Notes under the pieces: model-generated
The model's input: only the letters and a program-made list of their open reading frames with translations
Told to the model about the DNA's origin: nothing
The model's database searches: none
Shown here: piece after piece, positions 1-64,000 of the stretch
Position numbering within the stretch: the stretch's first letter is position 1
Layout: each line of letters starts with the position of its first letter
NCBI GenBank assembly: GCA_963847445.1
Contig: CAWJZV010000011.1
Location: 98,658-162,657 of the forward strand
DNA length: 64,000 nucleotides
From: an uncultured delta proteobacterium
GTDB taxonomy: Bacteria > Desulfobacterota > Binatia > UBA9968
Reading direction: 5' to 3'
Made by a program: the position numbers and the translations under genes

Positions 1-525
1 AAAGATTTTCCGCGGGCGATTCAGTCGATGGAGCGGGTCGTCGCCCTCGATCCCAAGAACGACGAGGCGCATTTTCAACTGGGCGCGCTCTACGACGAGA
101 GCAAAGTTAAAGACAAATCCATCGCCAGTATGAAGAAGGCCATCGAGCTCAATCCCAAGAACGCGCCGGCGCTCAACTACTTGGGCTACACCTGGGCGGA
201 GATGGGCGTGCAGCTGGACGAAGCCGAAGATTTGATCGTGCGGGCGCTCAAGATCGCGCCCAACGACGGTTTCTACATCGACAGCTTGGGTTGGGTTTAC
301 TATCAAAAGGGCGATTACCCGCGCGCCGTCGAGCAGCTTGAACGCGCCGTCGAACTGACGGTGGACGATCCGACGATCATCGAACATCTGGGCGATGCCT
401 ACGAGAAGGTCGGCCGGACCGACCGCGCCGTGGCGCGTTACCGCGAGTCGCTGAAGTTTTCCAAAGAGGCCGAGCAGACCAAGCGCGTGCGCGAAAAAAT
501 CCAGCGGCTGGAGAAAAAGATTTGA
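1..525 (+). CDS. TPR-repeat protein, C-terminal part (5' truncated by the window)
   Basis: Consecutive TPR motifs, e.g. ALNYLGYTWAEMG, FYIDSLGWVYYQKG, IIEHLGDAYEKVG. Confidence 0.9.
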   Translation, partial: KDFPRAIQSMERVVALDPKNDEAHFQLGALYDESKVKDKSIASMKKAIELNPKNAPALNYLGYTWAEMGVQLDEAEDLIVRALKIAPNDGFYIDSLGWVYYQKGDYPRAVEQLERAVELTVDDPTIIEHLGDAYEKVGRTDRAVARYRESLKFSKEAEQTKRVREKIQRLEKKI

Positions 526-1344
526 TCGATCTGCCTCGCTGCTCCGGCATCGTTCATCGGTCCGCCGCTCTTCGTTGCACTCGCGATTCTTGCGTTTATC
601 GTCACCGGTTGTGCCACCACCGCCAAACCGCCTGCCTTGCCGCAAGCGCCCGCGCCGCAGTGGGAGTCGGCCAAGCTGATCGAGTCGATGGGCCAACGGC
701 GCCAGCAGTTTCGCTCGGTGCGCGCGTTGGCGCGGGTCAACTATGCCGGCCCGGAGGGCAAGCATGGTTTCGAAGAAGCGGTGTTGGTGCAGCGGCCCGA
801 TCGATTGCGTTTGGAGACGCTGACCTTCCTGGGCGCGATCCTCATCGTCACGGCCAACGATAAAGAAATCATCGGCTACCATCCGCGCGAGGGCGTGCTG
901 GTGCGCGGCCGCAGCTCCAAAGAAAATTTGTTGCGCCTTACCCAGATCCCGCTGGAGCTTGACGAGATCACGGCGCTATTGCTTGGCTTGCCGCCGGTGG
1001 AGGCGTCGGCGCCGTGGCGCCAGGAAGGCAACTCGTTGATTTTTTCACTCAACGGCCGGATCAAAGACACCCTGGCGTTCGAGTCGCACTTGCCGGTGCC
1101 GACCCGATGGCAGCGCTTCAATGGCAGCGGCGCGCTCGAATTGACCGCGCTCTTCTCCGATTACATCACGACTCCGGCCGGCTTGTTTCCATCCAAGATC
1201 AACGTCGAGGCGCCACAGCAAGGCAGGAAGCTAGAGATCCGCTTCCAAGAGCCGGAATTCAACGCGACCATCCCCGCCGAATCGTTTTCTCAGCAAAAAC
1301 CGGCCAACGTCCAAGAAGTTCCCATCGAGATGATCGGGAGTTGA
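526..1344 (+). CDS. Lipoprotein, LolB/DUF4292-like; exact start uncertain
   Basis: ORF 637..1344 extends upstream in frame to a hydrophobic stretch and lipobox (LAILAFIVTG-C); RPDRLRLE motif; sits directly after the TPR gene. Confidence 0.7.
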   Translation, partial: SICLAAPASFIGPPLFVALAILAFIVTGCATTAKPPALPQAPAPQWESAKLIESMGQRRQQFRSVRALARVNYAGPEGKHGFEEAVLVQRPDRLRLETLTFLGAILIVTANDKEIIGYHPREGVLVRGRSSKENLLRLTQIPLELDEITALLLGLPPVEASAPWRQEGNSLIFSLNGRIKDTLAFESHLPVPTRWQRFNGSGALELTALFSDYITTPAGLFPSKINVEAPQQGRKLEIRFQEPEFNATIPAESFSQQKPANVQEVPIEMIGS

Positions 1345-1347
1345 GCG

Positions 1348-3143
1348 ATGTTTGCGAAAAGCTGGCGATTCATTCTTCCGGTGCTTTTTATCGCGAGCTG
1401 CGGCGACAAGACCGAGGTCAAAGTCGCCGATGTCAAACCTGTGCTGAGCAAAGAGGAAGCCGGCAAACCGGTGACCGGGGATTGGTTGGTGCTCCATAGA
1501 CTGAGCGATCCGGAGCAACTTAATCCGCTGACCAGCAATGATGCGGCTTCGAGCGAGATCGCTGGGCTTTATCGTTCGAGGCTCTGCTGACCCGAGATCC
1601 GCGTACTCTTGATCTCAAACCGTACATCGCCGAAGCGCGCCCGGAAATTTCCGCCGATAAATTGACCTATACTTTTAAGATTCGCCGAGACGCTCACTTT
1701 CAAGACGGTCGTCCGCTTACCGGCGAAGATGTTTTGTTCAGCGTCAAAGCGATCAAATGCCCTTTGTCAACGCGCCGTTTCTGCGGGTCTATTTCAATTC
1801 TCTCATCGATGCCCAGCTGCGTCGATCCTTACACCATTCGGTTCAAAACCAAGGAACCGTACTTTCTCAATGAAAGCGTGCTCGGTGGCATTACGGTGCT
1901 TACCGCGCCATTACTACGATCCGGAAAATCTATTGAAACAGTCGGCGTAACGGTAAGAGCTCTCGCGCGAGATCCGGCCAAGTTGCCGGCCGAAGCTAAA
2001 CAGTTCGGCGACCACTTCAACAAGAACTACAGCCGGAATCCGATGGGCAGTCGGACCGTACAAGTTCAACGGCTGGAAAACCGGCCGCGAGGTTGAACTG
2101 ATTCGGCGATCCGGAATTATTGGGGCAACGGCAAGGCAGGAATCGATCAACCCCATCTCGATCGCCTGAAATTTCGGGTCGTCAACAATATCGACGCGGC
2201 GTTGATCAGTCTGAAGAGCGGCAGCCTCGACTACATTGAGGCCTGCAGCCGGTGCAAGCCGTACGCGGCACCGACAGCGAATCGATTCAAGCAGGAATTC
2301 CGAAAAGTACGAATATTACTCGCCGACCTACACCTATCTCGGCTGGAACAACGACCATCCGATTTTTCGCGATAAACGAGTTCGCCAAGCCATGACCTAT
2401 TTCACCAATCGGAAACAGATCGTAAAAAGCGTCTTGTTCGGTCTTGGGCGAAGTGGTCGACAGCCATATTTATCTTTTCCGTCCCGAGTACGACAAAACT
2501 CTGGTCGAGTTATCCTTATCGATCCGGCCAAAGGCGATGGCACTACTTGCCGAAGCCGGCTGGAAGGACACTGACGGTGACGGTGTCTCGGATAAAGATT
2601 ATCGATGGCAAGAAAATTCCACTTCGATTCGAGATTAAAGTTAACTCCGGCAACGCGGTGCGCAAGAGCGTTGCGCTTGGTACTGCTGGACGAGCTAAAA
2701 AAGCACGGCATCGCTGCCAGCGTGCGAGAGCTTGGACTGGACGATTTTTCTCAATGACGTAAAGAACCACACAATTTGATGCCATGGTTCTCGGTTGGCA
2801 GATGTCGACGACTGAGCCGGATGCCTATCAGGTGTGGCACTCCTCGCAGGCGGCGAACAAAGGCTCGAACGCGATCAGCTACAAAAATTCTCGGGTCGAC
2901 GAGATTTTCGAATTGTACCGGCGTGAGTTCGACGCGCAAAAACGAATTGAAACTGTATAACGAGTTTCAAAAAATCCTCAGTGACGAGCAGCCTTACACG
3001 TTTCTTATATCTGCCGAAGCGAGTCTCGGCGGTGCAGCGCCGTTTCGAAGGCGTGGAAATTTTTCCCGACGGACTCCGACCCATCGATTGGTGGGTGCCC
3101 GCGCAGGAGTCAAAAATTCGCGAGCACGATAACGGCCCAATAA
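1348..3143 (+). CDS. Peptide/nickel ABC transporter substrate-binding lipoprotein (family 5), several frameshifts
   Basis: Lipobox FIASC; fragments SDPEQLNPLT, TYTFKIRRDAHFQDGRPLTGEDV, DKRVRQAM, LLAEAGWKDTDGDG and DEQPYTFLY lie in alternating frames. Confidence 0.85.
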
Positions 3144-3151
3144 TTCTCCCC

Positions 3152-4183
3152 ATGACCGGTTATTTCTTTCAACGATTGTTGTTGATGATACCGACCTTTA
3201 TCGGCATTACGCTCATCGTTTTTCTGATCGTCCGCTTAGCGCCTGGCGATCCAGCCGAGCTGCGCGCCGCCGGCGGACTTGGCGCGGCGGCGAGCGGTGG
3301 CATCTCGACGGAAAAACGCGGCGCGGTGGATGAAGCGATGGCCCAGTGGCGCGCGCAGTACGGTCTCGATAAACCGCTTTACGTTCAGTATGCCGTTTGG
3401 TTGAAAAATATCTTCACATTGAGCTTCGGCGTTTCTTTCAAAGACAGCCAGCCGGTATGGGGTAAAATTACCGAGCGTATTCCGGTGACGCTCAAGCTTA
3501 ATTTTTGGTCGCTTCTGGTGGTGTATTTGGTGGCGATCCCTTTCGGTATTTACTCGGCCACGCATCAGAATTCGATTGCCGATCAGGCGACAACATTGAT
3601 CGCCTTCGTGTTGTTCGCCGTGCCGCTGGTCTGGGCGGCGACCATGGCGCTGGTGTTTCTCTGCGGCGGCGATTTCTATTATTTCTTCCCGCCCGGCGGA
3701 CTGGAGTCGCTGGATGCGGCGGAAAACTGGTCCTGGTGGCGCAAGATCACGGACCATGCGTGGCATTTGTTTTTGCCCGTGGTGCTGCTTTCCTACGACG
3801 GCTTCGCCGGGCTGTCGCGCTATATGCGCTCGAGCATGCTCGAAGTCTTGCGCCAGGATTATGTCCAGGTCGCCCGCTCCAAGGGGCTCGACGAAGGCGT
3901 CGTCGTCTTCAAGCATGTTCTGCGCAATTCGCTGATACCGCAGGTGACTTTGCTCGCCTCCATCTTGCCCGGAATGATTGGCGGCAGCGTGATCATCGAA
4001 ACGATCTTTTCCATTCCCGGTTTAGGGCAGCTCGGCTTCGAGTCCGTTTTGTCCCGCGACTATCCCGTGGTGCTGGCGTTGCTCGCTGTGACGTCGATTT
4101 TGACCTTGATCGGCATCTTGATCTCGGATCTGCTATTGGCTGTTGTCGATCCGCGCATCGCCTTCGGCCGCCGGGCGCAATAA
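3152..4183 (+). CDS. oppB: Peptide ABC transporter permease, OppB/DppB family
   Basis: APGDP motif, EAA loop RSSMLEVLRQDYVQVARSKG, C-terminal VDPRI. Confidence 0.9.
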   Translation: MTGYFFQRLLLMIPTFIGITLIVFLIVRLAPGDPAELRAAGGLGAAASGGISTEKRGAVDEAMAQWRAQYGLDKPLYVQYAVWLKNIFTLSFGVSFKDSQPVWGKITERIPVTLKLNFWSLLVVYLVAIPFGIYSATHQNSIADQATTLIAFVLFAVPLVWAATMALVFLCGGDFYYFFPPGGLESLDAAENWSWWRKITDHAWHLFLPVVLLSYDGFAGLSRYMRSSMLEVLRQDYVQVARSKGLDEGVVVFKHVLRNSLIPQVTLLASILPGMIGGSVIIETIFSIPGLGQLGFESVLSRDYPVVLALLAVTSILTLIGILISDLLLAVVDPRIAFGRRAQ

Positions 4184-4199
4184 GCCAATTTCAACGGTC

Positions 4200-5254
4200 A
4201 TGGCATCGACGAATTCGACAACACAAGACAGGGTAACGGAGACCACCGAAGCTGGCGGGCTATGGTCCGATGTGTGGCAGCGCTTCAAACGCAATCCGGT
4301 CGCGCTTACCGGCTTTCTCGTGGTCTGTGTTTTTGTCTTCATGGCGCTGTTCGCCGATTTCATCGCCAACGATAAACCTTACTACACCGAGTATAAAAGC
4401 AAATCGTATTTTCCAATCTTTCGGAGCTACTTGGTGGCAATGAAGCTCGGCCAATGGCCCGTGGAGCTTGTCAACGCCGAGTTCAAGAAACTCGAAGGCG
4501 CCAAGTCGTTCTTCCCGCCAATCCCTTATCGCCCCAGTAACATCAATCTTCTCGAACCCCTCGAGCCGCCGTCTGGGCGTCATTGGTTCGGCACCGACAA
4601 GTTGGGCCGGGACGTCATGGCGGGCATGATTCATGGATCGCGGGTCTCGCTATCGATTGGTTTTGTTGCCGTTGGGATCGCGGTCATGATCGGCATCGTG
4701 CTCGGCGCCATTGCCGGATACTTTGGCTCGTGGACGGATTTGCTCATTTCGCGATTGTTCGAGGTCATGTTGTCGATCCCGACGTTTTTTCTCTTGATCA
4801 CCATCGCGGCGCTTTTGCCGCCAAGTATCTTTCTCACGATGTTCATCATCGGCGCGACCAGTTGGGTCGGCATCGCGCGGTTTACCCGAAATGAATTTCT
4901 GCAGGATTCGTAATCTCGATTACGTGACCTCGGCGATCGCGCTTGGGGGGCACGGACCGCAAGGTGATGTTCAAACATATTTTGCCGAACGCATTGGCAC
5001 CGGTCATCGTTTCGGTGGTTCTCGGCATCGCCGGGGCGATCCTGGTCGAATCGAGTTTGAGTTTTCTCGGCATCGGCGTGCCGGCCGAGCTGGTGACTTG
5101 GGGTTCGATTCTTCACGAAGCCAGTACTACGACCTACGCCTGGTGGCTCGCGGTCTTTCCCGGTTTTGCCATTTTCATCACCGTGCTGGCTTACTATCTC
5201 GTCGGCGAAGGGTTGCGCGAAGTGCTCGACCCGCGCTTGCGAGGCTTGCGTTAG
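4200..5254 (+). CDS. oppC: Peptide ABC transporter permease, OppC/DppC family (frameshift near 4900-4945)
   Basis: HWFGTDKLGRDV, KHILPNALAP, ESSLSFLGIG, GEGLREVLDPR. Confidence 0.9.
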
Positions 5255-5410
5255 TCCGATTCTTTCTGATAATTCGAAGTTCACAATTCGTTGGAGTGAG
5301 GTTGGTGAAACGACCGATAGTCGTGGTCATGCGGTTTGGCTTGTCGCTGCCAAGTCGAGTTGAAACAATCGCCAAGGAGCCGAGAGCGAAATCTTGAGGA
5401 GACAGTCAGC

Positions 5411-6539
5411 ATGGCGGAAAAGACCCTCGAAGAAATCAAAGCGGATATCGCCCATCGCGCCGGGCGGATCAATCCGTTCGAGCGGGTGAAGAAAGAAGAC
5501 GTCGATCAGGTTCTGAAGAATCTAACCAGTCTCGATTCGGAGCTGTGGGGGCGCGAATGGGGCAAGTTCGGCGCCAAGTACGAAGCGTTGGGCGATGACC
5601 AAGAAAAACAGGGTAAGAAGAATGAAGCCGGTGAAACTTTCTATCTCGCCTACGAGTACTATCGCATCGGTCGTTACCCGGTGCCGAGCAGCCCGGAGAA
5701 AATGACCTGCTACCGGGGCGCGCTGCGCACCTTTCTCAAGGCCGCGCCATACTATGGATCCGCCGCTGGAGCGTTGTGAGATTCCCTTCGAAGGCAAAAA
5801 AGTCGTCGGCTATCTGCAAGTGCCCACGGGCGTCAATCGGCCGCCAGTCGTCATGCACTGGGGCGGCGTCGACGGTTGGAAAGAAGACCGCCGCACCAAC
5901 AGTGACGTGCTGCTCAAGAGCGGCATCGCCTGCTTCACCATCGACATGCCCGGCGCTGGGGAGAATCCCTGTTTGGGCCAGGAGCCCAAAGCCGAGAGAA
6001 CGTTCTCGGCGGCGATGGATTATTTGGCCACGCGCAGTGATATCGACGGAAAGCGCATTGCCTGCATGGGCGGTAGCTTCGGCGGCTACTGGGCGGCCAA
6101 GCTGGCGCACACCGAGCCCAAGCGGCTGCGCGGCGCGGTCAATTGGGGCGCCGGCGTGCACCGGACCTTTCAAGAGGAGTGGCTGCGCCCGGCGCTGACT
6201 TTGACCGCGTCGCAATACTTGATGGGGCCGGCGAGCTTGCTCGACGCGCGCTCGTATATTTTCGGCCTGAAGAGTTTGGCGGATGTTCTAAAAACCGCGC
6301 CGACCTTGTCGCTGGTGACCCAGGGTTTGATCGATCAACCTTGCGCACCGCTTCTGTGCATCAACGGCAAAGACGACGACCAGCACCCGATCAGCGATTT
6401 ATACTTACTGGCGGAGCATGGCAGCCCGAAGGATCTGCGCATCATCGCTGGCGCCGGCCATATGGGCCGAAAGAAAGGTCAGTCGAACGACGAGGTGGTC
6501 GATATCGTGACTCAGTGGCTCAAAGAAAAGTTGGCTTAG
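5411..6539 (+). CDS. Alpha/beta hydrolase, FrsA / dihydroxypseudooxynicotine hydrolase-like (frameshift near 5755)
   Basis: Nucleophile elbow GGSFGG, DMPGAGE, NGKDD acid residue and GHMG histidine; RBS GAGGAG. Confidence 0.85.
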
Positions 6540-6688
6540 GGCAAATTTGCCGTTGACCACGTCGCTCGCGGGTGAGAACCTCGACATAGGGTTTGCAAAA
6601 AGAGTGACAGCGCCTCGACCGCGAAAAATGGCTTAGTTTATTGTGAAATTTGGCATCTGAAATCTGCAGTTCTGAACGGAGTGAGAAT

Positions 6689-7237
6689 ATGGCACGCATC
6701 GCAACTATCGATAAGAAAGAAGACCTAAAACCCGAGCATCATAAAATCTACGACGCCATCGCGCAGAGCCGCGGCGCGGTGGGCGGGCCGTGGAGAGCGC
6801 TCCTGCACAGCCCGGAGATGGCGTATCGGACCATGCATCTGGGCAGCTATGTGCGCTTCGAGTCGAGCTTGGATCACAAGGTTATTGAGTTCGCCGCGTT
6901 GGTTTCGGCGCGGGAGCTCGACTGCAAACATGAATGGGCCGCCCATGTGAACCACGCGCAGAAGGCGGGCATCGCCCTCGACACCATTCGCGCGGTTTAC
7001 CAAAAACAGGGCGCCGAGACCTTTTCATCGGAAGATGCCCAGCTGGTCAGTTTCGTCCGCGAGATGATTCACGATCATCGCGTGAGCGAGCCGACGTTCC
7101 AGGCGATCCACGGCCGGTTCGGCGACAAGGGGATGGTCGAGTTGTCCGCGACCATCGGTTACTACGCCATGCTCGCGTGCACGCTGAACACCTTCGACGT
7201 CTACACGGTCACGCCGCCCGACGATTTGAAGATCTGA
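6689..7237 (+). CDS. Carboxymuconolactone decarboxylase / AhpD-like protein
   Basis: GPWRALLHSP, CKHEWAAH and ELSATIGYY motifs. Confidence 0.85.
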   Translation: MARIATIDKKEDLKPEHHKIYDAIAQSRGAVGGPWRALLHSPEMAYRTMHLGSYVRFESSLDHKVIEFAALVSARELDCKHEWAAHVNHAQKAGIALDTIRAVYQKQGAETFSSEDAQLVSFVREMIHDHRVSEPTFQAIHGRFGDKGMVELSATIGYYAMLACTLNTFDVYTVTPPDDLKI

Positions 7238-7379
7238 CCCGGAGCCCGCCGTGCGTGTCGTCGTTCTCGACGACGACACGCGGCGACCGCGGCCTGTATC
7301 TCGCCGCGAGAGCCGGCAAAGGCAGCGCTAGGCGACCGATCCGACATAAAATCCGTCCTGCCCGTAGCTTAGTCGATTC

Positions 7380-9020
7380 ATGGCCAAGAAACGTTCCGCG
7401 CGGCGGCAAGCCGCTCCAGTGGCAGCGGCGGTTGCGCCGCGTCCAATAGGCGCGCTCTTTCAAGTGTGCCTGACCGTAGCTTTGCTCGCTGTCTACGCCG
7501 GCTTTCTCGCTCACCCGGTCGACCTCACCACCAGCGACCTCGGCCGCTACCTGAAGAACGGCGAACTTTTTTTTCAGCGCGGTCTTATCGCCGACACCAA
7601 TCTTTTCGCCTACACGACGCCGGATCATCCGTTCGTCAATCATTCTTGGGGCAGCGGTGCGATCTACTTTGTCGTCGAGCGTACGCTAGGCTTTGCCGGA
7701 CTCTCGCTGTTTTTTCTCACTGTGAGCGTGACCACCCTATGGATTTTCTTCCGCCTGGCCGTGCGCTACGGCAGCTTCGCTCTCGGGGCTGTATTGACCG
7801 TCATCGTCATGCCGATTCTGATCACCCGCAGCGAAATTCGACCGGAAATGTTCAGCTATCTGATGAGCGGCCTGTTTCTGCATCTGCTGTGGGATTACCG
7901 GCAAGGCCAACGTGGCGCGCGTTGGCTGATGATTCTACCGCTGTTGCAGATTGTTTGGGTCAACCTGCATATTTATTTCTTTCTCGGTATGTTTCTCGTC
8001 GGTGTTTTTCTTTTGCAGTCGCTCATCGATCTTGCCGCCCGGAGTGCGCCCCGAGCAAGTTCCCAAAGGCAGCCATGGAAAGTTCTCGCCGCGGTCGCGG
8101 TGGCGACCGTTGCCGCCAGTTGTATCAATCCCGCGGGGTTGCGCGGCGCGGTCTATCCGCTGTTTATCTTCCAGGGCTATGGATTTCCGGTTATCGAAAA
8201 CTATTCGGTGCCGGCCATTCTTCAGGCAGGCTTTCAGTTTCTTCCGCTGACTTTTTTCTTAGTCATCCTTGGCCTGCTCTGTTTAAGTTGGCTTTACGTC
8301 ATCATTAAAGACCGTTCTAGTTTCTCGGTAAGCAACTTTGTCCTGACGTTGTTCTTCGCCGCGCTGGCATGGTGGAGCATCCGTAACTTCGTTATCTTCG
8401 CTTTCTTTGCGTTGCCGCTGACGGCGGCTAACTTTCACAGCATGGTGCGAGCGCAGTCCTCGCGCTGGCTCAATTCGTCCTGCGGCACTGTGGCTACGGT
8501 GAGTGGTGTGGCGGTTCTGCTCTTGCTGATCAATCCGGCATTTTTTTTTGCCGGCGGGCGCGGCGCCTTTGGCATCGGTCTCAAAGAGGGCAATCTGGCG
8601 GCGCTGGAGTTTCTCCGGAGCGAGCGATTGCAGGGGCCGCTCTTCAACACCTTCGACGTCGGCAGCTATTTGACTTATGGCCTTTATCCGCGCGAGCGTG
8701 TGTATGTCGACAACCGCCCTGAAGCCTATCCGGCGACGTTTTTCACCGAGGATTATTTTCCCCTCTTGGTGAACGAGGAGAAGTGGCGCAGCCATCTGGC
8801 CGCCCATAAATTCAACAGCATCGTCATCAACCCCAGTGGCCACTCCGCGGCGGCGGAAAATTTTGTCATTCAGCGCATGCTCGACCCGGATTGGGCGGCG
8901 GTGTTTTTCGACAAGGAAATTCTTATCCTCGCCCGCCGGTTCGGCCCCAATCAACCAGTCATCGCCAAGTACGAACTGCCGCGCGAAGCGGTGCTGCAAA
9001 AAGCCGAGGGAGGGAAGTGA
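7380..9020 (+). CDS. Multi-pass membrane protein, GT-C glycosyltransferase-like
   Basis: About 12 hydrophobic segments; D-x-x-x-x-L-x-x-G loop after TM1, RPE and WVNLH motifs; C-terminal soluble domain with YVDNR. Confidence 0.6.
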   Translation: MAKKRSARRQAAPVAAAVAPRPIGALFQVCLTVALLAVYAGFLAHPVDLTTSDLGRYLKNGELFFQRGLIADTNLFAYTTPDHPFVNHSWGSGAIYFVVERTLGFAGLSLFFLTVSVTTLWIFFRLAVRYGSFALGAVLTVIVMPILITRSEIRPEMFSYLMSGLFLHLLWDYRQGQRGARWLMILPLLQIVWVNLHIYFFLGMFLVGVFLLQSLIDLAARSAPRASSQRQPWKVLAAVAVATVAASCINPAGLRGAVYPLFIFQGYGFPVIENYSVPAILQAGFQFLPLTFFLVILGLLCLSWLYVIIKDRSSFSVSNFVLTLFFAALAWWSIRNFVIFAFFALPLTAANFHSMVRAQSSRWLNSSCGTVATVSGVAVLLLLINPAFFFAGGRGAFGIGLKEGNLAALEFLRSERLQGPLFNTFDVGSYLTYGLYPRERVYVDNRPEAYPATFFTEDYFPLLVNEEKWRSHLAAHKFNSIVINPSGHSAAAENFVIQRMLDPDWAAVFFDKEILILARRFGPNQPVIAKYELPREAVLQKAEGGK

Positions 9021-9109
9021 TGGGCCGTTAGTTGACACGCTGTCAGGTCGTCGGATAGGCTCGCTGCGATTGCGCGGGCCGATGGCGCGCAACAATTTTT
9101 ATAAGGGGA

Positions 9110-9886
9110 ATGAAGATGAAGCTCAAGGATCAAGTGGCATTAATTACCGGCGCGGGCAGAAACATCGGCAAGTCGATGGCGAAACTGTTCGCGGCCGAAG
9201 GCGCGAAGATCGTCGTCGCCGAGATGCATGAGGGGCGCGGCCAAGCGGTGGTCGACGAGATCACCCAATCCGGCGGCCAAGCGGCGCTCGTGTTGGGCGA
9301 TGTTTCCAAGTCGGCGGACGTGCGGCGCTTGGTGAAAGAAGCGGTGGGTAAGTTCGGCGGCATCGATATTCTCGTCAACAACGCGGCGCTTACCGATCAC
9401 GCCAATATTTTCGACAGCACCGAAGAAGAGTTCGACAAGGTCATCGCCGTCAGTTTGAAAGGTCCGTATCTGGTGACGAAGTATGTCGCCATGGAGATGA
9501 AGAACCAAGGTCGCGGCGGCAAAATTTTGAATTTTGGCTCGACATCAGGCTTGGTCGGCCGCTTCGACGGCATCGCCTACGCGGCGGCCAAAGCCGGCGT
9601 GATCAACATGACCCGCGCCATGGCGGTGCAGCTGGCGGAGTACGGCATTCGCGTCAATTGCGTTGTGCCCAACCGCTCCGGTTCGCCGGTGGGTTACGAC
9701 GACGACGTGGCCGGTAGCCGGACGTTTCAAAATCTCGCCGGCCGTCTCGGCACGGCTGACGATCAGGCCAAGGCCGCATTGTTTCTGGTCAGCGACGATT
9801 CCAGTTTTATCATCGGCCATCCGTTGATCGTCGACGGCGGCGTCATGGCGACGGCGAATTTCCCGCGGGAGCAGTTTCAGAAATAA
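9110..9886 (+). CDS. Short-chain dehydrogenase/reductase (SDR)
   Basis: TGAGRNIG, NNAA, YAAAK, VDGG. Confidence 0.95.
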   Translation: MKMKLKDQVALITGAGRNIGKSMAKLFAAEGAKIVVAEMHEGRGQAVVDEITQSGGQAALVLGDVSKSADVRRLVKEAVGKFGGIDILVNNAALTDHANIFDSTEEEFDKVIAVSLKGPYLVTKYVAMEMKNQGRGGKILNFGSTSGLVGRFDGIAYAAAKAGVINMTRAMAVQLAEYGIRVNCVVPNRSGSPVGYDDDVAGSRTFQNLAGRLGTADDQAKAALFLVSDDSSFIIGHPLIVDGGVMATANFPREQFQK

Positions 9887-9895
9887 AGTTAGCCG

Positions 9896-10123
9896 TTGCA
9901 AACGTTGAGGCTCAGACTGGTGCTTCAATCGATCGTCGCGCTGTCCGTAGTCGCCTGCGGTGCGTGTTCAAATGCGGCGACGCCGGTGCGCAAGGCGGTG
10001 ATCGGCCATGCGACGTTGACCAACAAGCTGGGTCACGACGTTGTGGCCGGGCCGAACATCAAGACCGCAAAGGATTTGCGCGGATTATCATCGTTGGATA
10101 ACGAGCTTGGTGACGATGCATAG
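9896..10123 (+). pseudogene. Internally deleted remnant of an NMT1/THI5-like ABC substrate-binding protein
   Basis: Signal peptide plus KAVIGHATL joined directly to VVAGPNIKTAKDLRG; only 75 aa. Confidence 0.5.
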
Positions 10124-10134
10124 CCTGCCATTTT

Positions 10135-10237
10135 GTCATTCCCGCGCACGCGGGAATGATGGATTATCGTCACTCCGGTGAAAACCGGGGTCCATCCCCA
10201 CGCCTTAACCTGGATGCCGGCTTCCACCGGCATGACG
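10135..10237. repeat. Cluster of CGTC/TGGA-type REP-like palindromes
   Basis: GTCATTCCCGCG-CA-CGCGGGAATGA, plus the inverted pair CGTCACTCCGGTGAAAACCGGGGTCCA ... TGGATGCCGGCTTCCACCGGCATGACG. Confidence 0.75.
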
Positions 10238-10292
10238 GAGCCTAGTTCAACGCGCGACGAGAGAAATCGTCGATTGTCGCGAGACTGTACTC

Positions 10293-11547
10293 TCAGCGAT
10301 AGAGCGGCAACGCTGCGACACGCCGCTCGATTTGCCGCCATCATCTTTTTGTATTCGACTCCATTGACGCCGCCGAAGCGGCGCTTGAACTCCGCCTCCG
10401 GCATCAATTCCGGCAGATCGGCAGTGGCGGGCATGATGTCTTTTTCAGCTATTCCGCCGGATAACCGTTGCTGAAATTTCTTCGCGCTGGTGATTCCGGC
10501 GGCAAGCTCTCCAAAGCGCGTGCCGGCACGGTCGGCGGCGATGTCGCTAAAGGAAAAGCCGCTGCCAGCGCGTGAGTCGGCGATTTCTTTATAAAGCCCC
10601 ACGGCGTCTGCGAGCGGGCTGCCGGCACTGGCGGCGAGCGCGGCGGAGACGATAAAGTGTTTGGCGAAGTCGTCACGGCCGTTGAGCGTAACGATCTGCT
10701 CGGTCGGCTGCGGCCAACTCTTGGCCGCCGGTAATAACCGGCCGAGCGATTTGCCGTTGACATAGAAAGCCAGGACGACAAGGGCGGCGCGATTCTCGCC
10801 CGCAGCGCTCAATTGTTGTGAGCGAAATGTGGCGAGTTCAAACAGGGCGACTGAGAGTTCGGCCAGAGGGACATTTCGTGTTTTGGGCGAACTGTTGATT
10901 AACGCCAAACGTTCTTGATAGATACGCAGCCGTTCTTGATCCTCTGGTGAAATGACCGCCGCGGTGAGTTGGCCGGTTGACGAAGCTGGCCATTCGTAGC
11001 CAACCACGATTTGGCCATTTCTGATCTCTACTCGCTTGATGGCAGCATTGATCATGTCGTAGGCGTCTTTTCCGATCAGCTGTGCGCCGATCAGCTTGAT
11101 TAACCAATTGCCAACGAACCCCGGCAGTGGCAGCTGGCCGATGCGTAGTTCCTCGAATTGTAGCGCTGACCTGCCGCCGGAAAGGATCGCGCCGATATTG
11201 AAATAAAAAATAACCGGTGCCTTCGGCGGCCGCAGGCTGGCGGTCAAATCGATTCTGCCGTCGCTCACGGTGAGCCGAGCGCCGCCGTTGGCGTAAAAGT
11301 ATGCGAGGTAATTGGCGGCTAGATCGAGATCTCGCTGGTTTAGCGTGAGTGATTGGCGAGTCCGGTATGCCGGTTCACGCGGGTCGTTTTGCGCCAGGAT
11401 CTGCCGCGCGCTGTGAATATTGCCCGGGGTGATTTCGGCGGCACGCCTGACGGTCGGGTGGCGGTCGATTGCCATATAAATGGCCGCGACCAGTACAAGC
11501 GGCAGCAGGTACGAAAGTATAGTGAGGATTCTGCTTAATAAGCGCAT
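10293..11547 (-). CDS. Membrane-anchored hypothetical protein with a YfiM/DUF2279-like C-terminal motif (frameshift near 10335; probable true end ...AALPLYR*)
   Basis: N-terminal TM helix; DDFAKHFIVSAAL ... KEIAD ... GSGFSFSDIAAD. Confidence 0.65.
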
Positions 11548-11638
11548 GACATGATGCCCGGAAATTTTACGTCATGCTTCGACAAAAGCCAACTGTTTTA
11601 ATGTTATTGCGCAGGCAACGAAGAAAATTCTAGCACGC

Positions 11639-11815
11639 TAAGCCAGCTGGGTTTTCAGCCAGCTAACCATGGTCGGAAAAGTCTGCGCTTGGCCCATGTG
11701 GCCGCTGGGGAAGGCTCTGGCTGACTTGGGGTTGCCGGACTCCAGCAAGATATAAAGATCGGCGATGGGGTTTGCAGGTCGTCTTTGCCGTTGAGGGCGG
11801 CAAAATTATCGACGG
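11639..11815 (-). pseudogene. C-terminal remnant of an alpha/beta hydrolase paralogous to 5411..6539
   Basis: Across frameshifts reads LNGKDDLQTP/IADLYILLESGNPKS/GHMGQAQTFPTMVSWLKTQLA*, matching INGKDDDQHPISDLYLLAEHGSPK...GHMG...WLKEKLA. Confidence 0.7.
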
Positions 11816-11829
11816 CGATCAGACCGCGG

Positions 11830-12084
11830 CGGGCGATTACGACGGAGGCGGTCCTGAGCTTTCTCAGCCTCGGCGTCGATCCGACGGTGCCCATCTGGGG
11901 CGGCAAGTTGCGCGCGGGCAGCCCTGACTTGCAGCTCCATCCGCATCTGCTGCTGTTTCCCGGACTACTCATCCTGGTGATGTTGGCAGTGCGGGGATTT
12001 AATGCTATGGGAGATGCAATTCGCGAGATTTTGGACCCCGTGCATGTTGAATCGGCTGCGCGGAGGCCGTACAACGTGAGTTAA
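11830..12084 (+). pseudogene. C-terminal remnant of an OppC/DppC permease
   Basis: AITTEAVLSFLSLGV...WG...FPGL...FNAMGDAIREILDP with no N-terminal half. Confidence 0.75.
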
Positions 12085-12105
12085 TCCAGACGCGACTTTG
12101 TCACC

Positions 12106-13107
12106 ATGGCGGATCTACTCCAGGTCAAAAACCTCCAGACTTCTTTCTTCACACCGGAAGGCGAAGTACGCGCCATCGACGGCATTAGCTTCGAGATCGA
12201 CGAGGGCAAGACCCTCGGGCTGGTCGGCGAGTCCGGCTGCGGCAAGAGCGTCACTTCGTTGTCGATCATGCGGTTGATCCCGTCGCCGCCGGGGAAAATT
12301 GTCGGCGGCGAGATCGTCTACCGCGGCAAAGATCTGCTCAAGCTCGGTAATGAGGAGATGCGCAAGATTCGCGGCAACGAGATCTCGATGATCTTCCAGG
12401 AGCCGATGACCTCGCTCAATCCGGTTTTTACCGTCGGCAATCAGATCGGCGAAGCGATCAAGCTGCACCAAGGGCTGAACAAGCAGGCGACTCGAGCGAA
12501 AACCATCGAAATGCTCCGGCTGGTGAAGATCGCCGATCCTGAATCCCGCGTCGATGCCTATCCGCATCAGTTGAGCGGCGGCATGCGCCAGCGGGTGATG
12601 ATCGCCATGGCGCTGTCGTGCAATCCTTCGCTCTTGATCGCCGATGAGCCGACCACCGCCCTCGATGTGACGATTCAAGCGCAGATCCTCGATCTGATGA
12701 AAGAGTTGCAGCAGAAGATCGGCATGGCTCTGTTGTTGATCACCCATGACCTCGGCGTGGTCGCCGAGCAGGCCGACGATGTCGCGATCATGTACGCCGG
12801 CAAGATGGTCGAGCGCTCGAACACGCGGGAGATTTTCACCAAGCCGTTTCATCCTTATACGGTGGGCCTGCTCAACTCCTTGCCGCGCACCGGCGGCGCG
12901 AAAAGGCATCGCTTGGACGCGATCCCCGGTGTGGTGCCCAACCCGCTCCATTTGCCGAGCGGTTGCCGCTTCCGCGATCGCTGCCCGAAGGCCGCCGATC
13001 TCTGCGCCCAGACCGAACCCGAGTTGGTGGAGCAAGAGCCGGGGCATACGGTGGCTTGTCATTTTCCGCATTCCGAGACGAGGTCGGGGGTTAATGCGGA
13101 AGTTTAA
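12106..13107 (+). CDS. oppD: Oligopeptide ABC transporter ATP-binding protein
   Basis: [36 protein letters not shown]. Confidence 0.95.
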
Positions 13108-13110
13108 TCG

Positions 13111-13168
13111 AAGATGGAAGATGGAAGATGGAAGATGGAAGATCGCGATCCTTGATCCTCTATCCTCG
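13111..13168. repeat. Heptamer tandem-repeat hairpin
   Basis: AAGATGG x4, AAGATCG, then CGATCCT TGATCCT CTATCCT (imperfect inverted arm). Confidence 0.85.
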
Positions 13169-13185
13169 CCATGGGATTTTTGCCG

Positions 13186-14163
13186 ATGAGCTTGCTAGAA
13201 ATCCGCAACTTAAAAAAACACTTCCCGGTCGGCGAAGGACTGTTCTCGCGCGGCAAGGGCGCCGTCAAGGCGGTCGACGGCGTCAATTTGTCGATCGAAG
13301 AGGGCGAGACGCTCGGCTTGGTCGGCGAGTCGGGTTGCGGCAAATCGACCCTCGGGCGGACGATCCTGCGCTTGATCGAGCCGACCTCCGGCGAGATCAA
13401 TTTTCTCGGCAAGAATTTACTGTCGATGTCGCAGCGCGAGCTGCGCGACACCCGGCGCGAGATGCAAATTATCTTTCAAGATCCCTACGCCTCGCTCAAC
13501 CCGCGCATGCGCGTCGGCGACATCGTCGGCGAGGGGTTGGAGATTCACAAACTCGCCAAGGGCAAAGCCAAGCGCGAGCGGGTGATGGAGTTGCTCCACC
13601 AGGTCGGTCTGCGCGAGGATCACTTCGATCGCTATCCCCATGAGTTCAGCGGCGGCCAGCGCCAGCGCATCGGCATCGCCCGCGCCTTGGCGGTCAGTCC
13701 CAAATTTATCGTCTGCGATGAGCCGGTGTCGTCTCTCGATGTGTCGATCCAGGCGCAGATCATCAATCTGTTGCAGGAATTGCAAGAGAAGATGCATTTG
13801 ACTTATCTGTTCATCTCCCACGATCTGCGCGTCGTCGAACATATCAGCCATCGAGTAGCCATCATGTATCTCGGCAAGGTCGTCGAGATCGCCAAGAGCG
13901 ACACGATTTACCGTGACGCCAAGCATCCTTACACCCGGGCGCTGCTCTCCGCCGTGCCGATCCCCGACATGAGCAAGAAAAAAGAGCGCGTGGTGCTCGA
14001 AGGCGATGTGCCGAGCCCGGTCAATCCACCGCCCGGCTGCACCTTCCATCCGCGCTGCGCCTACCGCGAAGCCGCCTGCAGCCAGATCGAGCCGCCGCTG
14101 GAATTCAGCGCCGACGGCCATGGCGTATCCTGCCATGTGTTTGGGCCGGGCGCGCGGCGCTGA
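13186..14163 (+). CDS. oppF: Oligopeptide ABC transporter ATP-binding protein
   Basis: [29 protein letters not shown]. Confidence 0.95.
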
Positions 14164-14326
14164 GTCATTTCACGGCAATTTCGTGTTCGAAATAAGTTTC
14201 GCTTGCCGACATTTTTTTTACCTCAGCCGGGGAACCGACAGCCGATGCAGGGGTGCTTTGATCGCTCCTGTCGCCGGGTTCTAGCAGTGGCGCGTAGGTG
14301 CAAAGATTGCTGGAGGGTCTAACGCT

Positions 14327-17300
14327 ATGGCGCTCTCAAGTTTGCGTGATCTCAGAAAGTGGCCTGCACTGACAGGAGTCTTTCTCCTCTCGGCAATAGC
14401 TTTTTTTGCCACTCCGGTGCCGACCGGCGCGGCCACGCCGGAACCTGATGCCGCGACCACGAGGTTGTCTGAAACCAAGAGGGCCCAACGACTGGTGGCC
14501 GATCTGCCGCTTTATTTTATCGAGAATCGAGGCCAGCTCGATCGGCGGGCGGCGTACTACGTTCACGGACGCGACAAAGTCATTTATTTCACGGCCGGCG
14601 GTTTGACCGTAGTTCTGCACGGTCAGCGGCAGCAAGCCGCCGGATCACAAGCTGCCGCGGTTGTCAGTGCGAGCGGTAATATTGCTCCCGTCGCCGCGGC
14701 GCGTTGGGCGCTGCAGATCGATTTTGTCGATGCCGATCCCGCCGTCCGGCCCAGCGGCGAAAATCCTTCGACGGCGCTGATCAGTTATTTCAAGGGCCGT
14801 CCGGAGGAATGGCAGCCGGCTGTGAAAACCTTTACGCGGTTGGTTTACTCCGATTTGTGGCCCGGCATCGATCTGGTTTTCACCGGCGGCGCCAACCAGC
14901 TGAAATATCTCTTCGTCGTGAAGCCCGGGGCGGATCCCTCAGCCATCAAATTGCGCTACCGAGGCGCCGATTCCGTCGGAATAAATCGCAACGGTCAATT
15001 GGAAGTGCGCACGCCTTTGGGCGATCTCAAAGATGACAAGCCTACCGCCTACCAGGAACGGAGTTCGGAACTTGCCGATGTAGCCGTCGCGTACGATTTG
15101 CAATCGAGCGCGGCTGGCGAATCGCACCAGTATGGTTTTAAGCTCGCCGCCTATGATCGCTCGATTCCCTTAATCATCGATCCGGCGGTGTTTGTCTATG
15201 CAGGATTTATCGGCGGCAGCGGGGACGATCGCGGCAACGCGATTGCCGTGGACAGTGAGGGCAATGCTTACATCACTGGCGAAACCAATTCGCTCGAAAC
15301 GACATTTCCCGAGGTCGTGGGTCCTGACCGAACTTTCAACGGGACGGTCGACGCATTTGTCGCTAAGGTGAACGCCGCCGGGACGGCCTTGATCTACGCG
15401 GGATTTTTCGGCGGCACAGGTAACGACCGGGGCAAAGCCATCGCCGTGGATAGCGCGGGTAATGCCTACATCACCGGCGATACAACCTCCACCCAGAGCA
15501 GTTTCCCCGTGACCGTCGGCCCTGATCTAACACAGAATGGCGGGACGGATGCGTTCGTCGCCAAGGTGAATGGCTCCGGCACCGCGTTGTCCTACGCCGG
15601 CTTTATCGGTGGTAGCGGCAGCGATCAGGGCAACGCCATCGCGGTGGATAGTTCGAACCGGGCTTATGTCGCCGGGGCGACAAACTCCCTGGGCACCTCG
15701 TTCCCGGACGGGGACGGTTTTGGCGCGCTGGCGTCCTTCGATAGTACCGAAAGCGGCATACTCGATGGCTTTGTTGTCAGGGTGACGGCTAATGGTACAG
15801 CATTGGAATACGCCGGTTACATCGGTGGATCCGGCATCGATCAAGTCTTGGGAATCGCTGTGGATGGCGCGGCAGCGGCCTATGTCACCGGCGATACCAA
15901 TTCCAGCGCAGCGTCGTTTCCGGTCACCGGCGCTCTCGACGCCGTGCACAACGGTGGCGTCGATGCGTTTGTGGCAAAAGTTAATCCGACGGGTACGGCG
16001 TTAATTTACGCAGGCTTTCTTGGCGGTGTCGGCGATGATCAGGGTAAAGGTATCGCCATCCTGCCAGGGTGTGCGCTCAACTGCGAGGCTTATGTTGCCG
16101 GCGAAACCAATTCGACCGAAGCTTCGTTTCCCGTGACCGTCGGTCCGGATTTAACTCATAATGGCGGCATTGATGGCTTTGTCGCGAAGGTAAACGCCTC
16201 TGGCGCGTCGCTCGTTTACGCGGGTTACGTCGGTGGCAACAGCACCGATCGGGCAAACGGTATCGCGGTTGACTCAAGCGGCATCGCTCATCTCGTCGGT
16301 GAGACCGATTCCACCCAAGTAACGTTTCCCAATGGCAACGGTTTTGGTTTGCTTACGTCCAGTGACAATACCCACAACGGCGCAATCGATGGCTATGTCG
16401 TCGGCGTGAACGCAGCTGGTACGGCTTTACTCTATGCGAGTTACATCGGCGGCACTGGTATCGATCGCGGCAAAGGCATCGCCGGTGATGACGCCGGCGA
16501 TATTTATGTGACCGGGGAAAGCGAGGCGAATTCCGTGTCTTTTCCCATCGGTGGCGGTACAGGTCCGCTGGCGACCATTGATAATAGTCGCAACGGCGGA
16601 GTCGATGCTTTCGCGATAAAAATCTGCGTGACGGTTTGCCACGATCTCCAGCTCACCCAAGTAGACTCCCCCGACCCAGTCCGAGTCGGCGATAATCTGA
16701 CGTATACGGTAACAGTCACCAACAACGGGCCGGATGCCGCGGCCAATGTGGTGTTGACCGACCTATTACCGGCAACCGTGACGTTGGTTTCCGCGACTCC
16801 CAGCAGTGGGGCCTGTAGCGGCACGACTACGGTTACTTGTGCTCTGGGCAACCTGGCGGACGGAGCCAGCGGGACGGTAGTCGTCGTGGTTACGACTACG
16901 GCCAAGGGAACGTTAAGCAATGTCGTTACTGCGGATGCCGACGACACTGAGACTAACACTAGGAATAACCGGGACGAGGAGTTGACGGTTGCGACCTTTG
17001 CTAATCTGACGGTGCGCTCTTTGGCCGCGCCGGCGGCGGTATTACCGGGTGCGACAATTAATATAGACGACACCACTCAGAACTCCGGCGCGGTTGACGC
17101 CACCAGTGCTACGGTCACGCGGTTTTTACTCTCCAGCGATGCTCGAAAGGATGCTGGCGATATCATTCTCAACACCAGGGCGGTGCCGGCGTTAGCGAAG
17201 AAACAGAGCAGCACGGCGACAACCGCAGTCACGATACCTGGCGGCACGGCGCTGGGCCGGTATTTTATCATCGCGGTGGCCGACGATGACGCGGCGATCG

Positions 17301-17699
17301 TCGAAACCAACGAGCGCAACCAAAGAAGCCGCAGGATAACCGTGACCCGGCCCGATCTCAGAGTTTCCTCGTTGCGCACTCCCGCGTCGGTAGTCGCGGG
17401 AGCAAACCTGACGATTCAAGATACCACTCGAAACGACGACCTGGTCGATGGTGGCGCCAGCACCACGAAGTTTTATCTATCGACGGACAACGTTATTTGA
17501 CGGCGGCGATGTCCTGCTCGGTGGCCGCGCGGTGCCGGGGCTTGGAGCGCGTGCCACAAGCGCGGTATCAACCACCGTGACGATTCCGGCGATCGCGCCG
17601 GGCCGCTACTTCGTGCTTGCTGTGGCCGACGGCGATGCCAATGTCGTCGAATCCGACGAAGGCAATAACGCTCGCAGCCGTGCGCTTACGGTGAAATAG
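14327..17699 (+). CDS. Secreted SBBP beta-propeller protein with DUF11 and two CARDB-like domains (frameshift near 17495)
   Basis: Signal peptide; FIENRGQ N-terminal domain; seven repeats of YAGFIGGSG.D.G..IAVD..G.AY.TG.T; DSPDPVRVGDNLTYTVTVTNNGP; two GRYF..AVAD...E..E.N domains. Confidence 0.85.
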
Positions 17700-17716
17700 C
17701 GGTCTGCTGTGGTCGG

Positions 17717-17744
17717 TTGATTTAGCCGTCGTCGATGGTAAAAT
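17717..17744 (+). promoter_or_regulatory. Candidate sigma70 promoter for greA
   Basis: TTGATT-16 nt-TAAAAT with an extended -10 TG. Confidence 0.5.
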
Positions 17745-17787
17745 AATCTACAGGTTTAGCAGCTGGGGAAAATCTAAGATTTTATTC

Positions 17788-17826
17788 AAGGCCTCTCGGG
17801 AGAGATTCCGAGGGGTTTTTATTTTG
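17788..17826 (+). terminator. Intrinsic terminator upstream of greA
   Basis: GCCTCTCGGGA-GAGA-TTCCGAGGGG followed by TTTTTATTTT. Confidence 0.75.
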
Positions 17827-17842
17827 TCTAGGAGTTGACGGT

Positions 17843-18325
17843 ATGGCAGATGCAAGCGTCCCGATGACCAGCAAGGGGTTCCAGTTTTTGATGGAGGAGC
17901 TCAAGCGCTTGAAGAGCGTCGAGCGGCCGAAGAACATCCGTGACATCGAAGAGGCGCGCGATCACGGCGATCTTTCGGAAAACGCCGAGTTTCACGCCGC
18001 CAAGGAGCGCCAGTCCTTGCTCGACTTCCAGATCCGCGAGATGGAAGACAAGATCGCCCGCGCTCAGGTCATCGATGTTTCCAAACTGTCCGGCGATAAA
18101 GTTCTCTTCGGCGCGACGGTCAGTTTGGCGGATGGTGCTACCGGGGACAAGGTGGTATACAAAATCGTCGGCGATCATGAGGCGGAGCCGAAGAACGGTA
18201 AAATCTCGGTCAGTTCTCCCATCGCGCGGGCGTTGATCGGCAAGAGCGAGGGGGACGAAGTTCAGGTCCGCACTCCCACGGGCGTTCGCACGTTCGATGT
18301 ACTCGGCGTGGAGTTTATCGACTAG
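17843..18325 (+). CDS. greA: Transcription elongation factor GreA
   Basis: HGDLSENAEFHAAK, ISVSSPIARALIGK; RBS AGGAG. Confidence 0.97.
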   Translation: MADASVPMTSKGFQFLMEELKRLKSVERPKNIRDIEEARDHGDLSENAEFHAAKERQSLLDFQIREMEDKIARAQVIDVSKLSGDKVLFGATVSLADGATGDKVVYKIVGDHEAEPKNGKISVSSPIARALIGKSEGDEVQVRTPTGVRTFDVLGVEFID

Positions 18326-18366
18326 ATAGCTGGTGCCGGTGGGGCGGGCCTGCCTGGAAGGGAAAG

Positions 18367-20394
18367 ATGTCCTTTTCAGCCGCACAGGCTGCTCCGAATA
18401 GAATCTCATCGCGGTGTTCCGCCGCGTGGCTTTTCCTCTTTGTTTTTTTCCAAGAGCGGATTCTTCGCGGCGCATGGTCTAGCGTAGCGCCGGCAATTTT
18501 TGTCTTGCTGTTCTTAGCGCTAATGGCGGTTCCGGCCGGCGCGGAAATTGCCATCGAAGCGCGGGTCGGCTTCCACGGCGTGTTTCAACTGGGACGGCCC
18601 TTTCCGTTGGAAATCGAGCTCAGCAACTCCGGCCGCCCGGCTGAAGGCACGCTTGACGTGCAGGTCTGGAAGGGCGGCGCGACCAAGGGCGGCACGCCTT
18701 ATCCAGTCAAGTACCGGCGCGAAGTGTTTCTCGCCGCGCAGTCGCGCAAGACGGTCCAATTTACCGTCGATCCGGATTTTATCAGCCGGCCGCTGACCAT
18801 TTCTATTCTCCAGCGCTAGCGGCAATGCCGCGCGCGAGATCGATCTGCGGCGCTATTTTTCGCCGGCGCCGGTGCTGTTGTTGGTCAACGATAGCGGCTC
18901 GCTGCCGCCCATCGCTCTCGGGCCGACGGCGCAGAGCCGGCTAGTCGCGCTTTCCCTGAAGCGAACTCGCCGCCGATGCGCGGGCGCTGCTCGGCGTGTC
19001 CCATGTGATTCTCTACGATCAATCGCTGCGCGATCTGTCGCGGCCGCAGTTGCTCGCCCTCGACACCTGGCTCAGCGCCGGCGGCAGGATGGTCATCATC
19101 GGCAGTCTCAATTATGCGCTCTACCAGGAGCCGGTGATCAGCCGCTTCCTGCCGGTGCAGGTCAGCGGCACCCGGCGCATCGCCTTCACACCCGCCCATG
19201 GCAAAGACGAGAAAGTCGTGACCATCGCCGATGTTTGGGCGCAGGTGTCGGCGCCGCTCAAGGGTCAAGTGCTGGCGCAGTCCCAGGGGGTGCCGGTGCT
19301 GGTCGAAGCGGCGCGCGGCCGCGGTAGGATTATCTATCTCTCACTCGATATCGGCCGGCCGCCGTTGTCGCAGTGGCCGGGCTTGGCGAAATATTTGCAA
19401 ACGTTACTGGCTGTGGGCGGTGTCGATGAGCCAGTGGCGCGGGCGGAGTGGAATGACACGATCTTTACGCAGCTGATCACCAGCCCCACGTTCATTTCGA
19501 CCTATGTGCCTTATGGTTCGCTGTTTCTCGTCATCGTGGTCTATCTCCTGGCGATCGGATTGCTCAGCTGGGTATGGCAGCGCGGCCGGCTGGCGACGAT
19601 GCAGACAATCATTTCCCTGCTTTTGTTGGTGACGGGGGGTAGCGCCGTGGGCTATGTTTATTTTAGCCGCGGCGGTCATATCCCCGACGGTGTCTTGTTG
19701 TCGTCGACGGTGTTGGAGAGCGACGCCGACGGCTTCGTCGACGCCCAGGCCAATCTGGCGTTGTTTTCCACCCAGCCGCGCCAGTATAACCTGCAAATGG
19801 AGCGTGGCTGGATGGAGTTCACGCCGCTCTCGAACCGGCCGCGCGGGCCGCAGGAAGCGCCGGTGTTGAGCCAAGAGGGCGGCGGCGTGAGCCGCTTCCA
19901 AATACCGTTGCGCGAGTGGGACTACCGCTTGTTTCGCCTGCGCTATGTCGACAGCTTCCGATTGCGCGCGGAGTTCAACGTTCAAGGCGATAAGTTGACC
20001 ATGAAGATCGACAACCAGAGCGGCAAGGATTTGCTCGACTGCACGCTACTCTTGCCGGGGCAGCGCCACCCGTTGGGCGAGATCCGGCGCGGCGCGCGGT
20101 TGGATAGAGAATTTTCTCTGGCGCCGCCAGCCGGCAGTAACGGCGCGGCGGGCCGCACCGAGAGTCGTCAACTTGCGCGAAGTGAGTTTTGCCAACAAGA
20201 CCCGCGACATTTTGTTTCATTCGTCGTTTTTTCCGCGCGACGGCGATAGCCGGTGGAGCAGCGGCGCGGCGGTGTTCTTCGCTTGGGTAAAAGATCCGGC
20301 GCCGCGGGTGCAGGTCAATGACCCGCGCATTCAAGTCCAGGACTACGCGCTGTTTCGCGCCATCATCCCGCTTGCGCGCGGGGAGGAAGAATGA
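18367..20394 (+). CDS. Membrane-anchored hypothetical protein of the MoxR/VWA operon, with a GATase-like domain (frameshifted, start uncertain)
   Basis: Fragments 18367, 18872, 18996 and 20173 join up; LDTWLSAGGRMVIIG, GRGRIIYL, two TM helices. Confidence 0.6.
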
Positions 20395-21140
20395 CCCGCA
20401 ATCCAATCTGGCGCGAAAGCGTCGCGATTTACTTCGCCGAGGGGCATGGTTTCCAGGTCTATTTTTATCTTCTCATCATCCTCGCGCCGGTGGAGTTTTT
20501 CTCGTTGTACATTCCGTCTCTCGACGCGCAGATGTGGAGCGGCTCGGCGAGCTTGTTCAAAGTCTGCGCCGTGACGGCGCAGTTTCTGCTGATTTATTTT
20601 TCCTTGCGGGTGGCCAATCAGGAGTTCGCGCCCTGGCGCTTCAAACCGCTGCGTCTATGGATTCGCGACGAGGGACAATCGGTTGAGAGCGATCGGTCGC
20701 GGCCAACGGGACTTTCTCGTCACCCATGTGGATTATCTCGGTGCTGCTGCTTGTGCCGTTGTTAGCCTGGGCCGGCGCGATCGCGCGCACGCCGCCCGCC
20801 AGCATCGCCGGCACCATGCTGCTGCTCTTGTTCTACGCCCTCAGCTATGGCGTTTGGGGCCTGGCCGCTCTGGCACTGTGGGAGCGGCGAATGGAGAACC
20901 GCCAGGTGTTCGTTCGTTGCCTGTTCGCCGCCTTGGTCATTATTAACCGCGTTGTTTTATGGAACGATTAATCCGGTGATGTTTCTCGTCGCCTTTCTCA
21001 GTCGCCAAGAGTTGGCGCCCTTGGCGATTTTCGGCTGGCAGTTGCCGGCGAGCTGGGTTCATTTCGGCTTTCATCTGTTCCTCGGCGGCGCCGGTTATCG
21101 GTTGCACCGTTGGGCGCTAAAAAAGGAACTGGTCGGATGA
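20391..21140 (+). CDS. Multi-pass membrane protein, ABC-2 permease-like (frameshifted)
   Basis: N-terminal NPIWRE motif and about 6 TM segments across three fragments. Confidence 0.55.
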
Positions 21141-22556
21141 TGGCGGATGCGACTTTAGTTGAGCAAAAATTCGCCGAGCTGCTTGCGCTGGGAACGGCAA
21201 AAGCGGCGCGAGCAGATACTCGTCCTCGCGGCTGGCGTAGCCTTGGCTTTGGCGGTTCTGTTGTCGCCGCTGCACGTTCTTTTACCTTGGCGCGGGCTGC
21301 GCTGGATTGTTCCCTTTGTGTTGCTGACTGGATTGGCCCCGCTGTTTTTCTATTACCGGCACTGGCGCGGGGTCGATGCGACTCGGGCGCTAGTCGAACT
21401 CGACCGCAAGCTCGGCTTGGACGAGCGCGCGGTGACGGCGTGGGAGCTGGCTGGGCGCGGCGACCGGAGCGCCGCGGCGCAGCTGGTTTTCCACCAAACC
21501 GAATACCGCTTGCGCTCCGTCCAACCGCGTAGCCTGTTCCCTCGGCGGTTAGGCTGGCCGGCTTATACCGCTGTGCCGCTGTTGCTGGTCTGGTTCGCGC
21601 TGCTGTGGTTTGACTTCGATCAGCCGTTCTCTCAGCAGCCGTCGGCTGTGGCGCAAAGCTTGGCGCAGCAGCTGCGCGAGTTTGCCCGCGACTTTCAGGA
21701 AAAAGCTAAAGCCGAAGGGCTGCGCGAAAGTTTGCAGCTCGCCCAAGAGTTGGCAAAGGTCGCGGAGAAAAACCTCGCCGAGAAAGCCAACGACGAACAG
21801 CTCAAGAAAGATTTGGCCGGCGTGAAGCAAAAGCTCGACGCGACGGGCAAGTCCGGTCAGCAAAACCAAGCGGTCGGCGGCGCCGAGAGCGAGCAAAGTC
21901 TCAAGGATTTAAGAGCCGAGCTCGAGGCGGCGCGCGACATGCTGAACCTTCCCGACGGCGTAAAGGCGCCGCAGCAGTGGATGGACCGATTAGCTTCAAT
22001 GCCGCAGCTGCGCAAACAGCTCGACCGTGAGCGCCAACAGCGCGAAGATGGCAAGGGGCTGGGACAGCAAGCGTTGCAGTCGCTGCTCGATCGTCTCGAT
22101 CAGCAGGTGGCCGGCGCCTTGGACCGGCGCGCGCTCATCGACGCGCAACAATTTCTCGAACAGATGATGCAACCAGGCCAAGGCAAGGAGAATAACCAGG
22201 CCGCGCAGATGGCCGGCCGCGGCGAGCGCGATGAAGCCGGCGACGGCGAGCGCGAAAAAAATCACAGCAACCTGCCCGGCAAAGAACCGGGGAAAAACGA
22301 CGACAATCTCAGATCGCTGCCGCAGTTTCGCGCCGACACGCGCACTCAGATCAAAGGACAGTTGGGCGATGGCGAGAGCAGCGGTGTGGTGTTCAAAGGC
22401 AAGCCGACACCGGGGAAAAGCGAACTCGCGCCGCAAGCAGTGGTCGCCAACTACCGGCGCCAGGCGGAGCAGGAACTCAATTCGGAAAAGGTGCCGGCGG
22501 CGCTCAAAGAGACGGTGCGAAAATATTTTCTGTCGTTGGAGGAGAGTAAGAGATAG
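21137..22556 (+). CDS. Membrane-anchored coiled-coil protein, DUF4175-like
   Basis: LDRKLGLDERAVTAWE, three TM helices, Q/E-rich coiled coil, C-terminal VP..LKETVRKYF. Confidence 0.7.
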
Positions 22557-22570
22557 GCGCGAGTATGGAA

Positions 22571-22650
22571 ATGGAGTAATGGAGTGATGGAGTACTGGAG
22601 TGTTGCTTCCGGACCCATGACTGCACCACTCCAATACTCCATCACTCCAA
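22571..22650. repeat. Octamer tandem-repeat hairpin
   Basis: TGGAGTAA TGGAGTGA TGGAGTAC TGGAGTGT, then inverted CACTCCA ATACTCCA TCACTCCA. Confidence 0.85.
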
Positions 22651-22673
22651 TTCTCAGCTGAGGAGAGCCGTTC

Positions 22674-23678
22674 ATGGAATCGCTTGTGGATATCGAACGA
22701 CGCATCGACAGTGCGCGGCGCACTTTCGCCGATGTCAAGGCGGAGATCGCCCGGGTCATCGTCGGCCATGAGGAATTGATCGAGCAGGTGTTTGTCGCGC
22801 TGGTGTGCGGCGGCCATTGCCTGCTCGAAGGCGTGCCGGGGCTGGGCAAGACGCTGATGGTGCGCAGCTTGGGCGAGATTCTGAGCCTGAGTTTTTCGCG
22901 CATTCAGTTCACGCCCGATCTCATGCCGGCGGATATCACCGGCACCAACATGCTGACCGACGATCCCTCGGGGCGAAAGCTTTTTGAGTTTCAGCGCGGT
23001 CCGGTGTTCGCCCATGTGGTGCTCGCCGACGAGATCAACCGGGCGACGCCGAAGACGCAGTCGGCGTTGCTCGAAGCGATGCAGGAGCAAGGCGTCACCG
23101 TCGGCGGCAAGCTGCACCGCTTGGAGAATCCTTTCATGGTCTTGGCGACGCAGAATCCCATCGAGATGGAAGGCACCTATCCGCTGCCCGAGGCGCAGGT
23201 GGACCGGTTCTTTTTCAAATTGATCCTGCAGTATCCCAGCCATACGGAGTTAACTCGCATCGCCGATCTGACCACGGCAGCGCCGCCGTCGCCGCTGCGG
23301 GAAATTCTCGACGCCGATGGGATTCTGCAATTGCGCCAGTGGGTGCGCGAAGTGCCGCTCGCCGATGTCGTCAAGGACTACGCGGTGCGCCTGATCATGA
23401 GTACCCATGCCCAACAGGAGAAAAACGGCGGTGAATCTTTGGCCCAGCGCTACGTCATGTACGGATCGAGCCCGCGCGGTTTACAAAGCGTCATTCTCGC
23501 CGCCAAGGCGCGGGCGCTGTTCGCCGGCCGGCCCAATGTCTCTTTCGAAGACATTCGCGCCATGTTGCTGCCGAGTTTGCGCCACCGCTTGATTCTCAAC
23601 TTGGAAGCCGACGCCGACGGCGTCAGTTCGGAAAAAATCTTGGCTGAATTGATCACCCATGTGGCGGAAGTGGCGTGA
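22674..23678 (+). CDS. moxR: MoxR family AAA+ ATPase
   Basis: EGVPGLGKT, RIQFTPDLMPADITG, LADEINRATPKTQSALLEAM, ATQNPIEMEGTYPLPEAQVDRF. Confidence 0.97.
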   Translation: MESLVDIERRIDSARRTFADVKAEIARVIVGHEELIEQVFVALVCGGHCLLEGVPGLGKTLMVRSLGEILSLSFSRIQFTPDLMPADITGTNMLTDDPSGRKLFEFQRGPVFAHVVLADEINRATPKTQSALLEAMQEQGVTVGGKLHRLENPFMVLATQNPIEMEGTYPLPEAQVDRFFFKLILQYPSHTELTRIADLTTAAPPSPLREILDADGILQLRQWVREVPLADVVKDYAVRLIMSTHAQQEKNGGESLAQRYVMYGSSPRGLQSVILAAKARALFAGRPNVSFEDIRAMLLPSLRHRLILNLEADADGVSSEKILAELITHVAEVA

Positions 23679-23685
23679 CGGATAT

Positions 23686-23876
23686 GAGTTTCGAGTTTCG
23701 GGTTTCGAGTTTCGAGTCGGAGCGGCGGCGGGTTGCGCAGCGATGTCGAGAGTCTTGCGCATGGCCAGGACGAAGATTTCTCGCTTCGCTCGAAATGACA
23801 CGCGATGCAGGGCAGATTCCCGATCGGATTGCTGCCCAACCCGAAACGCTCGGACCGAAACTCGCAACCCGAAACT
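23686..23876. repeat. Heptamer inverted-repeat element enclosing a REP-like palindrome
   Basis: GAGTTTC-type x4 at 23686-23717; inverted (C/G)GAAAC-type arm at 23838-23876; internal AGATTTCTCGCTTCGCTCGAAATGACA at 23774-23800. Confidence 0.75.
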
Positions 23877-24746
23877 TTCTTCGACAGCGATTTCCTGCGC
23901 CGGCTCGAACGGCTTCATCTGATCGCCAAGCGGCTGAGCTGGGCGGGGGCGAAGGGCGAGCATGCGGTGTCGCGCAAAGGCTTTAGCCTGGAGTTTTCCG
24001 ATTACCGGCGCTACCAGCGCGGCGACGATCTGCGCTACATCGATTGGAATATTTACCGGCGTCTCGATCGCTTGCTGTTAAAAGTCTTCACCGCCGAGGA
24101 GGAGATGAATATTTATCTGCTGGTCGACACCAGCCGCTCCATGGCCGAAGGCAGCCCGGCGAAGCTCGACTACGCCAAGAAAGTCGCGGCGGCATTGGGC
24201 TATATCGGTCTGAAAAATCTCGACCGAGTCGGCGGCGCGGCGTTCTCGTCTATCTTGCACAAGCCGCTGACCTTGGGGCGCGGGCGCAAGCAGATCCTCA
24301 GCATGTTTAGTTTCCTCGCCAAGCTGTCCTGCACGGGCGAAACCAATCTGCGCGGCGCGATTCATTCCTTCACCAAGCTATTCCCCCACGCCGGCTTGGT
24401 CATTGTCGTCAGCGATCTGTTCGATCCCAGCGGCTGGCGCGCCGCGCTGGAAGAGCTCTCCGGCAAGAACTATCAAGTCTTGCTGGTCCATATCGTCGAC
24501 GAAGCCGAGTTGAAACCTAAAGCCTGGGGCGATGTCGCGCTGGTCGACGTTGAGGCCGGCAGCGAGCGCAAGTTCTTTCTCGACGCCGATTTGGTGCGCC
24601 GCTTCGAACAGGAGCTGGCGGATTATTTTAAAGAAATCGAAACCATCTGTGCCAGCCGCAAGATCGACTATCTGCGCACGACCACTCAAGTGCCCTTCGA
24701 CGAGTTCGTGCTCCAGACGCTGCGCCGGGTGAGCAGCGTGGCGTGA
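23805..24746 (+). CDS. DUF58 domain protein
   Basis: SLEFSDYRRYQRGDDLRYIDWN, LLVDTSRSM, VVSDLFD. Confidence 0.93.
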   Translation: MQGRFPIGLLPNPKRSDRNSQPETFFDSDFLRRLERLHLIAKRLSWAGAKGEHAVSRKGFSLEFSDYRRYQRGDDLRYIDWNIYRRLDRLLLKVFTAEEEMNIYLLVDTSRSMAEGSPAKLDYAKKVAAALGYIGLKNLDRVGGAAFSSILHKPLTLGRGRKQILSMFSFLAKLSCTGETNLRGAIHSFTKLFPHAGLVIVVSDLFDPSGWRAALEELSGKNYQVLLVHIVDEAELKPKAWGDVALVDVEAGSERKFFLDADLVRRFEQELADYFKEIETICASRKIDYLRTTTQVPFDEFVLQTLRRVSSVA

Positions 24747-24749
24747 CCT

Positions 24750-27700
24750 ATGCTTTGGGGATTGCCAGCCGCGCTGTTGTTGCTTGCCGGGGCGATCCCG
24801 CTGATCCTGTTTCTGCATAGCTTGAAACCGCGCGGCCTGAAGATCGCCACCACGACGATGTTCATTTGGCAGCGGGTGCTGCGCGAGCGGCCGCTGGGCA
24901 CGCGCTTGGGTTGGCTGCTGCGCAAAAACCTTTTGCTCATCCTTCAATTGCTCGCCGCCCTGGCGCTCATTGTCGCCCTCGCCGATCCGTCGCTGCTCCA
25001 CATCGGCCAGCGCTCGGGCGACATGGTCGTCGTGCTCGATATAAGCGCGAGCATGAAGGCCACGGGCAAAAGCGGCAGCCGCATCGATGGCCTGCGCCGG
25101 GAATTCAATTCGCTCATCAATAGTCTCTCATCCGAACAAAAAATGCTCGTCATCGGCGCCGGCGCCGAGCCGCGCCTGATGGCGCCGTTTACCGCCGACA
25201 AGCGGCGGCTGCGCGAGCTGGCGCGGACATTGTCGGCCACGGATGGTCCGGGAAAAATTAAGGAAGCGATTCTGTTCGCTCATGGCTTTCTCAAGCGCGG
25301 CAGCGCCGACCATGTGACGGTGATCAGCGATGGCGCCTTCGCCGGCGCCGAGGAATTCACCACCGCCGCGCCCCATCTGCGTTTTGCCAAAGTTACCGGT
25401 GGCGGCGAAAATGTCGGCAATGTTGGCATCGTCGGCTTCGAAGTGCGCCGCCAACCCGAGCGCGGAGCGCCGGCGGAGATCCTGGTGCACGTGCGCAACT
25501 ATACGGCCAAAGCGGTGCGCGTGCCGCTGGCGCTGTCCCTTGACGATCGGCAAATCTTGCGCGCCGAGATCGACATCGGCGCCGACGACCGGCGCGTGCT
25601 GATTTATCCCTTCGACGGCCCACTGGCGGGAAGATTGGTGGCGCAAGTCGATTTCGCCGACGATTTCACCACCGACAACCGCGCTTATCTGGCAGTAACC
25701 GACACGCCGCCATTACGCGTGCTTTACGTCGGCCCCGGCAATCCTTATCTGAACAATTTATTTCGTTTCTTCGCTAACATTGAGCTGACTACGCTGCCGC
25801 GCTGGGATGATGGCGCGGCGCAGCTGCAGAGTAAGTTCGACGTGGTGATTGGCGATCGCGTCGCGCTGCCGGCGCTGACCCAAGGCAACTTTATTTTCAT
25901 CGATACGCTGCCGGTGAAGTCGCCACTGGTGCGCCAAGCAGCACTGGCCAACCCGCGGCTGTCGTGCCGTTGGCTAAGCACCCGCTCACCGAGGGACTCA
26001 ACTTGGCCGACCTGCAAGTGCGCGAAGCCGCGCCGTTGCGTGAAAATGCCGCCGGTGTCGCGTTGGCGCGCATAACGCAAGGGCCGCTGCTCTACGCATT
26101 CGAAACCGCCAAGCTGCGGCTAGTCTATCTTGGCTTTGACTTGCTCCAGTCCGATCTGCCGTTGCGCGTGGCGTTTCCAGTTTTGTTTCACAATATCTTT
26201 GAGTGGTTTCAGCCCCAGCGTTCGGAGTTTCCCGGGCCAAAGCGCGCGAGCGGGCGCGCCGTTCAAGATCGGCGCGGGGCAAACCGACGCCGCGGTGGAA
26301 ATCACCACGCCGAGCGGCAAAAAAGAAATGCTGGCGAGCGGCGGTTCGTTGGTGTTCGCCGATACCCTGGAGGCCGGTTTCTATGCATTCAAAGACCGCC
26401 AGCGCGAAGGCCAGTTCGCCGTGAATCTGCTCGATGAAGCGGAATCGCAGATTGTCTCCGCGATTGAACCCCAGTGCGTCGACGGCAAAAACCGACACAG
26501 CGGCGTGGGTTGAGCGCGGCTGGTCTTTGTGGCCGATGCTGCTGGGCGCCGTTGTGCTTCTGCTCGGCGCGGAAATTCTCTTGGCTTATCGCCAGGGGCT
26601 GTCGATGTATCCGCTACTGATGCGCGCCGGGGCGCTGGCGGCGCTCGCTGTGGCGCTGGTCAATCCGCGCTGGTTTCAGCCGACCGCGGCTCTGGATGTG
26701 ATTTTCGGCGTCGATCTGTCGCGCAGCGTCGGTCAAGAGGGACAGGAAAAAGCGCGGGCGGTTCTGGAGTTTGCCGCCGGCCTGAAAAAAACCGCGACGC
26801 GCACCGGGCTGATGACTTTTGGCGGCGCGCCGGAGTGGGAGTTTCCGCCGCGCGAAGTGATTCCACCGGCGGAGTTCTCGACCCACCAGGACCGCGAACA
26901 AAGCGATATCCAAGCCGCCCTGCAAGGCGCGGCGGCGCAGATCGGCGAAGGGCGGCAGGGGAGAATATTGCTCTTTTCCGACGGCAACGAGAACCGCGGC
27001 GAGACCGCCCGGGTGCTGCCGCTGTTGCGCAGCCAAGGCGTGCAGGTGTGGACGCTGCCGGTGGGCTTGTCGCGCGGCCGCAATGAGATTTATCTGGCCG
27101 ATCTGACTTTGCCGCGCCAAGTCGACAGCGCCGAGAGCTTCGAGATTCGCGGCGCGATTGAGAGCCTGCGCGAAGCGCCGGCGCGGCTGCGCTTGCTGCG
27201 CGACGGCGTGCTTTCCGCCGAGCGGGAGCTGCGTTTGAGCGCCGGCAGCAATAACGTTTCCTTCCGCGATACGCTTAGCGAGCGCGGTAATCACCGTTAC
27301 GAGCTCTTGGTCGAGTCGGCGGACGACACGCTGGCGGAAAATAATCTGCTCCAAGGCGTCGTCGAAGTGAAAGGGCCGCCGCGGGTGCTGTTGCTGTCGG
27401 CGCAGAAAGACAGCCAACGAGTCCTTTCTCGAGTCTTGCAAGTACAAGGCTATGCCGTGGTCGAGGCGGCGCCCGAGGCCCATTCCGTTTCGCTTGCCGA
27501 GCTCGCTGCATTCGATTTATTGGTCCTCGACAACGTGCCGGCATTTCAACTGACCCACGCGAAGATGGAGAATATCGAAAAATACGTGCGCGACTTTGGC
27601 GGCGGATTACTGGTCGTCGGCGGCTCGCAAAGCTATGGCGCCGGCGGTTATTACCGCACACCGCTGGAGCGCATCTTGCCGGTCGACATGCGACCGCCGG

Positions 27701-29104
27701 CGAAAGTAGAAATGCCTCATGTCGCGCTGCTGTTCGTCATCGATAAATCCGGCAGCATGGGCTCGGGTGGCGAAGGCAGCACCAAGCTCGATCTCGCCAA
27801 GGCCGCGGCTATCGCCGCCGCCGATATCATGAACCCGACGGATCAGGTGGGCATTCTCGCCTTCGACGCCAATTGGGACTGGGCGCTGCCGTTTCGCCAA
27901 GTGGGCAAGGGCGAGTGGATCACCGAGAAGCTGGCGAATTTGCAATCCGACGGCGGGACAGATTTGTATAAAGCGATGCTCGAAGCCCATCGCGGCATCG
28001 CCGGCAAGACGGCGTCGATCAAACATGTGATCGCGCTCTCCGACGGTCTCACCGACAAGGCGGACTTTCAGGCGCTGGTGGCCAAGATGGCGCGCGACGG
28101 CATTACTGTTTCGACGGTGTCCATCGGCAGCGACGCCGACGTGAAGCTGATGGCGGAGATCGCCAAAGAGGGCAAGGGGCGCGGCTATGTCGCCCTCGAT
28201 CCGCAGACGATCCCGCAGATCTTTACCACCGAGACGCTGTTGATCTCGCGCGATCTGTTAATTGAAAAACCGGTGGCGCCGACCATCGTCGCCGCCACCG
28301 GCGCGCTCAAAGGCATTCCGCAAAATAATTTACCGGCTCTGCGCGGCTACGTGCTCACCTACCCCAAGCCGCGCGCCGAGTTGCTCATGCGTGTCGACAA
28401 AGACCCGCTTTTGGTGTCCTGGCGCTACGGACTCGGCCGGGTGATGGCGTTCACCTCCGACTTGAGCGGGCGCTGGGGCAAAGATTGGGTCGGCTGGAGC
28501 GCCTTTCCCCAGTGGGCCAGTCAGATCGGCCGCGACACCATGCGCAAAGTTCTTGACGGCAAAATGCGCGTCGATTTTCACGGCGACGGCGACGCGGTGA
28601 AAGTGGTCGGCGATTTAGTCGCCCAAGACGGCAAGTTTTTGAATTATTTAAAACTCAAGGCGACCATCGCCGCGCCCAATCAAACGAGCCGGGAGCAGCC
28701 GCTGCAGCAAAGCGCGCCGGGGCGCTACGAGGGCAAGTTTACTCCGGCGCAGCGGGGTATCTATTTCATCACGGTTTACGCCGAGGGCAAAGCCGGCGCG
28801 GCGCCATTGCCGGTGGCCACGGTGCCGTACATCGCGCCCTATCCCAAAGAATACCGCGAGCTGAAGCCCAACTTGGCGTTGCTCAGCCGACTCGCCGAGG
28901 AGACCGGCGGCGAGATGCTCGACGCAGAAAAATTTCACGACGGTCTAAAGCGTCTCTACGCGCCGACGCCGGGGAAAAGTTCTCAAGGGGCAAGAGACCT
29001 GGTGGCCGTTGGCGAGCGCCGGGCTGCTGCTGTTTCTCGCCGACCTGGTGCTGCGCAGTTGGCCGCGCAAGGCCGTCGTGACTGAAGTCGTGGCGGGTGG
29101 GTAG
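24750..29104 (+). CDS. Large BatA/VWA fusion protein (BatA - VWA - TM - VWA - GATase-like - VWA - TM), frameshifted
   Basis: BatA N-terminus IPLILFLH; MIDAS motifs DISAS, DLSRS and DKSGS; YVRDFGGGLLVVGG; WRYGLGRV. Confidence 0.8.
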
Positions 29105-29130
29105 AATCGATCAGAATCCCGACACCCCAT

Positions 29131-29358
29131 ATGGCGCCGTTGTTTGTCGCCCAGGATAAGCGATTCTACGAGAAGTACGGCCGTGATGTGCAGTTGATTC
29201 TGGTCAACAGCGGTTCTCTGGTGGCGCAGATGTTTCAAGCCGGGGAGATTCAGATCACCGCCAACGCGCCGGCGTCGTTGGTCAGCCTCGCCGCCACCGG
29301 CGAGAAGATGAGATTCGTCGGCATCAAAGCCGAGAGATCGTCGATGCGAGCTGGCTAA
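29131..29358 (+). pseudogene. Fragment of an NMT1/THI5-like ABC substrate-binding protein
   Basis: APLFVAQDKRFYEKYGRDVQLILVNSG...AGEIQ; no signal peptide and no C-terminus. Confidence 0.65.
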
Positions 29359-29659
29359 AGCGACTGGACGACGAGAAGTTTTTCGACCGGGTATATGGGG
29401 GAAGTAAGTAATGTGAACTAGCCATTGCCGTGTAAAATTTATGACGGATTTGGCAAAATTGACCGCCTTTGACGGCGAGTGTGACATTGCTGCCTATTTC
29501 ATCGGCAACTAAAAGCATGGGATGAATCGCAGGCGGCGGCTGGAGCTTTTACCGAAGGGAAGGGTTTTAACGAAAAATATCTTTAATTTCGGTAAGTTTT
29601 GTGGTTATATTCTAAATTATTCACCCCGCTAAGCCATACCCTCGCACATCACAACGTCC

Positions 29660-29675
29660 TGGTATTTGCCTTGCA
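29660..29675 (+). promoter_or_regulatory. Candidate sigma54 (-24/-12) promoter
   Basis: TGGTATTTGCCTTGCA has the GG-N10-GC spacing and follows an AT-rich tract. Confidence 0.55.
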
Positions 29676-29801
29676 TTACTTTTGCTGTGACATGCGTCTA
29701 ATAAATAGAAAGTCCGGCATCCGGTTTAGGAGAACTCGATAGACAACCGACAAACATCCTAGGAAGCAAACTGAGCTAATCCGCACCGGGAGGGAGAAGC
29801 C

Positions 29802-29996
29802 ATGAGCCCTGGAGATCCACTAAGAACCAACAAACCCATCCGCTCGCAGAAGACCGGGACGATCTTACCGCGGGACGGGACCTTTGTTCGGGCCGTCGAG
29901 AATATGGGACGGCAGTTGATTCTGGTCAATTTCGGTCCGGCCGGCGAAGAGTACTTGTTCCCGGACGAAATTACGCCGGAACCTTCTAAAGCATAA
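29802..29996 (+). CDS. Small hypothetical protein (64 aa)
   Basis: Strong RBS GGAGGGAG before the ATG; beta-rich-looking sequence. Confidence 0.7.
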   Translation: MSPGDPLRTNKPIRSQKTGTILPRDGTFVRAVENMGRQLILVNFGPAGEEYLFPDEITPEPSKA

Positions 29997-30153
29997 GCTC
30001 CTCGTCAATTTTATAATCCGTTCCGTCATATTCCTGGCGCTCGCTGGGATCCCAGTAGCTTTTTCCATCGATTGTTCATCATCGCTCCCGACCGCTTTGG
30101 AATCTACTCCGCGTATTTGATAGAAACTCATTATCATAACGCGGAGGTGTGCC

Positions 30154-30551
30154 ATGAGCGAGCGAACGATCAAGGGCTATCATGCTCATATTTATTACGA
30201 TCCCAAGCGGACTCGGGCCGCGGCGGAGAAGGTGCGCGCTGGACTAGCGCAGCTTCAATGTCCAGCTCGGCAGCTGGCATGACGAACCGGTGGGGCCGCA
30301 TCTCGATGCCATGTATCAAGCGGTGTTCTACCAACGAAGAGTTCGCCAAGGTCGTGCCCTGGTTGATGCTCAACCGTGAAGGGCTGTCGGTGTTGGTGCA
30401 TCCTTCCACCGGCGATGGCTACGGCGATCACCTGGAGCGGTCACTCTGGCTCGGCGAGCGCTTGAAGCTCAACGAGGATGTGTTGAAGCGGCTCACTGAA
30501 CCTTTCGCCGATTGCCATGAAACGCATCCACTCGTCCATGGATCCGCTTGA
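30154..30551 (+). CDS. DOPA 4,5-dioxygenase family protein (frameshifted, end uncertain)
   Basis: GYHAHIYYD, EPVGPH, WLMLNREGLSVLVHP, DH...LWLG; RBS GGAGG. Confidence 0.85.
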
Positions 30552-30860
30552 TGGTCAGCCACTTGAAGAATGTCCTGGCGACGTTCGGCATCAAGTGCGT
30601 AATGAAAAAAATGGATCTGATCAGCGCCGCCGGGCAATTACCGCCCACCGAGTGCTGGCCGGAGCTTTGGGTGGTGGAGGATGAGAAAGTCGTAAAGGCC
30701 AAAGCGATTCTGAAGAAAACTTTGGCGCCCCTGGCTTCGGTCAAGAAGGTTTGGGTTTGCAAAAACTGCGATGAAAAGATCGAAGGGCAGTTCTCCGAAT
30801 GTTGGAACTGCGGCTGCGATCCCTCCGGCGCCCAGAGCGCGCGGCGTGGTGCGATTAGTA
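30517..30860 (+). CDS. DUF2007-like protein with a RanBP2-type zinc finger (ends approximate)
   Basis: HLKNVLATFGI, GQLPPTECWPELWV, WVCKNC...FSECWNC. Confidence 0.75.
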
Positions 30861-30894
30861 TCCCGTTCGCGTGTTCGCCGTTAAATTCTTCTCC

Positions 30895-31769
30895 TTACCT
30901 GTTCAACGTCAGTAGGATCGTGCCGGCGACAACGGCGCAGCTGCCGATGGCGGTGCGCAGGGTAACTTTTTCCAGATCGCGCAATAGCTAGGATCGAACC
31001 GATCAGCACCCACATGGGCGTGGTCGCCATGATCGGTGCGATCAGCACCACTGGGCCGAGGCTGACGGCGGCGCTAAAGAGGAGAAAGCCGACGGTCTCG
31101 AATAAACTCGCTGAGATAAATGACCGTAGGGCGCCGCGATCGGGCCAGACCATGCGCTTGCCGCGACCGGTGATGAGCAGATAGCCGCCGAGAGCAAAGC
31201 AACGACGATAGGCCAACCACGGCGGCATAGAGCAACGGTTCGTTGGTGATGGTGAGCGCATAGCGTGTGAACGGATGGATGATGCCGGAAAAGAACGCCG
31301 CCGACAGCGGAAATAGCGCGTCCAGCGGTTTGGCGTCGCTTCGCGCGTCTTGCGAATCCCAACAGGTAATGAAAATCCCGGCAACGATGAGCAAGGTGCC
31401 GAGCATGATGTTGTGCCGCGCCGGTTCGTCCAAGAAAGCGATGGCCAAGGCGGCGCTGAAGAACGGATGGGTCGAGCGCAGCGATGACGAGCGTGCTGAG
31501 CCGATGCGGGCGATGCCGGTGTAGCTCAACCAGCGCACAAACGGCAAAGCGACGCCGACCGCGATGAAGACCGCCAGCGCGCGCGGATCGGCGCTGGGCA
31601 CGCTGCCGCGGGCCATGAGTATCGACCCGGCGACTACCGTTTGCACGATTAATGAGATCAATGTGACGACCAACGGTGTGGAGTGCACCAGGCCGACGCG
31701 GGCGTAGAGATTGCCGGCGGCGTAGACGGCGGTGGAAGCGAGGGCGACGAGCTGGGCGGCGGAGTCCAT
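30895..31769 (-). CDS. EamA/DMT family transporter (frameshifted)
   Basis: Two EamA halves; GSARSSSLRSTHPFF and GPVVLIAPIMATTPM. Confidence 0.85.
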
Positions 31770-31976
31770 GGCGATCGGGTGGTTGCAGGTTTCGCGTTCG
31801 AGTTTCGTGCGTGAGCCATGGCGATACCTTTAGCTGAAGTGGCGTTGCCGTTCCATTCGATGTTGCGAATTGACCCGGCAGTGGGTGAAGTGTTAGAAGA
31901 CGCGAGAAGTTTGACAATTGTTTTCCGAACGAATTCGTTTCGGAACCTTCGAAGCGAAACATCACAGGGAGTTTTC

Positions 31977-32924
31977 ATGGAGTATCGCCAAATGGGCAAT
32001 TCGGGCGTTCGTGTTTCGGTCGTCGGACTGGGCACCAATCGCTTCGGTTCGTCGGATATGCAACAGGCCGAGGTCAACAAGGTGATCGATGCCGCCGTCG
32101 AGACCGGCGTCAATTTCCTCGACACCGCCAACGTCTACAATGACGGCGCTTCGGAGACGACCTTAGGCCATGCGCTCAAAGGGCGTATGGACAAATTCGT
32201 CGTCGCGACCAAGTTCAATTTTCCTAGAAAAACCAGCGCCAACAGCTGGGGCGCGTCGCGCTACCATATGATGCAGGCGGTGGAGCAGAGTTTGCGCCGC
32301 TTGCAAAGCGATCACATCGATCTTTTTTACTGCCACCGCTGGGACGACACCACGCCCATCGAAGAGACGCTGCGCGGTCTCGACGATCTCGTGCGCATGG
32401 GCAAGGTCTGTTACATCGGCGCGTCGTTGTATGCGTCCTGGCAATTGGCCCACGCCAACGTGATGGCGGAGCTCAGAGGCTGGACCCGCTTCGTCGTCTT
32501 GCAGTCGGAGTACAACATGCTCAATCGCGGCGTCGAGCGCGAAGTCTTGCCGTACTGCCAGGCGCATGAAGTTGGCTTTGTGCCTTACTATCCGCTGGCG
32601 GGCGGTTTTCTCACCGGCAAGTACGAGATGGGCAAACCGCCGCCGCCGGGTTCGCGCGGCGAGTCGGTCAAACTCGTGCAAAATCTCATGGTCGAGCGCA
32701 ATTATCATTTGGTGAACAATCTCAGCGCATGGTCTAAGGATCATGGCCGCGGCGTCAATGAGTTAGCGCAGGCGTGGCTGTTGGCGCAGCCGAGCGTCTG
32801 CTCGGTGATCACCGGCGCCAAGCGCGTCGATCACGTGACGAGCAACGTGAAAGCGGCGGACTGGCATCTTGACGGCGGCGGAGCTGAAAGAGGTCGACGG
32901 TATTTTGCAGGCTTAGGAAATTAA
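31977..32924 (+). CDS. Aldo/keto reductase
   Basis: MEYRQMGNSG, FLDTANVY, VATK, SLRRLQSDHIDLFYCH, PLAGGFLTGKY. Confidence 0.95.
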   Translation: MEYRQMGNSGVRVSVVGLGTNRFGSSDMQQAEVNKVIDAAVETGVNFLDTANVYNDGASETTLGHALKGRMDKFVVATKFNFPRKTSANSWGASRYHMMQAVEQSLRRLQSDHIDLFYCHRWDDTTPIEETLRGLDDLVRMGKVCYIGASLYASWQLAHANVMAELRGWTRFVVLQSEYNMLNRGVEREVLPYCQAHEVGFVPYYPLAGGFLTGKYEMGKPPPPGSRGESVKLVQNLMVERNYHLVNNLSAWSKDHGRGVNELAQAWLLAQPSVCSVITGAKRVDHVTSNVKAADWHLDGGGAERGRRYFAGLGN

Positions 32925-32951
32925 CCCCCGACATCGCGTTGTCGTCGCGAT

Positions 32952-33069
32952 GTAGGATGGGTAGAGGCGCTCTCGGAAACCCATCGATCTCACTTCGCGT
33001 TTCATCGCCTATTGCGGAAGCGAGACTGAACAAGAAAAGATGGGTGTCCCTACGCTCCACCCATCCTAC
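32952..33069. repeat. GTAG-type REP pair (REPIN-like) between convergent genes
   Basis: GTAGGATGGGTAGAG...AAACCCATC and inverted GATGGG...CTCCACCCATCCTAC. Confidence 0.8.
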
Positions 33070-33083
33070 GTTCGGGAATCCAG

Positions 33084-33666
33084 TCAAATCACGAACGGCA
33101 GAAACAACTGCGCGGGACCGGTGGATTTTTCGCGCTTCGGCGCCTTGGCCAGCTGAGCAATTTCCTGTTCCAGCCAGCGGATGTATTGGCGCTGGGTGTG
33201 GCGCTTGTCGATTGCTGCGATGCACAGTTCGCGCACCGACTCGGCGTAGTCCGGCCAGCGTTCGCGCATGATGCGCGGCATTTTTATGTAGGTCGGCGGG
33301 TCGTCCAGGAAAAGCGGGTCGCGGGCTAAGGTCCAGATATCGCACTGAGTTTCGCCGGTGGGGATGCGATCGGGATTTGCACTGCGAGTGCCGAAGCGCT
33401 CGCCGTAGGCTAGGCCTTGCACCAGATGGGTCAGTTCGTGGCCGATGGTGTGATAAGTGACCTTGCGCACTCTCAATCTGATAATTAGCCGGTACAGCTC
33501 GCCTTTGCGGTAGATCACGGTGGCGCTGCCCAGATGTTTGCGCGTGTAGCCGATGGTGATCGACCGCGTCCTTCAACTCAGGAAAATAGCCGAGCGAGCG
33601 CTGGAGCATTTCCAAAGTGCGGCGCGTCATGCGCTGTTTCATCTGCGGCGTGAGTCTAAGCGCCAT
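33084..33666 (-). CDS. Hypothetical protein with HExxH motif, zincin-like (frameshift near 33560)
   Basis: TIGHELTHLVQG followed by GETQCDIW. Confidence 0.65.
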
Positions 33667-33743
33667 GATTTATTGGGTTTTCACTGCAACCTTGCACGGC
33701 GGGTCGTTAGTGTCATAATGCCCGGGCTCGTCCATGGACAGTT

Positions 33744-34662
33744 ATGACAGAGGAAAATTACCAGAACAAGGAAAATACAGCCGTTTCACTGCGGTTACAT
33801 CGCCATCATCGGCCGGCCCAACGTCGGCAAGTCGACTTTGCTCAACCAAATCCTCGGTGAAAAGGTCGCCATCGTCTCGCCCAAACCGCAGACCACGCGT
33901 AATCGCATCACCGGCATTCGCACGACGGCTGCGTCGCAGATCGTTTTTCTCGACACGCCGGGGATTCACTCCGGCCATTCATTGATGAACCGGCGCATGG
34001 TCGATATCGCGCTGCAGACCTTGGACGAAGTTGACGGCGTCATCTGGTTGCTCGATGCCCATGACAAGATCAAGCAGGAAGAAGAGCGCATTGCCGAGAC
34101 TCTGCGCGGCGTCGAGACGCCGGTGCTAATCCTCATCAACAAGATCGATATGGTCTCCAAGGGCAAGCTGTTGCCGTTGATGGAGCGCTGCGCCCAGTTG
34201 CTGCCGGACAAAGAGATCGTGCCGGTGTGCGCGCTCAAAGGCGACGGCGTCGATTTGGCGCTCTCGATGGTCGAGAAATGGCTGCCGGAAGGGCCGCCGT
34301 TCTTCACCGACGGTGAGTACACCGATCAGTCGGAGCGCTTCCTCGCCTCCGAGATCGTTCGCGAGAAAGTTTTTTTGCTGACCCGCGAAGAGATTCCCTA
34401 CGGCGTGGCGGTGACCATCGATGAGTTCACCGAAAAGACCGAAAAAAATCTCATCGTCATCGCCGCGACCATCCATACCGAACGCGATTCGCATAAGGGC
34501 ATCTTGATCGGCAAGCGCGGCGCCATGCTCAAGGAGATCGGCCAGCAGGCGCGCGAGGAGTTAGAGAAGATTTTCGGCTGCCGGGTTTTTCTCGAATTGT
34601 TCATTCGCGTCGATCCGGACTGGACGCAGAATCCGAATTCGCTTGCCGAGATGGGATTGTGA
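33744..34662 (+). CDS. era: GTPase Era (5' frameshift)
   Basis: GRPNVGKS, PQTTR, DTPG, NKID, KH motif ILIGKRGAMLK. Confidence 0.95.
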
Positions 34663-34666
34663 AACG

Positions 34667-36102
34667 ATGATCCGGTCTTTACCCATGGCGCAACCCGCGT
34701 CGCGCGAACTGCCGCGCAATCTGCCGATAGTCGCCATCGTCGGCCGGCCCAACGTCGGCAAGTCGACGTTTTTCAACCGGCTGGTGGGCGAGCGGCGAGC
34801 CATCGTCGACGATCTGCCGGGCGTGACCCGCGACCGTAACTACGCCGAGGCGATCTGGGCCGGCAGAAAATTCTTGCTCGTCGATACCGGCGGCCTGGAA
34901 TCCGAAACCGCCGGCAAGTTGGAAGAAAACGTCCAGGCGCAGAGTCATTTGGCGGTGGCGGAAGCCGATGTCATCATGTTCCTGCTCGACGGCAAGGGCG
35001 GACTCAATCCGTTGGACGCCGAAGCGGCGGGGCAGTTGCGCCAAACCGACAAGCCGGTGTTCTACGCGGTCAACAAGCTCGACTCGCGCCAGCGTGAAAA
35101 CAATCTCTACGAGTTCTACGCTCTCGGTTTGGACAAGCTCTATTCGATCTCCGCTGAACATGGTTTGGGCATTCCCGATTTGATGGACGATGTGGTGCAG
35201 CATCTTGCGCCCAACATCGACAGCGAGGAAGACGATGCCGTGAAAATACCGCCGCCGCTACGGGTCGCCATCGTCGGCCGGCCCAATGTCGGCAAATCGA
35301 CCTTGACCAATCGTTTGCTGGGCTTCGAGCGTTCGGTGGTCGACGCCACACCGGGGACGACCCGCGATGCCGTCGACACTCCCTTCGAACTGCGCGGCGA
35401 GCCTTGCGTGCTCATCGATACCGCCGGGATTCGGCGCAAGGCGCGCATCGATGACCGCATCGAACGATTTCAGCGTCAGCCGCTCGCTTAATGCCGTGGA
35501 TCGCGGCGATTTAATCATTCATATCATCGACGGCCCGGAGAACGTGACCGACCAGGATGCGCAGATCCTGAGCTATGCCGTGCAGCGCGGCAAGGCGATC
35601 TTGTTGGTGGTCAACAAGTGGGATGTGGTGCGGCAAACCGGCGGCGACACCGATAAATATCGCGACGAAATCAATTACCGCTTGTCGTTTCTCGAATATG
35701 TGCCGATCTCGTTTATTTCGGCGGCGACCGGTTTCGGCGTGCGCAAAATGCTCGAAACCGCGGCGCGGCTGGTGCAAGTGTATCGGCGCAAGGTGTCGAC
35801 TTCGTCGCTGAATCAAGCGCTGCAGGAGATCGTCCAGGCTCACACCGTACCGCTTTTCCGCAACCATCCGGTGAAGTTTTACTACGGCACGCAGACCGGC
35901 GTGGCGCCGCCGACATTTACGTTCTTCGTCAACAAGCCGGACGGCATCCTGGAAAGTTATCAAAAATATCTGGTCAATCAGCTGCGCCAGCAGTTGGGCT
36001 TTGATCAATGCGCCGATTCGGCTGCACTTTCGCGCCCGGCGCGAGCCGTCAACGATTAAACGAAGAGGCAACTCGCCCAAGCGATCGCGCTCGGCAAAAT
36101 AG
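34667..36102 (+). CDS. der: Ribosome biogenesis GTPase Der/EngA (frameshifts)
   Basis: Two G domains (GRPNVGKS twice, GVTRD/GTTRD) and C-terminal PPTF. Confidence 0.95.
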
Positions 36103-36292
36103 TCCATGGCAGCAGTTTTTGCCGGTTGGCGCATGACCACAAACTGCGCCATGCGGTAAAAAGCCTTGTAAAAACACCAGCATTTCTTGATCGGCGGATC
36201 ATTTTCGTCAATCACCTAGCCTTCGCCGGACATTTATTTTATCATTCGTGACTCGTTGGCAGGGGGCGCGGTCTGACAAAGCGCAGACGAAC

Positions 36293-37448
36293 ATGATTCA
36301 GCCTTCGTTATCATTTGCTGAAGGACTCTCATCGACAGCCACGCCGGGCGAGCATGCGCGGTGGCTGGCATTGACGCGCGTCAAAGGACTGGGCTGCGTG
36401 AGCTTCAAAAAACTCGTCGCCCACTTTGGCGATCCGACCCGAGCCTTAGCGGCGGCGCCGAGCGAGCTCGCCGCTATCGAAGGCCTGCAACGCGATGCCA
36501 TCGACGGCATGCTCGGTTTTACTCAGTGGGCCGAAGTCGACAGTGATCTCAAGCGCATTCGCAGTGCCGGCATTACGCTGGTGTGTTACACCGACGCCGA
36601 TTATCCGGCGCGGCTGCGCACCATCGCCGATCCGCCGCCGCTGCTTTACGTCAAGGGAGCTTCGACCGATGCCGACGCCAAGGCGGTGGCGATCGTCGGC
36701 TCGCGCAGCGCCAGCGACTATGGCCGGCGCGTGGCGCGGGATCTGGCGCGCGGCTTGGCGTCCTTTGGCTTCACCGTCGTCAGCGGCATGGCGCGCGGCA
36801 TCGACGGCATGGCCCATGAGACCGCATTGAGTTGCCACGGGCGCACCATCGCAGTGTTGGGTTCCGGCGTCGAGCGCGCCTATCCGCCGGAGCATGCTAA
36901 GCTTTATCAGCGCATCGCCGAACAGGGCGCGGTGATTTCTGAATTGCCCATCGGAACCAAGCCGCTGGCGTTCAATTTTCCTGCGCGAAATCGGTTGATC
37001 AGCGGCTTGTCGCTGGGTGTGGTGGTGGTCGAAGCGACGGAGAAAAGCGGTTCGCTTGATCACGGCGTCGTTGGCCATCGATCAGGGGCGCGAAGTATTC
37101 GCCGTGCCCGGTGAAGTGGGCTCTAGCCGCAGCCGCGGCGCGCACCGGCTGATTCGCCAAGGGGCGAAATTGGTCGAGACCGTTGACGACATTATAGAAG
37201 AGATCGCGCCGCAGTTGGCACGCCCGACCGGCGGCGCCGGCAAAACTGAAGCGCGACAGCTGCCGCAAAACAGCAGTGCGGCGGTGCAGAAAGTCTTCGC
37301 GCTGCTGCAAGAGCGTTCATTGCAGATTGACGAAATTATTGAAAATAGCGGACTCGTGTCCGCGCAAGTGCTCGGAATTCTTTTGGACCTGGAGTTGCAG
37401 GGATATTTGAGGCAATTGCCGGGAAAAATCTATACAGTCGAAAGATAA
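36293..37448 (+). CDS. dprA: DNA-processing protein DprA (frameshift near 37055)
   Basis: AIVGSR, VSGMARGIDGMAH, FPARNRLISGLS, C-terminal winged helix. Confidence 0.95.
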
Positions 37449-37493
37449 CGCGAGACAGCAAGCGTCATCCGTCCCCATTGTGAGCGAACAATT

Positions 37494-39805
37494 ATGGCAG
37501 CAAAGAATCTAGTCATCGTCGAATCACCGGCCAAGGCGAAAACCTTGGAGAAGTATTTGGGCCGGGACTTTCAAGTAAAAGCGTCGGTGGGCCATCTTAT
37601 CGATCTGCCCAAGAGCAAGCTCGGCGTCGATATCAAAAAAGATTTCGCGCCCGACTTCACGGTCATTCACGGCAAGAAAAAAGTCATCGACGATTTGAAA
37701 AAGGCCGCCAAGGGCAAAGAGAATATCTATCTGGCCTCCGATCCGGATCGCGAAGGTGAAGCGATCGCCTGGCATATCGCCAGTCAAGTGGTGAAAAATC
37801 ACAAGCATGTCCATCGCGTGCTGATCAACGAGATCACCAAGAAGGCGGTGCAGGCGGCGATCGCCAATCCGCTGACGTTGGATCGCAATAAATTCGACGC
37901 CCAGGTGGCGCGCCGGGTGCTCGACCGTCTGGTCGGCTATAAGATCAGTCCGATCTTGTGGACCAAGGTGCGGCGCGGTCTGAGCGCCGGCCGGGTGCAG
38001 TCGGTGGCGGTGCGAATGGTCTGCGAGCGCGAGCGAGATATTCGCGCCTTCGAGCCGGTGGAGTATTGGTCGCTGACGGCAGCGTTGGAAGGGCGCTTGC
38101 CGCCGCCGTTCAAAGCCAAGCTGGTTCAATGGAAAAACCAGAAGGTCGACAACAAGAAGTTTCGTCTGGAAAACGACGCAACGGTTCAGGCCATCGTCAA
38201 ATCGCTCGAAGGCGCGTCGTGGGTGATCGGCGATGTCGAAAAGAAAGAGCGGCGCCGTTATCCCGCGCCGCCGTTCGTCACCAGCAAACTGCAGCAGGAA
38301 GCGTCGCGCAAGTTGGGCTTCCAACCCAAGCGCACCATGCAGTTGGCGCAGCAGCTTTACGAGGGCGTCGAGCTCGGCAGCGAAGGATCGGTGGGATTGA
38401 TCACCTACATGCGCACCGATTCGACGCGGATCTCCGACGATGCCATCGGCGCGCGTGCGCGGTTTTATCCAAGGCCAGTACGGCAAGAACTATGTGCCGG
38501 GCAAGCCCAACAGCTTTCGCTCGAAGAAAGGCGCCCAGGATGCCCATGAGGCGATCCGGCCGACTTCACTCGGAATACACGCCCGATAAAGTGCGGCGTT
38601 ATCTGCGCCGCGACATGTTTCAGCTCTATTCGTTGATTTGGGATCGCTTCGTCGCCAGTCAGATGGTGCCGGCGGTGTACGATCAGACCGCCTTCGAGAT
38701 TCCGGTGAACGAAGCGGTGTTCCGCGCCACCGGCCAGCAGATCAAGTTCGACGGCTTCATGAAAGTCTATATCGAAGGGCGCGACGAGCGCGCCAGCCAG
38801 AACAATGACGACGATGAAGATGAGGCGCAGGATCTCGACGGCGTGCTGCCGGATCTGCAAAAGGGCGATGCGCTCAAGCTGCAAGCCATCGAGCCGCGCC
38901 AGCATTTCACCCAGCCGCCGCCGCGTTTTACCCAGGCGTCGCTGATCAAGGAACTCGACGAGAAGGGCATCGGCCGGCCGTCGACCTACGCGGCGATCAT
39001 TTCCAATATTCTCGACCGCGAGTATGTCGCGCAGAACGAGAGCCGCCAGTTGGTGCCGACGGATTTGGGCTTCTTGGTGACCGATCTCCTGGTCGAAAGT
39101 TTCCCCGACATTCTCAACGTCGAGTTCACCGCCAGCATGGAAGACGAGCTCGACAAGATCGAGGACGGCAAGGAAAAGTGGACCAAGACGATGAAGCGGT
39201 TTTACACGCCGTTCGCGCACGATCTCAAGAAAGCCGAGAAAGAGATGCGCGATGTCAAACGGCAGGAAGTGCCCACCGACATCGCCTGCGAGAAGTGCGG
39301 CAAACTGATGGTGGTCAAGTGGGGCCGCAACGGCGAGTTCCTCGCCTGTCCGAGTTATCCCGAGTGCAAGAACACCAAGAACTTCAAGCGCGACGACAAG
39401 GGCGAGATTGAAATCGCCGTCGAGGAAGAAGTCGACGAGGCCTGCGAGAAGTGCGGCAAGCCGATGCTCTTGCGCTTCGGCAAGTTCGGCAAGTTTCTCG
39501 GTTGCAGCGGCTATCCGGAGTGCAAAAACATTCAGCCGCTGCAAAAGCCGGTGGATCTCGGCATCAAATGCCCGGAGTGCAAAGAGGGCAATATCAAAGA
39601 GCGCAAATCACGCTGGGGCAAAATGTTTTACGGCTGCGACAAATATCCCGAATGTAAATTCGCCACCTGGGATAAACCGATGCCGACGCCCTGTCCCGAC
39701 TGCGACAGTCCGATCCTGGTCGAGAAAGTGCTCAAGCGCACCGGCCGCACCCACCGCTGCTACAAGAAAGAGTGCGGCTACTCGATCCAAGTGGCGGAGC
39801 AATAG
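37494..39805 (+). CDS. topA: DNA topoisomerase I (frameshifts near 38450 and 38570)
   Basis: IVESPAK, DPDREGE, SAGRVQS, ITYMRTD, GIGRPSTY, C-terminal zinc ribbons. Confidence 0.97.
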
Positions 39806-40045
39806 CTCCGGGCGGCACGGCTGTCAGCCGAAGTAAGATTCGAGCAGATTGGCCGCAAAGAACGCAAAGGTCATAAATCGGAATCCGATGGGTAGGTGAA
39901 GCGGGCTTTTAAACCCGCTCTCTGGGTTCACAGATTGCTTGCAAAGATTTCGACTGCGACGGTAGAGATTCCGCTGGTCGTGTTATTCAAGGACAGTGTC
40001 CCCAAACAGGATGCCATTCGTCTCTTCTCGGCGGTCATAGGCTTT

Positions 40046-41420
40046 ATGGAAAAATTCTGTGCGCATCATTGGCGGCGGGCTGGCCGGCTCGGAAGCGGCG
40101 TGGCAGTTGGCGCGCCGGGGTGTGGCGGTGGAGCTTTACGAAATGCGCCCGCAGCGCATGACCGAGGCCCACGCGACGGCGAACTTCGGCGAGCTGGTGT
40201 GCAGCAATTCGCTGCGTTCCGATTCGCTTGTCGGCGCCGGCCGGTTTGCTCAAAGCGGAGATGCGCCAATTCGATTCGCTGGTGATTCGCGTCGCCGAAG
40301 CGAACCGCGTGCCGGCGGGTTCGGCGTTGGCGGTGGATCGCGATCGCTTCGCCGTCGCCTTGACGGCGGCGGTTGAAGCGTTGCCGCAGGTAAAAATTAT
40401 CCGCCAAGAAGTCACCACCATCCCTGACGATGGCGTGGTTATCCTCGCCACCGGTCCGTTGACTTCGGCCGATTTGTCGGCGCGATTTGACGGCGAAGTT
40501 GGGCGAAGAGCATTTATATTTCTACGACGCGATCTCGCCCATCGTCAGCGCCGAGTCGGTCGACATGGACATCGCCTACCGGGCGTCGCGTTACGACAAG
40601 GGCGGCGACGACTATCTCAATCTGCCGATGACGCGAGAAGAGTACTACGGTTTCATCGACGCGCTGGTGGCGGCGCAGCGGGTGCCGACCCATAGCTTCG
40701 AGCGTTTCGTGCCCTTTGAAGGCTGCATGCCGATCGAAGAGATGGCCGACCGCGGCAAAGATACGCTCGCCTTCGGACCGATGCGCGCTGTCGGCTTGAT
40801 CGACCCGCGCACCGGCAAGCGGCCCTACGCGGTGGTGCAACTGCGCCAGGAGAATCGCGAACGGACGCTTTATAATCTCGTCGGCTTTCAAACCAAGATG
40901 ACCTATCCCGAGCAGCGCCGCGTGTTTCGCGTTGATTCCCGGTCTGGCCAACGCCGAATTCGTCCGGCTCGGCAGCTTGCACCGCAATACGTTTATCAAC
41001 GCGCCGCAGCATTTGACGCCGACGCTGCAGTGGCGCCAGCGCGAATCGCTGTTTTTCGCCGGCCAGATGACCGGCGTCGAAGGTTATATCGAGTCGGCGG
41101 CGATGGGCATGCTCGCCGGCATCAACGCGGCGCGGTCTGCTCGCGGCGCTGCCATCTGCTGGTGCCGCCGCCGACGACGGCGTTAGGGCGCGCTGTTGCG
41201 CTACATCACCGATCCCGAGCGCAAGCGCTTCCAACCGATGAATGTGAACTTCGGTCTGTTGCCGCCGCTGTCAGTGCGGCTGCGCGGCAAGGCGAAGAAA
41301 GAAATGCATTCCCAGCGCGCGCTTGCCGACTTGGCGGCGTGGCTGAGCCAAACCGGCGCGGTTGACGGCGCGGCGGAATTCCATGCCTCGAATAACGCGA
41401 CAACGGCAGCACTCCCATGA
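40046..41420 (+). CDS. trmFO: tRNA (uracil-54) methyltransferase TrmFO/Gid (frameshifts)
   Basis: [44 protein letters not shown]; follows topA. Confidence 0.95.
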
Positions 41421-42355
41421 GTCCGCGCCGAAGCGCCTTCATCGACGTCGGCACGAATACGATTCTCTGCCTGATCGCCGATATTCGCGATACCGGCCGC
41501 TTTCGCGTGCTGGATGATATGGCCGAAATCGCCCGCCTCGGCCAGGGCGTCGATCAAAGCGGCATAATCGGCGCCGCCGGTGAAGCAGCGCGCCATCGAG
41601 ATTCTCGCGCGATACCGCGACCGTTGTCACGATCTCGGCGTCGAAGAAATTACCGCCGTCGGCACCAGTGCACTGCGCGATGCCAAGAATAGTGACGAAG
41701 TCCGGGCGCGCATCCGGGATGCGCTTGGCATCGACATCCGGGTGATTTCCGGAGCGGAAGAAGCTGGATATTCTTTTCTCGCCGTGCAGCGCGGTTTATC
41801 GCTTCTAGGCCAAGAACTCCTCGTCATCGATATCGGCGGCGGCAGCACGGAGTTTATTCTTGGCAACGAAAATGGCGTATCCCGCGCGTTGAGCATCGAT
41901 GTCGGTTCGGTGCGCTTGACCGAACGCTATTTGCATTCCGATCCGGTCAGTGCCGAGGAAGTCGCCGCCATGAGCGTTGCTGCCGACGCTCACTTGGCAC
42001 AAATCACCAAAGACATTGTCGCCCGAGCTCGGCCGCGCCACATGGGTCGGTATCGCCGGAACGTTTACGACGCTGGCCGCGATCGAGCGAAAACTGACGC
42101 GCTATTCCCACAGCCAAGTGCATGGCAGCGTCTTGACTCTGGACGAAGTGAAACGTCAGGTCGCCATGCTGCAGCAGCGGACCATCGCCGAGCGCAAGAC
42201 AGATCGTCGGCTTGGAGCCGAAGCGCGCCGACGTGATTTTTGCCGGCGCTTACCTGATCGAAAAAATCATGGAACGCTTCGGCGCCAACCAAGTGGTCGT
42301 CAGCGATCAAGGCGTGCGCTATGGCCTGCTCCACGAAGCGGCCAAAGCGCTGTAA
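41417..42355 (+). CDS. ppx: Ppx/GppA phosphatase family (frameshifts)
   Basis: [35 protein letters not shown]. Confidence 0.9.
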
Positions 42356-42468
42356 ATTTTGTTGACTTTTCACCGCAATTTGGCAAGTATCACCGACTGT
42401 TTCGCGGCGTCGGGGGCTGCCGCTCAGTGGGCAAGTTCAGGTACTTTTCACAGGGGGGGTGAAAGGCA

Positions 42469-42738
42469 ATGACCAAAGCAGAGTTGATCGAGGCGGTCGC
42501 CAAGAGCGCCAACATTACCAAGCTCACCGCGGGAGAGGCCGTCGACGCGACCTTCGATGGGATCGCCAAGGCGATCCGAAAAAACAAACGATTCCAGGTT
42601 CCCGGATTTGGCACGTTCACCGTGCGCTCGCGCAAGGCGCGCAAAGGCATCAATCCGCAGACCGGCGACGTGATTAGCATCAAAGCGAGCCGCACCGTCG
42701 GTTTCAAAGCCGCCCCGGTGCTCAAAAAGGGGTTATAG
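42469..42738 (+). CDS. hup: DNA-binding protein HU
   Basis: MTKAELI...GFGTF...ARKGINPQTG. Confidence 0.95.
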   Translation: MTKAELIEAVAKSANITKLTAGEAVDATFDGIAKAIRKNKRFQVPGFGTFTVRSRKARKGINPQTGDVISIKASRTVGFKAAPVLKKGL

Positions 42739-42755
42739 TATTTCGGTTACCGTCG

Positions 42756-42790
42756 AAGGCCACCGCGGGCAACCGGGTGGCCTTTTTTAT
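42756..42790 (+). terminator. Intrinsic terminator after HU
   Basis: AAGGCCACCGCGG-GCAA-CCGGGTGGCC followed by TTTTTT. Confidence 0.85.
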
Positions 42791-42958
42791 TTTCCGCGAA
42801 TCGACTTGCAATCGAGATGTCGAGCGGGATAAGCAGCCGAGCACCGAACGACTTTGGTGCCAGAAAGCCTGGGAGAGACTGGGTTGTCCCAACTGCAACC
42901 ATCGCTTGATGATGGCCACTGCGAAACGTACAATGGCAAAAAATTAGAAAGAGCGCTT

Positions 42959-43883
42959 ATGTCGCTTAAAACCGAAAAAATCTGGATGGATGGCGCATTG
43001 GTGCCGTGGGAGGATGCCAAGATCCATGTGCTTGTCGCATGGCTTGCATTACGGCACGGGATATTTTGAAGGTATTCGTTGCTACGAACTGGCCGACGGC
43101 CGCTCGGCGGTATTTCGTCTCCAGGAACATATGCAGCGGCTCGTCGACTCGGGCAAGATTCTTGGGATTTCCGCTGCCTTATTCCGTCGAGCAGATGTGC
43201 AAGGCGACGGTGGAAGTGATTCGCGCCAACCAGCTCAAGGCCTGCTACGTGCGGCCCTTGGCGTTTCTCGGTCTCGGTGAACTGGGCGTTTACGCGCCCA
43301 ACAATCCGGTCAACGTGTGCATCGCGGTGTGGCCCTGGGGCGCGTACCTGGGCGACGAGGGCATCAAGAACGGCATTCGCGCCAAGGTGTCGTCCTTCAC
43401 CCGGCACCATGTCAACGCGACCATGACCAAGAGCAAGACTTCGGCGAACTACGTCAATTCGGTGCTCGCCAAGGCGGAAGTGAAAAAGGCCGGCTACGAC
43501 GAAGCGATCATGCTCGACACCGAAGGTTATGTCTCGGAAGCGAGCGGCGAGAATATTTTCATCGTGCGCAACGGCAAAATCAAAACCACGCCCTTGACAT
43601 CGATCTTGCCGGGGATCACGCGGGAGTCGATCATCACCTTGGCGCGCGACAAGGGCTATCTGGTCGAGCGAGGAGCGCTTCACGCGCGATGAGCTGTACA
43701 TCGCCGACGAGGCGTTTTTTACCGGCACGGCGGCGGAGTTGACGCCGATCCGCGAAGTCGACGACCGCCAGATCGGCGCCGGCCGGCGCGGCCCGGTGAC
43801 CGAAGACATTCAAAATACTTTCTTCGATGTCATCAAAGGCAAGGGCGGCGGAAAAGTACGCTAGCTGGCTCTATCCCGTATGA
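42959..43883 (+). CDS. ilvE: Branched-chain amino acid aminotransferase (frameshifts)
   Basis: [36 protein letters not shown]. Confidence 0.93.
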
Positions 43884-43940
43884 TTCTCGCCGGATTTTTT
43901 AGTTGAATTTTACCGTCCAGCTTCGTTTAATACATCACAG

Positions 43941-44311
43941 ATGGCTGAGCCAGCGATCCGACACTGCGGGTGACGATGCTGCCGCGCGATACCAACGCGC
44001 GCGGCACGATCTTCGGCGGCGTGATCTTGAGCCATATCGACTTGGCCGGAGGCATCGCCGCGGCGCGCCGGGCGGCGCGGAACTTCGTCACCCGGGCGAT
44101 GCGCGAGGTCGAGTTCATCGCGCCGGTGTACGTCGGCGATGTCGTGAGTTTCTACACCACCGTGATTCGCGAGGGCAACACTTCGGTCACGGTGAAGGTG
44201 AGCGTGGAGGCGGAGCGGGCCAAGGATCCGGCACTGCGCGTCAAAGTGACGGAGGCTGAGGTGATCTACGTTGCCGTCGACGAAGCCGGTAAGCCGATTC
44301 CACTAAGATAG
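43941..44311 (+). CDS. Acyl-CoA thioesterase (hotdog fold, YciA-like)
   Basis: [32 protein letters not shown]. Confidence 0.9.
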
Positions 44312-44472
44312 CGATTCGCGGGGCTCCATAAGGTACCGCAGTAAGTTGATTCAACCTGCCAGATCCGTATAGCCGCCGGCGCGCCCGCTGCTCAAAGCGG
44401 TGCTCGATATGCCGGTGCAGTTCGCCGACGACGCCAAGTACAAGCACAATGCCGCGCAGCTCCTCGACGAGA

Positions 44473-45322
44473 TCAAGGATCGCCAGCGGCACACGCTGAG
44501 CCACCGTTCGCCTGCAAAAAACTCATCGCAGGTTGTTTTATCTCGTCGAGCCTCAACCAATGGCCGCGGTCGGGAAGCAAAACCAGCCGGTGCGGTTTGC
44601 CGAAGCTTCGCAGCTGATCGCGCAGTAGATTGGCTTGGGAAACTGGAATCATGCCGTCCTCGGTGCCATGCAGGATCAAGGTCGGCGCGCTCCAGCGTTC
44701 GGTTTCAGGCAAATAGTTTTGTAGCTTCGGCGCGGCATCGCCGTTGGGGTTGAGCAGTTTGCGGATCCAGATGCTGTGCGTGTCTTGATAGAGCCGCGGC
44801 AGATCGTAGGCACCGGCCAGCAGCACAACGCCTTTGACCGCTTCGATTTGGTTGATCAGGGCGGTGGCGATGACGGCACCGCGGGAAAACCCATAGAGAT
44901 AGATGCGAGTGGCATCGATCCAGGGCAACTGTTTGGCCAATGCGAGCGCATCGAAGAACCGCCTGCCTGGTTGTTTCCGCCGAGGGCTTACCGGCGAATT
45001 CGCTGCGACCGTAGCCCGGCAGCGATAACGCAAAGGTCGCATAGCAAAGTTCGCCGGCGAAAAATTGCGCCGCGGGCAGTAACCGCTGTGCGCCGATGCC
45101 GAACCAGCTATGGCCGTGCAGCATCAGCATCAGCGGAAATGGCCCCGGTCCGCGCGGCCGGGTGATATAGGCCTCGACTTTGCCGTCGGCGCTGGGGAAG
45201 AGAAAAGCGTTGGTGCTCGCTTCAGGCATTTGGCTCAAGTCGCGCATCGACATCGTCGTCATGTTGGCGCAGCCCGACAGCAGGACGGCGATTAGCAAGT
45301 TCGCGAGACTCAATCGATGCAC
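44473..45322 (-). CDS. Alpha/beta hydrolase lipoprotein, S9 peptidase-like (frameshift near 44955)
   Basis: Lipobox LLSGC, GPGPFP, GFSRG, HGTEDG, GH. Confidence 0.8.
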
Positions 45323-45400
45323 GTCATTTGTCTAACACCGCCGCTCGGGAAAGCAAGATGATTGCACCCTGGGGGCGCTTTCAGTATCAATGGTAGGCCT

Positions 45401-46311
45401 ATGACGCACCGATTATTGATCGCTCTATTGCTTTGGTTGGGGTTGATGTCGGCCTGCGGCGATGCCGGCCAAGACGGCCAAAGTTTTGCGCGTCGGCTTC
45501 GTGCCGTCGGAGGATGCCGCGCAGGTGATGCAGAATGCCCAGCCGATCGTCGAGATCCTGCGCCAAAAGTTGGCCATGGAAGTCCAGCCGTTCGTCGCCA
45601 CCGATTACACCGGCGTCATCGAAGCGCTGCGCGCCAACAAGCTCGATGTCGCGTTCCTGACGCCGGCGTCCTACGTGCTCGCCAAAAACGAAACCAACGT
45701 CAAAGTGGTGCTCAAGTCGGAGCGCAAGGGCATACCCTCTTATTACGCTGCGATCATTACCCGCGCCGACAGCGGCATTAAGACTCTCGAAGATCTGCGC
45801 GGCAAGACGCTTTGCGTTCGGCGACGCGCTGTCGACCACCGGTCATGTGTTTCCGCGCAAGATGTTCAAGGAACGCGGCATCGACCCGGTGCGCGATTTC
45901 AAGCAGGTGCTTTACTCCGGCGGCCACGATGCCACGGTGCTGGCGGTGCTCAACGGCAAAGTCGACGCCGGCGCCACCTACGCGAACTCGCCGGACAGCA
46001 AAGACACGGCGTGGATGCGTTACCTGAAAAATCCCGAAGACATCAAAAAAATTCACGCCATCGCGTTCTCCGAGCCGATACCGGCCGACAATCTCGTCAT
46101 CAACGGCAATCTCGACGAGCGCCTGGCGAAAAAAATCGAAAATGTCTTTATCGAGCTCTCGCGCGATCCCCAAGGCAAAAAAATGCTGCGCGAGCTCTAT
46201 CAGATCGACGGCTTCGTCAGCGCCACGGATAAGGATTACGACTCGGTGCGCCAGGCGTTCGTCGACGCCGGCATCCCGCTCAAAGAAGCGCTGCAGAAAA
46301 AGAAACCGTGA
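45401..46311 (+). CDS. phnD: Phosphonate/phosphite ABC transporter substrate-binding protein (frameshifts)
   Basis: VGFVPSE, TDYTGVIEALR, STTGH, SGGHDA. Confidence 0.88.
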
Positions 46312-47084
46312 ACATCCTCGAGATCCGCGACCTCCATACTTCCTACAACGACTCCGTGCCGGTGCTGCGCGGCGTCGATCTCAAGATCGACAAGGGCGAG
46401 TTTGTCGGCGTGATCGGTCTCTCCGGTTCGGGCAAGTCGACGCTGCTGCGCAGTATCAACCGCTTGATCGACGTCAACGCCGGCGCGATTATCGCGCCGG
46501 CGGCGCTGCTCGGCGGCACGAGCAACGGCATCATCGATATTCTCAAGCTTTCTCACTCGAGACTGCGCCATGTGCGGCGCCGCATCGGCATGATCTTTCA
46601 GCAGTTCAACATCGTCAAGCGATTAAGCGTCATCGACAACGTGCTCTCCGGCGGGTTGGGATACCAACCGGCTTGGCGCGGCACACTGCGGATTTTTTCC
46701 CAGGAAGAACGACGCCGTGCGCTGGTGAACTTGAAGCGAGTAGGGTTGCTCGACCATGCCTACAAACGCGCCGACGAGCTGTCCGGCGGCGAACAGCAGC
46801 GCGTTGCCATCGCGCGAACCTTGATGCAAGAGCCGGTGATTATCCTGGCCGACGAACCGGTTTCCAGTCTCGACCCGAAATTGTCGCGGGTCGTCTTGGA
46901 TATTCTCAAAAGAGTCTGCCGCGAAGACGGCATCACCGCGGTGGTGAGCTTGCATACGCTCGAACTCACGCGAGAGTACGCTGACCGGGTGGTGGGTTTG
47001 AAAGACGGGCAGATACTTTTCGATGGCGCCACCCACGAGCTCACCGACGCCATTGTCGACTCGATCTATGGGCCGATCGATTAG
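46308..47084 (+). CDS. phnC: Phosphonate ABC transporter ATP-binding protein
   Basis: [40 protein letters not shown]. Confidence 0.92.
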   Translation: MNILEIRDLHTSYNDSVPVLRGVDLKIDKGEFVGVIGLSGSGKSTLLRSINRLIDVNAGAIIAPAALLGGTSNGIIDILKLSHSRLRHVRRRIGMIFQQFNIVKRLSVIDNVLSGGLGYQPAWRGTLRIFSQEERRRALVNLKRVGLLDHAYKRADELSGGEQQRVAIARTLMQEPVIILADEPVSSLDPKLSRVVLDILKRVCREDGITAVVSLHTLELTREYADRVVGLKDGQILFDGATHELTDAIVDSIYGPID

Positions 47085-47093
47085 CTCCGGCCA

Positions 47094-48983
47094 TCAAGTT
47101 TTTTCGCTGTCTGTTGCGTCAAGCTTGTCCAGCGCATAACGATAGCCGGCGTCGATGATGGCGTCGACGCTGTGCCAATCGAAAACACCGAATTGGCTGA
47201 CTGGCGGCTCGAAGCATAGATCGGCTTGCGCTTTGGCGCTCTCAATGGCGCGCACGCCGGCGACCGTGGTGGTGCGGTACAACGTATGCAAAATATTCGG
47301 CAGGTCGGGTGTGAGGACAAAGGGATTGAGCCGTTGCCAGAGCAACTTCCAACCCGAGACACTGTAGCTTTGCGCCAGTGTGCTCTTGAACTCGGCTTGT
47401 TCGCTGACGTCGACAGCGAAGACTTGTCCTTGGCAAAGTTTTTTCATCGCCGCGACCGGAAGATTATCGACCAGGCCGCCGTCAACGAAGATTTCACCAT
47501 TCTCAATGGCCGGCGGGCCTATGCCTGGGATCGACACGCTGGCACGGACGGCTTTCCATAACGAACCTTGCCGATGTATCTTGGCTTCGGCGCGGGTCAG
47601 GTTGGTCGACACGCAAAAGAAGCCGGTGCGCAGATCGTCGATCGTGGCTTCACCGAGCATTCTTGCCAGCATCCGGTCCATGCGCTTGCCGGAATTGATC
47701 GCGATGAGTGGCAGCGTGTAATTCTTCTGCGGATGGCAGCGCGGCCATTCAGCGCGGTTGACTTGCGCCATGGTTTGCCAATCCCAGCCGAGCGCATGTT
47801 GCGCGGCGATCACTGCGCCCATGCTGGTGCCGCCGATGAAATCGATGGGGATCTGTCGTTCGGTGAGAGCGCGAATGACGCCGATATGAGCGAAACCACG
47901 AGCGCCGCCGCCGCTGAGAACCAGTCCCACCGCCGTGCCGGTGAAAGTGCGGACGAGTCTGGCGATGTCGCCTGAATGCGACGGCGCGATGTGATGATGC
48001 GCGGCGAAATCTAGCGTCGCGCGCCAACGAGCAGTCTCGGCGCGCCCAATAAACCGCGGTTCATGGAGTATGACCAATTCGATGGCGGTGGCGATTCTGT
48101 TCTCGGACAAATACCGACGCAGCCTGTGCAAATGCGCAACGTCCGGCGCGCTGTCGGCGGTGCCGACCACTAAGATCAAATCGGCTTGGCGAATGCACAA
48201 CTGGCTCCATGGGGAAAGTTCCGATTCGGCTTCATAGACGACAAAGCGATGGTTGGTTTCCAAACTGCTCAGGTGCGCGCTTAATTGTCCAGTGCCTTCG
48301 GGAGGCACCATTGTTTGATCGATTAGCCCGCACAGGGCAGGCAAGGTTTCTCGGCGCAGACGGAGCGTCGCACCGGCCGTTTGCATCGCTTCCGTCAGTG
48401 CCGCGGCAAACCTGTGCGGGCGGACAGGCTCTTCTGCCGGCACCAGCGCGATGGTGCGCAGATTGCGCCGTAACAACGCCGCGTCTCGCCCCCGCCGTTC
48501 GTGGCTGGCGAGTTGCACGGCGATTTGACGGATCAGTTTGGGATCCGATTTGACCGCGCTCTCGAAGGCTGGTTGGGAAATTCTAACCAGCTCGGTGTCG
48601 CGTATCGCCCACACCGACGCCGAACGCGACTCGCCGGTCAACAGGGCAAGTTCACCGACCGTATCGCCGCGCGCCAGTTCACGGAGCGATTCGGTTGTGC
48701 CATCGTCCCGGTCGATGGTGACGCGTAATCGCCCAGAGCGCACGACATACATGGAATCGCCCGCGGCGCCGGCGGCGAACAGCAACGCTCCGCCGGGGAG
48801 ATGGACCGGCTCCAATTCGGCCTGTAGGTGGTTGAGCGTCGCCGGATTGAGCCCGGCGAAAAAAGGCATGGCTAAGAGGTCGGCGAGTTGTTCGGGTGAA
48901 AACATCGGGGGCTGGCGGTTCACGCGAGATGACTTCCCGTTTAGCGCTGCCTTGACATACTTGATTGCCGAATCGCTTTGCAA
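47094..48983 (-). CDS. cNMP-binding patatin-like phospholipase (NTE-like architecture); start may be near 48905
   Basis: Phosphate-binding cassette GELALL...RSA; patatin motifs GGGARG, GTSMG and DGG all intact. Confidence 0.92.
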   Translation of the reverse strand: MQSDSAIKYVKAALNGKSSRVNRQPPMFSPEQLADLLAMPFFAGLNPATLNHLQAELEPVHLPGGALLFAAGAAGDSMYVVRSGRLRVTIDRDDGTTESLRELARGDTVGELALLTGESRSASVWAIRDTELVRISQPAFESAVKSDPKLIRQIAVQLASHERRGRDAALLRRNLRTIALVPAEEPVRPHRFAAALTEAMQTAGATLRLRRETLPALCGLIDQTMVPPEGTGQLSAHLSSLETNHRFVVYEAESELSPWSQLCIRQADLILVVGTADSAPDVAHLHRLRRYLSENRIATAIELVILHEPRFIGRAETARWRATLDFAAHHHIAPSHSGDIARLVRTFTGTAVGLVLSGGGARGFAHIGVIRALTERQIPIDFIGGTSMGAVIAAQHALGWDWQTMAQVNRAEWPRCHPQKNYTLPLIAINSGKRMDRMLARMLGEATIDDLRTGFFCVSTNLTRAEAKIHRQGSLWKAVRASVSIPGIGPPAIENGEIFVDGGLVDNLPVAAMKKLCQGQVFAVDVSEQAEFKSTLAQSYSVSGWKLLWQRLNPFVLTPDLPNILHTLYRTTTVAGVRAIESAKAQADLCFEPPVSQFGVFDWHSVDAIIDAGYRYALDKLDATDSEKT

Positions 48984-49001
48984 GCAGCGGAAACTTGGGG
49001 A

Positions 49002-52000
49002 TCAGCCACCGTCACCGAAGACGACGAAGGGTGCCCAGAACATCGGGTGGGCGTAGCTGTAGGACTTGCCCGCAGTTTGCTGCATGACCGCGAGCGAAGC
49101 GTCGCGCAGCGCTTGGGCGCGGCTGAGCTTGGTTTGTTCGGTTTGGCGCTTGAACAATTCGGTTGTGAGCAGTTTTGCTGAGACGGTTTCCACCGGCCAG
49201 TGTGAAACCAGCAAGGCTTTTGCGCCAGCAAAAAAGAATGCGCGGCCAAGTCCAGAAACCGCTTCCGAAGCCTGGCCATCGGCGGATGCGGTGTTGCAGG
49301 CCGACAGCACGACCCAATCGGCGCGCAACTTCAATTCAAGTATCTCGGCGAGGGTCAGCAAGCCATCGTCTTTTTCATTGGTGATTGTCGGATTGCTCAA
49401 CGCCAACGCTGGTTGGGACAGCTCGGGCAATTCACCGGCGACCAGGCCGTGGGTGGCGAACATGACGACGCGGTATTGAGAGAGATCCGATTGTTTGACG
49501 AACTGTTCCGAGGCGCTCTTGCCGAGATGAACATCGTTCCCGGTGTCTGCGCGCAATATCTTGGCGATGTCACGGACTTCCTCGGAGGTGTCGGGCAAGG
49601 GTTCGAGCAGTTCGAGATTGCTCGATCGCCGTTGTCCTTGCCCGGTGTTCGCCGGTGCTCCTAGCGCCATCGCATTACGCCGCACGATTCCGCGCGACGC
49701 AACCGACGTTGAGACGCCGCTCGGCGTCTGGTTTGCTTTGAACAACGGATCGCCGAAGCCGATAAAACTTTTTGCCGCCGGCTGCGCCACAGTGGTTCTG
49801 AGACTTGCCAGCGCGCTGAGCGAAGGCAGATAGGAAATCGCTACTTGTTTGAGCAGCCACGGTGCCTCGGCATGCTCCGCGAAAGGTGTGCTGCTCTGGC
49901 TGGTCTTGGTCGGCTTGAAAGGAGCTGTGACCAGCACGGAAAGCGGAATTTCACTCAAAGCACCGTGCGAAACGATGATCAACTCCCTGGCGCCCTTCCA
50001 TCCAGCCTCCACGGGAGCCAGCAATTTACGATAGAGATCGTAGGCGGTGTCGTACTCGAAGGCCGGCAGTTTGTTAATATCGACGTCGCTCGGGTCGAGG
50101 ACTTTGCGCAATCGGGCGACACTTTCAACCAGCGATGCCTGCGGCAAATCGACAACACTGAACGACGCTTGCCCGTTTGCTTTCACGGCCCAAACTAGCG
50201 TCTTGTCTTGCGTCGTGTACAGAGAAATCAGCGCTTCATCCGCGCGCAGGAGTTTTTGGGTGTCGGCAATCGTCTGGGTTTTCGGCTCCATGAGTTCAAC
50301 GTAGTTGGGCATCTTGAGCCGCAGCTCGGCTTGAGCCTTTTCATTGTCTTGGCGCAAACGGACAAGCTCGGCTTGAGCTTTGGCTAACGCTTGCGCTTTC
50401 TCCTGACTGTTCTCCGAGCTTTGTAGAATGGTCAGCGATTCGGATGCGACCTTGACGGCGTGTTCCAAATCCTGGGCGCGGCGCATTGCCGCGGCGGATT
50501 CTGGGTCGTTGTTTCCGGCGCGCACGATCGCCGCCGAGAGCGCCTTCTGAACTTTGCTGCCGCGCGCCACGTCAGCCATGCGAAAAGCTTCGGCGGCGGG
50601 CTCAATTCCTTCTACTCGCGCGCCCTTTTGGTGCATGTCGGCCAGCAAGGCGATGTAGCCATCCAAAAACCAATTGAGCCGCGCCGAGGAAAGATAACCG
50701 TCCTCGCCAGCAGTATTCTTATCCCGACGTAATTCTAAGATCTTCGGGATCGCCGCCGACAGCGTTTTAATCGCCGCATCTCTTTGACCAATGGCGCCAA
50801 GGCCGAGGGCGTGAAACGCCCGGCCATCCCAGAGCCGGACCGAGCCTGCGTCATCGAACTTTTCCCGGAACTTGAGAATTGACCCTAACATCGCCAGCCC
50901 TTCCTGGGTGCGGCCGAGGCGCAGCATGACATAGCCCCACTCGGGAGAGATGGTTCCCGTCAGCGCACTTTGCTGCTTATTCGCCCGTTGGCCGTCGCGC
51001 CAGGCTTTGAAAATCTCGTCCGCTTTGAGCCAGTTGCCCTGGGCCATCTCGCTCTGCGCCAACAATAGGCGCATGTCGGCAACTTGAACGCCGCCCTCGC
51101 CGCCGGGTATTCTCTGCAACTGAGCGATGGACGTTTCAATTAGACTTGTCGCTTCACGAATCAATCCTTGCTCTAAATAAACCCGCGCTATCGAACGGGA
51201 CACCGCCGACGCTTCGAAACTGTCGCGCTGCTGCTTCTGGGCGACAACGCGCGCGGCTTCGCGGGCGTCGTTGATGTAGGCGCCGGCTTCGCGAACTTTG
51301 CCGACAATGGCGGCGTGTTCCATCGCCCGGCTCAGACAGCGCGGCAGATATGGGTACCATATTCCAGATGTCCTTGGGATTTTTGTCGAGGTAGGAACGA
51401 ATGGCCGTTACGCAAGTACGGTAGTCCGCTTCGGCATCTTTAGGGAAGCCAAGCATGGCATTTACGTTAGCTTTGGCATCGCTCAGCAGCGCTTCCCAGA
51501 GGTCGCGAAACTGCGGCCAGTCCCGATTCGTAGCTCTGACCGCGGCGAATAATTCGTCCGCCGTGGCGAGATAGCGTTTGCCCCCTTCCCGATCGAGCAG
51601 GCGCACGGCGATGCCCGCCAAGAAGTTTGCTTGAAAAAATTTTCTGCCGCGGTCGGCGGTGACTTGAAGGGCGTTTTCACGCATGCCTCTGGCGCCGTGC
51701 CAATCGCCGGAATCGACCAATGCCCGTGCCGCTGAGTCGTAAAGTGAATACGACAGCGGATCTTTCGGGCCGACGATGCGAATGGCTTCGTTGAGTTCGC
51801 GCAATTGTCGGTCTGTGTCGCGCTGGGCGCCAGCGGCCTGAGCCCGTGCCAGATAGATTTTTACCAACTCTGCCTTCGGCGTGTTGTTCGGGTCCGGCGG
51901 CGGGGCGTCGAGAATGGCCTGCGACCTTGAGGATTGTTCAGTGCTCGGTGCGGCCGCAGCGAACAGGCGACCATTGCCGCTCGCGATTGTCAGCGCGATT

Positions 52001-52032
52001 GTCAGGACCATGACTGTGCCGTGCATTATCAC
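49002..52032 (-). CDS. Secreted TPR-like/CHAT caspase-like protease, copy 2 (frameshift near 51350)
   Basis: Hydrophobic N-terminus, long helical repeat region, catalytic FATHG and LSACNT, terminal HPMFWAPF. Confidence 0.9.
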
Positions 52033-52076
52033 CCCGTGATTCCAAAGATGATGGCTGATTTTCTCTCAGAGCTTGG

Positions 52077-55000
52077 CTACCCGCCATCGCCGACGACGAC
52101 GAAGGGCGCCCAGAACATCGGATGAGCGTAGCTATACGACTTGCCCGCCGATTGCTGCATAACCGCAAGCGAAGCTTCGCGCACAGCCTGGGCGCGGCTG
52201 GATTTTTGCATCGCTAGACTGTCGTTTGAACAATTCCGTCGTAAGCAGTTTCGCCGACACCGTTTCCACCGGCCAGTGGGATACCAGCAAAGCTTTGGCG
52301 CCGGCGAAGAAAAAGGCGCGGCCCAGGCCTGAGACCGCTTCGGATGCCTGGCCGTCGGCGGATGCGGTGTTGCAGGCCGATAAGACGACCCAATCGGCGC
52401 GCAACTTGAGGCCGAGAATTTCCGCTAGTGTGAGCAGGCCGTCTTCTTTCTCTCCCGTAATAGCCGGATTGCTGAGCGCCAACGCCGGTTGGTTCAATTC
52501 CGGCAACTCGCCCGGCACCAAGCCGTGAGTCGCGAACATGACGACCCGGTAGGCGCTGAGGTCGGCGTTTTTCACCGACTGCTCGCTGGCGCGTCGGCCC
52601 AGGTGAATATCGCGGCTCTCGTCGGCGCGGAGAATTTTCGCGATGTCGCGCACTTCGTCGGCGGTGTCAGGCAGGGCTTGGAGCAATTCCAAATTGCTCG
52701 TCGGCGAACTCGGCGCCGCAGGAGCCTTGGCATTACGCCGCACCATGCCGCGCGCAGCGACGGGCGCGGCTGCTTTCGCGCCGCCACCAAAAACCGGATC
52801 GCCGAAGCCGATAAAACTATTTGCCGCTGACGGAGTCGCGCCGCGGCGCAGGCTTGCCAGCGCGGACAACGATGGCAGATAAGAAATCGCGGCGCTCCTG
52901 AGCAGCCAGGGCGCGCCGCCGTGGTCGCTAAACGGAATGCCGGCTTTGTTCGGCTGATAGGCGCTCGTGACCAGCACCGAAAAAGGCAGTTCACTGAGCG
53001 CGCCATGGGGCACGATGATCAGTTCCTTGGCGTTTTTCCATCCCGCTTCCACAGGCGCCAAGAGTTTTTGATAGAGTTCGAGCGCTGTGGCGAAATCGAA
53101 GGTGGGCACTTGGCTGATGTCGGCTTCGGTCGGGTCGAGAGCTTTGCGCAGTTTGGTGACGAGCTCGGCAACCTTCGCGCTGGGCAGATCGACAACTTGA
53201 AATGCCGGCTGCCCTTGGCCTGCCATCGCCCAGACCAGCGTTTGCTGTTGCGTCGAGTAGAGGGAAATCAGCGCTTCTTGCGGTTTCAGCAACTTCTGCG
53301 CATCACCAATGGTCAGTGGTTTGGCATTCAACAATTCCGAATAGTCGGGCAGCTTGCGCTTGAGCTCGGCTTGGGCCTGGTCATTTTCCTCGCGCACTCG
53401 TGCCAGCTCCGCGCGGGTTTTGTCGATGACTTTTTCACGATTGGGATCAGGTTTGTCAGGTTTTACGCCTTGCTGCAGGGCGGTGAGCGCCTCCGAGATC
53501 GCTTTGACCTGGTAGTCGAGATCTTGGGCGCGCCGCAGTACCGCGGCTAGTTGTGGGTCGTTGATGCTGGCACGCACGATGGCGGCGGAGAGCGCCTTCT
53601 CGACGCGGCTGGCGCGGGCCAAATCGGCGATGCGAAACGCTTCGACGTAAGGTTCGATTCCAGCGGTACGAACTTTGGCGCGGTGCAGATCGGCCAAGAG
53701 CGCGATGTAGCCCTCCAAGATCCAACCGGTCCGAGCCGAAGTGAGAAAACCGCTCTCCGTGGACCCCTGGCCGCGTCCTAACTCAAGGAGTTTAGGAATG
53801 GTGACAGCCAATGTCTTAACCGCGGCTTCCTTATCGCCGGCAGCGCCGATACCGAGTGCATGAAACGCACGGCTATCCCACAAATATAGCGAATCGTCGT
53901 CGAATCGTTTTTGGCTTGTCGTGAGATCCGCGTTAAGAACGTTCATCGCCTCTTGGGTCTTGCCGAGGCGCAGCAGCGCGTAGCCCCAGTCAGGCACATT
54001 TTCCGTGTCGAGCTCTTCTGCCTGCGCCTTGTTGGCGCGTAAACCGTCGCGCCGGGCACGAAAGTGCTCTTCGGCTTTGAGCCAATTCCCTTGAATCATT
54101 TCCAACTGCGCGGCGAAGAGACGGACAGCGCCGACTTGCAAGGACGCTTCGCCCTGTTGAAATTTTTCGCTGCGGCTGATCGTCGAGTCGATTAGCTCCT
54201 TAGCTTCAGTCAACAGTCCCTGTTCGAGATATACCCGCGCGATGGGCCGCGCCGTGCGCGTCTCAAACAGCAGCCGCTGATGCGCTTGGGCATAGGCTTT
54301 CGCTGTTTCGCGGACATCGTTAACATAGGCGCCCGCCTCGCGCAGGTATCCGAGCCGCGCCGCCAGCTCCACGGAGCGGCCCAGACACTGGGGCAAATAG
54401 TAGTAGCTATTGTCCGCCGGATTCGGGGTTTTGCCCATGTAGCTGCGAATCGCCGTGGTGCATGTGCGGTAATGGCTCTGAGCTTCGATGAGGTAGCCGA
54501 AAGAAAGGTTATAGTTGCCCTTGGATTCGCTGAGCGCCGCTTGCCAAAAATTGCCGAAACGTCCCCAGTCTGGATTGCCGCGGCGCACCGAGGAAAGCAG
54601 GCTGTCGGCGCGCGACAAATAGGTTTTGGCGCTGTCGCGGTCGCGCAGTACGGCGCTGATCGAGCTAAGATAATTGAGTTGAAAGAATTGCCGTCCGGCG
54701 CTTCCAGCGACCTCTAACGCCAACTCGCGCGCGGCGCGGGCACTGACATAGTCGCCCCGGTCTAGATCGAGCGGCGCGCGGCGATTGTAGAATTCATAGG
54801 CGTTCGGATCTTTTGCCCCGACGGCTTGAATTCCGGCATCGAGTTCTTTCAATTCCCGGTCCAAATCGCCAAGTGTGCTCGCCGCCCGGCCGCGCTCCAT
54901 ATAGATTTTCGTTAACGCCGCTTTGGAGTGTTCCTTGGGGTCCGGTGGTGGCGCGTCGAGAATCTTTTTTAACTCCTCTGCTGGCAACCTGGGGGCGGCC

Positions 55001-55077
55001 GCACTGGCGGCAAAACTGTTGTTGCTGAGGAGTAATGCCAGAATCAGTATGGCGAGAAAAAAGTTCGATTGTTTCAC
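52077..55077 (-). CDS. Secreted TPR-like/CHAT caspase-like protease, copy 1 (frameshift near 52200)
   Basis: Signal peptide MKQSNFFLAILILALLLSNNSFA; FATHG and LSACNT; end HPMFWAPFVVVGDGG* in the shifted frame; RBS GGAGG. Confidence 0.92.
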
Positions 55078-55360
55078 TAAATCCTCCGAAGACTAGCAGC
55101 GGCCGATAGCCGCTCCACAAGGACGCTATGCTGTTCACGCTAAGTTAAGAGAACGACGCTAGTCCGTCAATCCCATGTCAACTTCCTTTTCGCGCGGTTT
55201 TTGACTACCCTGGCGCCGCATCTATCCTTTTGTCTTGGCGTATTATGGCTGGTGTCTGCGACTTCCGCGTGGTGAATATCGTAATTTCGACCGGTGGCAC
55301 AGTTTGCTTGCCGCAGTTGCTGGGCTGCATTAGGCCTCATGGTGGAGCCATGATTCGGAG

Positions 55361-57246
55361 ATGAAACTCCTCCAGACACTACGGCGCCGCAAACGTCGGT
55401 TCTTCAAGTCGCTTCTGTTGGGCGTAGGCGTCAGCATCCTGGTTTCCATCGCTTCCTATCTGGGCTATCTGGATTCGATCGAAGCCAAAGCCTTGGACCT
55501 GCTCCTGCGACTGCGCGGCCAGCAGCGTTCGCCGGAGATCGTGCTGATCAAGATCGACGACCAGGCGTTCGCCAAACTTGGCGAGAAGCAGCCGTTGCCG
55601 CGAGACTATATCGCGAGCCTGGTCGATGTCGCCGCTCGCGGCGGGGCTAGGGTGATAGGGATCGATATCGAATTCAAAGTGGCTACCGATCCTGTTGCAG
55701 ACCAAAAACTGCTGACGGCGATCGCTGCCGCCGAAGCCAACGGTGTGACCAAGGTCGTGCCGGTTTTCGTGATTCGCCCGGCGCAAGAGGATGAGCAAGG
55801 GCTTACTTACCGCCACCTGCCGTTTTTCGATCCGGGACTCAAAGTTGTTGCTGGCTTTGCCAATGCGCCGATGGATGGCGATGGGCTGGTCCGCCAAGTG
55901 CCACTGGCGGTGCGCGGCGAAAACGGGACGATTCTGCCGTCCTTCGCGCTCGCGGTGTTGGCGCGTCACGCGGGCTACGACAGCACGAGCTTGAGCCAAC
56001 AATTGCACGGAAGGCCAACGTCCGTTTGAATCTGCCCGAGTGGCATAAGCTGAACGGTAAACTTTTACCGAACTTAACTCCCTTTGAATTTCACCTCGAC
56101 GAAAGCTGGAAAATCAATTTCGCCGGCGGCCAAGGCAGTTTTGCATCCCTGCCAAGTGAGCCGTTGGCGCAATTGGCGCGTGCCAACATTCCGTTGGCCG
56201 CCGACAATCCGTTCCGCGGCAAGATCGTTTTGATTGGCGCGAGCTTCCAGGAGAGTCGAGATTTTTTCGCCACGCCGAACGGTCTAATGAGCGGCCTGGA
56301 AATTCACGCCAATATTATCCACACGCTTTTGACCCGGTCGCACATCAAGCCAGCCAACCGAATCTTGGCGCTGTTGCTATTGCTGCTCTTCGCTGTCGCC
56401 GCGAGTGTTTTGACCACCCTGCTCAGGCCTGCAACCGTGATCGTTCTATCGCTCGTCGTCATTCCCGTGCTGTTGTTGCCATTGAGCTACGCCGCGCTGA
56501 CGCAATTGGGATTGTGGGTGGACTTCGTGACGCCGCTGTTGGTCACCAGCTGGGGCGCACTGGCCACGGAATACCGCGACAGCCGGCAGGTGCGTAAATC
56601 GCTGGGTGAGTTTGTCGGTTGGGAAGTCGCCGACCAGATCGTCCATCAAGACGAAGATTTGCAGGGAAAGAGCTTTGAAGTCTCGGTATTTTTTACCGAT
56701 GTCAGAGATTACACGACGCTCTGTGAAAGCGCGTCGCCAGACCAGATCGCGGCATTGATGCGCGAAGTATTTGGAGTCATGGGAAAAGTCATCGCCAGTC
56801 ACGGCGGCCATATATTCGACTTTATCGGTGACGCGGTACTGGCGGTGTTCGGCGCGCCGAAAACCAATCCAAATCATGCCGATGCCGCGGTGCAAAGCGC
56901 TATCGAGGTTACCGCCGCGCTTGACGAACTCAATGGGCGATGGGAAAAAAGGGGCATCCCGCGGCTGCGTATCGGTGTGGGAATTCACAGCGGTCCAGTG
57001 GTGATCGGCATCGTCGGCACGGGAGAGCGCAAGAAATATGACGTCACCGGAGATACCGTCAATACCGGATCGCGGGTCGAGGGTCTCAACAAAGAGACCG
57101 GCACGACGATTCTGATTACCCGGGAAACCATGGGGCAACTCAAAAAGCAGTTTGCTATCCGCCCCTGTGGTACAGTGAAGGTCAAGGGCCGGGCGCAAGC
57201 CGTCGAGGTGTTTGAAGTCAAATCCGCTGGAGCGGTGGAAGGTTGA
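55361..57246 (+). CDS. CHASE2-domain membrane class III nucleotidyl cyclase (frameshift near 56025)
   Basis: TM, CHASE2 (IVLIKIDD, GIDIEF, DGDGLVR, GKIVLIG, SGLEIHANI), three TMs, cyclase FTD / IGD / GIHSG / GDTVNTGSR. Confidence 0.92.
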
Positions 57247-58202
57247 GATTTATCGCCATGAAAAGAGCTGGGTTTTTCGCTGGGTCGGGAGCATTGGTTT
57301 TTCTCGTGTCGCTGGTTGGGGCAGTCTCGGCGCAAGACGCGGTCGCGGTCATCACCGAGCTTAAGTTCAATCGTGGCGATATTCAGCTACGGGTTTCGAG
57401 TAACGCCGCGCCGGCAAAGCCCGCGGTGCTGCAATCGCTCTATGCCGGCAACGTCGTGCAGACTACCAAGGACGCAGTGGCGGTGATTTTCTTTACCGAT
57501 GGCTCGCCCATGGTGACTGTGGACGAGAAGAGTCCGAGCTTCCAAGTTCGGCTATCCACGGCCAAGGGTAGCGCGGCGGGGTCGGGCGTAAAGGAAGTCG
57601 CCAGCCTGCTGGTCGGCAAAAAAAAACCGCCGACCTACGTTGCGCTGTCGGTACGCGGCAAGGCGCAGCCGCCGACGCTGTTGTCGCCGCGCAACAGCAA
57701 GATCTTGTCCGAGGGGCCGACCTTCCACTGGATGGGCATGGATCAGCAGCCCGGCACGGTCAAAGTATTCGGCCCGCAGGGGGAGATTTGGAGTGCGCAG
57801 AACATCAATCTGACCAAGATCGCCTATCCGGCGACTGCGCCGCGCTTGCAAGCCGATGTTGAATACGGCTGGTCAATCGAGAAAAAGGGTGTCGCCGCCA
57901 GCAAGACGACTTTCAAATTGCTTGGTGGGTTGGAGGCGCAGGCGGTCAAAGAACGCTTGGCCGAACTGGCGGCCATGGCTGGCGCATCGAAAACCACGCT
58001 GGCCGTGCTCAAGGCCAACCTGCTTATGTCGAAGGAACTGTTCCATGATGCTCGGGAAATCTTGATCGAAGCGATCGGCGCCGACAGCGATGAACCGACG
58101 CTGCATTTCGTCCTGGGCGAACTTTACGACAAGATCGGTCTGAAAAATCTCGCCACCGAAGAGTACAACGAGGCGGAGTATTTGGCGAAGGCCAAACAGT
58201 GA
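57243..58202 (+). CDS. Secreted protein with FecR-like N-terminal domain, DUF928-like middle and C-terminal TPR
   Basis: Signal peptide ending VSA-Q; L.AG..VQT...AVIFFTDGS; SVRG...LLSPR...PTFHW; LHFVLGELYDKIG. Confidence 0.65.
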   Translation: MRFIAMKRAGFFAGSGALVFLVSLVGAVSAQDAVAVITELKFNRGDIQLRVSSNAAPAKPAVLQSLYAGNVVQTTKDAVAVIFFTDGSPMVTVDEKSPSFQVRLSTAKGSAAGSGVKEVASLLVGKKKPPTYVALSVRGKAQPPTLLSPRNSKILSEGPTFHWMGMDQQPGTVKVFGPQGEIWSAQNINLTKIAYPATAPRLQADVEYGWSIEKKGVAASKTTFKLLGGLEAQAVKERLAELAAMAGASKTTLAVLKANLLMSKELFHDAREILIEAIGADSDEPTLHFVLGELYDKIGLKNLATEEYNEAEYLAKAKQ

Positions 58203-58418
58203 AAGATCGAAGGATTCACACAGAGGGCACAGAGAAGCAGATTCAAGAGATTCGGAAGTTTTACCGCAAAGAACGCGAAAAAATCCGAGTTCGGAGGGGC
58301 GTAATCGGACATTCGCCCCGGGGTGGTGGAGCGGCCTCCGCGGTTCAAATTATTCCGGTTAGCGCTTGCTTGAACGAATATTTCGGTGGAGGAATAGCAA
58401 TTCGCGAGGAGCAATCGT

Positions 58419-59357
58419 TTGGCCGCCGATCGCAACCAAGAAGTAACTTACGATATCCTGGACGAAGCGCCGGTCCGGCCCAAACGGGGCGGGCGGTTCT
58501 TCGTTTTCTTAGGAATTTTGCTCATGGTCTTGGCTTGGTCGTTTCACGGCGCGAAGATTCGTCCCGGTGAATTGATCGAGGGGATACCGCAGATCGGCCA
58601 GACTCTGGCGCGCATGCTGCCGCCGGATTTTTCTAAGATCACCGACGCGAAGCACTACTACTTGCCGGAGCAGCTTTCGTTAGGTGAGCTGCTGCTGCCG
58701 GCACCTTTGGGCGACGCCGAGACCAGGGCTCGACAGCGTTGGTGGGACAATACCTTCCCCCAGACCGTGATGGGCGCGACGCTGGAAACTATCCAGATGG
58801 CGTTGGCCGGCACTTTCCTTGCGCTGATCGTTGCCTTCCCGCTAGGGTTTTTGGCCGCGCGCAACACCACGCCCCATCCGGCGGTCTATCGCGGCGTGCG
58901 CCTGGTGCTGAATCTGGTGCGGACGATACCCGATCTCGCGCTGGGCCTGCTTTTCGTTGCCGCCGTCGGGCTGGGCGCTTTCGCCGGCACCATCGCATTA
59001 GCGATTCATACCGCGACGGTGTTGGGTAAACTGTTGTCCGAGTCGGTGGAGAACATCGACGAGGGCGTGGTCGAAGCGATTCGCGCTACCGGCGCCGGTT
59101 ATGCGCAGATTCTTTCTTTCGCCGTGGTGCCGCAGATCCTGCCCGACCTGATCTCATTCACGCTGTACCGCTTGGAAACCAACATCCGCGCCGCTTCAGT
59201 CTTAGGCCTGATCGGCGCCGGCGGCATCGGCTATCTGATGAACACCAGCTTTCGCACCTTTCAGTATCAGGAAGCGGCGGCGATCGTGCTGGTCTTGATC
59301 GCTTTGGTCATGCTGGTGGATTACTTGAGCTCTCGGCTGCGCAATCTCGTCGTTTAA
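58419..59357 (+). CDS. phnE: Phosphonate ABC transporter permease
   Basis: ETIQMA, LAARN, RTIPDL, GKLLSESVE, RLETNIRAASVLGLIGAGGIG; RBS GAGGAG. Confidence 0.93.
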   Translation: MAADRNQEVTYDILDEAPVRPKRGGRFFVFLGILLMVLAWSFHGAKIRPGELIEGIPQIGQTLARMLPPDFSKITDAKHYYLPEQLSLGELLLPAPLGDAETRARQRWWDNTFPQTVMGATLETIQMALAGTFLALIVAFPLGFLAARNTTPHPAVYRGVRLVLNLVRTIPDLALGLLFVAAVGLGAFAGTIALAIHTATVLGKLLSESVENIDEGVVEAIRATGAGYAQILSFAVVPQILPDLISFTLYRLETNIRAASVLGLIGAGGIGYLMNTSFRTFQYQEAAAIVLVLIALVMLVDYLSSRLRNLVV

Positions 59358-59391
59358 CTCGCGTGTTGCCGCGGAAAATCGGCATCGGATA

Positions 59392-59605
59392 TTTAGCCGC
59401 AACGAACGCAAAAAATTTGCCGCACGAAGGAAGCGTCGCGGACCGAACCTCGGAAACTCGCAAGCTCGAAACAGAATTCAAATGATCAAAAACACCAAAT
59501 CCAAAACAGGCTTCATTCGGATGCCGTGTTTGAAATTTTCTGACCTGAGATTTATTTGGCTGTGACTTTGTTTCGGGTTTCGGGATTCGGATCTCGGATT
59601 TTCTG
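59392..59605. repeat. Long imperfect inverted-repeat element with heptamer-like arms
   Basis: ...GAAACTCGCAAGCTCGAAACAGAATTCAAATGATCAAA... versus ...TTTGTTTCGGGTTTCGGGATTCGGATCTCGGATTTT. Confidence 0.65.
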
Positions 59606-59663
59606 CCGTCATGGACTTTATTTTTAGCCATGTGATACTCTCACGGCTGGAGATGCTACCCGC

Positions 59664-60516
59664 ATGATTCGCACCGTTGGATTAGTTGCCAAATATCATG
59701 AAGCCAAGGCGGCGCAGATGGTCCGCTGGCTGATTCCCTGGCTCAGGAAGCGCGGCAAAAAGGTCTGCGTCGAAAACGGCTTGACGCCGCGCGGCGCGCA
59801 CTCTTGTACCAAGAAGGAAATGGCGGCTCAGGCCGATCTGATCATCTCCCTGGGCGGCGACGGCACGCTGCTCAACATCGCGCCGCTGGTGGTGCGGCCC
59901 GAGGTGCCGATCTTGGGCGTCAACATGGGCGGTTTGGGCTTTATCACCGAGGTGGCGGTCGGATGAATTGAAATCGGTGCTCAGCAAAACCCTGGCCGGC
60001 GATTATGAAGTGGAAAAGCGCATGACTCTGGAGGTGCGGGTGATCAGCAAGAAGGGCCGCCTGCGCCGGTTCCGTGTGCTCAACGACGCGGTGATCGCCA
60101 AGGGCGCGCGCAGCCGCATCATCGACTTGGAAACTTACGTCGGCGATGAGTATCTATGCACCTACCGCGCCGACGGTTTGATTATCTCCACGCCCACGGG
60201 GTCGACGGCGTATTCATTGGCGGCGGCGGGACCGATCCTCGAGCCGACCTTGGGCGCGATTGTGCTATCGCCGATCTGCCCCCATACGCTGACCAACCGG
60301 CCCATCGTCGTGCCGAGCGACGCGCCGATTCACGTCACCCTGCGATCCTTTGGCGACACGGTGATTCTCAGCCCCGACGGGCAAAAAGGGCTGCGCCTCA
60401 ACAATGGCGACAAGGTGGAAGTTCGCGACTTCGGTCTGCCGGTGTCGCTGATCAAGCTGCCGTCGCGTAGTTATTATGAAATTCTCCGTGAAAAACTCAA
60501 ATGGGGAGAGCGTTAG
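59664..60516 (+). CDS. nadK: NAD kinase (frameshift near 59962)
   Basis: LGGDGTLL, GVNMGGLGF, LND, ADGLIISTPTGSTAYSLAA. Confidence 0.95.
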
Positions 60517-60528
60517 TCAGTCGCGATT

Positions 60529-62226
60529 ATGTTGCGAGAGTTGCGAATCAAAAACTTCGCGGTGATCGACGAAGTGGCACTGGAGCTGGGGCCGGGACTC
60601 AACATTATCACCGGCGAAACCGGTGCTGGTAAGTCGATTATTCTAAATGCCCTCGGACTGGTCTCCGGCGAACGGGGCAGCTCGGATATCATTCGCCACC
60701 AGGAAGATGAAGCGACTGTCGAGGCGTTGTTCGACGGCGTGCCCAAGCTCATTGAGGCTAAGCTCGCCGATGCCGGTTTCGCGCTTGATGGCGAGCTGGT
60801 GATCAAGCGGATCCTCAATCGTTCGGGCAAAAACCGCATTTATTTGAACGGCAGTCTCTGCCCGCTCAATCTGCTGGCCGAGATCGGCGGCGCCTTGGTG
60901 CATATCTACGGCCAGCATGAGCACCACAGCTTGCTGCAGCCCGATACCCACTTAAACCTGCTCGACGCTTTCGCCGATGTCGATGCCATGGTGCTAGCGA
61001 TGAAACAGCAGTTTGTCGCCCTGACGGCGGCGTGGCGCGATCTCAACGAAACCCGTGACTCCTTGGACCGGCGGCGCCGCGAACGCGCTAATTTGGAATC
61101 CCAAGCCGAAGAGATTGGCCGCGCTCAACTCAAAGCCGGCGAGGAGGAAGAGCTGCGGGCGCGCAAGAATATTTTAGCGCACTCGGAAAAACTCAGCTTG
61201 GGCTGCCGCGAGGGCGAAGAGCTGCTTTACGAAGGCGATGCCGCGCTGGTGGGCCGGCTGGGCAAGTATGCGGCAAAGCTGCGCGAGCTCGCCGCCATCG
61301 ATGCCAATTTGCAACCGACCGAAGAGCTGATTCAATCTTCCCTGGCACAATTGCAAGAGGCGGCGGCGCAGCTGCGCCGCTACGCCGAGCGGGTGCATTT
61401 CGATCCGCGGGCGTTGGAACAGCTCGAAGACCGCTTGGCGGAAATTCAGCGGCTCAAGCGCAAGTATAACGCGAGCGTCGATGACATCCTCAGGATGGAG
61501 AGCGATATCCAACAATCGCTCGACCGTCTGGAAAATAGCGAAGAACAAATCGCTGCCATGGAAAAGACTTTTACCGCGGCACGCGGGCGCGCCTGGGGTA
61601 GCGCTGAGAAGCTTTCCCATGAACGCCAGCGCGCGGCGAAAAAACTGCGCCGTGAGCTGGAGAAAGAGGCGCGCGGCTTGGGCATGGCGGGAATCTCTTT
61701 CGAAGCCCGTTTCCTGAGTCAGGATGACAAAGCCGACGCGCCGCCGTTCTTCATCGCTGGCAAGCGGTTGAACGAGCGCGGCATGGACCAGGTGGAATTT
61801 TACTTTTCATCCAATCCCGGCGAGCCGGTCAAACCGTTGGCCAAGATCGCCTCCGGCGGCGAACTGTCGCGCCTCATGCTGGCGCTCAAGTCCCTGGTCA
61901 TGACCCCCGGCGTAGTGTCGACCTTGCTGTTCGATGAAGTCGACAGCGGCGTCGGCGGACGGGTCGCCGAGATCGTCGGCAAAAAGTTGAAGCAGGTCGC
62001 GGCCCAGAACCAGGTCATCAGCGTCACCCACCTGCCGCAGATCGCCGCCATGGCCGATTGCCACTATGTGGTGCAAAAGGAAGTCGAGAAGGGGCGCACT
62101 TTCACCCGGGTGCAAAAACTCTCAGAGAAAGACCGCATCGGCGAGGTGGCGCGCATGTTGGGCGGGGTAAAGATCACCGAACAGACCCGCAAACACGCCG
62201 AAGAGATGGTGCGCGGACGGGATTAA
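60529..62226 (+). CDS. recN: DNA repair protein RecN
   Basis: TGETGAGKS, IYGQHEH, ASGGELSR, FDEVDSGVGG, THLPQIAA. Confidence 0.97.
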   Translation: MLRELRIKNFAVIDEVALELGPGLNIITGETGAGKSIILNALGLVSGERGSSDIIRHQEDEATVEALFDGVPKLIEAKLADAGFALDGELVIKRILNRSGKNRIYLNGSLCPLNLLAEIGGALVHIYGQHEHHSLLQPDTHLNLLDAFADVDAMVLAMKQQFVALTAAWRDLNETRDSLDRRRRERANLESQAEEIGRAQLKAGEEEELRARKNILAHSEKLSLGCREGEELLYEGDAALVGRLGKYAAKLRELAAIDANLQPTEELIQSSLAQLQEAAAQLRRYAERVHFDPRALEQLEDRLAEIQRLKRKYNASVDDILRMESDIQQSLDRLENSEEQIAAMEKTFTAARGRAWGSAEKLSHERQRAAKKLRRELEKEARGLGMAGISFEARFLSQDDKADAPPFFIAGKRLNERGMDQVEFYFSSNPGEPVKPLAKIASGGELSRLMLALKSLVMTPGVVSTLLFDEVDSGVGGRVAEIVGKKLKQVAAQNQVISVTHLPQIAAMADCHYVVQKEVEKGRTFTRVQKLSEKDRIGEVARMLGGVKITEQTRKHAEEMVRGRD

Positions 62227-62235
62227 GACTGGACT

Positions 62236-62275
62236 CGTTCAAATCGTTCAAACAGTTCAAAACGTTCAAACCGTT
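62236..62275. repeat. Nonamer tandem repeat
   Basis: CGTTCAAAT CGTTCAAAC AGTTCAAAA CGTTCAAAC CGTT. Confidence 0.85.
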
Positions 62276-62373
62276 TTCGGAAGCGCGCCGCCGGACGTTG
62301 ACTTTTGCCCGCTGAATTTAGATATTAGCTGACAGTTCGACTTCATCCTGTCCTATTTCCGTGTTGTTCGTGT

Positions 62374-62449
<76 letters not shown>

Positions 62450-62550
62450 ATTCCCTTTCCAACATCAGCCAAAGAAGTCCGATAACCCATTGTAGTTAAA
62501 CAGTTTTTCCTGGTATAGTGTCCGGCATGGTCCGATGCCGTCCAGCTAAA

Positions 62551-62614
62551 GCTGCCCCCATATTGGGGGCAACTCTGGGGGCAACTGGGAGACCTGGAAA
62601 GTGAGTTGCCCCCA
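62551..62614. promoter_or_regulatory. Putative integrase arm-type binding sites
   Basis: TGGGGGCAACT at 62564 and 62576; inverted AGTTGCCCCCA at 62604 and GCTGCCCCCA at 62551. Confidence 0.7.
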
Positions 62615-62615
62615 C

Positions 62616-63847
62616 ATGCCGCTGACCGACACTACGATCCGTTCGGCCAAGGCCCCGGCCAAGACCTTCAAGCTGTTCGATGGCGGCGGCCTGTATCTGG
62701 AGGTCAGCCCGGCCGGCGGCAAGTGGTGGCGCTGGAAGTATCGCTTCGGCGGCAAGGAGAAGCGGCTTTCCTTCGGCGTCTATCCCGACGTCAGCCTGAA
62801 GGCGGCGCGCGAGAAGCGCGACGACGCCCGCCAGCAGCTCGCCGCCGGCATCGATCCTGGTCAGGCCCGCAAGGCGGAGAAGCTCGCGCAGGCGGGCGCC
62901 GAGAGCTTCGAGGCTATCGCGCGCGAGTGGCACGCGAAGTTTTCGCCGGGATGGGTCGCGAGTCACGGCGACCGCATCCTGCGCCGGCTCGAAAGGGATG
63001 TCTTCCCTGGCTCGGCAAGCGGCCCATCGCCGACATCAAAGCGCCCGAGCTGTTGGCCGTGCTGCGCCGGATCGAGAGCCGGGGCGCGCAGGAGACCGCG
63101 CACCGCGCGATGCAGAACTGCGGGCAGGTGTTCCGCTACGCCGTGGCGACGGGCCGCGCCGAACGCGATCCGACGGGCGATCTGCGCGGCGCCCTGCCCC
63201 CACCGAAGGAGAAGCACCACGCCTCGATCATCGAACCGAAGCGCATCGCGCGAACTGCTCCGGGCGATCGACGGCTACGAAGGTTTCTTCGCGACGAAGT
63301 GCGCGCTGCGGCTCGCGCCGCTGGTCTTCGTGCGGCCTGGCGAGTTGCGCAAGGCGCAGTGGCCGGAGATCGATTTCGGAAAGGCGGAATGGCGCATCCC
63401 CGCCGAGCGGATGAAGATGCGCGAGCAGCACATCGTGCCGCTGTCGCGCCAAGCCGTCGAGATCTTGCGCGAGTTGGAGCCGCTGACGAACCGCGGGATC
63501 TCCGCCAAACCGGATGCGCCTCGCTACGTTTTCCCGGCGCCGCATCGCGCGAGCGACCGATGAGCGAGAACGCCATCCTCGCTGCGCTGCGGCGCATGGG
63601 CTACGCGAAGGAAGAGATGACCGGCCACGGCTTCCGCAGCATGGCGTCGACGCTGCTGCACGAACAGGGCTGGAACCATCAAGCGATCGAACGCCAGCTC
63701 GCCCACGCCGAGCGCAACGCCGTGAGCGCGGCTTACAACTTCGCCGAACATCTGCCGGAGCGGCGCAAGATGATGCAGGCTTGGGCGGACTATCTCGATG
63801 GGCTGAAAGGCGGCGCCGAAGTGATACCGCTGTTCAAGAGGGCGTAA
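62616..63847 (+). CDS. P4-family tyrosine integrase with arm-binding domain (frameshifts near 63005, 63250 and 63545)
   Basis: MPLTDT, DGGGLYLEV, GVYPDVSL, RPGELR, HGFRSMAST, QLAH, AAYN. Confidence 0.95.
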
Positions 63848-63853
63848 CAACCC

Positions 63854-63875
63854 CGACCTCTTGAATGCCATTCAA
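63854..63875 (-). repeat. Inverted 22-nt copy of the tRNA-Ala anticodon arm (att-like core)
   Basis: CGACCTCTTGAATGCCATTCAA is the exact reverse complement of 62401-62422. Confidence 0.92.
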
Positions 63876-63919
63876 AAATCATTCGTGACCTGAGCCTAAA
63901 ATAGCCGGCAAAGCCCAAC

Positions 63920-63974
63920 AATAACAAGCCCCGAGCGCTGCCGTAAATGGTAGTTCTTGGGGCTTGTTGTTTCT
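63920..63974 (+). terminator. Long RNA hairpin after the integrase, terminator-like or processing site
   Basis: 63920-63943 pairs with 63948-63971 with five G-U pairs and one mismatch; TAAA loop; U-rich 3' side. Confidence 0.6.
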
Positions 63975-64000
63975 GGTGCACGGACAAATGGATATTTCGC

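Follow-up and report, generated by a model that had tools for sequence, protein, structure and literature searches.

A candidate envelope-signalling cassette with secreted CHAT proteases and a CHASE2 cyclase in an ABC transporter operon of an uncultured Binatia bacterium

The window analysed here, a 64,000-nucleotide stretch of DNA from an uncultured delta proteobacterium of the Binatia, contains adjacent genes for two CHAT proteases, a CHASE2 cyclase, a secreted partner protein and a cNMP-binding patatin. Do these genes form one dedicated circuit, possibly for defence, or are they joined in some looser way? The reading that we prefer, with a probability of about 0.6, is that an accessory cassette for envelope signalling here occupies a variable slot of a phosphonate-type ABC transporter operon (Table 1).

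Locus and genomic setting

The five genes carry the domains and motifs first described for them, and their order and strands agree. Pfam matches and translations gave the His and Cys dyad motifs THG and SAC in both CHAT proteases, FTD, GDA and NTGSR in the cyclase and GGGARG, GTSMG and DGG in the patatin, and the topology read from the translations agrees with the claim of secreted CHAT and partner proteins around a membrane-bound CHASE2 cyclase.

Table 1 Features of the locus, with positions in the window
Feature	Positions	Strand	Remarks
Left flank: phosphonate-type ABC binding protein and ABC ATPase	45362..47084	+	Phosphonate-bd, ABC_tran (Pfam)
cNMP/NTE/patatin	47094..48905	-	603 aa from ATG; frame intact; ATG and TGA checked; predicted cytoplasmic
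CHAT2, secreted TPR-like/CHAT caspase-like protease	49002..52032	-	CHAT (Pfam) and homology to the CHAT1 N-terminus
CHAT1, secreted TPR-like/CHAT protease	52077..55077	-	CHAT (Pfam); orthologous to the only CHAT in relative G004
Divergent intergenic region, 283 nt, between CHAT1 and the cyclase operon	55078..55360		Presumed promoters, by position only
Transmembrane CHASE2-sensor class III nucleotidyl cyclase	55361..57246	+	628 aa in relatives
Secreted partner protein, 314-319 aa	57258(57243)..58202	+	Family starts at the MK of 57258
Right flank: ABC permease	58419..59357	+	BPD_transp_1 (Pfam)

The locus lies in the core chromosome, without a shift in composition: ABC transporter, NAD kinase and recN-like genes form the flanks, and topA and dprA lie farther away in the window. 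Both flanking ABC genes recur in relatives, where the ATPase gene borders the cassette or the patatin and the permease gene comes after the partner gene or the patatin. A promoter-like site lies within the CHAT1/cyclase intergenic region (55201-55228, plus strand); the scan of 46900-58700 returned 3 sites, where chance alone would give 3.4, and so gave no evidence for promoters.

Integrity of the five genes

The original prediction of a five-gene module was correct in domains, motifs and order, but overlooked that three of the five genes (CHAT1, CHAT2 and the cyclase) are broken by 1-nt frameshifts in the assembly as given. The cyclase is broken near 56014 into 222 and 406 aa, CHAT2 near 51369 into 292 and 773 aa (one extra base at 51369), and the final 42 codons of CHAT1 lie in a different frame after a shift near 52202 (one extra base), with the stop at 52077. 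Such breaks, and the true remnants of the cassette found in three relatives (L016, L019 and L220), could indicate a decaying locus on its way to becoming pseudogenes. However, contigs from four other runs (three studies), with which the frames were compared, have frame-restoring lengths at all three sites: one letter fewer at 51369 (4 of 4 runs; CHAT2), at 52200 or 52203 (3 of the 3 runs covering the site; CHAT1) and at each of 56010 and 56015 (4 of 4 runs; cyclase). The frame-shifted parts are also free of stops and 90-95% identical to G004. The same kind of break affects essential genes of the window: of 12 genes between 43 and 62 kb that were checked against a relative, 7 are split, including the NAD kinase gene and that of the left-flank ABC binding protein (by two assembly frameshifts, judged from the frames of G004), as are topA and dprA elsewhere. 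Because neighbouring housekeeping genes are affected and the contigs of the other runs restore the frames, the three frameshifts are errors of this assembly, and decay is very improbable. As assembly errors, they imply that all five genes, as far as sequence can tell, should be functional.

A cyclase and its secreted partner form the core

The cyclase has Pfam matches to CHASE2 (3e-25 and 3.3e-14; PF05226 at 4-141 and 162-250, spread over both ORFs) and, across the two ORFs, to Guanylate_cyc (2e-30); in G004 it is a single ORF. Reading the translation by eye, we find an N-terminal transmembrane segment, CHASE2, a hydrophobic block and the cyclase domain, in that order, which places CHASE2 in a predicted extracytoplasmic position between transmembrane segments, as in a receptor-type cyclase. 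Both metal Asp and the transition-state Asn and Arg expected of class III catalysis are present (FFTDVRDY, IGDAV and GDTVNTGSR), align to those of solved cyclases and do not vary across the 21 orthologues compared. Adenylate cyclases select adenine with a Lys and an Asp, and this pair is absent: Asp stands at the Lys/Glu specificity position in all 21, and the second specificity position is D, G, S, T or A. With the adenine-selecting Lys invariantly replaced in this family, the cyclic-nucleotide product may differ from cAMP.

The partner is predicted to comprise a signal peptide, a FecR-like beta domain, a conserved basic linker, an Ig-like (DUF928/MtxA-like) domain and TPR. The 319-aa window protein, from a family of 314-316 aa, has a signal-peptide-like N-terminus when its translation is read by eye. 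It scores 22.1 bits with DUF928 (PF06051), below the 26-bit gathering cut-off; precomputed annotation assigns PF06051 to several close members of the family. Pfam gave no FecR (PF04773) match on the window protein; a FecR motif is visible in the family N-terminus, and hhalign aligned this N-terminus with those of FecR-bearing partners (83.9%, E = 7.8e-6) over a stretch that is partly signal peptide. The structure model, confident for residues 141-319, shows a beta-sandwich (145-226) followed by helices (229-318), and its best Foldseek match is the C-terminal domain of MtxA (4Z29; E = 2.2e-7, TM 0.63 on target), which was not among the PDB sequences listed at E<=1 for the family profile. The partner also resembles MtxA in having a signal peptide, a length near 313 aa and, in the model, an Ig-like domain before a C-terminal TPR.

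In 65 metagenome loci the partner gene is preceded by more than 160 nt of sequence, and in 64 of these the cyclase gene is its immediate upstream neighbour on the same strand; partner identity across the metagenome loci is 33 to 88%. The conserved core is therefore a two-gene operon of a CHASE2 class III cyclase and a secreted partner. The two other CHASE2 cyclases of the genome (C41 and C27) are each followed by a TPR protein; that of C41 carries FecR, and that of C27 is split, with only TPR visible. Phylum-wide, CHASE2 cyclases sit mostly among housekeeping genes: neighbours at 36 loci include FecR (5) and cNMP (1) proteins, and CHAT, patatin or DUF928 neighbours at 0 of the 36.

Secreted proteases accompany the core

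Both proteases match CHAT (PF12770) in Pfam, CHAT2 at 4.8e-52 and CHAT1 at 1.5e-43 (profile cut at 251/289), and signal-peptide-like N-termini were read by eye from both translations. CHAT1 is 95% identical to its G004 orthologue. CHAT2 is a tandem paralogue of CHAT1, with a 292-aa N-terminal ORF that shares homology with the N-terminus of CHAT1. The expected co-occurrence of CHAT, CHASE2 and DUF928-like genes holds in the family to which the window belongs, in which a secreted CHAT adjoins the cassette in 11 of the 12 evaluable loci (15 in total). Of the metagenome loci, 66 had a scanned neighbour; CHAT occurs in 8 of them and a Peptidase_C14 caspase in 5, and every inspected CHAT or C14 neighbour has a signal-peptide-like N-terminus. 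In the three relatives with remnants, CHAT, cyclase and partner were lost jointly. A secreted TPR/CHAT caspase-like protease is thus probably a member of the cassette, here duplicated in tandem and divergently transcribed.

cNMP-binding neighbours are exchangeable

The patatin protein matches cNMP_binding (5.1e-21), NTE_Ploop (1.3e-27) and Patatin (2.9e-32) in Pfam, at positions 60-146, 174-334 and 354-512 of a 629-aa ORF. A GELAL...RSA cassette accompanies its three patatin motifs; orthologues are 57-79% identical and keep the motifs. The same domain order is found in the lysophospholipases NTE and PNPLA6-PNPLA7, the eukaryotic forms of which differ in being membrane-anchored with several cNMP domains; the literature searched on NTE-type patatins gave no case of cNMP regulation of a bacterial member.

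The idea that the cyclase is paired with a neighbouring cNMP effector stood, but the patatin is not its fixed member. Within the window's family, a cNMP-binding effector adjoins the cassette in 7 of 10 evaluable loci, as a cNMP-TPR-DASS protein in six and a patatin in one. The 80 metagenome loci include 4 (plus one fragment) with a cNMP-DASS neighbour and 3 in which a small cNMP protein precedes an AI-2E transporter. These counts, obtained with a crude ORF picker and with phmmer and Pfam as the only searches of the neighbours, include kin and near-duplicates (L189/L191, L177/L178, L168/L169 and L145/L158/L159) and overstate independent events. Linkage of the patatin to CHAT and CHASE2 in other genomes, which had been expected, failed beyond the window's genus: at more distant cNMP-patatin loci, phmmer found a cyclase, CHAT or DUF928-like neighbour in 0 of 23, and the patatin occurs in 0 of the 80 metagenome cassette loci. 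In seven species (L020, L022-L026 and L028) the patatin is the sole occupant of the slot between these ATPase and permease genes, and in two (L016 and L019) it persists beside cassette remnants. The 99% complete genome G006 matches the patatin region in DNA, yet has no partner gene at E<=1e-10.

Alternative explanations

The original prediction envisaged one dedicated five-gene circuit, in which a CHAT-processed ligand acts through CHASE2, a cNMP and the patatin as a CBASS- or Pycsar-like defence or suicide module. The topology of its parts is as such a circuit requires, their motifs are intact, and a cNMP effector often adjoins the cassette. PADLOC matched the cNMP and cyclase domains to Pycsar and the patatin to CBASS phospholipase effectors, all at the level of domains, and in L134 a PycTM-like small membrane protein (Pfam 4.8e-15) lies between CHAT and cyclase, and a protein matching it by phmmer (3e-84) has that position in L217. 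In Pycsar, phage protection comes from a class III-type cyclase (PycC) and a TIR or TM effector that binds a cNMP, and here too a class III-type cyclase gene adjoins a cNMP-binding-domain gene. However, the cyclase is a transmembrane CHASE2 receptor that looks outward, unlike those known from Pycsar, the effector is a patatin or transporter rather than a TIR or TM protein, and the Pycsar matches (PycC, 2.6e-20; PycTIR, 3.4e-12) reflect shared domains with a differing effector type; PADLOC gave no system-specific match. The patatin shares with CapV of CBASS its fold, GxSxG and DGG and a putative control by a nucleotide signal, but its ligand domain is a CAP-type cNMP domain. It scores 40.6 bits with CBASS_lipase (cut-off 200) and 86 with RssA (cut-off 272), no NCBIfam match exceeds a curated cut-off, and PADLOC, with the G004 orthologue standing in for the cyclase, matched no CD-NTase in the proteins scanned from the five genes. 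On the lipase score and the lack of a CD-NTase match in those proteins, we reject CBASS membership. The patatin is moreover separable from the cassette, the usual neighbouring effector is a transporter rather than a killing device, and the core-chromosome, housekeeping setting also argues against such a module. A role in phage defence is not supported, and the dedicated circuit is improbable.

A less remote but still unlikely explanation is that the adjacency records only history, cassette and patatin being unrelated tenants of a recombination-prone ABC slot and the patatin answering other cyclases. Relatives indeed differ in what occupies the slot: the patatin by itself, the cassette plus a DASS transporter, or cassette and patatin together. 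The absence of cyclase neighbours from the distant cNMP-patatin loci also fits this explanation. The genome has 15 class III cyclase loci and 11 genes with a cNMP-binding domain, so the wiring between cyclase and effector is not exclusive. Against mere co-tenancy, the cassette also adjoins cNMP genes outside the ABC slot, with a HemN-like flank in L147 and L148 and an AI-2E transporter in L153 and L156. Its effectors have three architectures, and a chance neighbour would rarely carry a cNMP domain when only 11 genes do so in this 7.2-Mb genome. We therefore retain the envelope-signalling cassette as the preferred reading, with the patatin as a plausible, although not exclusive, output.

Relation to known systems

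The combination had been thought uncharacterised, which is half right, as analogues have been described in Sinorhizobium meliloti (PMC5498481) and Magnetospirillum (PMC4439547). S. meliloti encodes together the CHASE2 receptor-like cyclase CyaD1, the cAMP receptor Clr, the FecR-domain extracytoplasmic protein SMc02177 and SMc02178, the system includes a periplasmic protein, and the genome, as here, has many other cyclases (PMC5498481). Its receptor is a Crp-type transcription factor, where the present locus has a lipase or transporter, and no CHAT protease is described there; the likeness of the partners is one of description, and the FecR-domain protein was dispensable for perceiving the plant signal. 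In Magnetospirillum gryphiswaldense, mtxA adjoins a CHASE2 adenylate cyclase gene, which it precedes, the reverse of the order here (PMC4439547). MtxA is described as a secreted protein of ~313 aa with an Ig-like domain (142-226) and TPR (227-313), a layout close to that of our partner model, and as restricted to magnetotactic bacteria without homologues; the mutant had no phenotype. The Burkholderia 'BiofilmReg' operon similarly sets a secreted LysM-FecR protein beside a CHASE2 histidine kinase (PMC5192318), but its output is a histidine kinase and response regulator, with no protease or cNMP, and LysM takes the place of the Ig-like and TPR domains.

Proposed signalling

The locus varies a known theme, signalling by a CHASE2 cyclase with a FecR-type partner, and the logic of the circuit is partly supported. 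We propose that CHASE2 responds to a periplasmic event relayed by the partner protein, a possible substrate of the CHAT protease, and that the cyclase would then produce a cyclic nucleotide to be read by cytoplasmic cNMP-binding proteins. In most related genera the neighbouring reader would be a cNMP-binding DASS anion transporter; in the genus of the window it would be an NTE-type patatin lipase, implying that the signal may bear on the turnover of membrane lipids.

A five-gene block split by assembly errors

Two divergent gene sets, five genes in all, lie between positions 47094 and 58202 of the window. The patatin matches the Pfam families cNMP_binding (5.1e-21), NTE_Ploop (1.3e-27) and Patatin (2.9e-32), the two CHAT genes match CHAT (4.8e-52 and 1.5e-43), and the cyclase matches CHASE2 (3e-25 and 3.3e-14) and Guanylate_cyc (2e-30). 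Eleven bases separate the end of the cyclase from the start of the partner, which has a weak TPR match and a sub-threshold match to DUF928 (22.1 bits, cut-off 26). The motifs listed in the original prediction were all found in translations of the five genes. Read by eye, both CHAT proteins and the partner appear to begin with a hydrophobic N-terminal segment followed by an Ala-rich site, and the cyclase appears to run from one N-terminal hydrophobic segment through the CHASE2 region and a hydrophobic block to the catalytic domain.

Genes of the block, with window positions, strand and Pfam domains
Gene	Position	Strand	Pfam domains
cNMP-binding patatin, 603 aa from ATG	47094..48905	-	cNMP_binding, NTE_Ploop, Patatin
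CHAT2	49002..52032	-	CHAT
CHAT1	52077..55077	-	CHAT
CHASE2 cyclase	55361..57246	+	CHASE2, Guanylate_cyc
Secreted partner, 314 aa (319 aa from upstream TTG)	57258..58202	+	DUF928 below cut-off, weak TPR

Read as given, the window interrupts the coding frame of three of the five genes. The cyclase is spread over two frames (222 and 406 aa), as is CHAT2 (292 and 773 aa), and the final 42 codons of CHAT1 are in a different frame. Such splits could be read as pseudogenes, a reading rejected because of broken housekeeping genes and contigs of other runs that restore the frames. Single-base changes split 7 of 12 genes when the ORFs of the closest relative (G004) are compared with the window at 43–62 kb, including the NAD kinase (at 59960) and the ABC binding protein, which is broken twice, at 45468 and again at 45808. 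Single-base breaks occur in housekeeping genes across 33838–45322 and 59664–60516; topA lies in two overlapping frames (37494–38549 and 37958–39805), as does dprA (36248–37114 and 37017–37448). The shifted parts contain no stops and are 90–95% identical to G004. Contigs were compared from four other public runs (three studies), with stretches lacking contig cover in single runs counted as no finding. One letter fewer restores the frame at 51369 (four of four runs), at 52200 or 52203 (all three runs covering the site) and at each of 56010 and 56015 (four of four). We therefore attribute the three frame breaks to assembly errors, and the five-gene observation is real once these are read through. 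The relatives have errors of their own: the CHAT gene of G004 is in two frames and the patatin of another relative (G003) in three. A split gene in this assembly is thus no evidence of decay, and any ‘pseudogene’ call in the genome needs other data.

Genomic setting

The block sits between the ATPase and permease genes of a phosphonate-type ABC transporter, with topA, dprA and GTPase genes to its left and NAD kinase and recN-like genes to its right. The G+C content of the five genes (0.574–0.603) is like that of the flanks, and a mobile or defence island was rejected, there being no composition shift at the block. The sole recombinase-like gene is 4.4 kb away on the right-hand side, past the NAD kinase and recN; near the right end of the window (62606–63847), it has a phage-integrase central domain (2.7e-27) and may be the edge of an integrated element. 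A promoter and terminator scan of the block region gave matches at chance level. Phosphate or sulfur scavenging was considered as a theme common to the ABC transporter, the lipase and the DASS transporters found in related genera. Elsewhere in the window, genes for a MoxR-type AAA_3 ATPase, a DUF58 protein and two VWA proteins stand in a row as a Bat/MoxR-like operon (22674–29085), and upstream of it (14327–17500) is a gene for a 1057-aa protein with DUF7948, SBBP, DUF11 and CARDB domains.

The cyclase and its partner form a conserved pair

Scanning metagenomes with an alignment of the partner family yielded 80 loci at 33–88% identity. Upstream sequence exceeds 160 nt in 65 of these loci, and in 64 of them (all but L201) a cyclase orthologue on the same strand immediately precedes the partner; the other 15 loci have 155 nt or less of upstream sequence. 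The family is populous, the scored candidates including 140 clusters at E≤0.001, and its members are 314–316 aa long, some with PF06051 or TPR families. The structural model of the window's partner is confident for residues 141–319 only, comprising a beta-sandwich (145–226) and helices (229–318), and in fold it comes closest to the C-terminal domain of MtxA (4Z29, E 2.2e-7). The family profile did not reach 4Z29 among PDB sequences and gave only weak TPR matches there. The N-terminal part aligns with the FecR-bearing N termini of other cyclase partners (83.9%, E 7.8e-6). Conservation in the family peaks at LxGKKKPPxYxxLxVRG (residues 120–140, window 57600–57670), in the linker that joins the FecR-like part to the Ig-like part and that is modelled with low confidence; this stretch may be structural only, or it may serve for binding or, as a guess, for cleavage.

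The cyclase best matches the solved structures 6FHT, a phytochrome-linked adenylate cyclase (6.2e-28), and 2W01 (1e-27), which we take to be the guanylate cyclase Cya2, although the entry is titled ‘adenylate cyclase’. At the purine-selecting position 2W01 has Glu and 6FHT has Lys, whereas the window cyclase has Asp. This Asp is invariant in 21 of 21 cyclase orthologues and the second selecting position varies, so these residues do not point to one product of the cyclase.

Related pairs occur more widely. In the window genome a TPR protein also follows each of the two other CHASE2 cyclases; the one on contig C41 has FecR as well, and of the one on contig C27, which is split, the TPR part alone was detected. 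From across the phylum we took 40 top-scoring CHASE2 cyclases, one per genome, and dropped four that the ORF picker had missed; neighbours of the remaining 36 include FecR genes (5), a ShlB-type transporter (1) and a cNMP-binding gene (1), and none encodes CHAT, patatin or DUF928. Together, the phylum, metagenome and same-genome loci indicate that CHASE2 sensors pair repeatedly with FecR-type secreted partners, and that the MtxA-like partner marks one tight subfamily of this theme.

Secreted proteases and exchangeable effectors

Neighbours, two ORFs on each side, were scanned in metagenomes, and 66 loci had at least one; five already characterised neighbour proteins were left out of the last scan. 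CHAT is a neighbour in 8 of the 66 loci and a secreted Peptidase_C14 caspase with Ig-like domains in five (L182, L189, L191, L194 and L200); all of the CHAT and C14 neighbours inspected have signal-peptide-like N-terminal segments. A convergent Peptidase_M23 gene lies just downstream in nine (L168, L169, L177, L184, L190, L195, L196, L198 and L202). The M23 and C14 loci belong to a distant branch of the cyclase–partner pair (33–39% identity). Among cNMP-binding neighbours, a cNMP–TPR–DASS transporter occurs in four loci, with a fragment in one more, and a small cNMP-binding protein in three (L150, L153 and L156), followed by an AI-2E family transporter in L153 and L156; the L150 contig ends first.

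In the family to which the window belongs, 17 of 61 genomes, from 9 of 23 genera, were found to have the partner gene. Fifteen loci were fetched for the neighbour count: CHAT is a neighbour in 11 of the 12 that could be evaluated, and a cNMP effector in seven of ten, namely six DASS transporters and one patatin, the latter in a locus of the window's genus (L208). The genes commonly run in the order ATPase, CHAT, cyclase, partner, convergent cNMP–DASS gene, further genes and permease, in the same ABC transporter slot as in the window. In L220 the cassette of CHAT, cyclase and partner has decayed and the DASS gene is retained. The tandem CHAT duplication is common to the window and the relative locus L013, and two CHAT copies also occur in other genera (L211 and L219). 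In two loci (L134:5781–6281 and L217:3809–4354), CHAT and the CHASE2 cyclase are separated by a gene for a 166-aa membrane protein; that of L134 matches Pfam PycTM, a Pycsar effector domain (4.8e-15), and the L217 ORF matches the L134 protein (phmmer, 3e-84).

The patatin is less tightly bound to the cassette. As a query it retrieved 39 species loci, 16 close (56–90% identity) and 23 distant (31–45%). The linkage to CHAT and CHASE2 that the original prediction implied is seen in 4 of the 16 close loci (L013, L014, L015 and L018), in which CHAT adjoins the patatin, with cyclase and partner too where the contig allows. Two others (L016 and L019) hold mere remnants of CHAT, cyclase or partner, and three (L017, L021 and L027) are not judgeable or are located elsewhere. 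In the remaining seven, the patatin lies directly between permease and ATPase (L020, L022, L023, L024, L025, L026 and L028), and phmmer (E≤1e-3) found CHAT, cyclase or partner genes at none of the 23 distant loci. The 99% complete genome of another relative (G006) has a DNA match to the patatin region, and no partner gene was found in it at E≤1e-10. On the evidence of the patatin-only loci and of G006, the patatin does not depend on the cassette. The permease–patatin–ATPase arrangement of L023 (‘Binatia’) and L026 (‘Chloroflexota’) is as in deltaproteobacterial MAGs, and L037 (‘Moraniibacteriota’) has a distant cNMP-patatin only; the bin labels of all three may be wrong.

Judged from these gene neighbourhoods, CHAT, cyclase and partner are gained and lost as a unit, next to which a cNMP-binding effector with an exchangeable output domain is usually, not always, encoded. 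The window genome has only 11 genes with a cNMP domain. Three effector architectures beside one cyclase family are hard to explain by chance, but the loci are kin, several of them near-duplicates, so independent events are far fewer than loci. The window genome also has 15 class III cyclase loci, so the patatin may answer to several cyclases. In the same genome, a 939-aa cNMP-binding ORF away from the cassette (C9:74006–76822), taken for a cNMP–DASS homologue from its length, contains the nearest relative, within that genome, of the patatin cNMP domain (phmmer); a gene of this type adjoins the cassette in most related genera.

Relation to known systems

The original prediction had also raised a defence role like that of CBASS or Pycsar, and nothing supports it: PADLOC returned only shared-domain matches for the block proteins, the patatin scores 40.6 bits against the CBASS lipase model (cut-off 200), and composition does not shift. 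Membership of CBASS is accordingly rejected, and the resemblance to Pycsar is one of shared domains. The patatin also falls short of RssA (86 bits, cut-off 272).

Closer analogues come from signalling. In Sinorhizobium meliloti, CyaD1, CyaD2 and CyaK are CHASE2 adenylate cyclases; beside cyaD1 are genes for Clr (a cAMP receptor), SMc02177 (with a FecR domain) and periplasmic SMc02178, and the system controls secondary infection upon a plant signal (PMC5498481). Work on Magnetospirillum places mtxA before a CHASE2 adenylate cyclase gene and calls MtxA specific to magnetotactic bacteria and without function, the mutant having no phenotype (PMC4439547). A Burkholderia paper describes a LysM–FecR protein adjoining a CHASE2 histidine kinase and states that the factor recognised by CHASE2 is not known (PMC5192318), and in Nostoc a CHASE2 gene beside a DUF928 gene has been noted (PMC5587647). 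Among the open papers searched, we found none that brings a CHASE2 cyclase together with both a CHAT protease and a lipase or transporter gated by cNMP. The cassette is a variant of the already known signalling theme of CHASE2 sensor and FecR partner.

A possible protease-gated receptor

An outside-in circuit from CHAT through CHASE2 and a cyclic nucleotide to the patatin had been proposed; the comparative evidence supports its logic in part, and the patatin is an exchangeable, non-exclusive output. We tentatively suggest, with a probability of roughly one in five, that the cassette is a receptor gated by a protease. In this reading a caspase-like enzyme of the periplasm, CHAT or in distant relatives C14, would cut the MtxA-like partner, possibly at the conserved basic linker, and the cleavage would switch the CHASE2 sensor on or off. 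The cyclase would then make a nucleotide other than cAMP, a step suggested by the invariant Asp, and the direct targets gated by this nucleotide would be enzymes and transporters (the NTE-type lipase, DASS and AI-2E-linked proteins), not a transcription factor.

The value of the finding lies chiefly in the testable candidates it supplies for the input of CHASE2: the partner, whose gene follows that of the cyclase at 64 of 65 loci, and the secreted protease alongside are concrete candidates for binding and cleavage tests. The match in fold and neighbourhood suggests that MtxA is part of a much wider set of CHASE2-cyclase partners, and the invariant Asp puts the identity of the cyclase product in question. 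If true, the protease-gated receptor would provide the first defined ligand logic for CHASE2 and a function for MtxA. The swapping of lipase, DASS and AI-2E-linked effectors beside one conserved cyclase would be a clear case of bacterial cNMP with membrane proteins and lipid enzymes as its direct targets.
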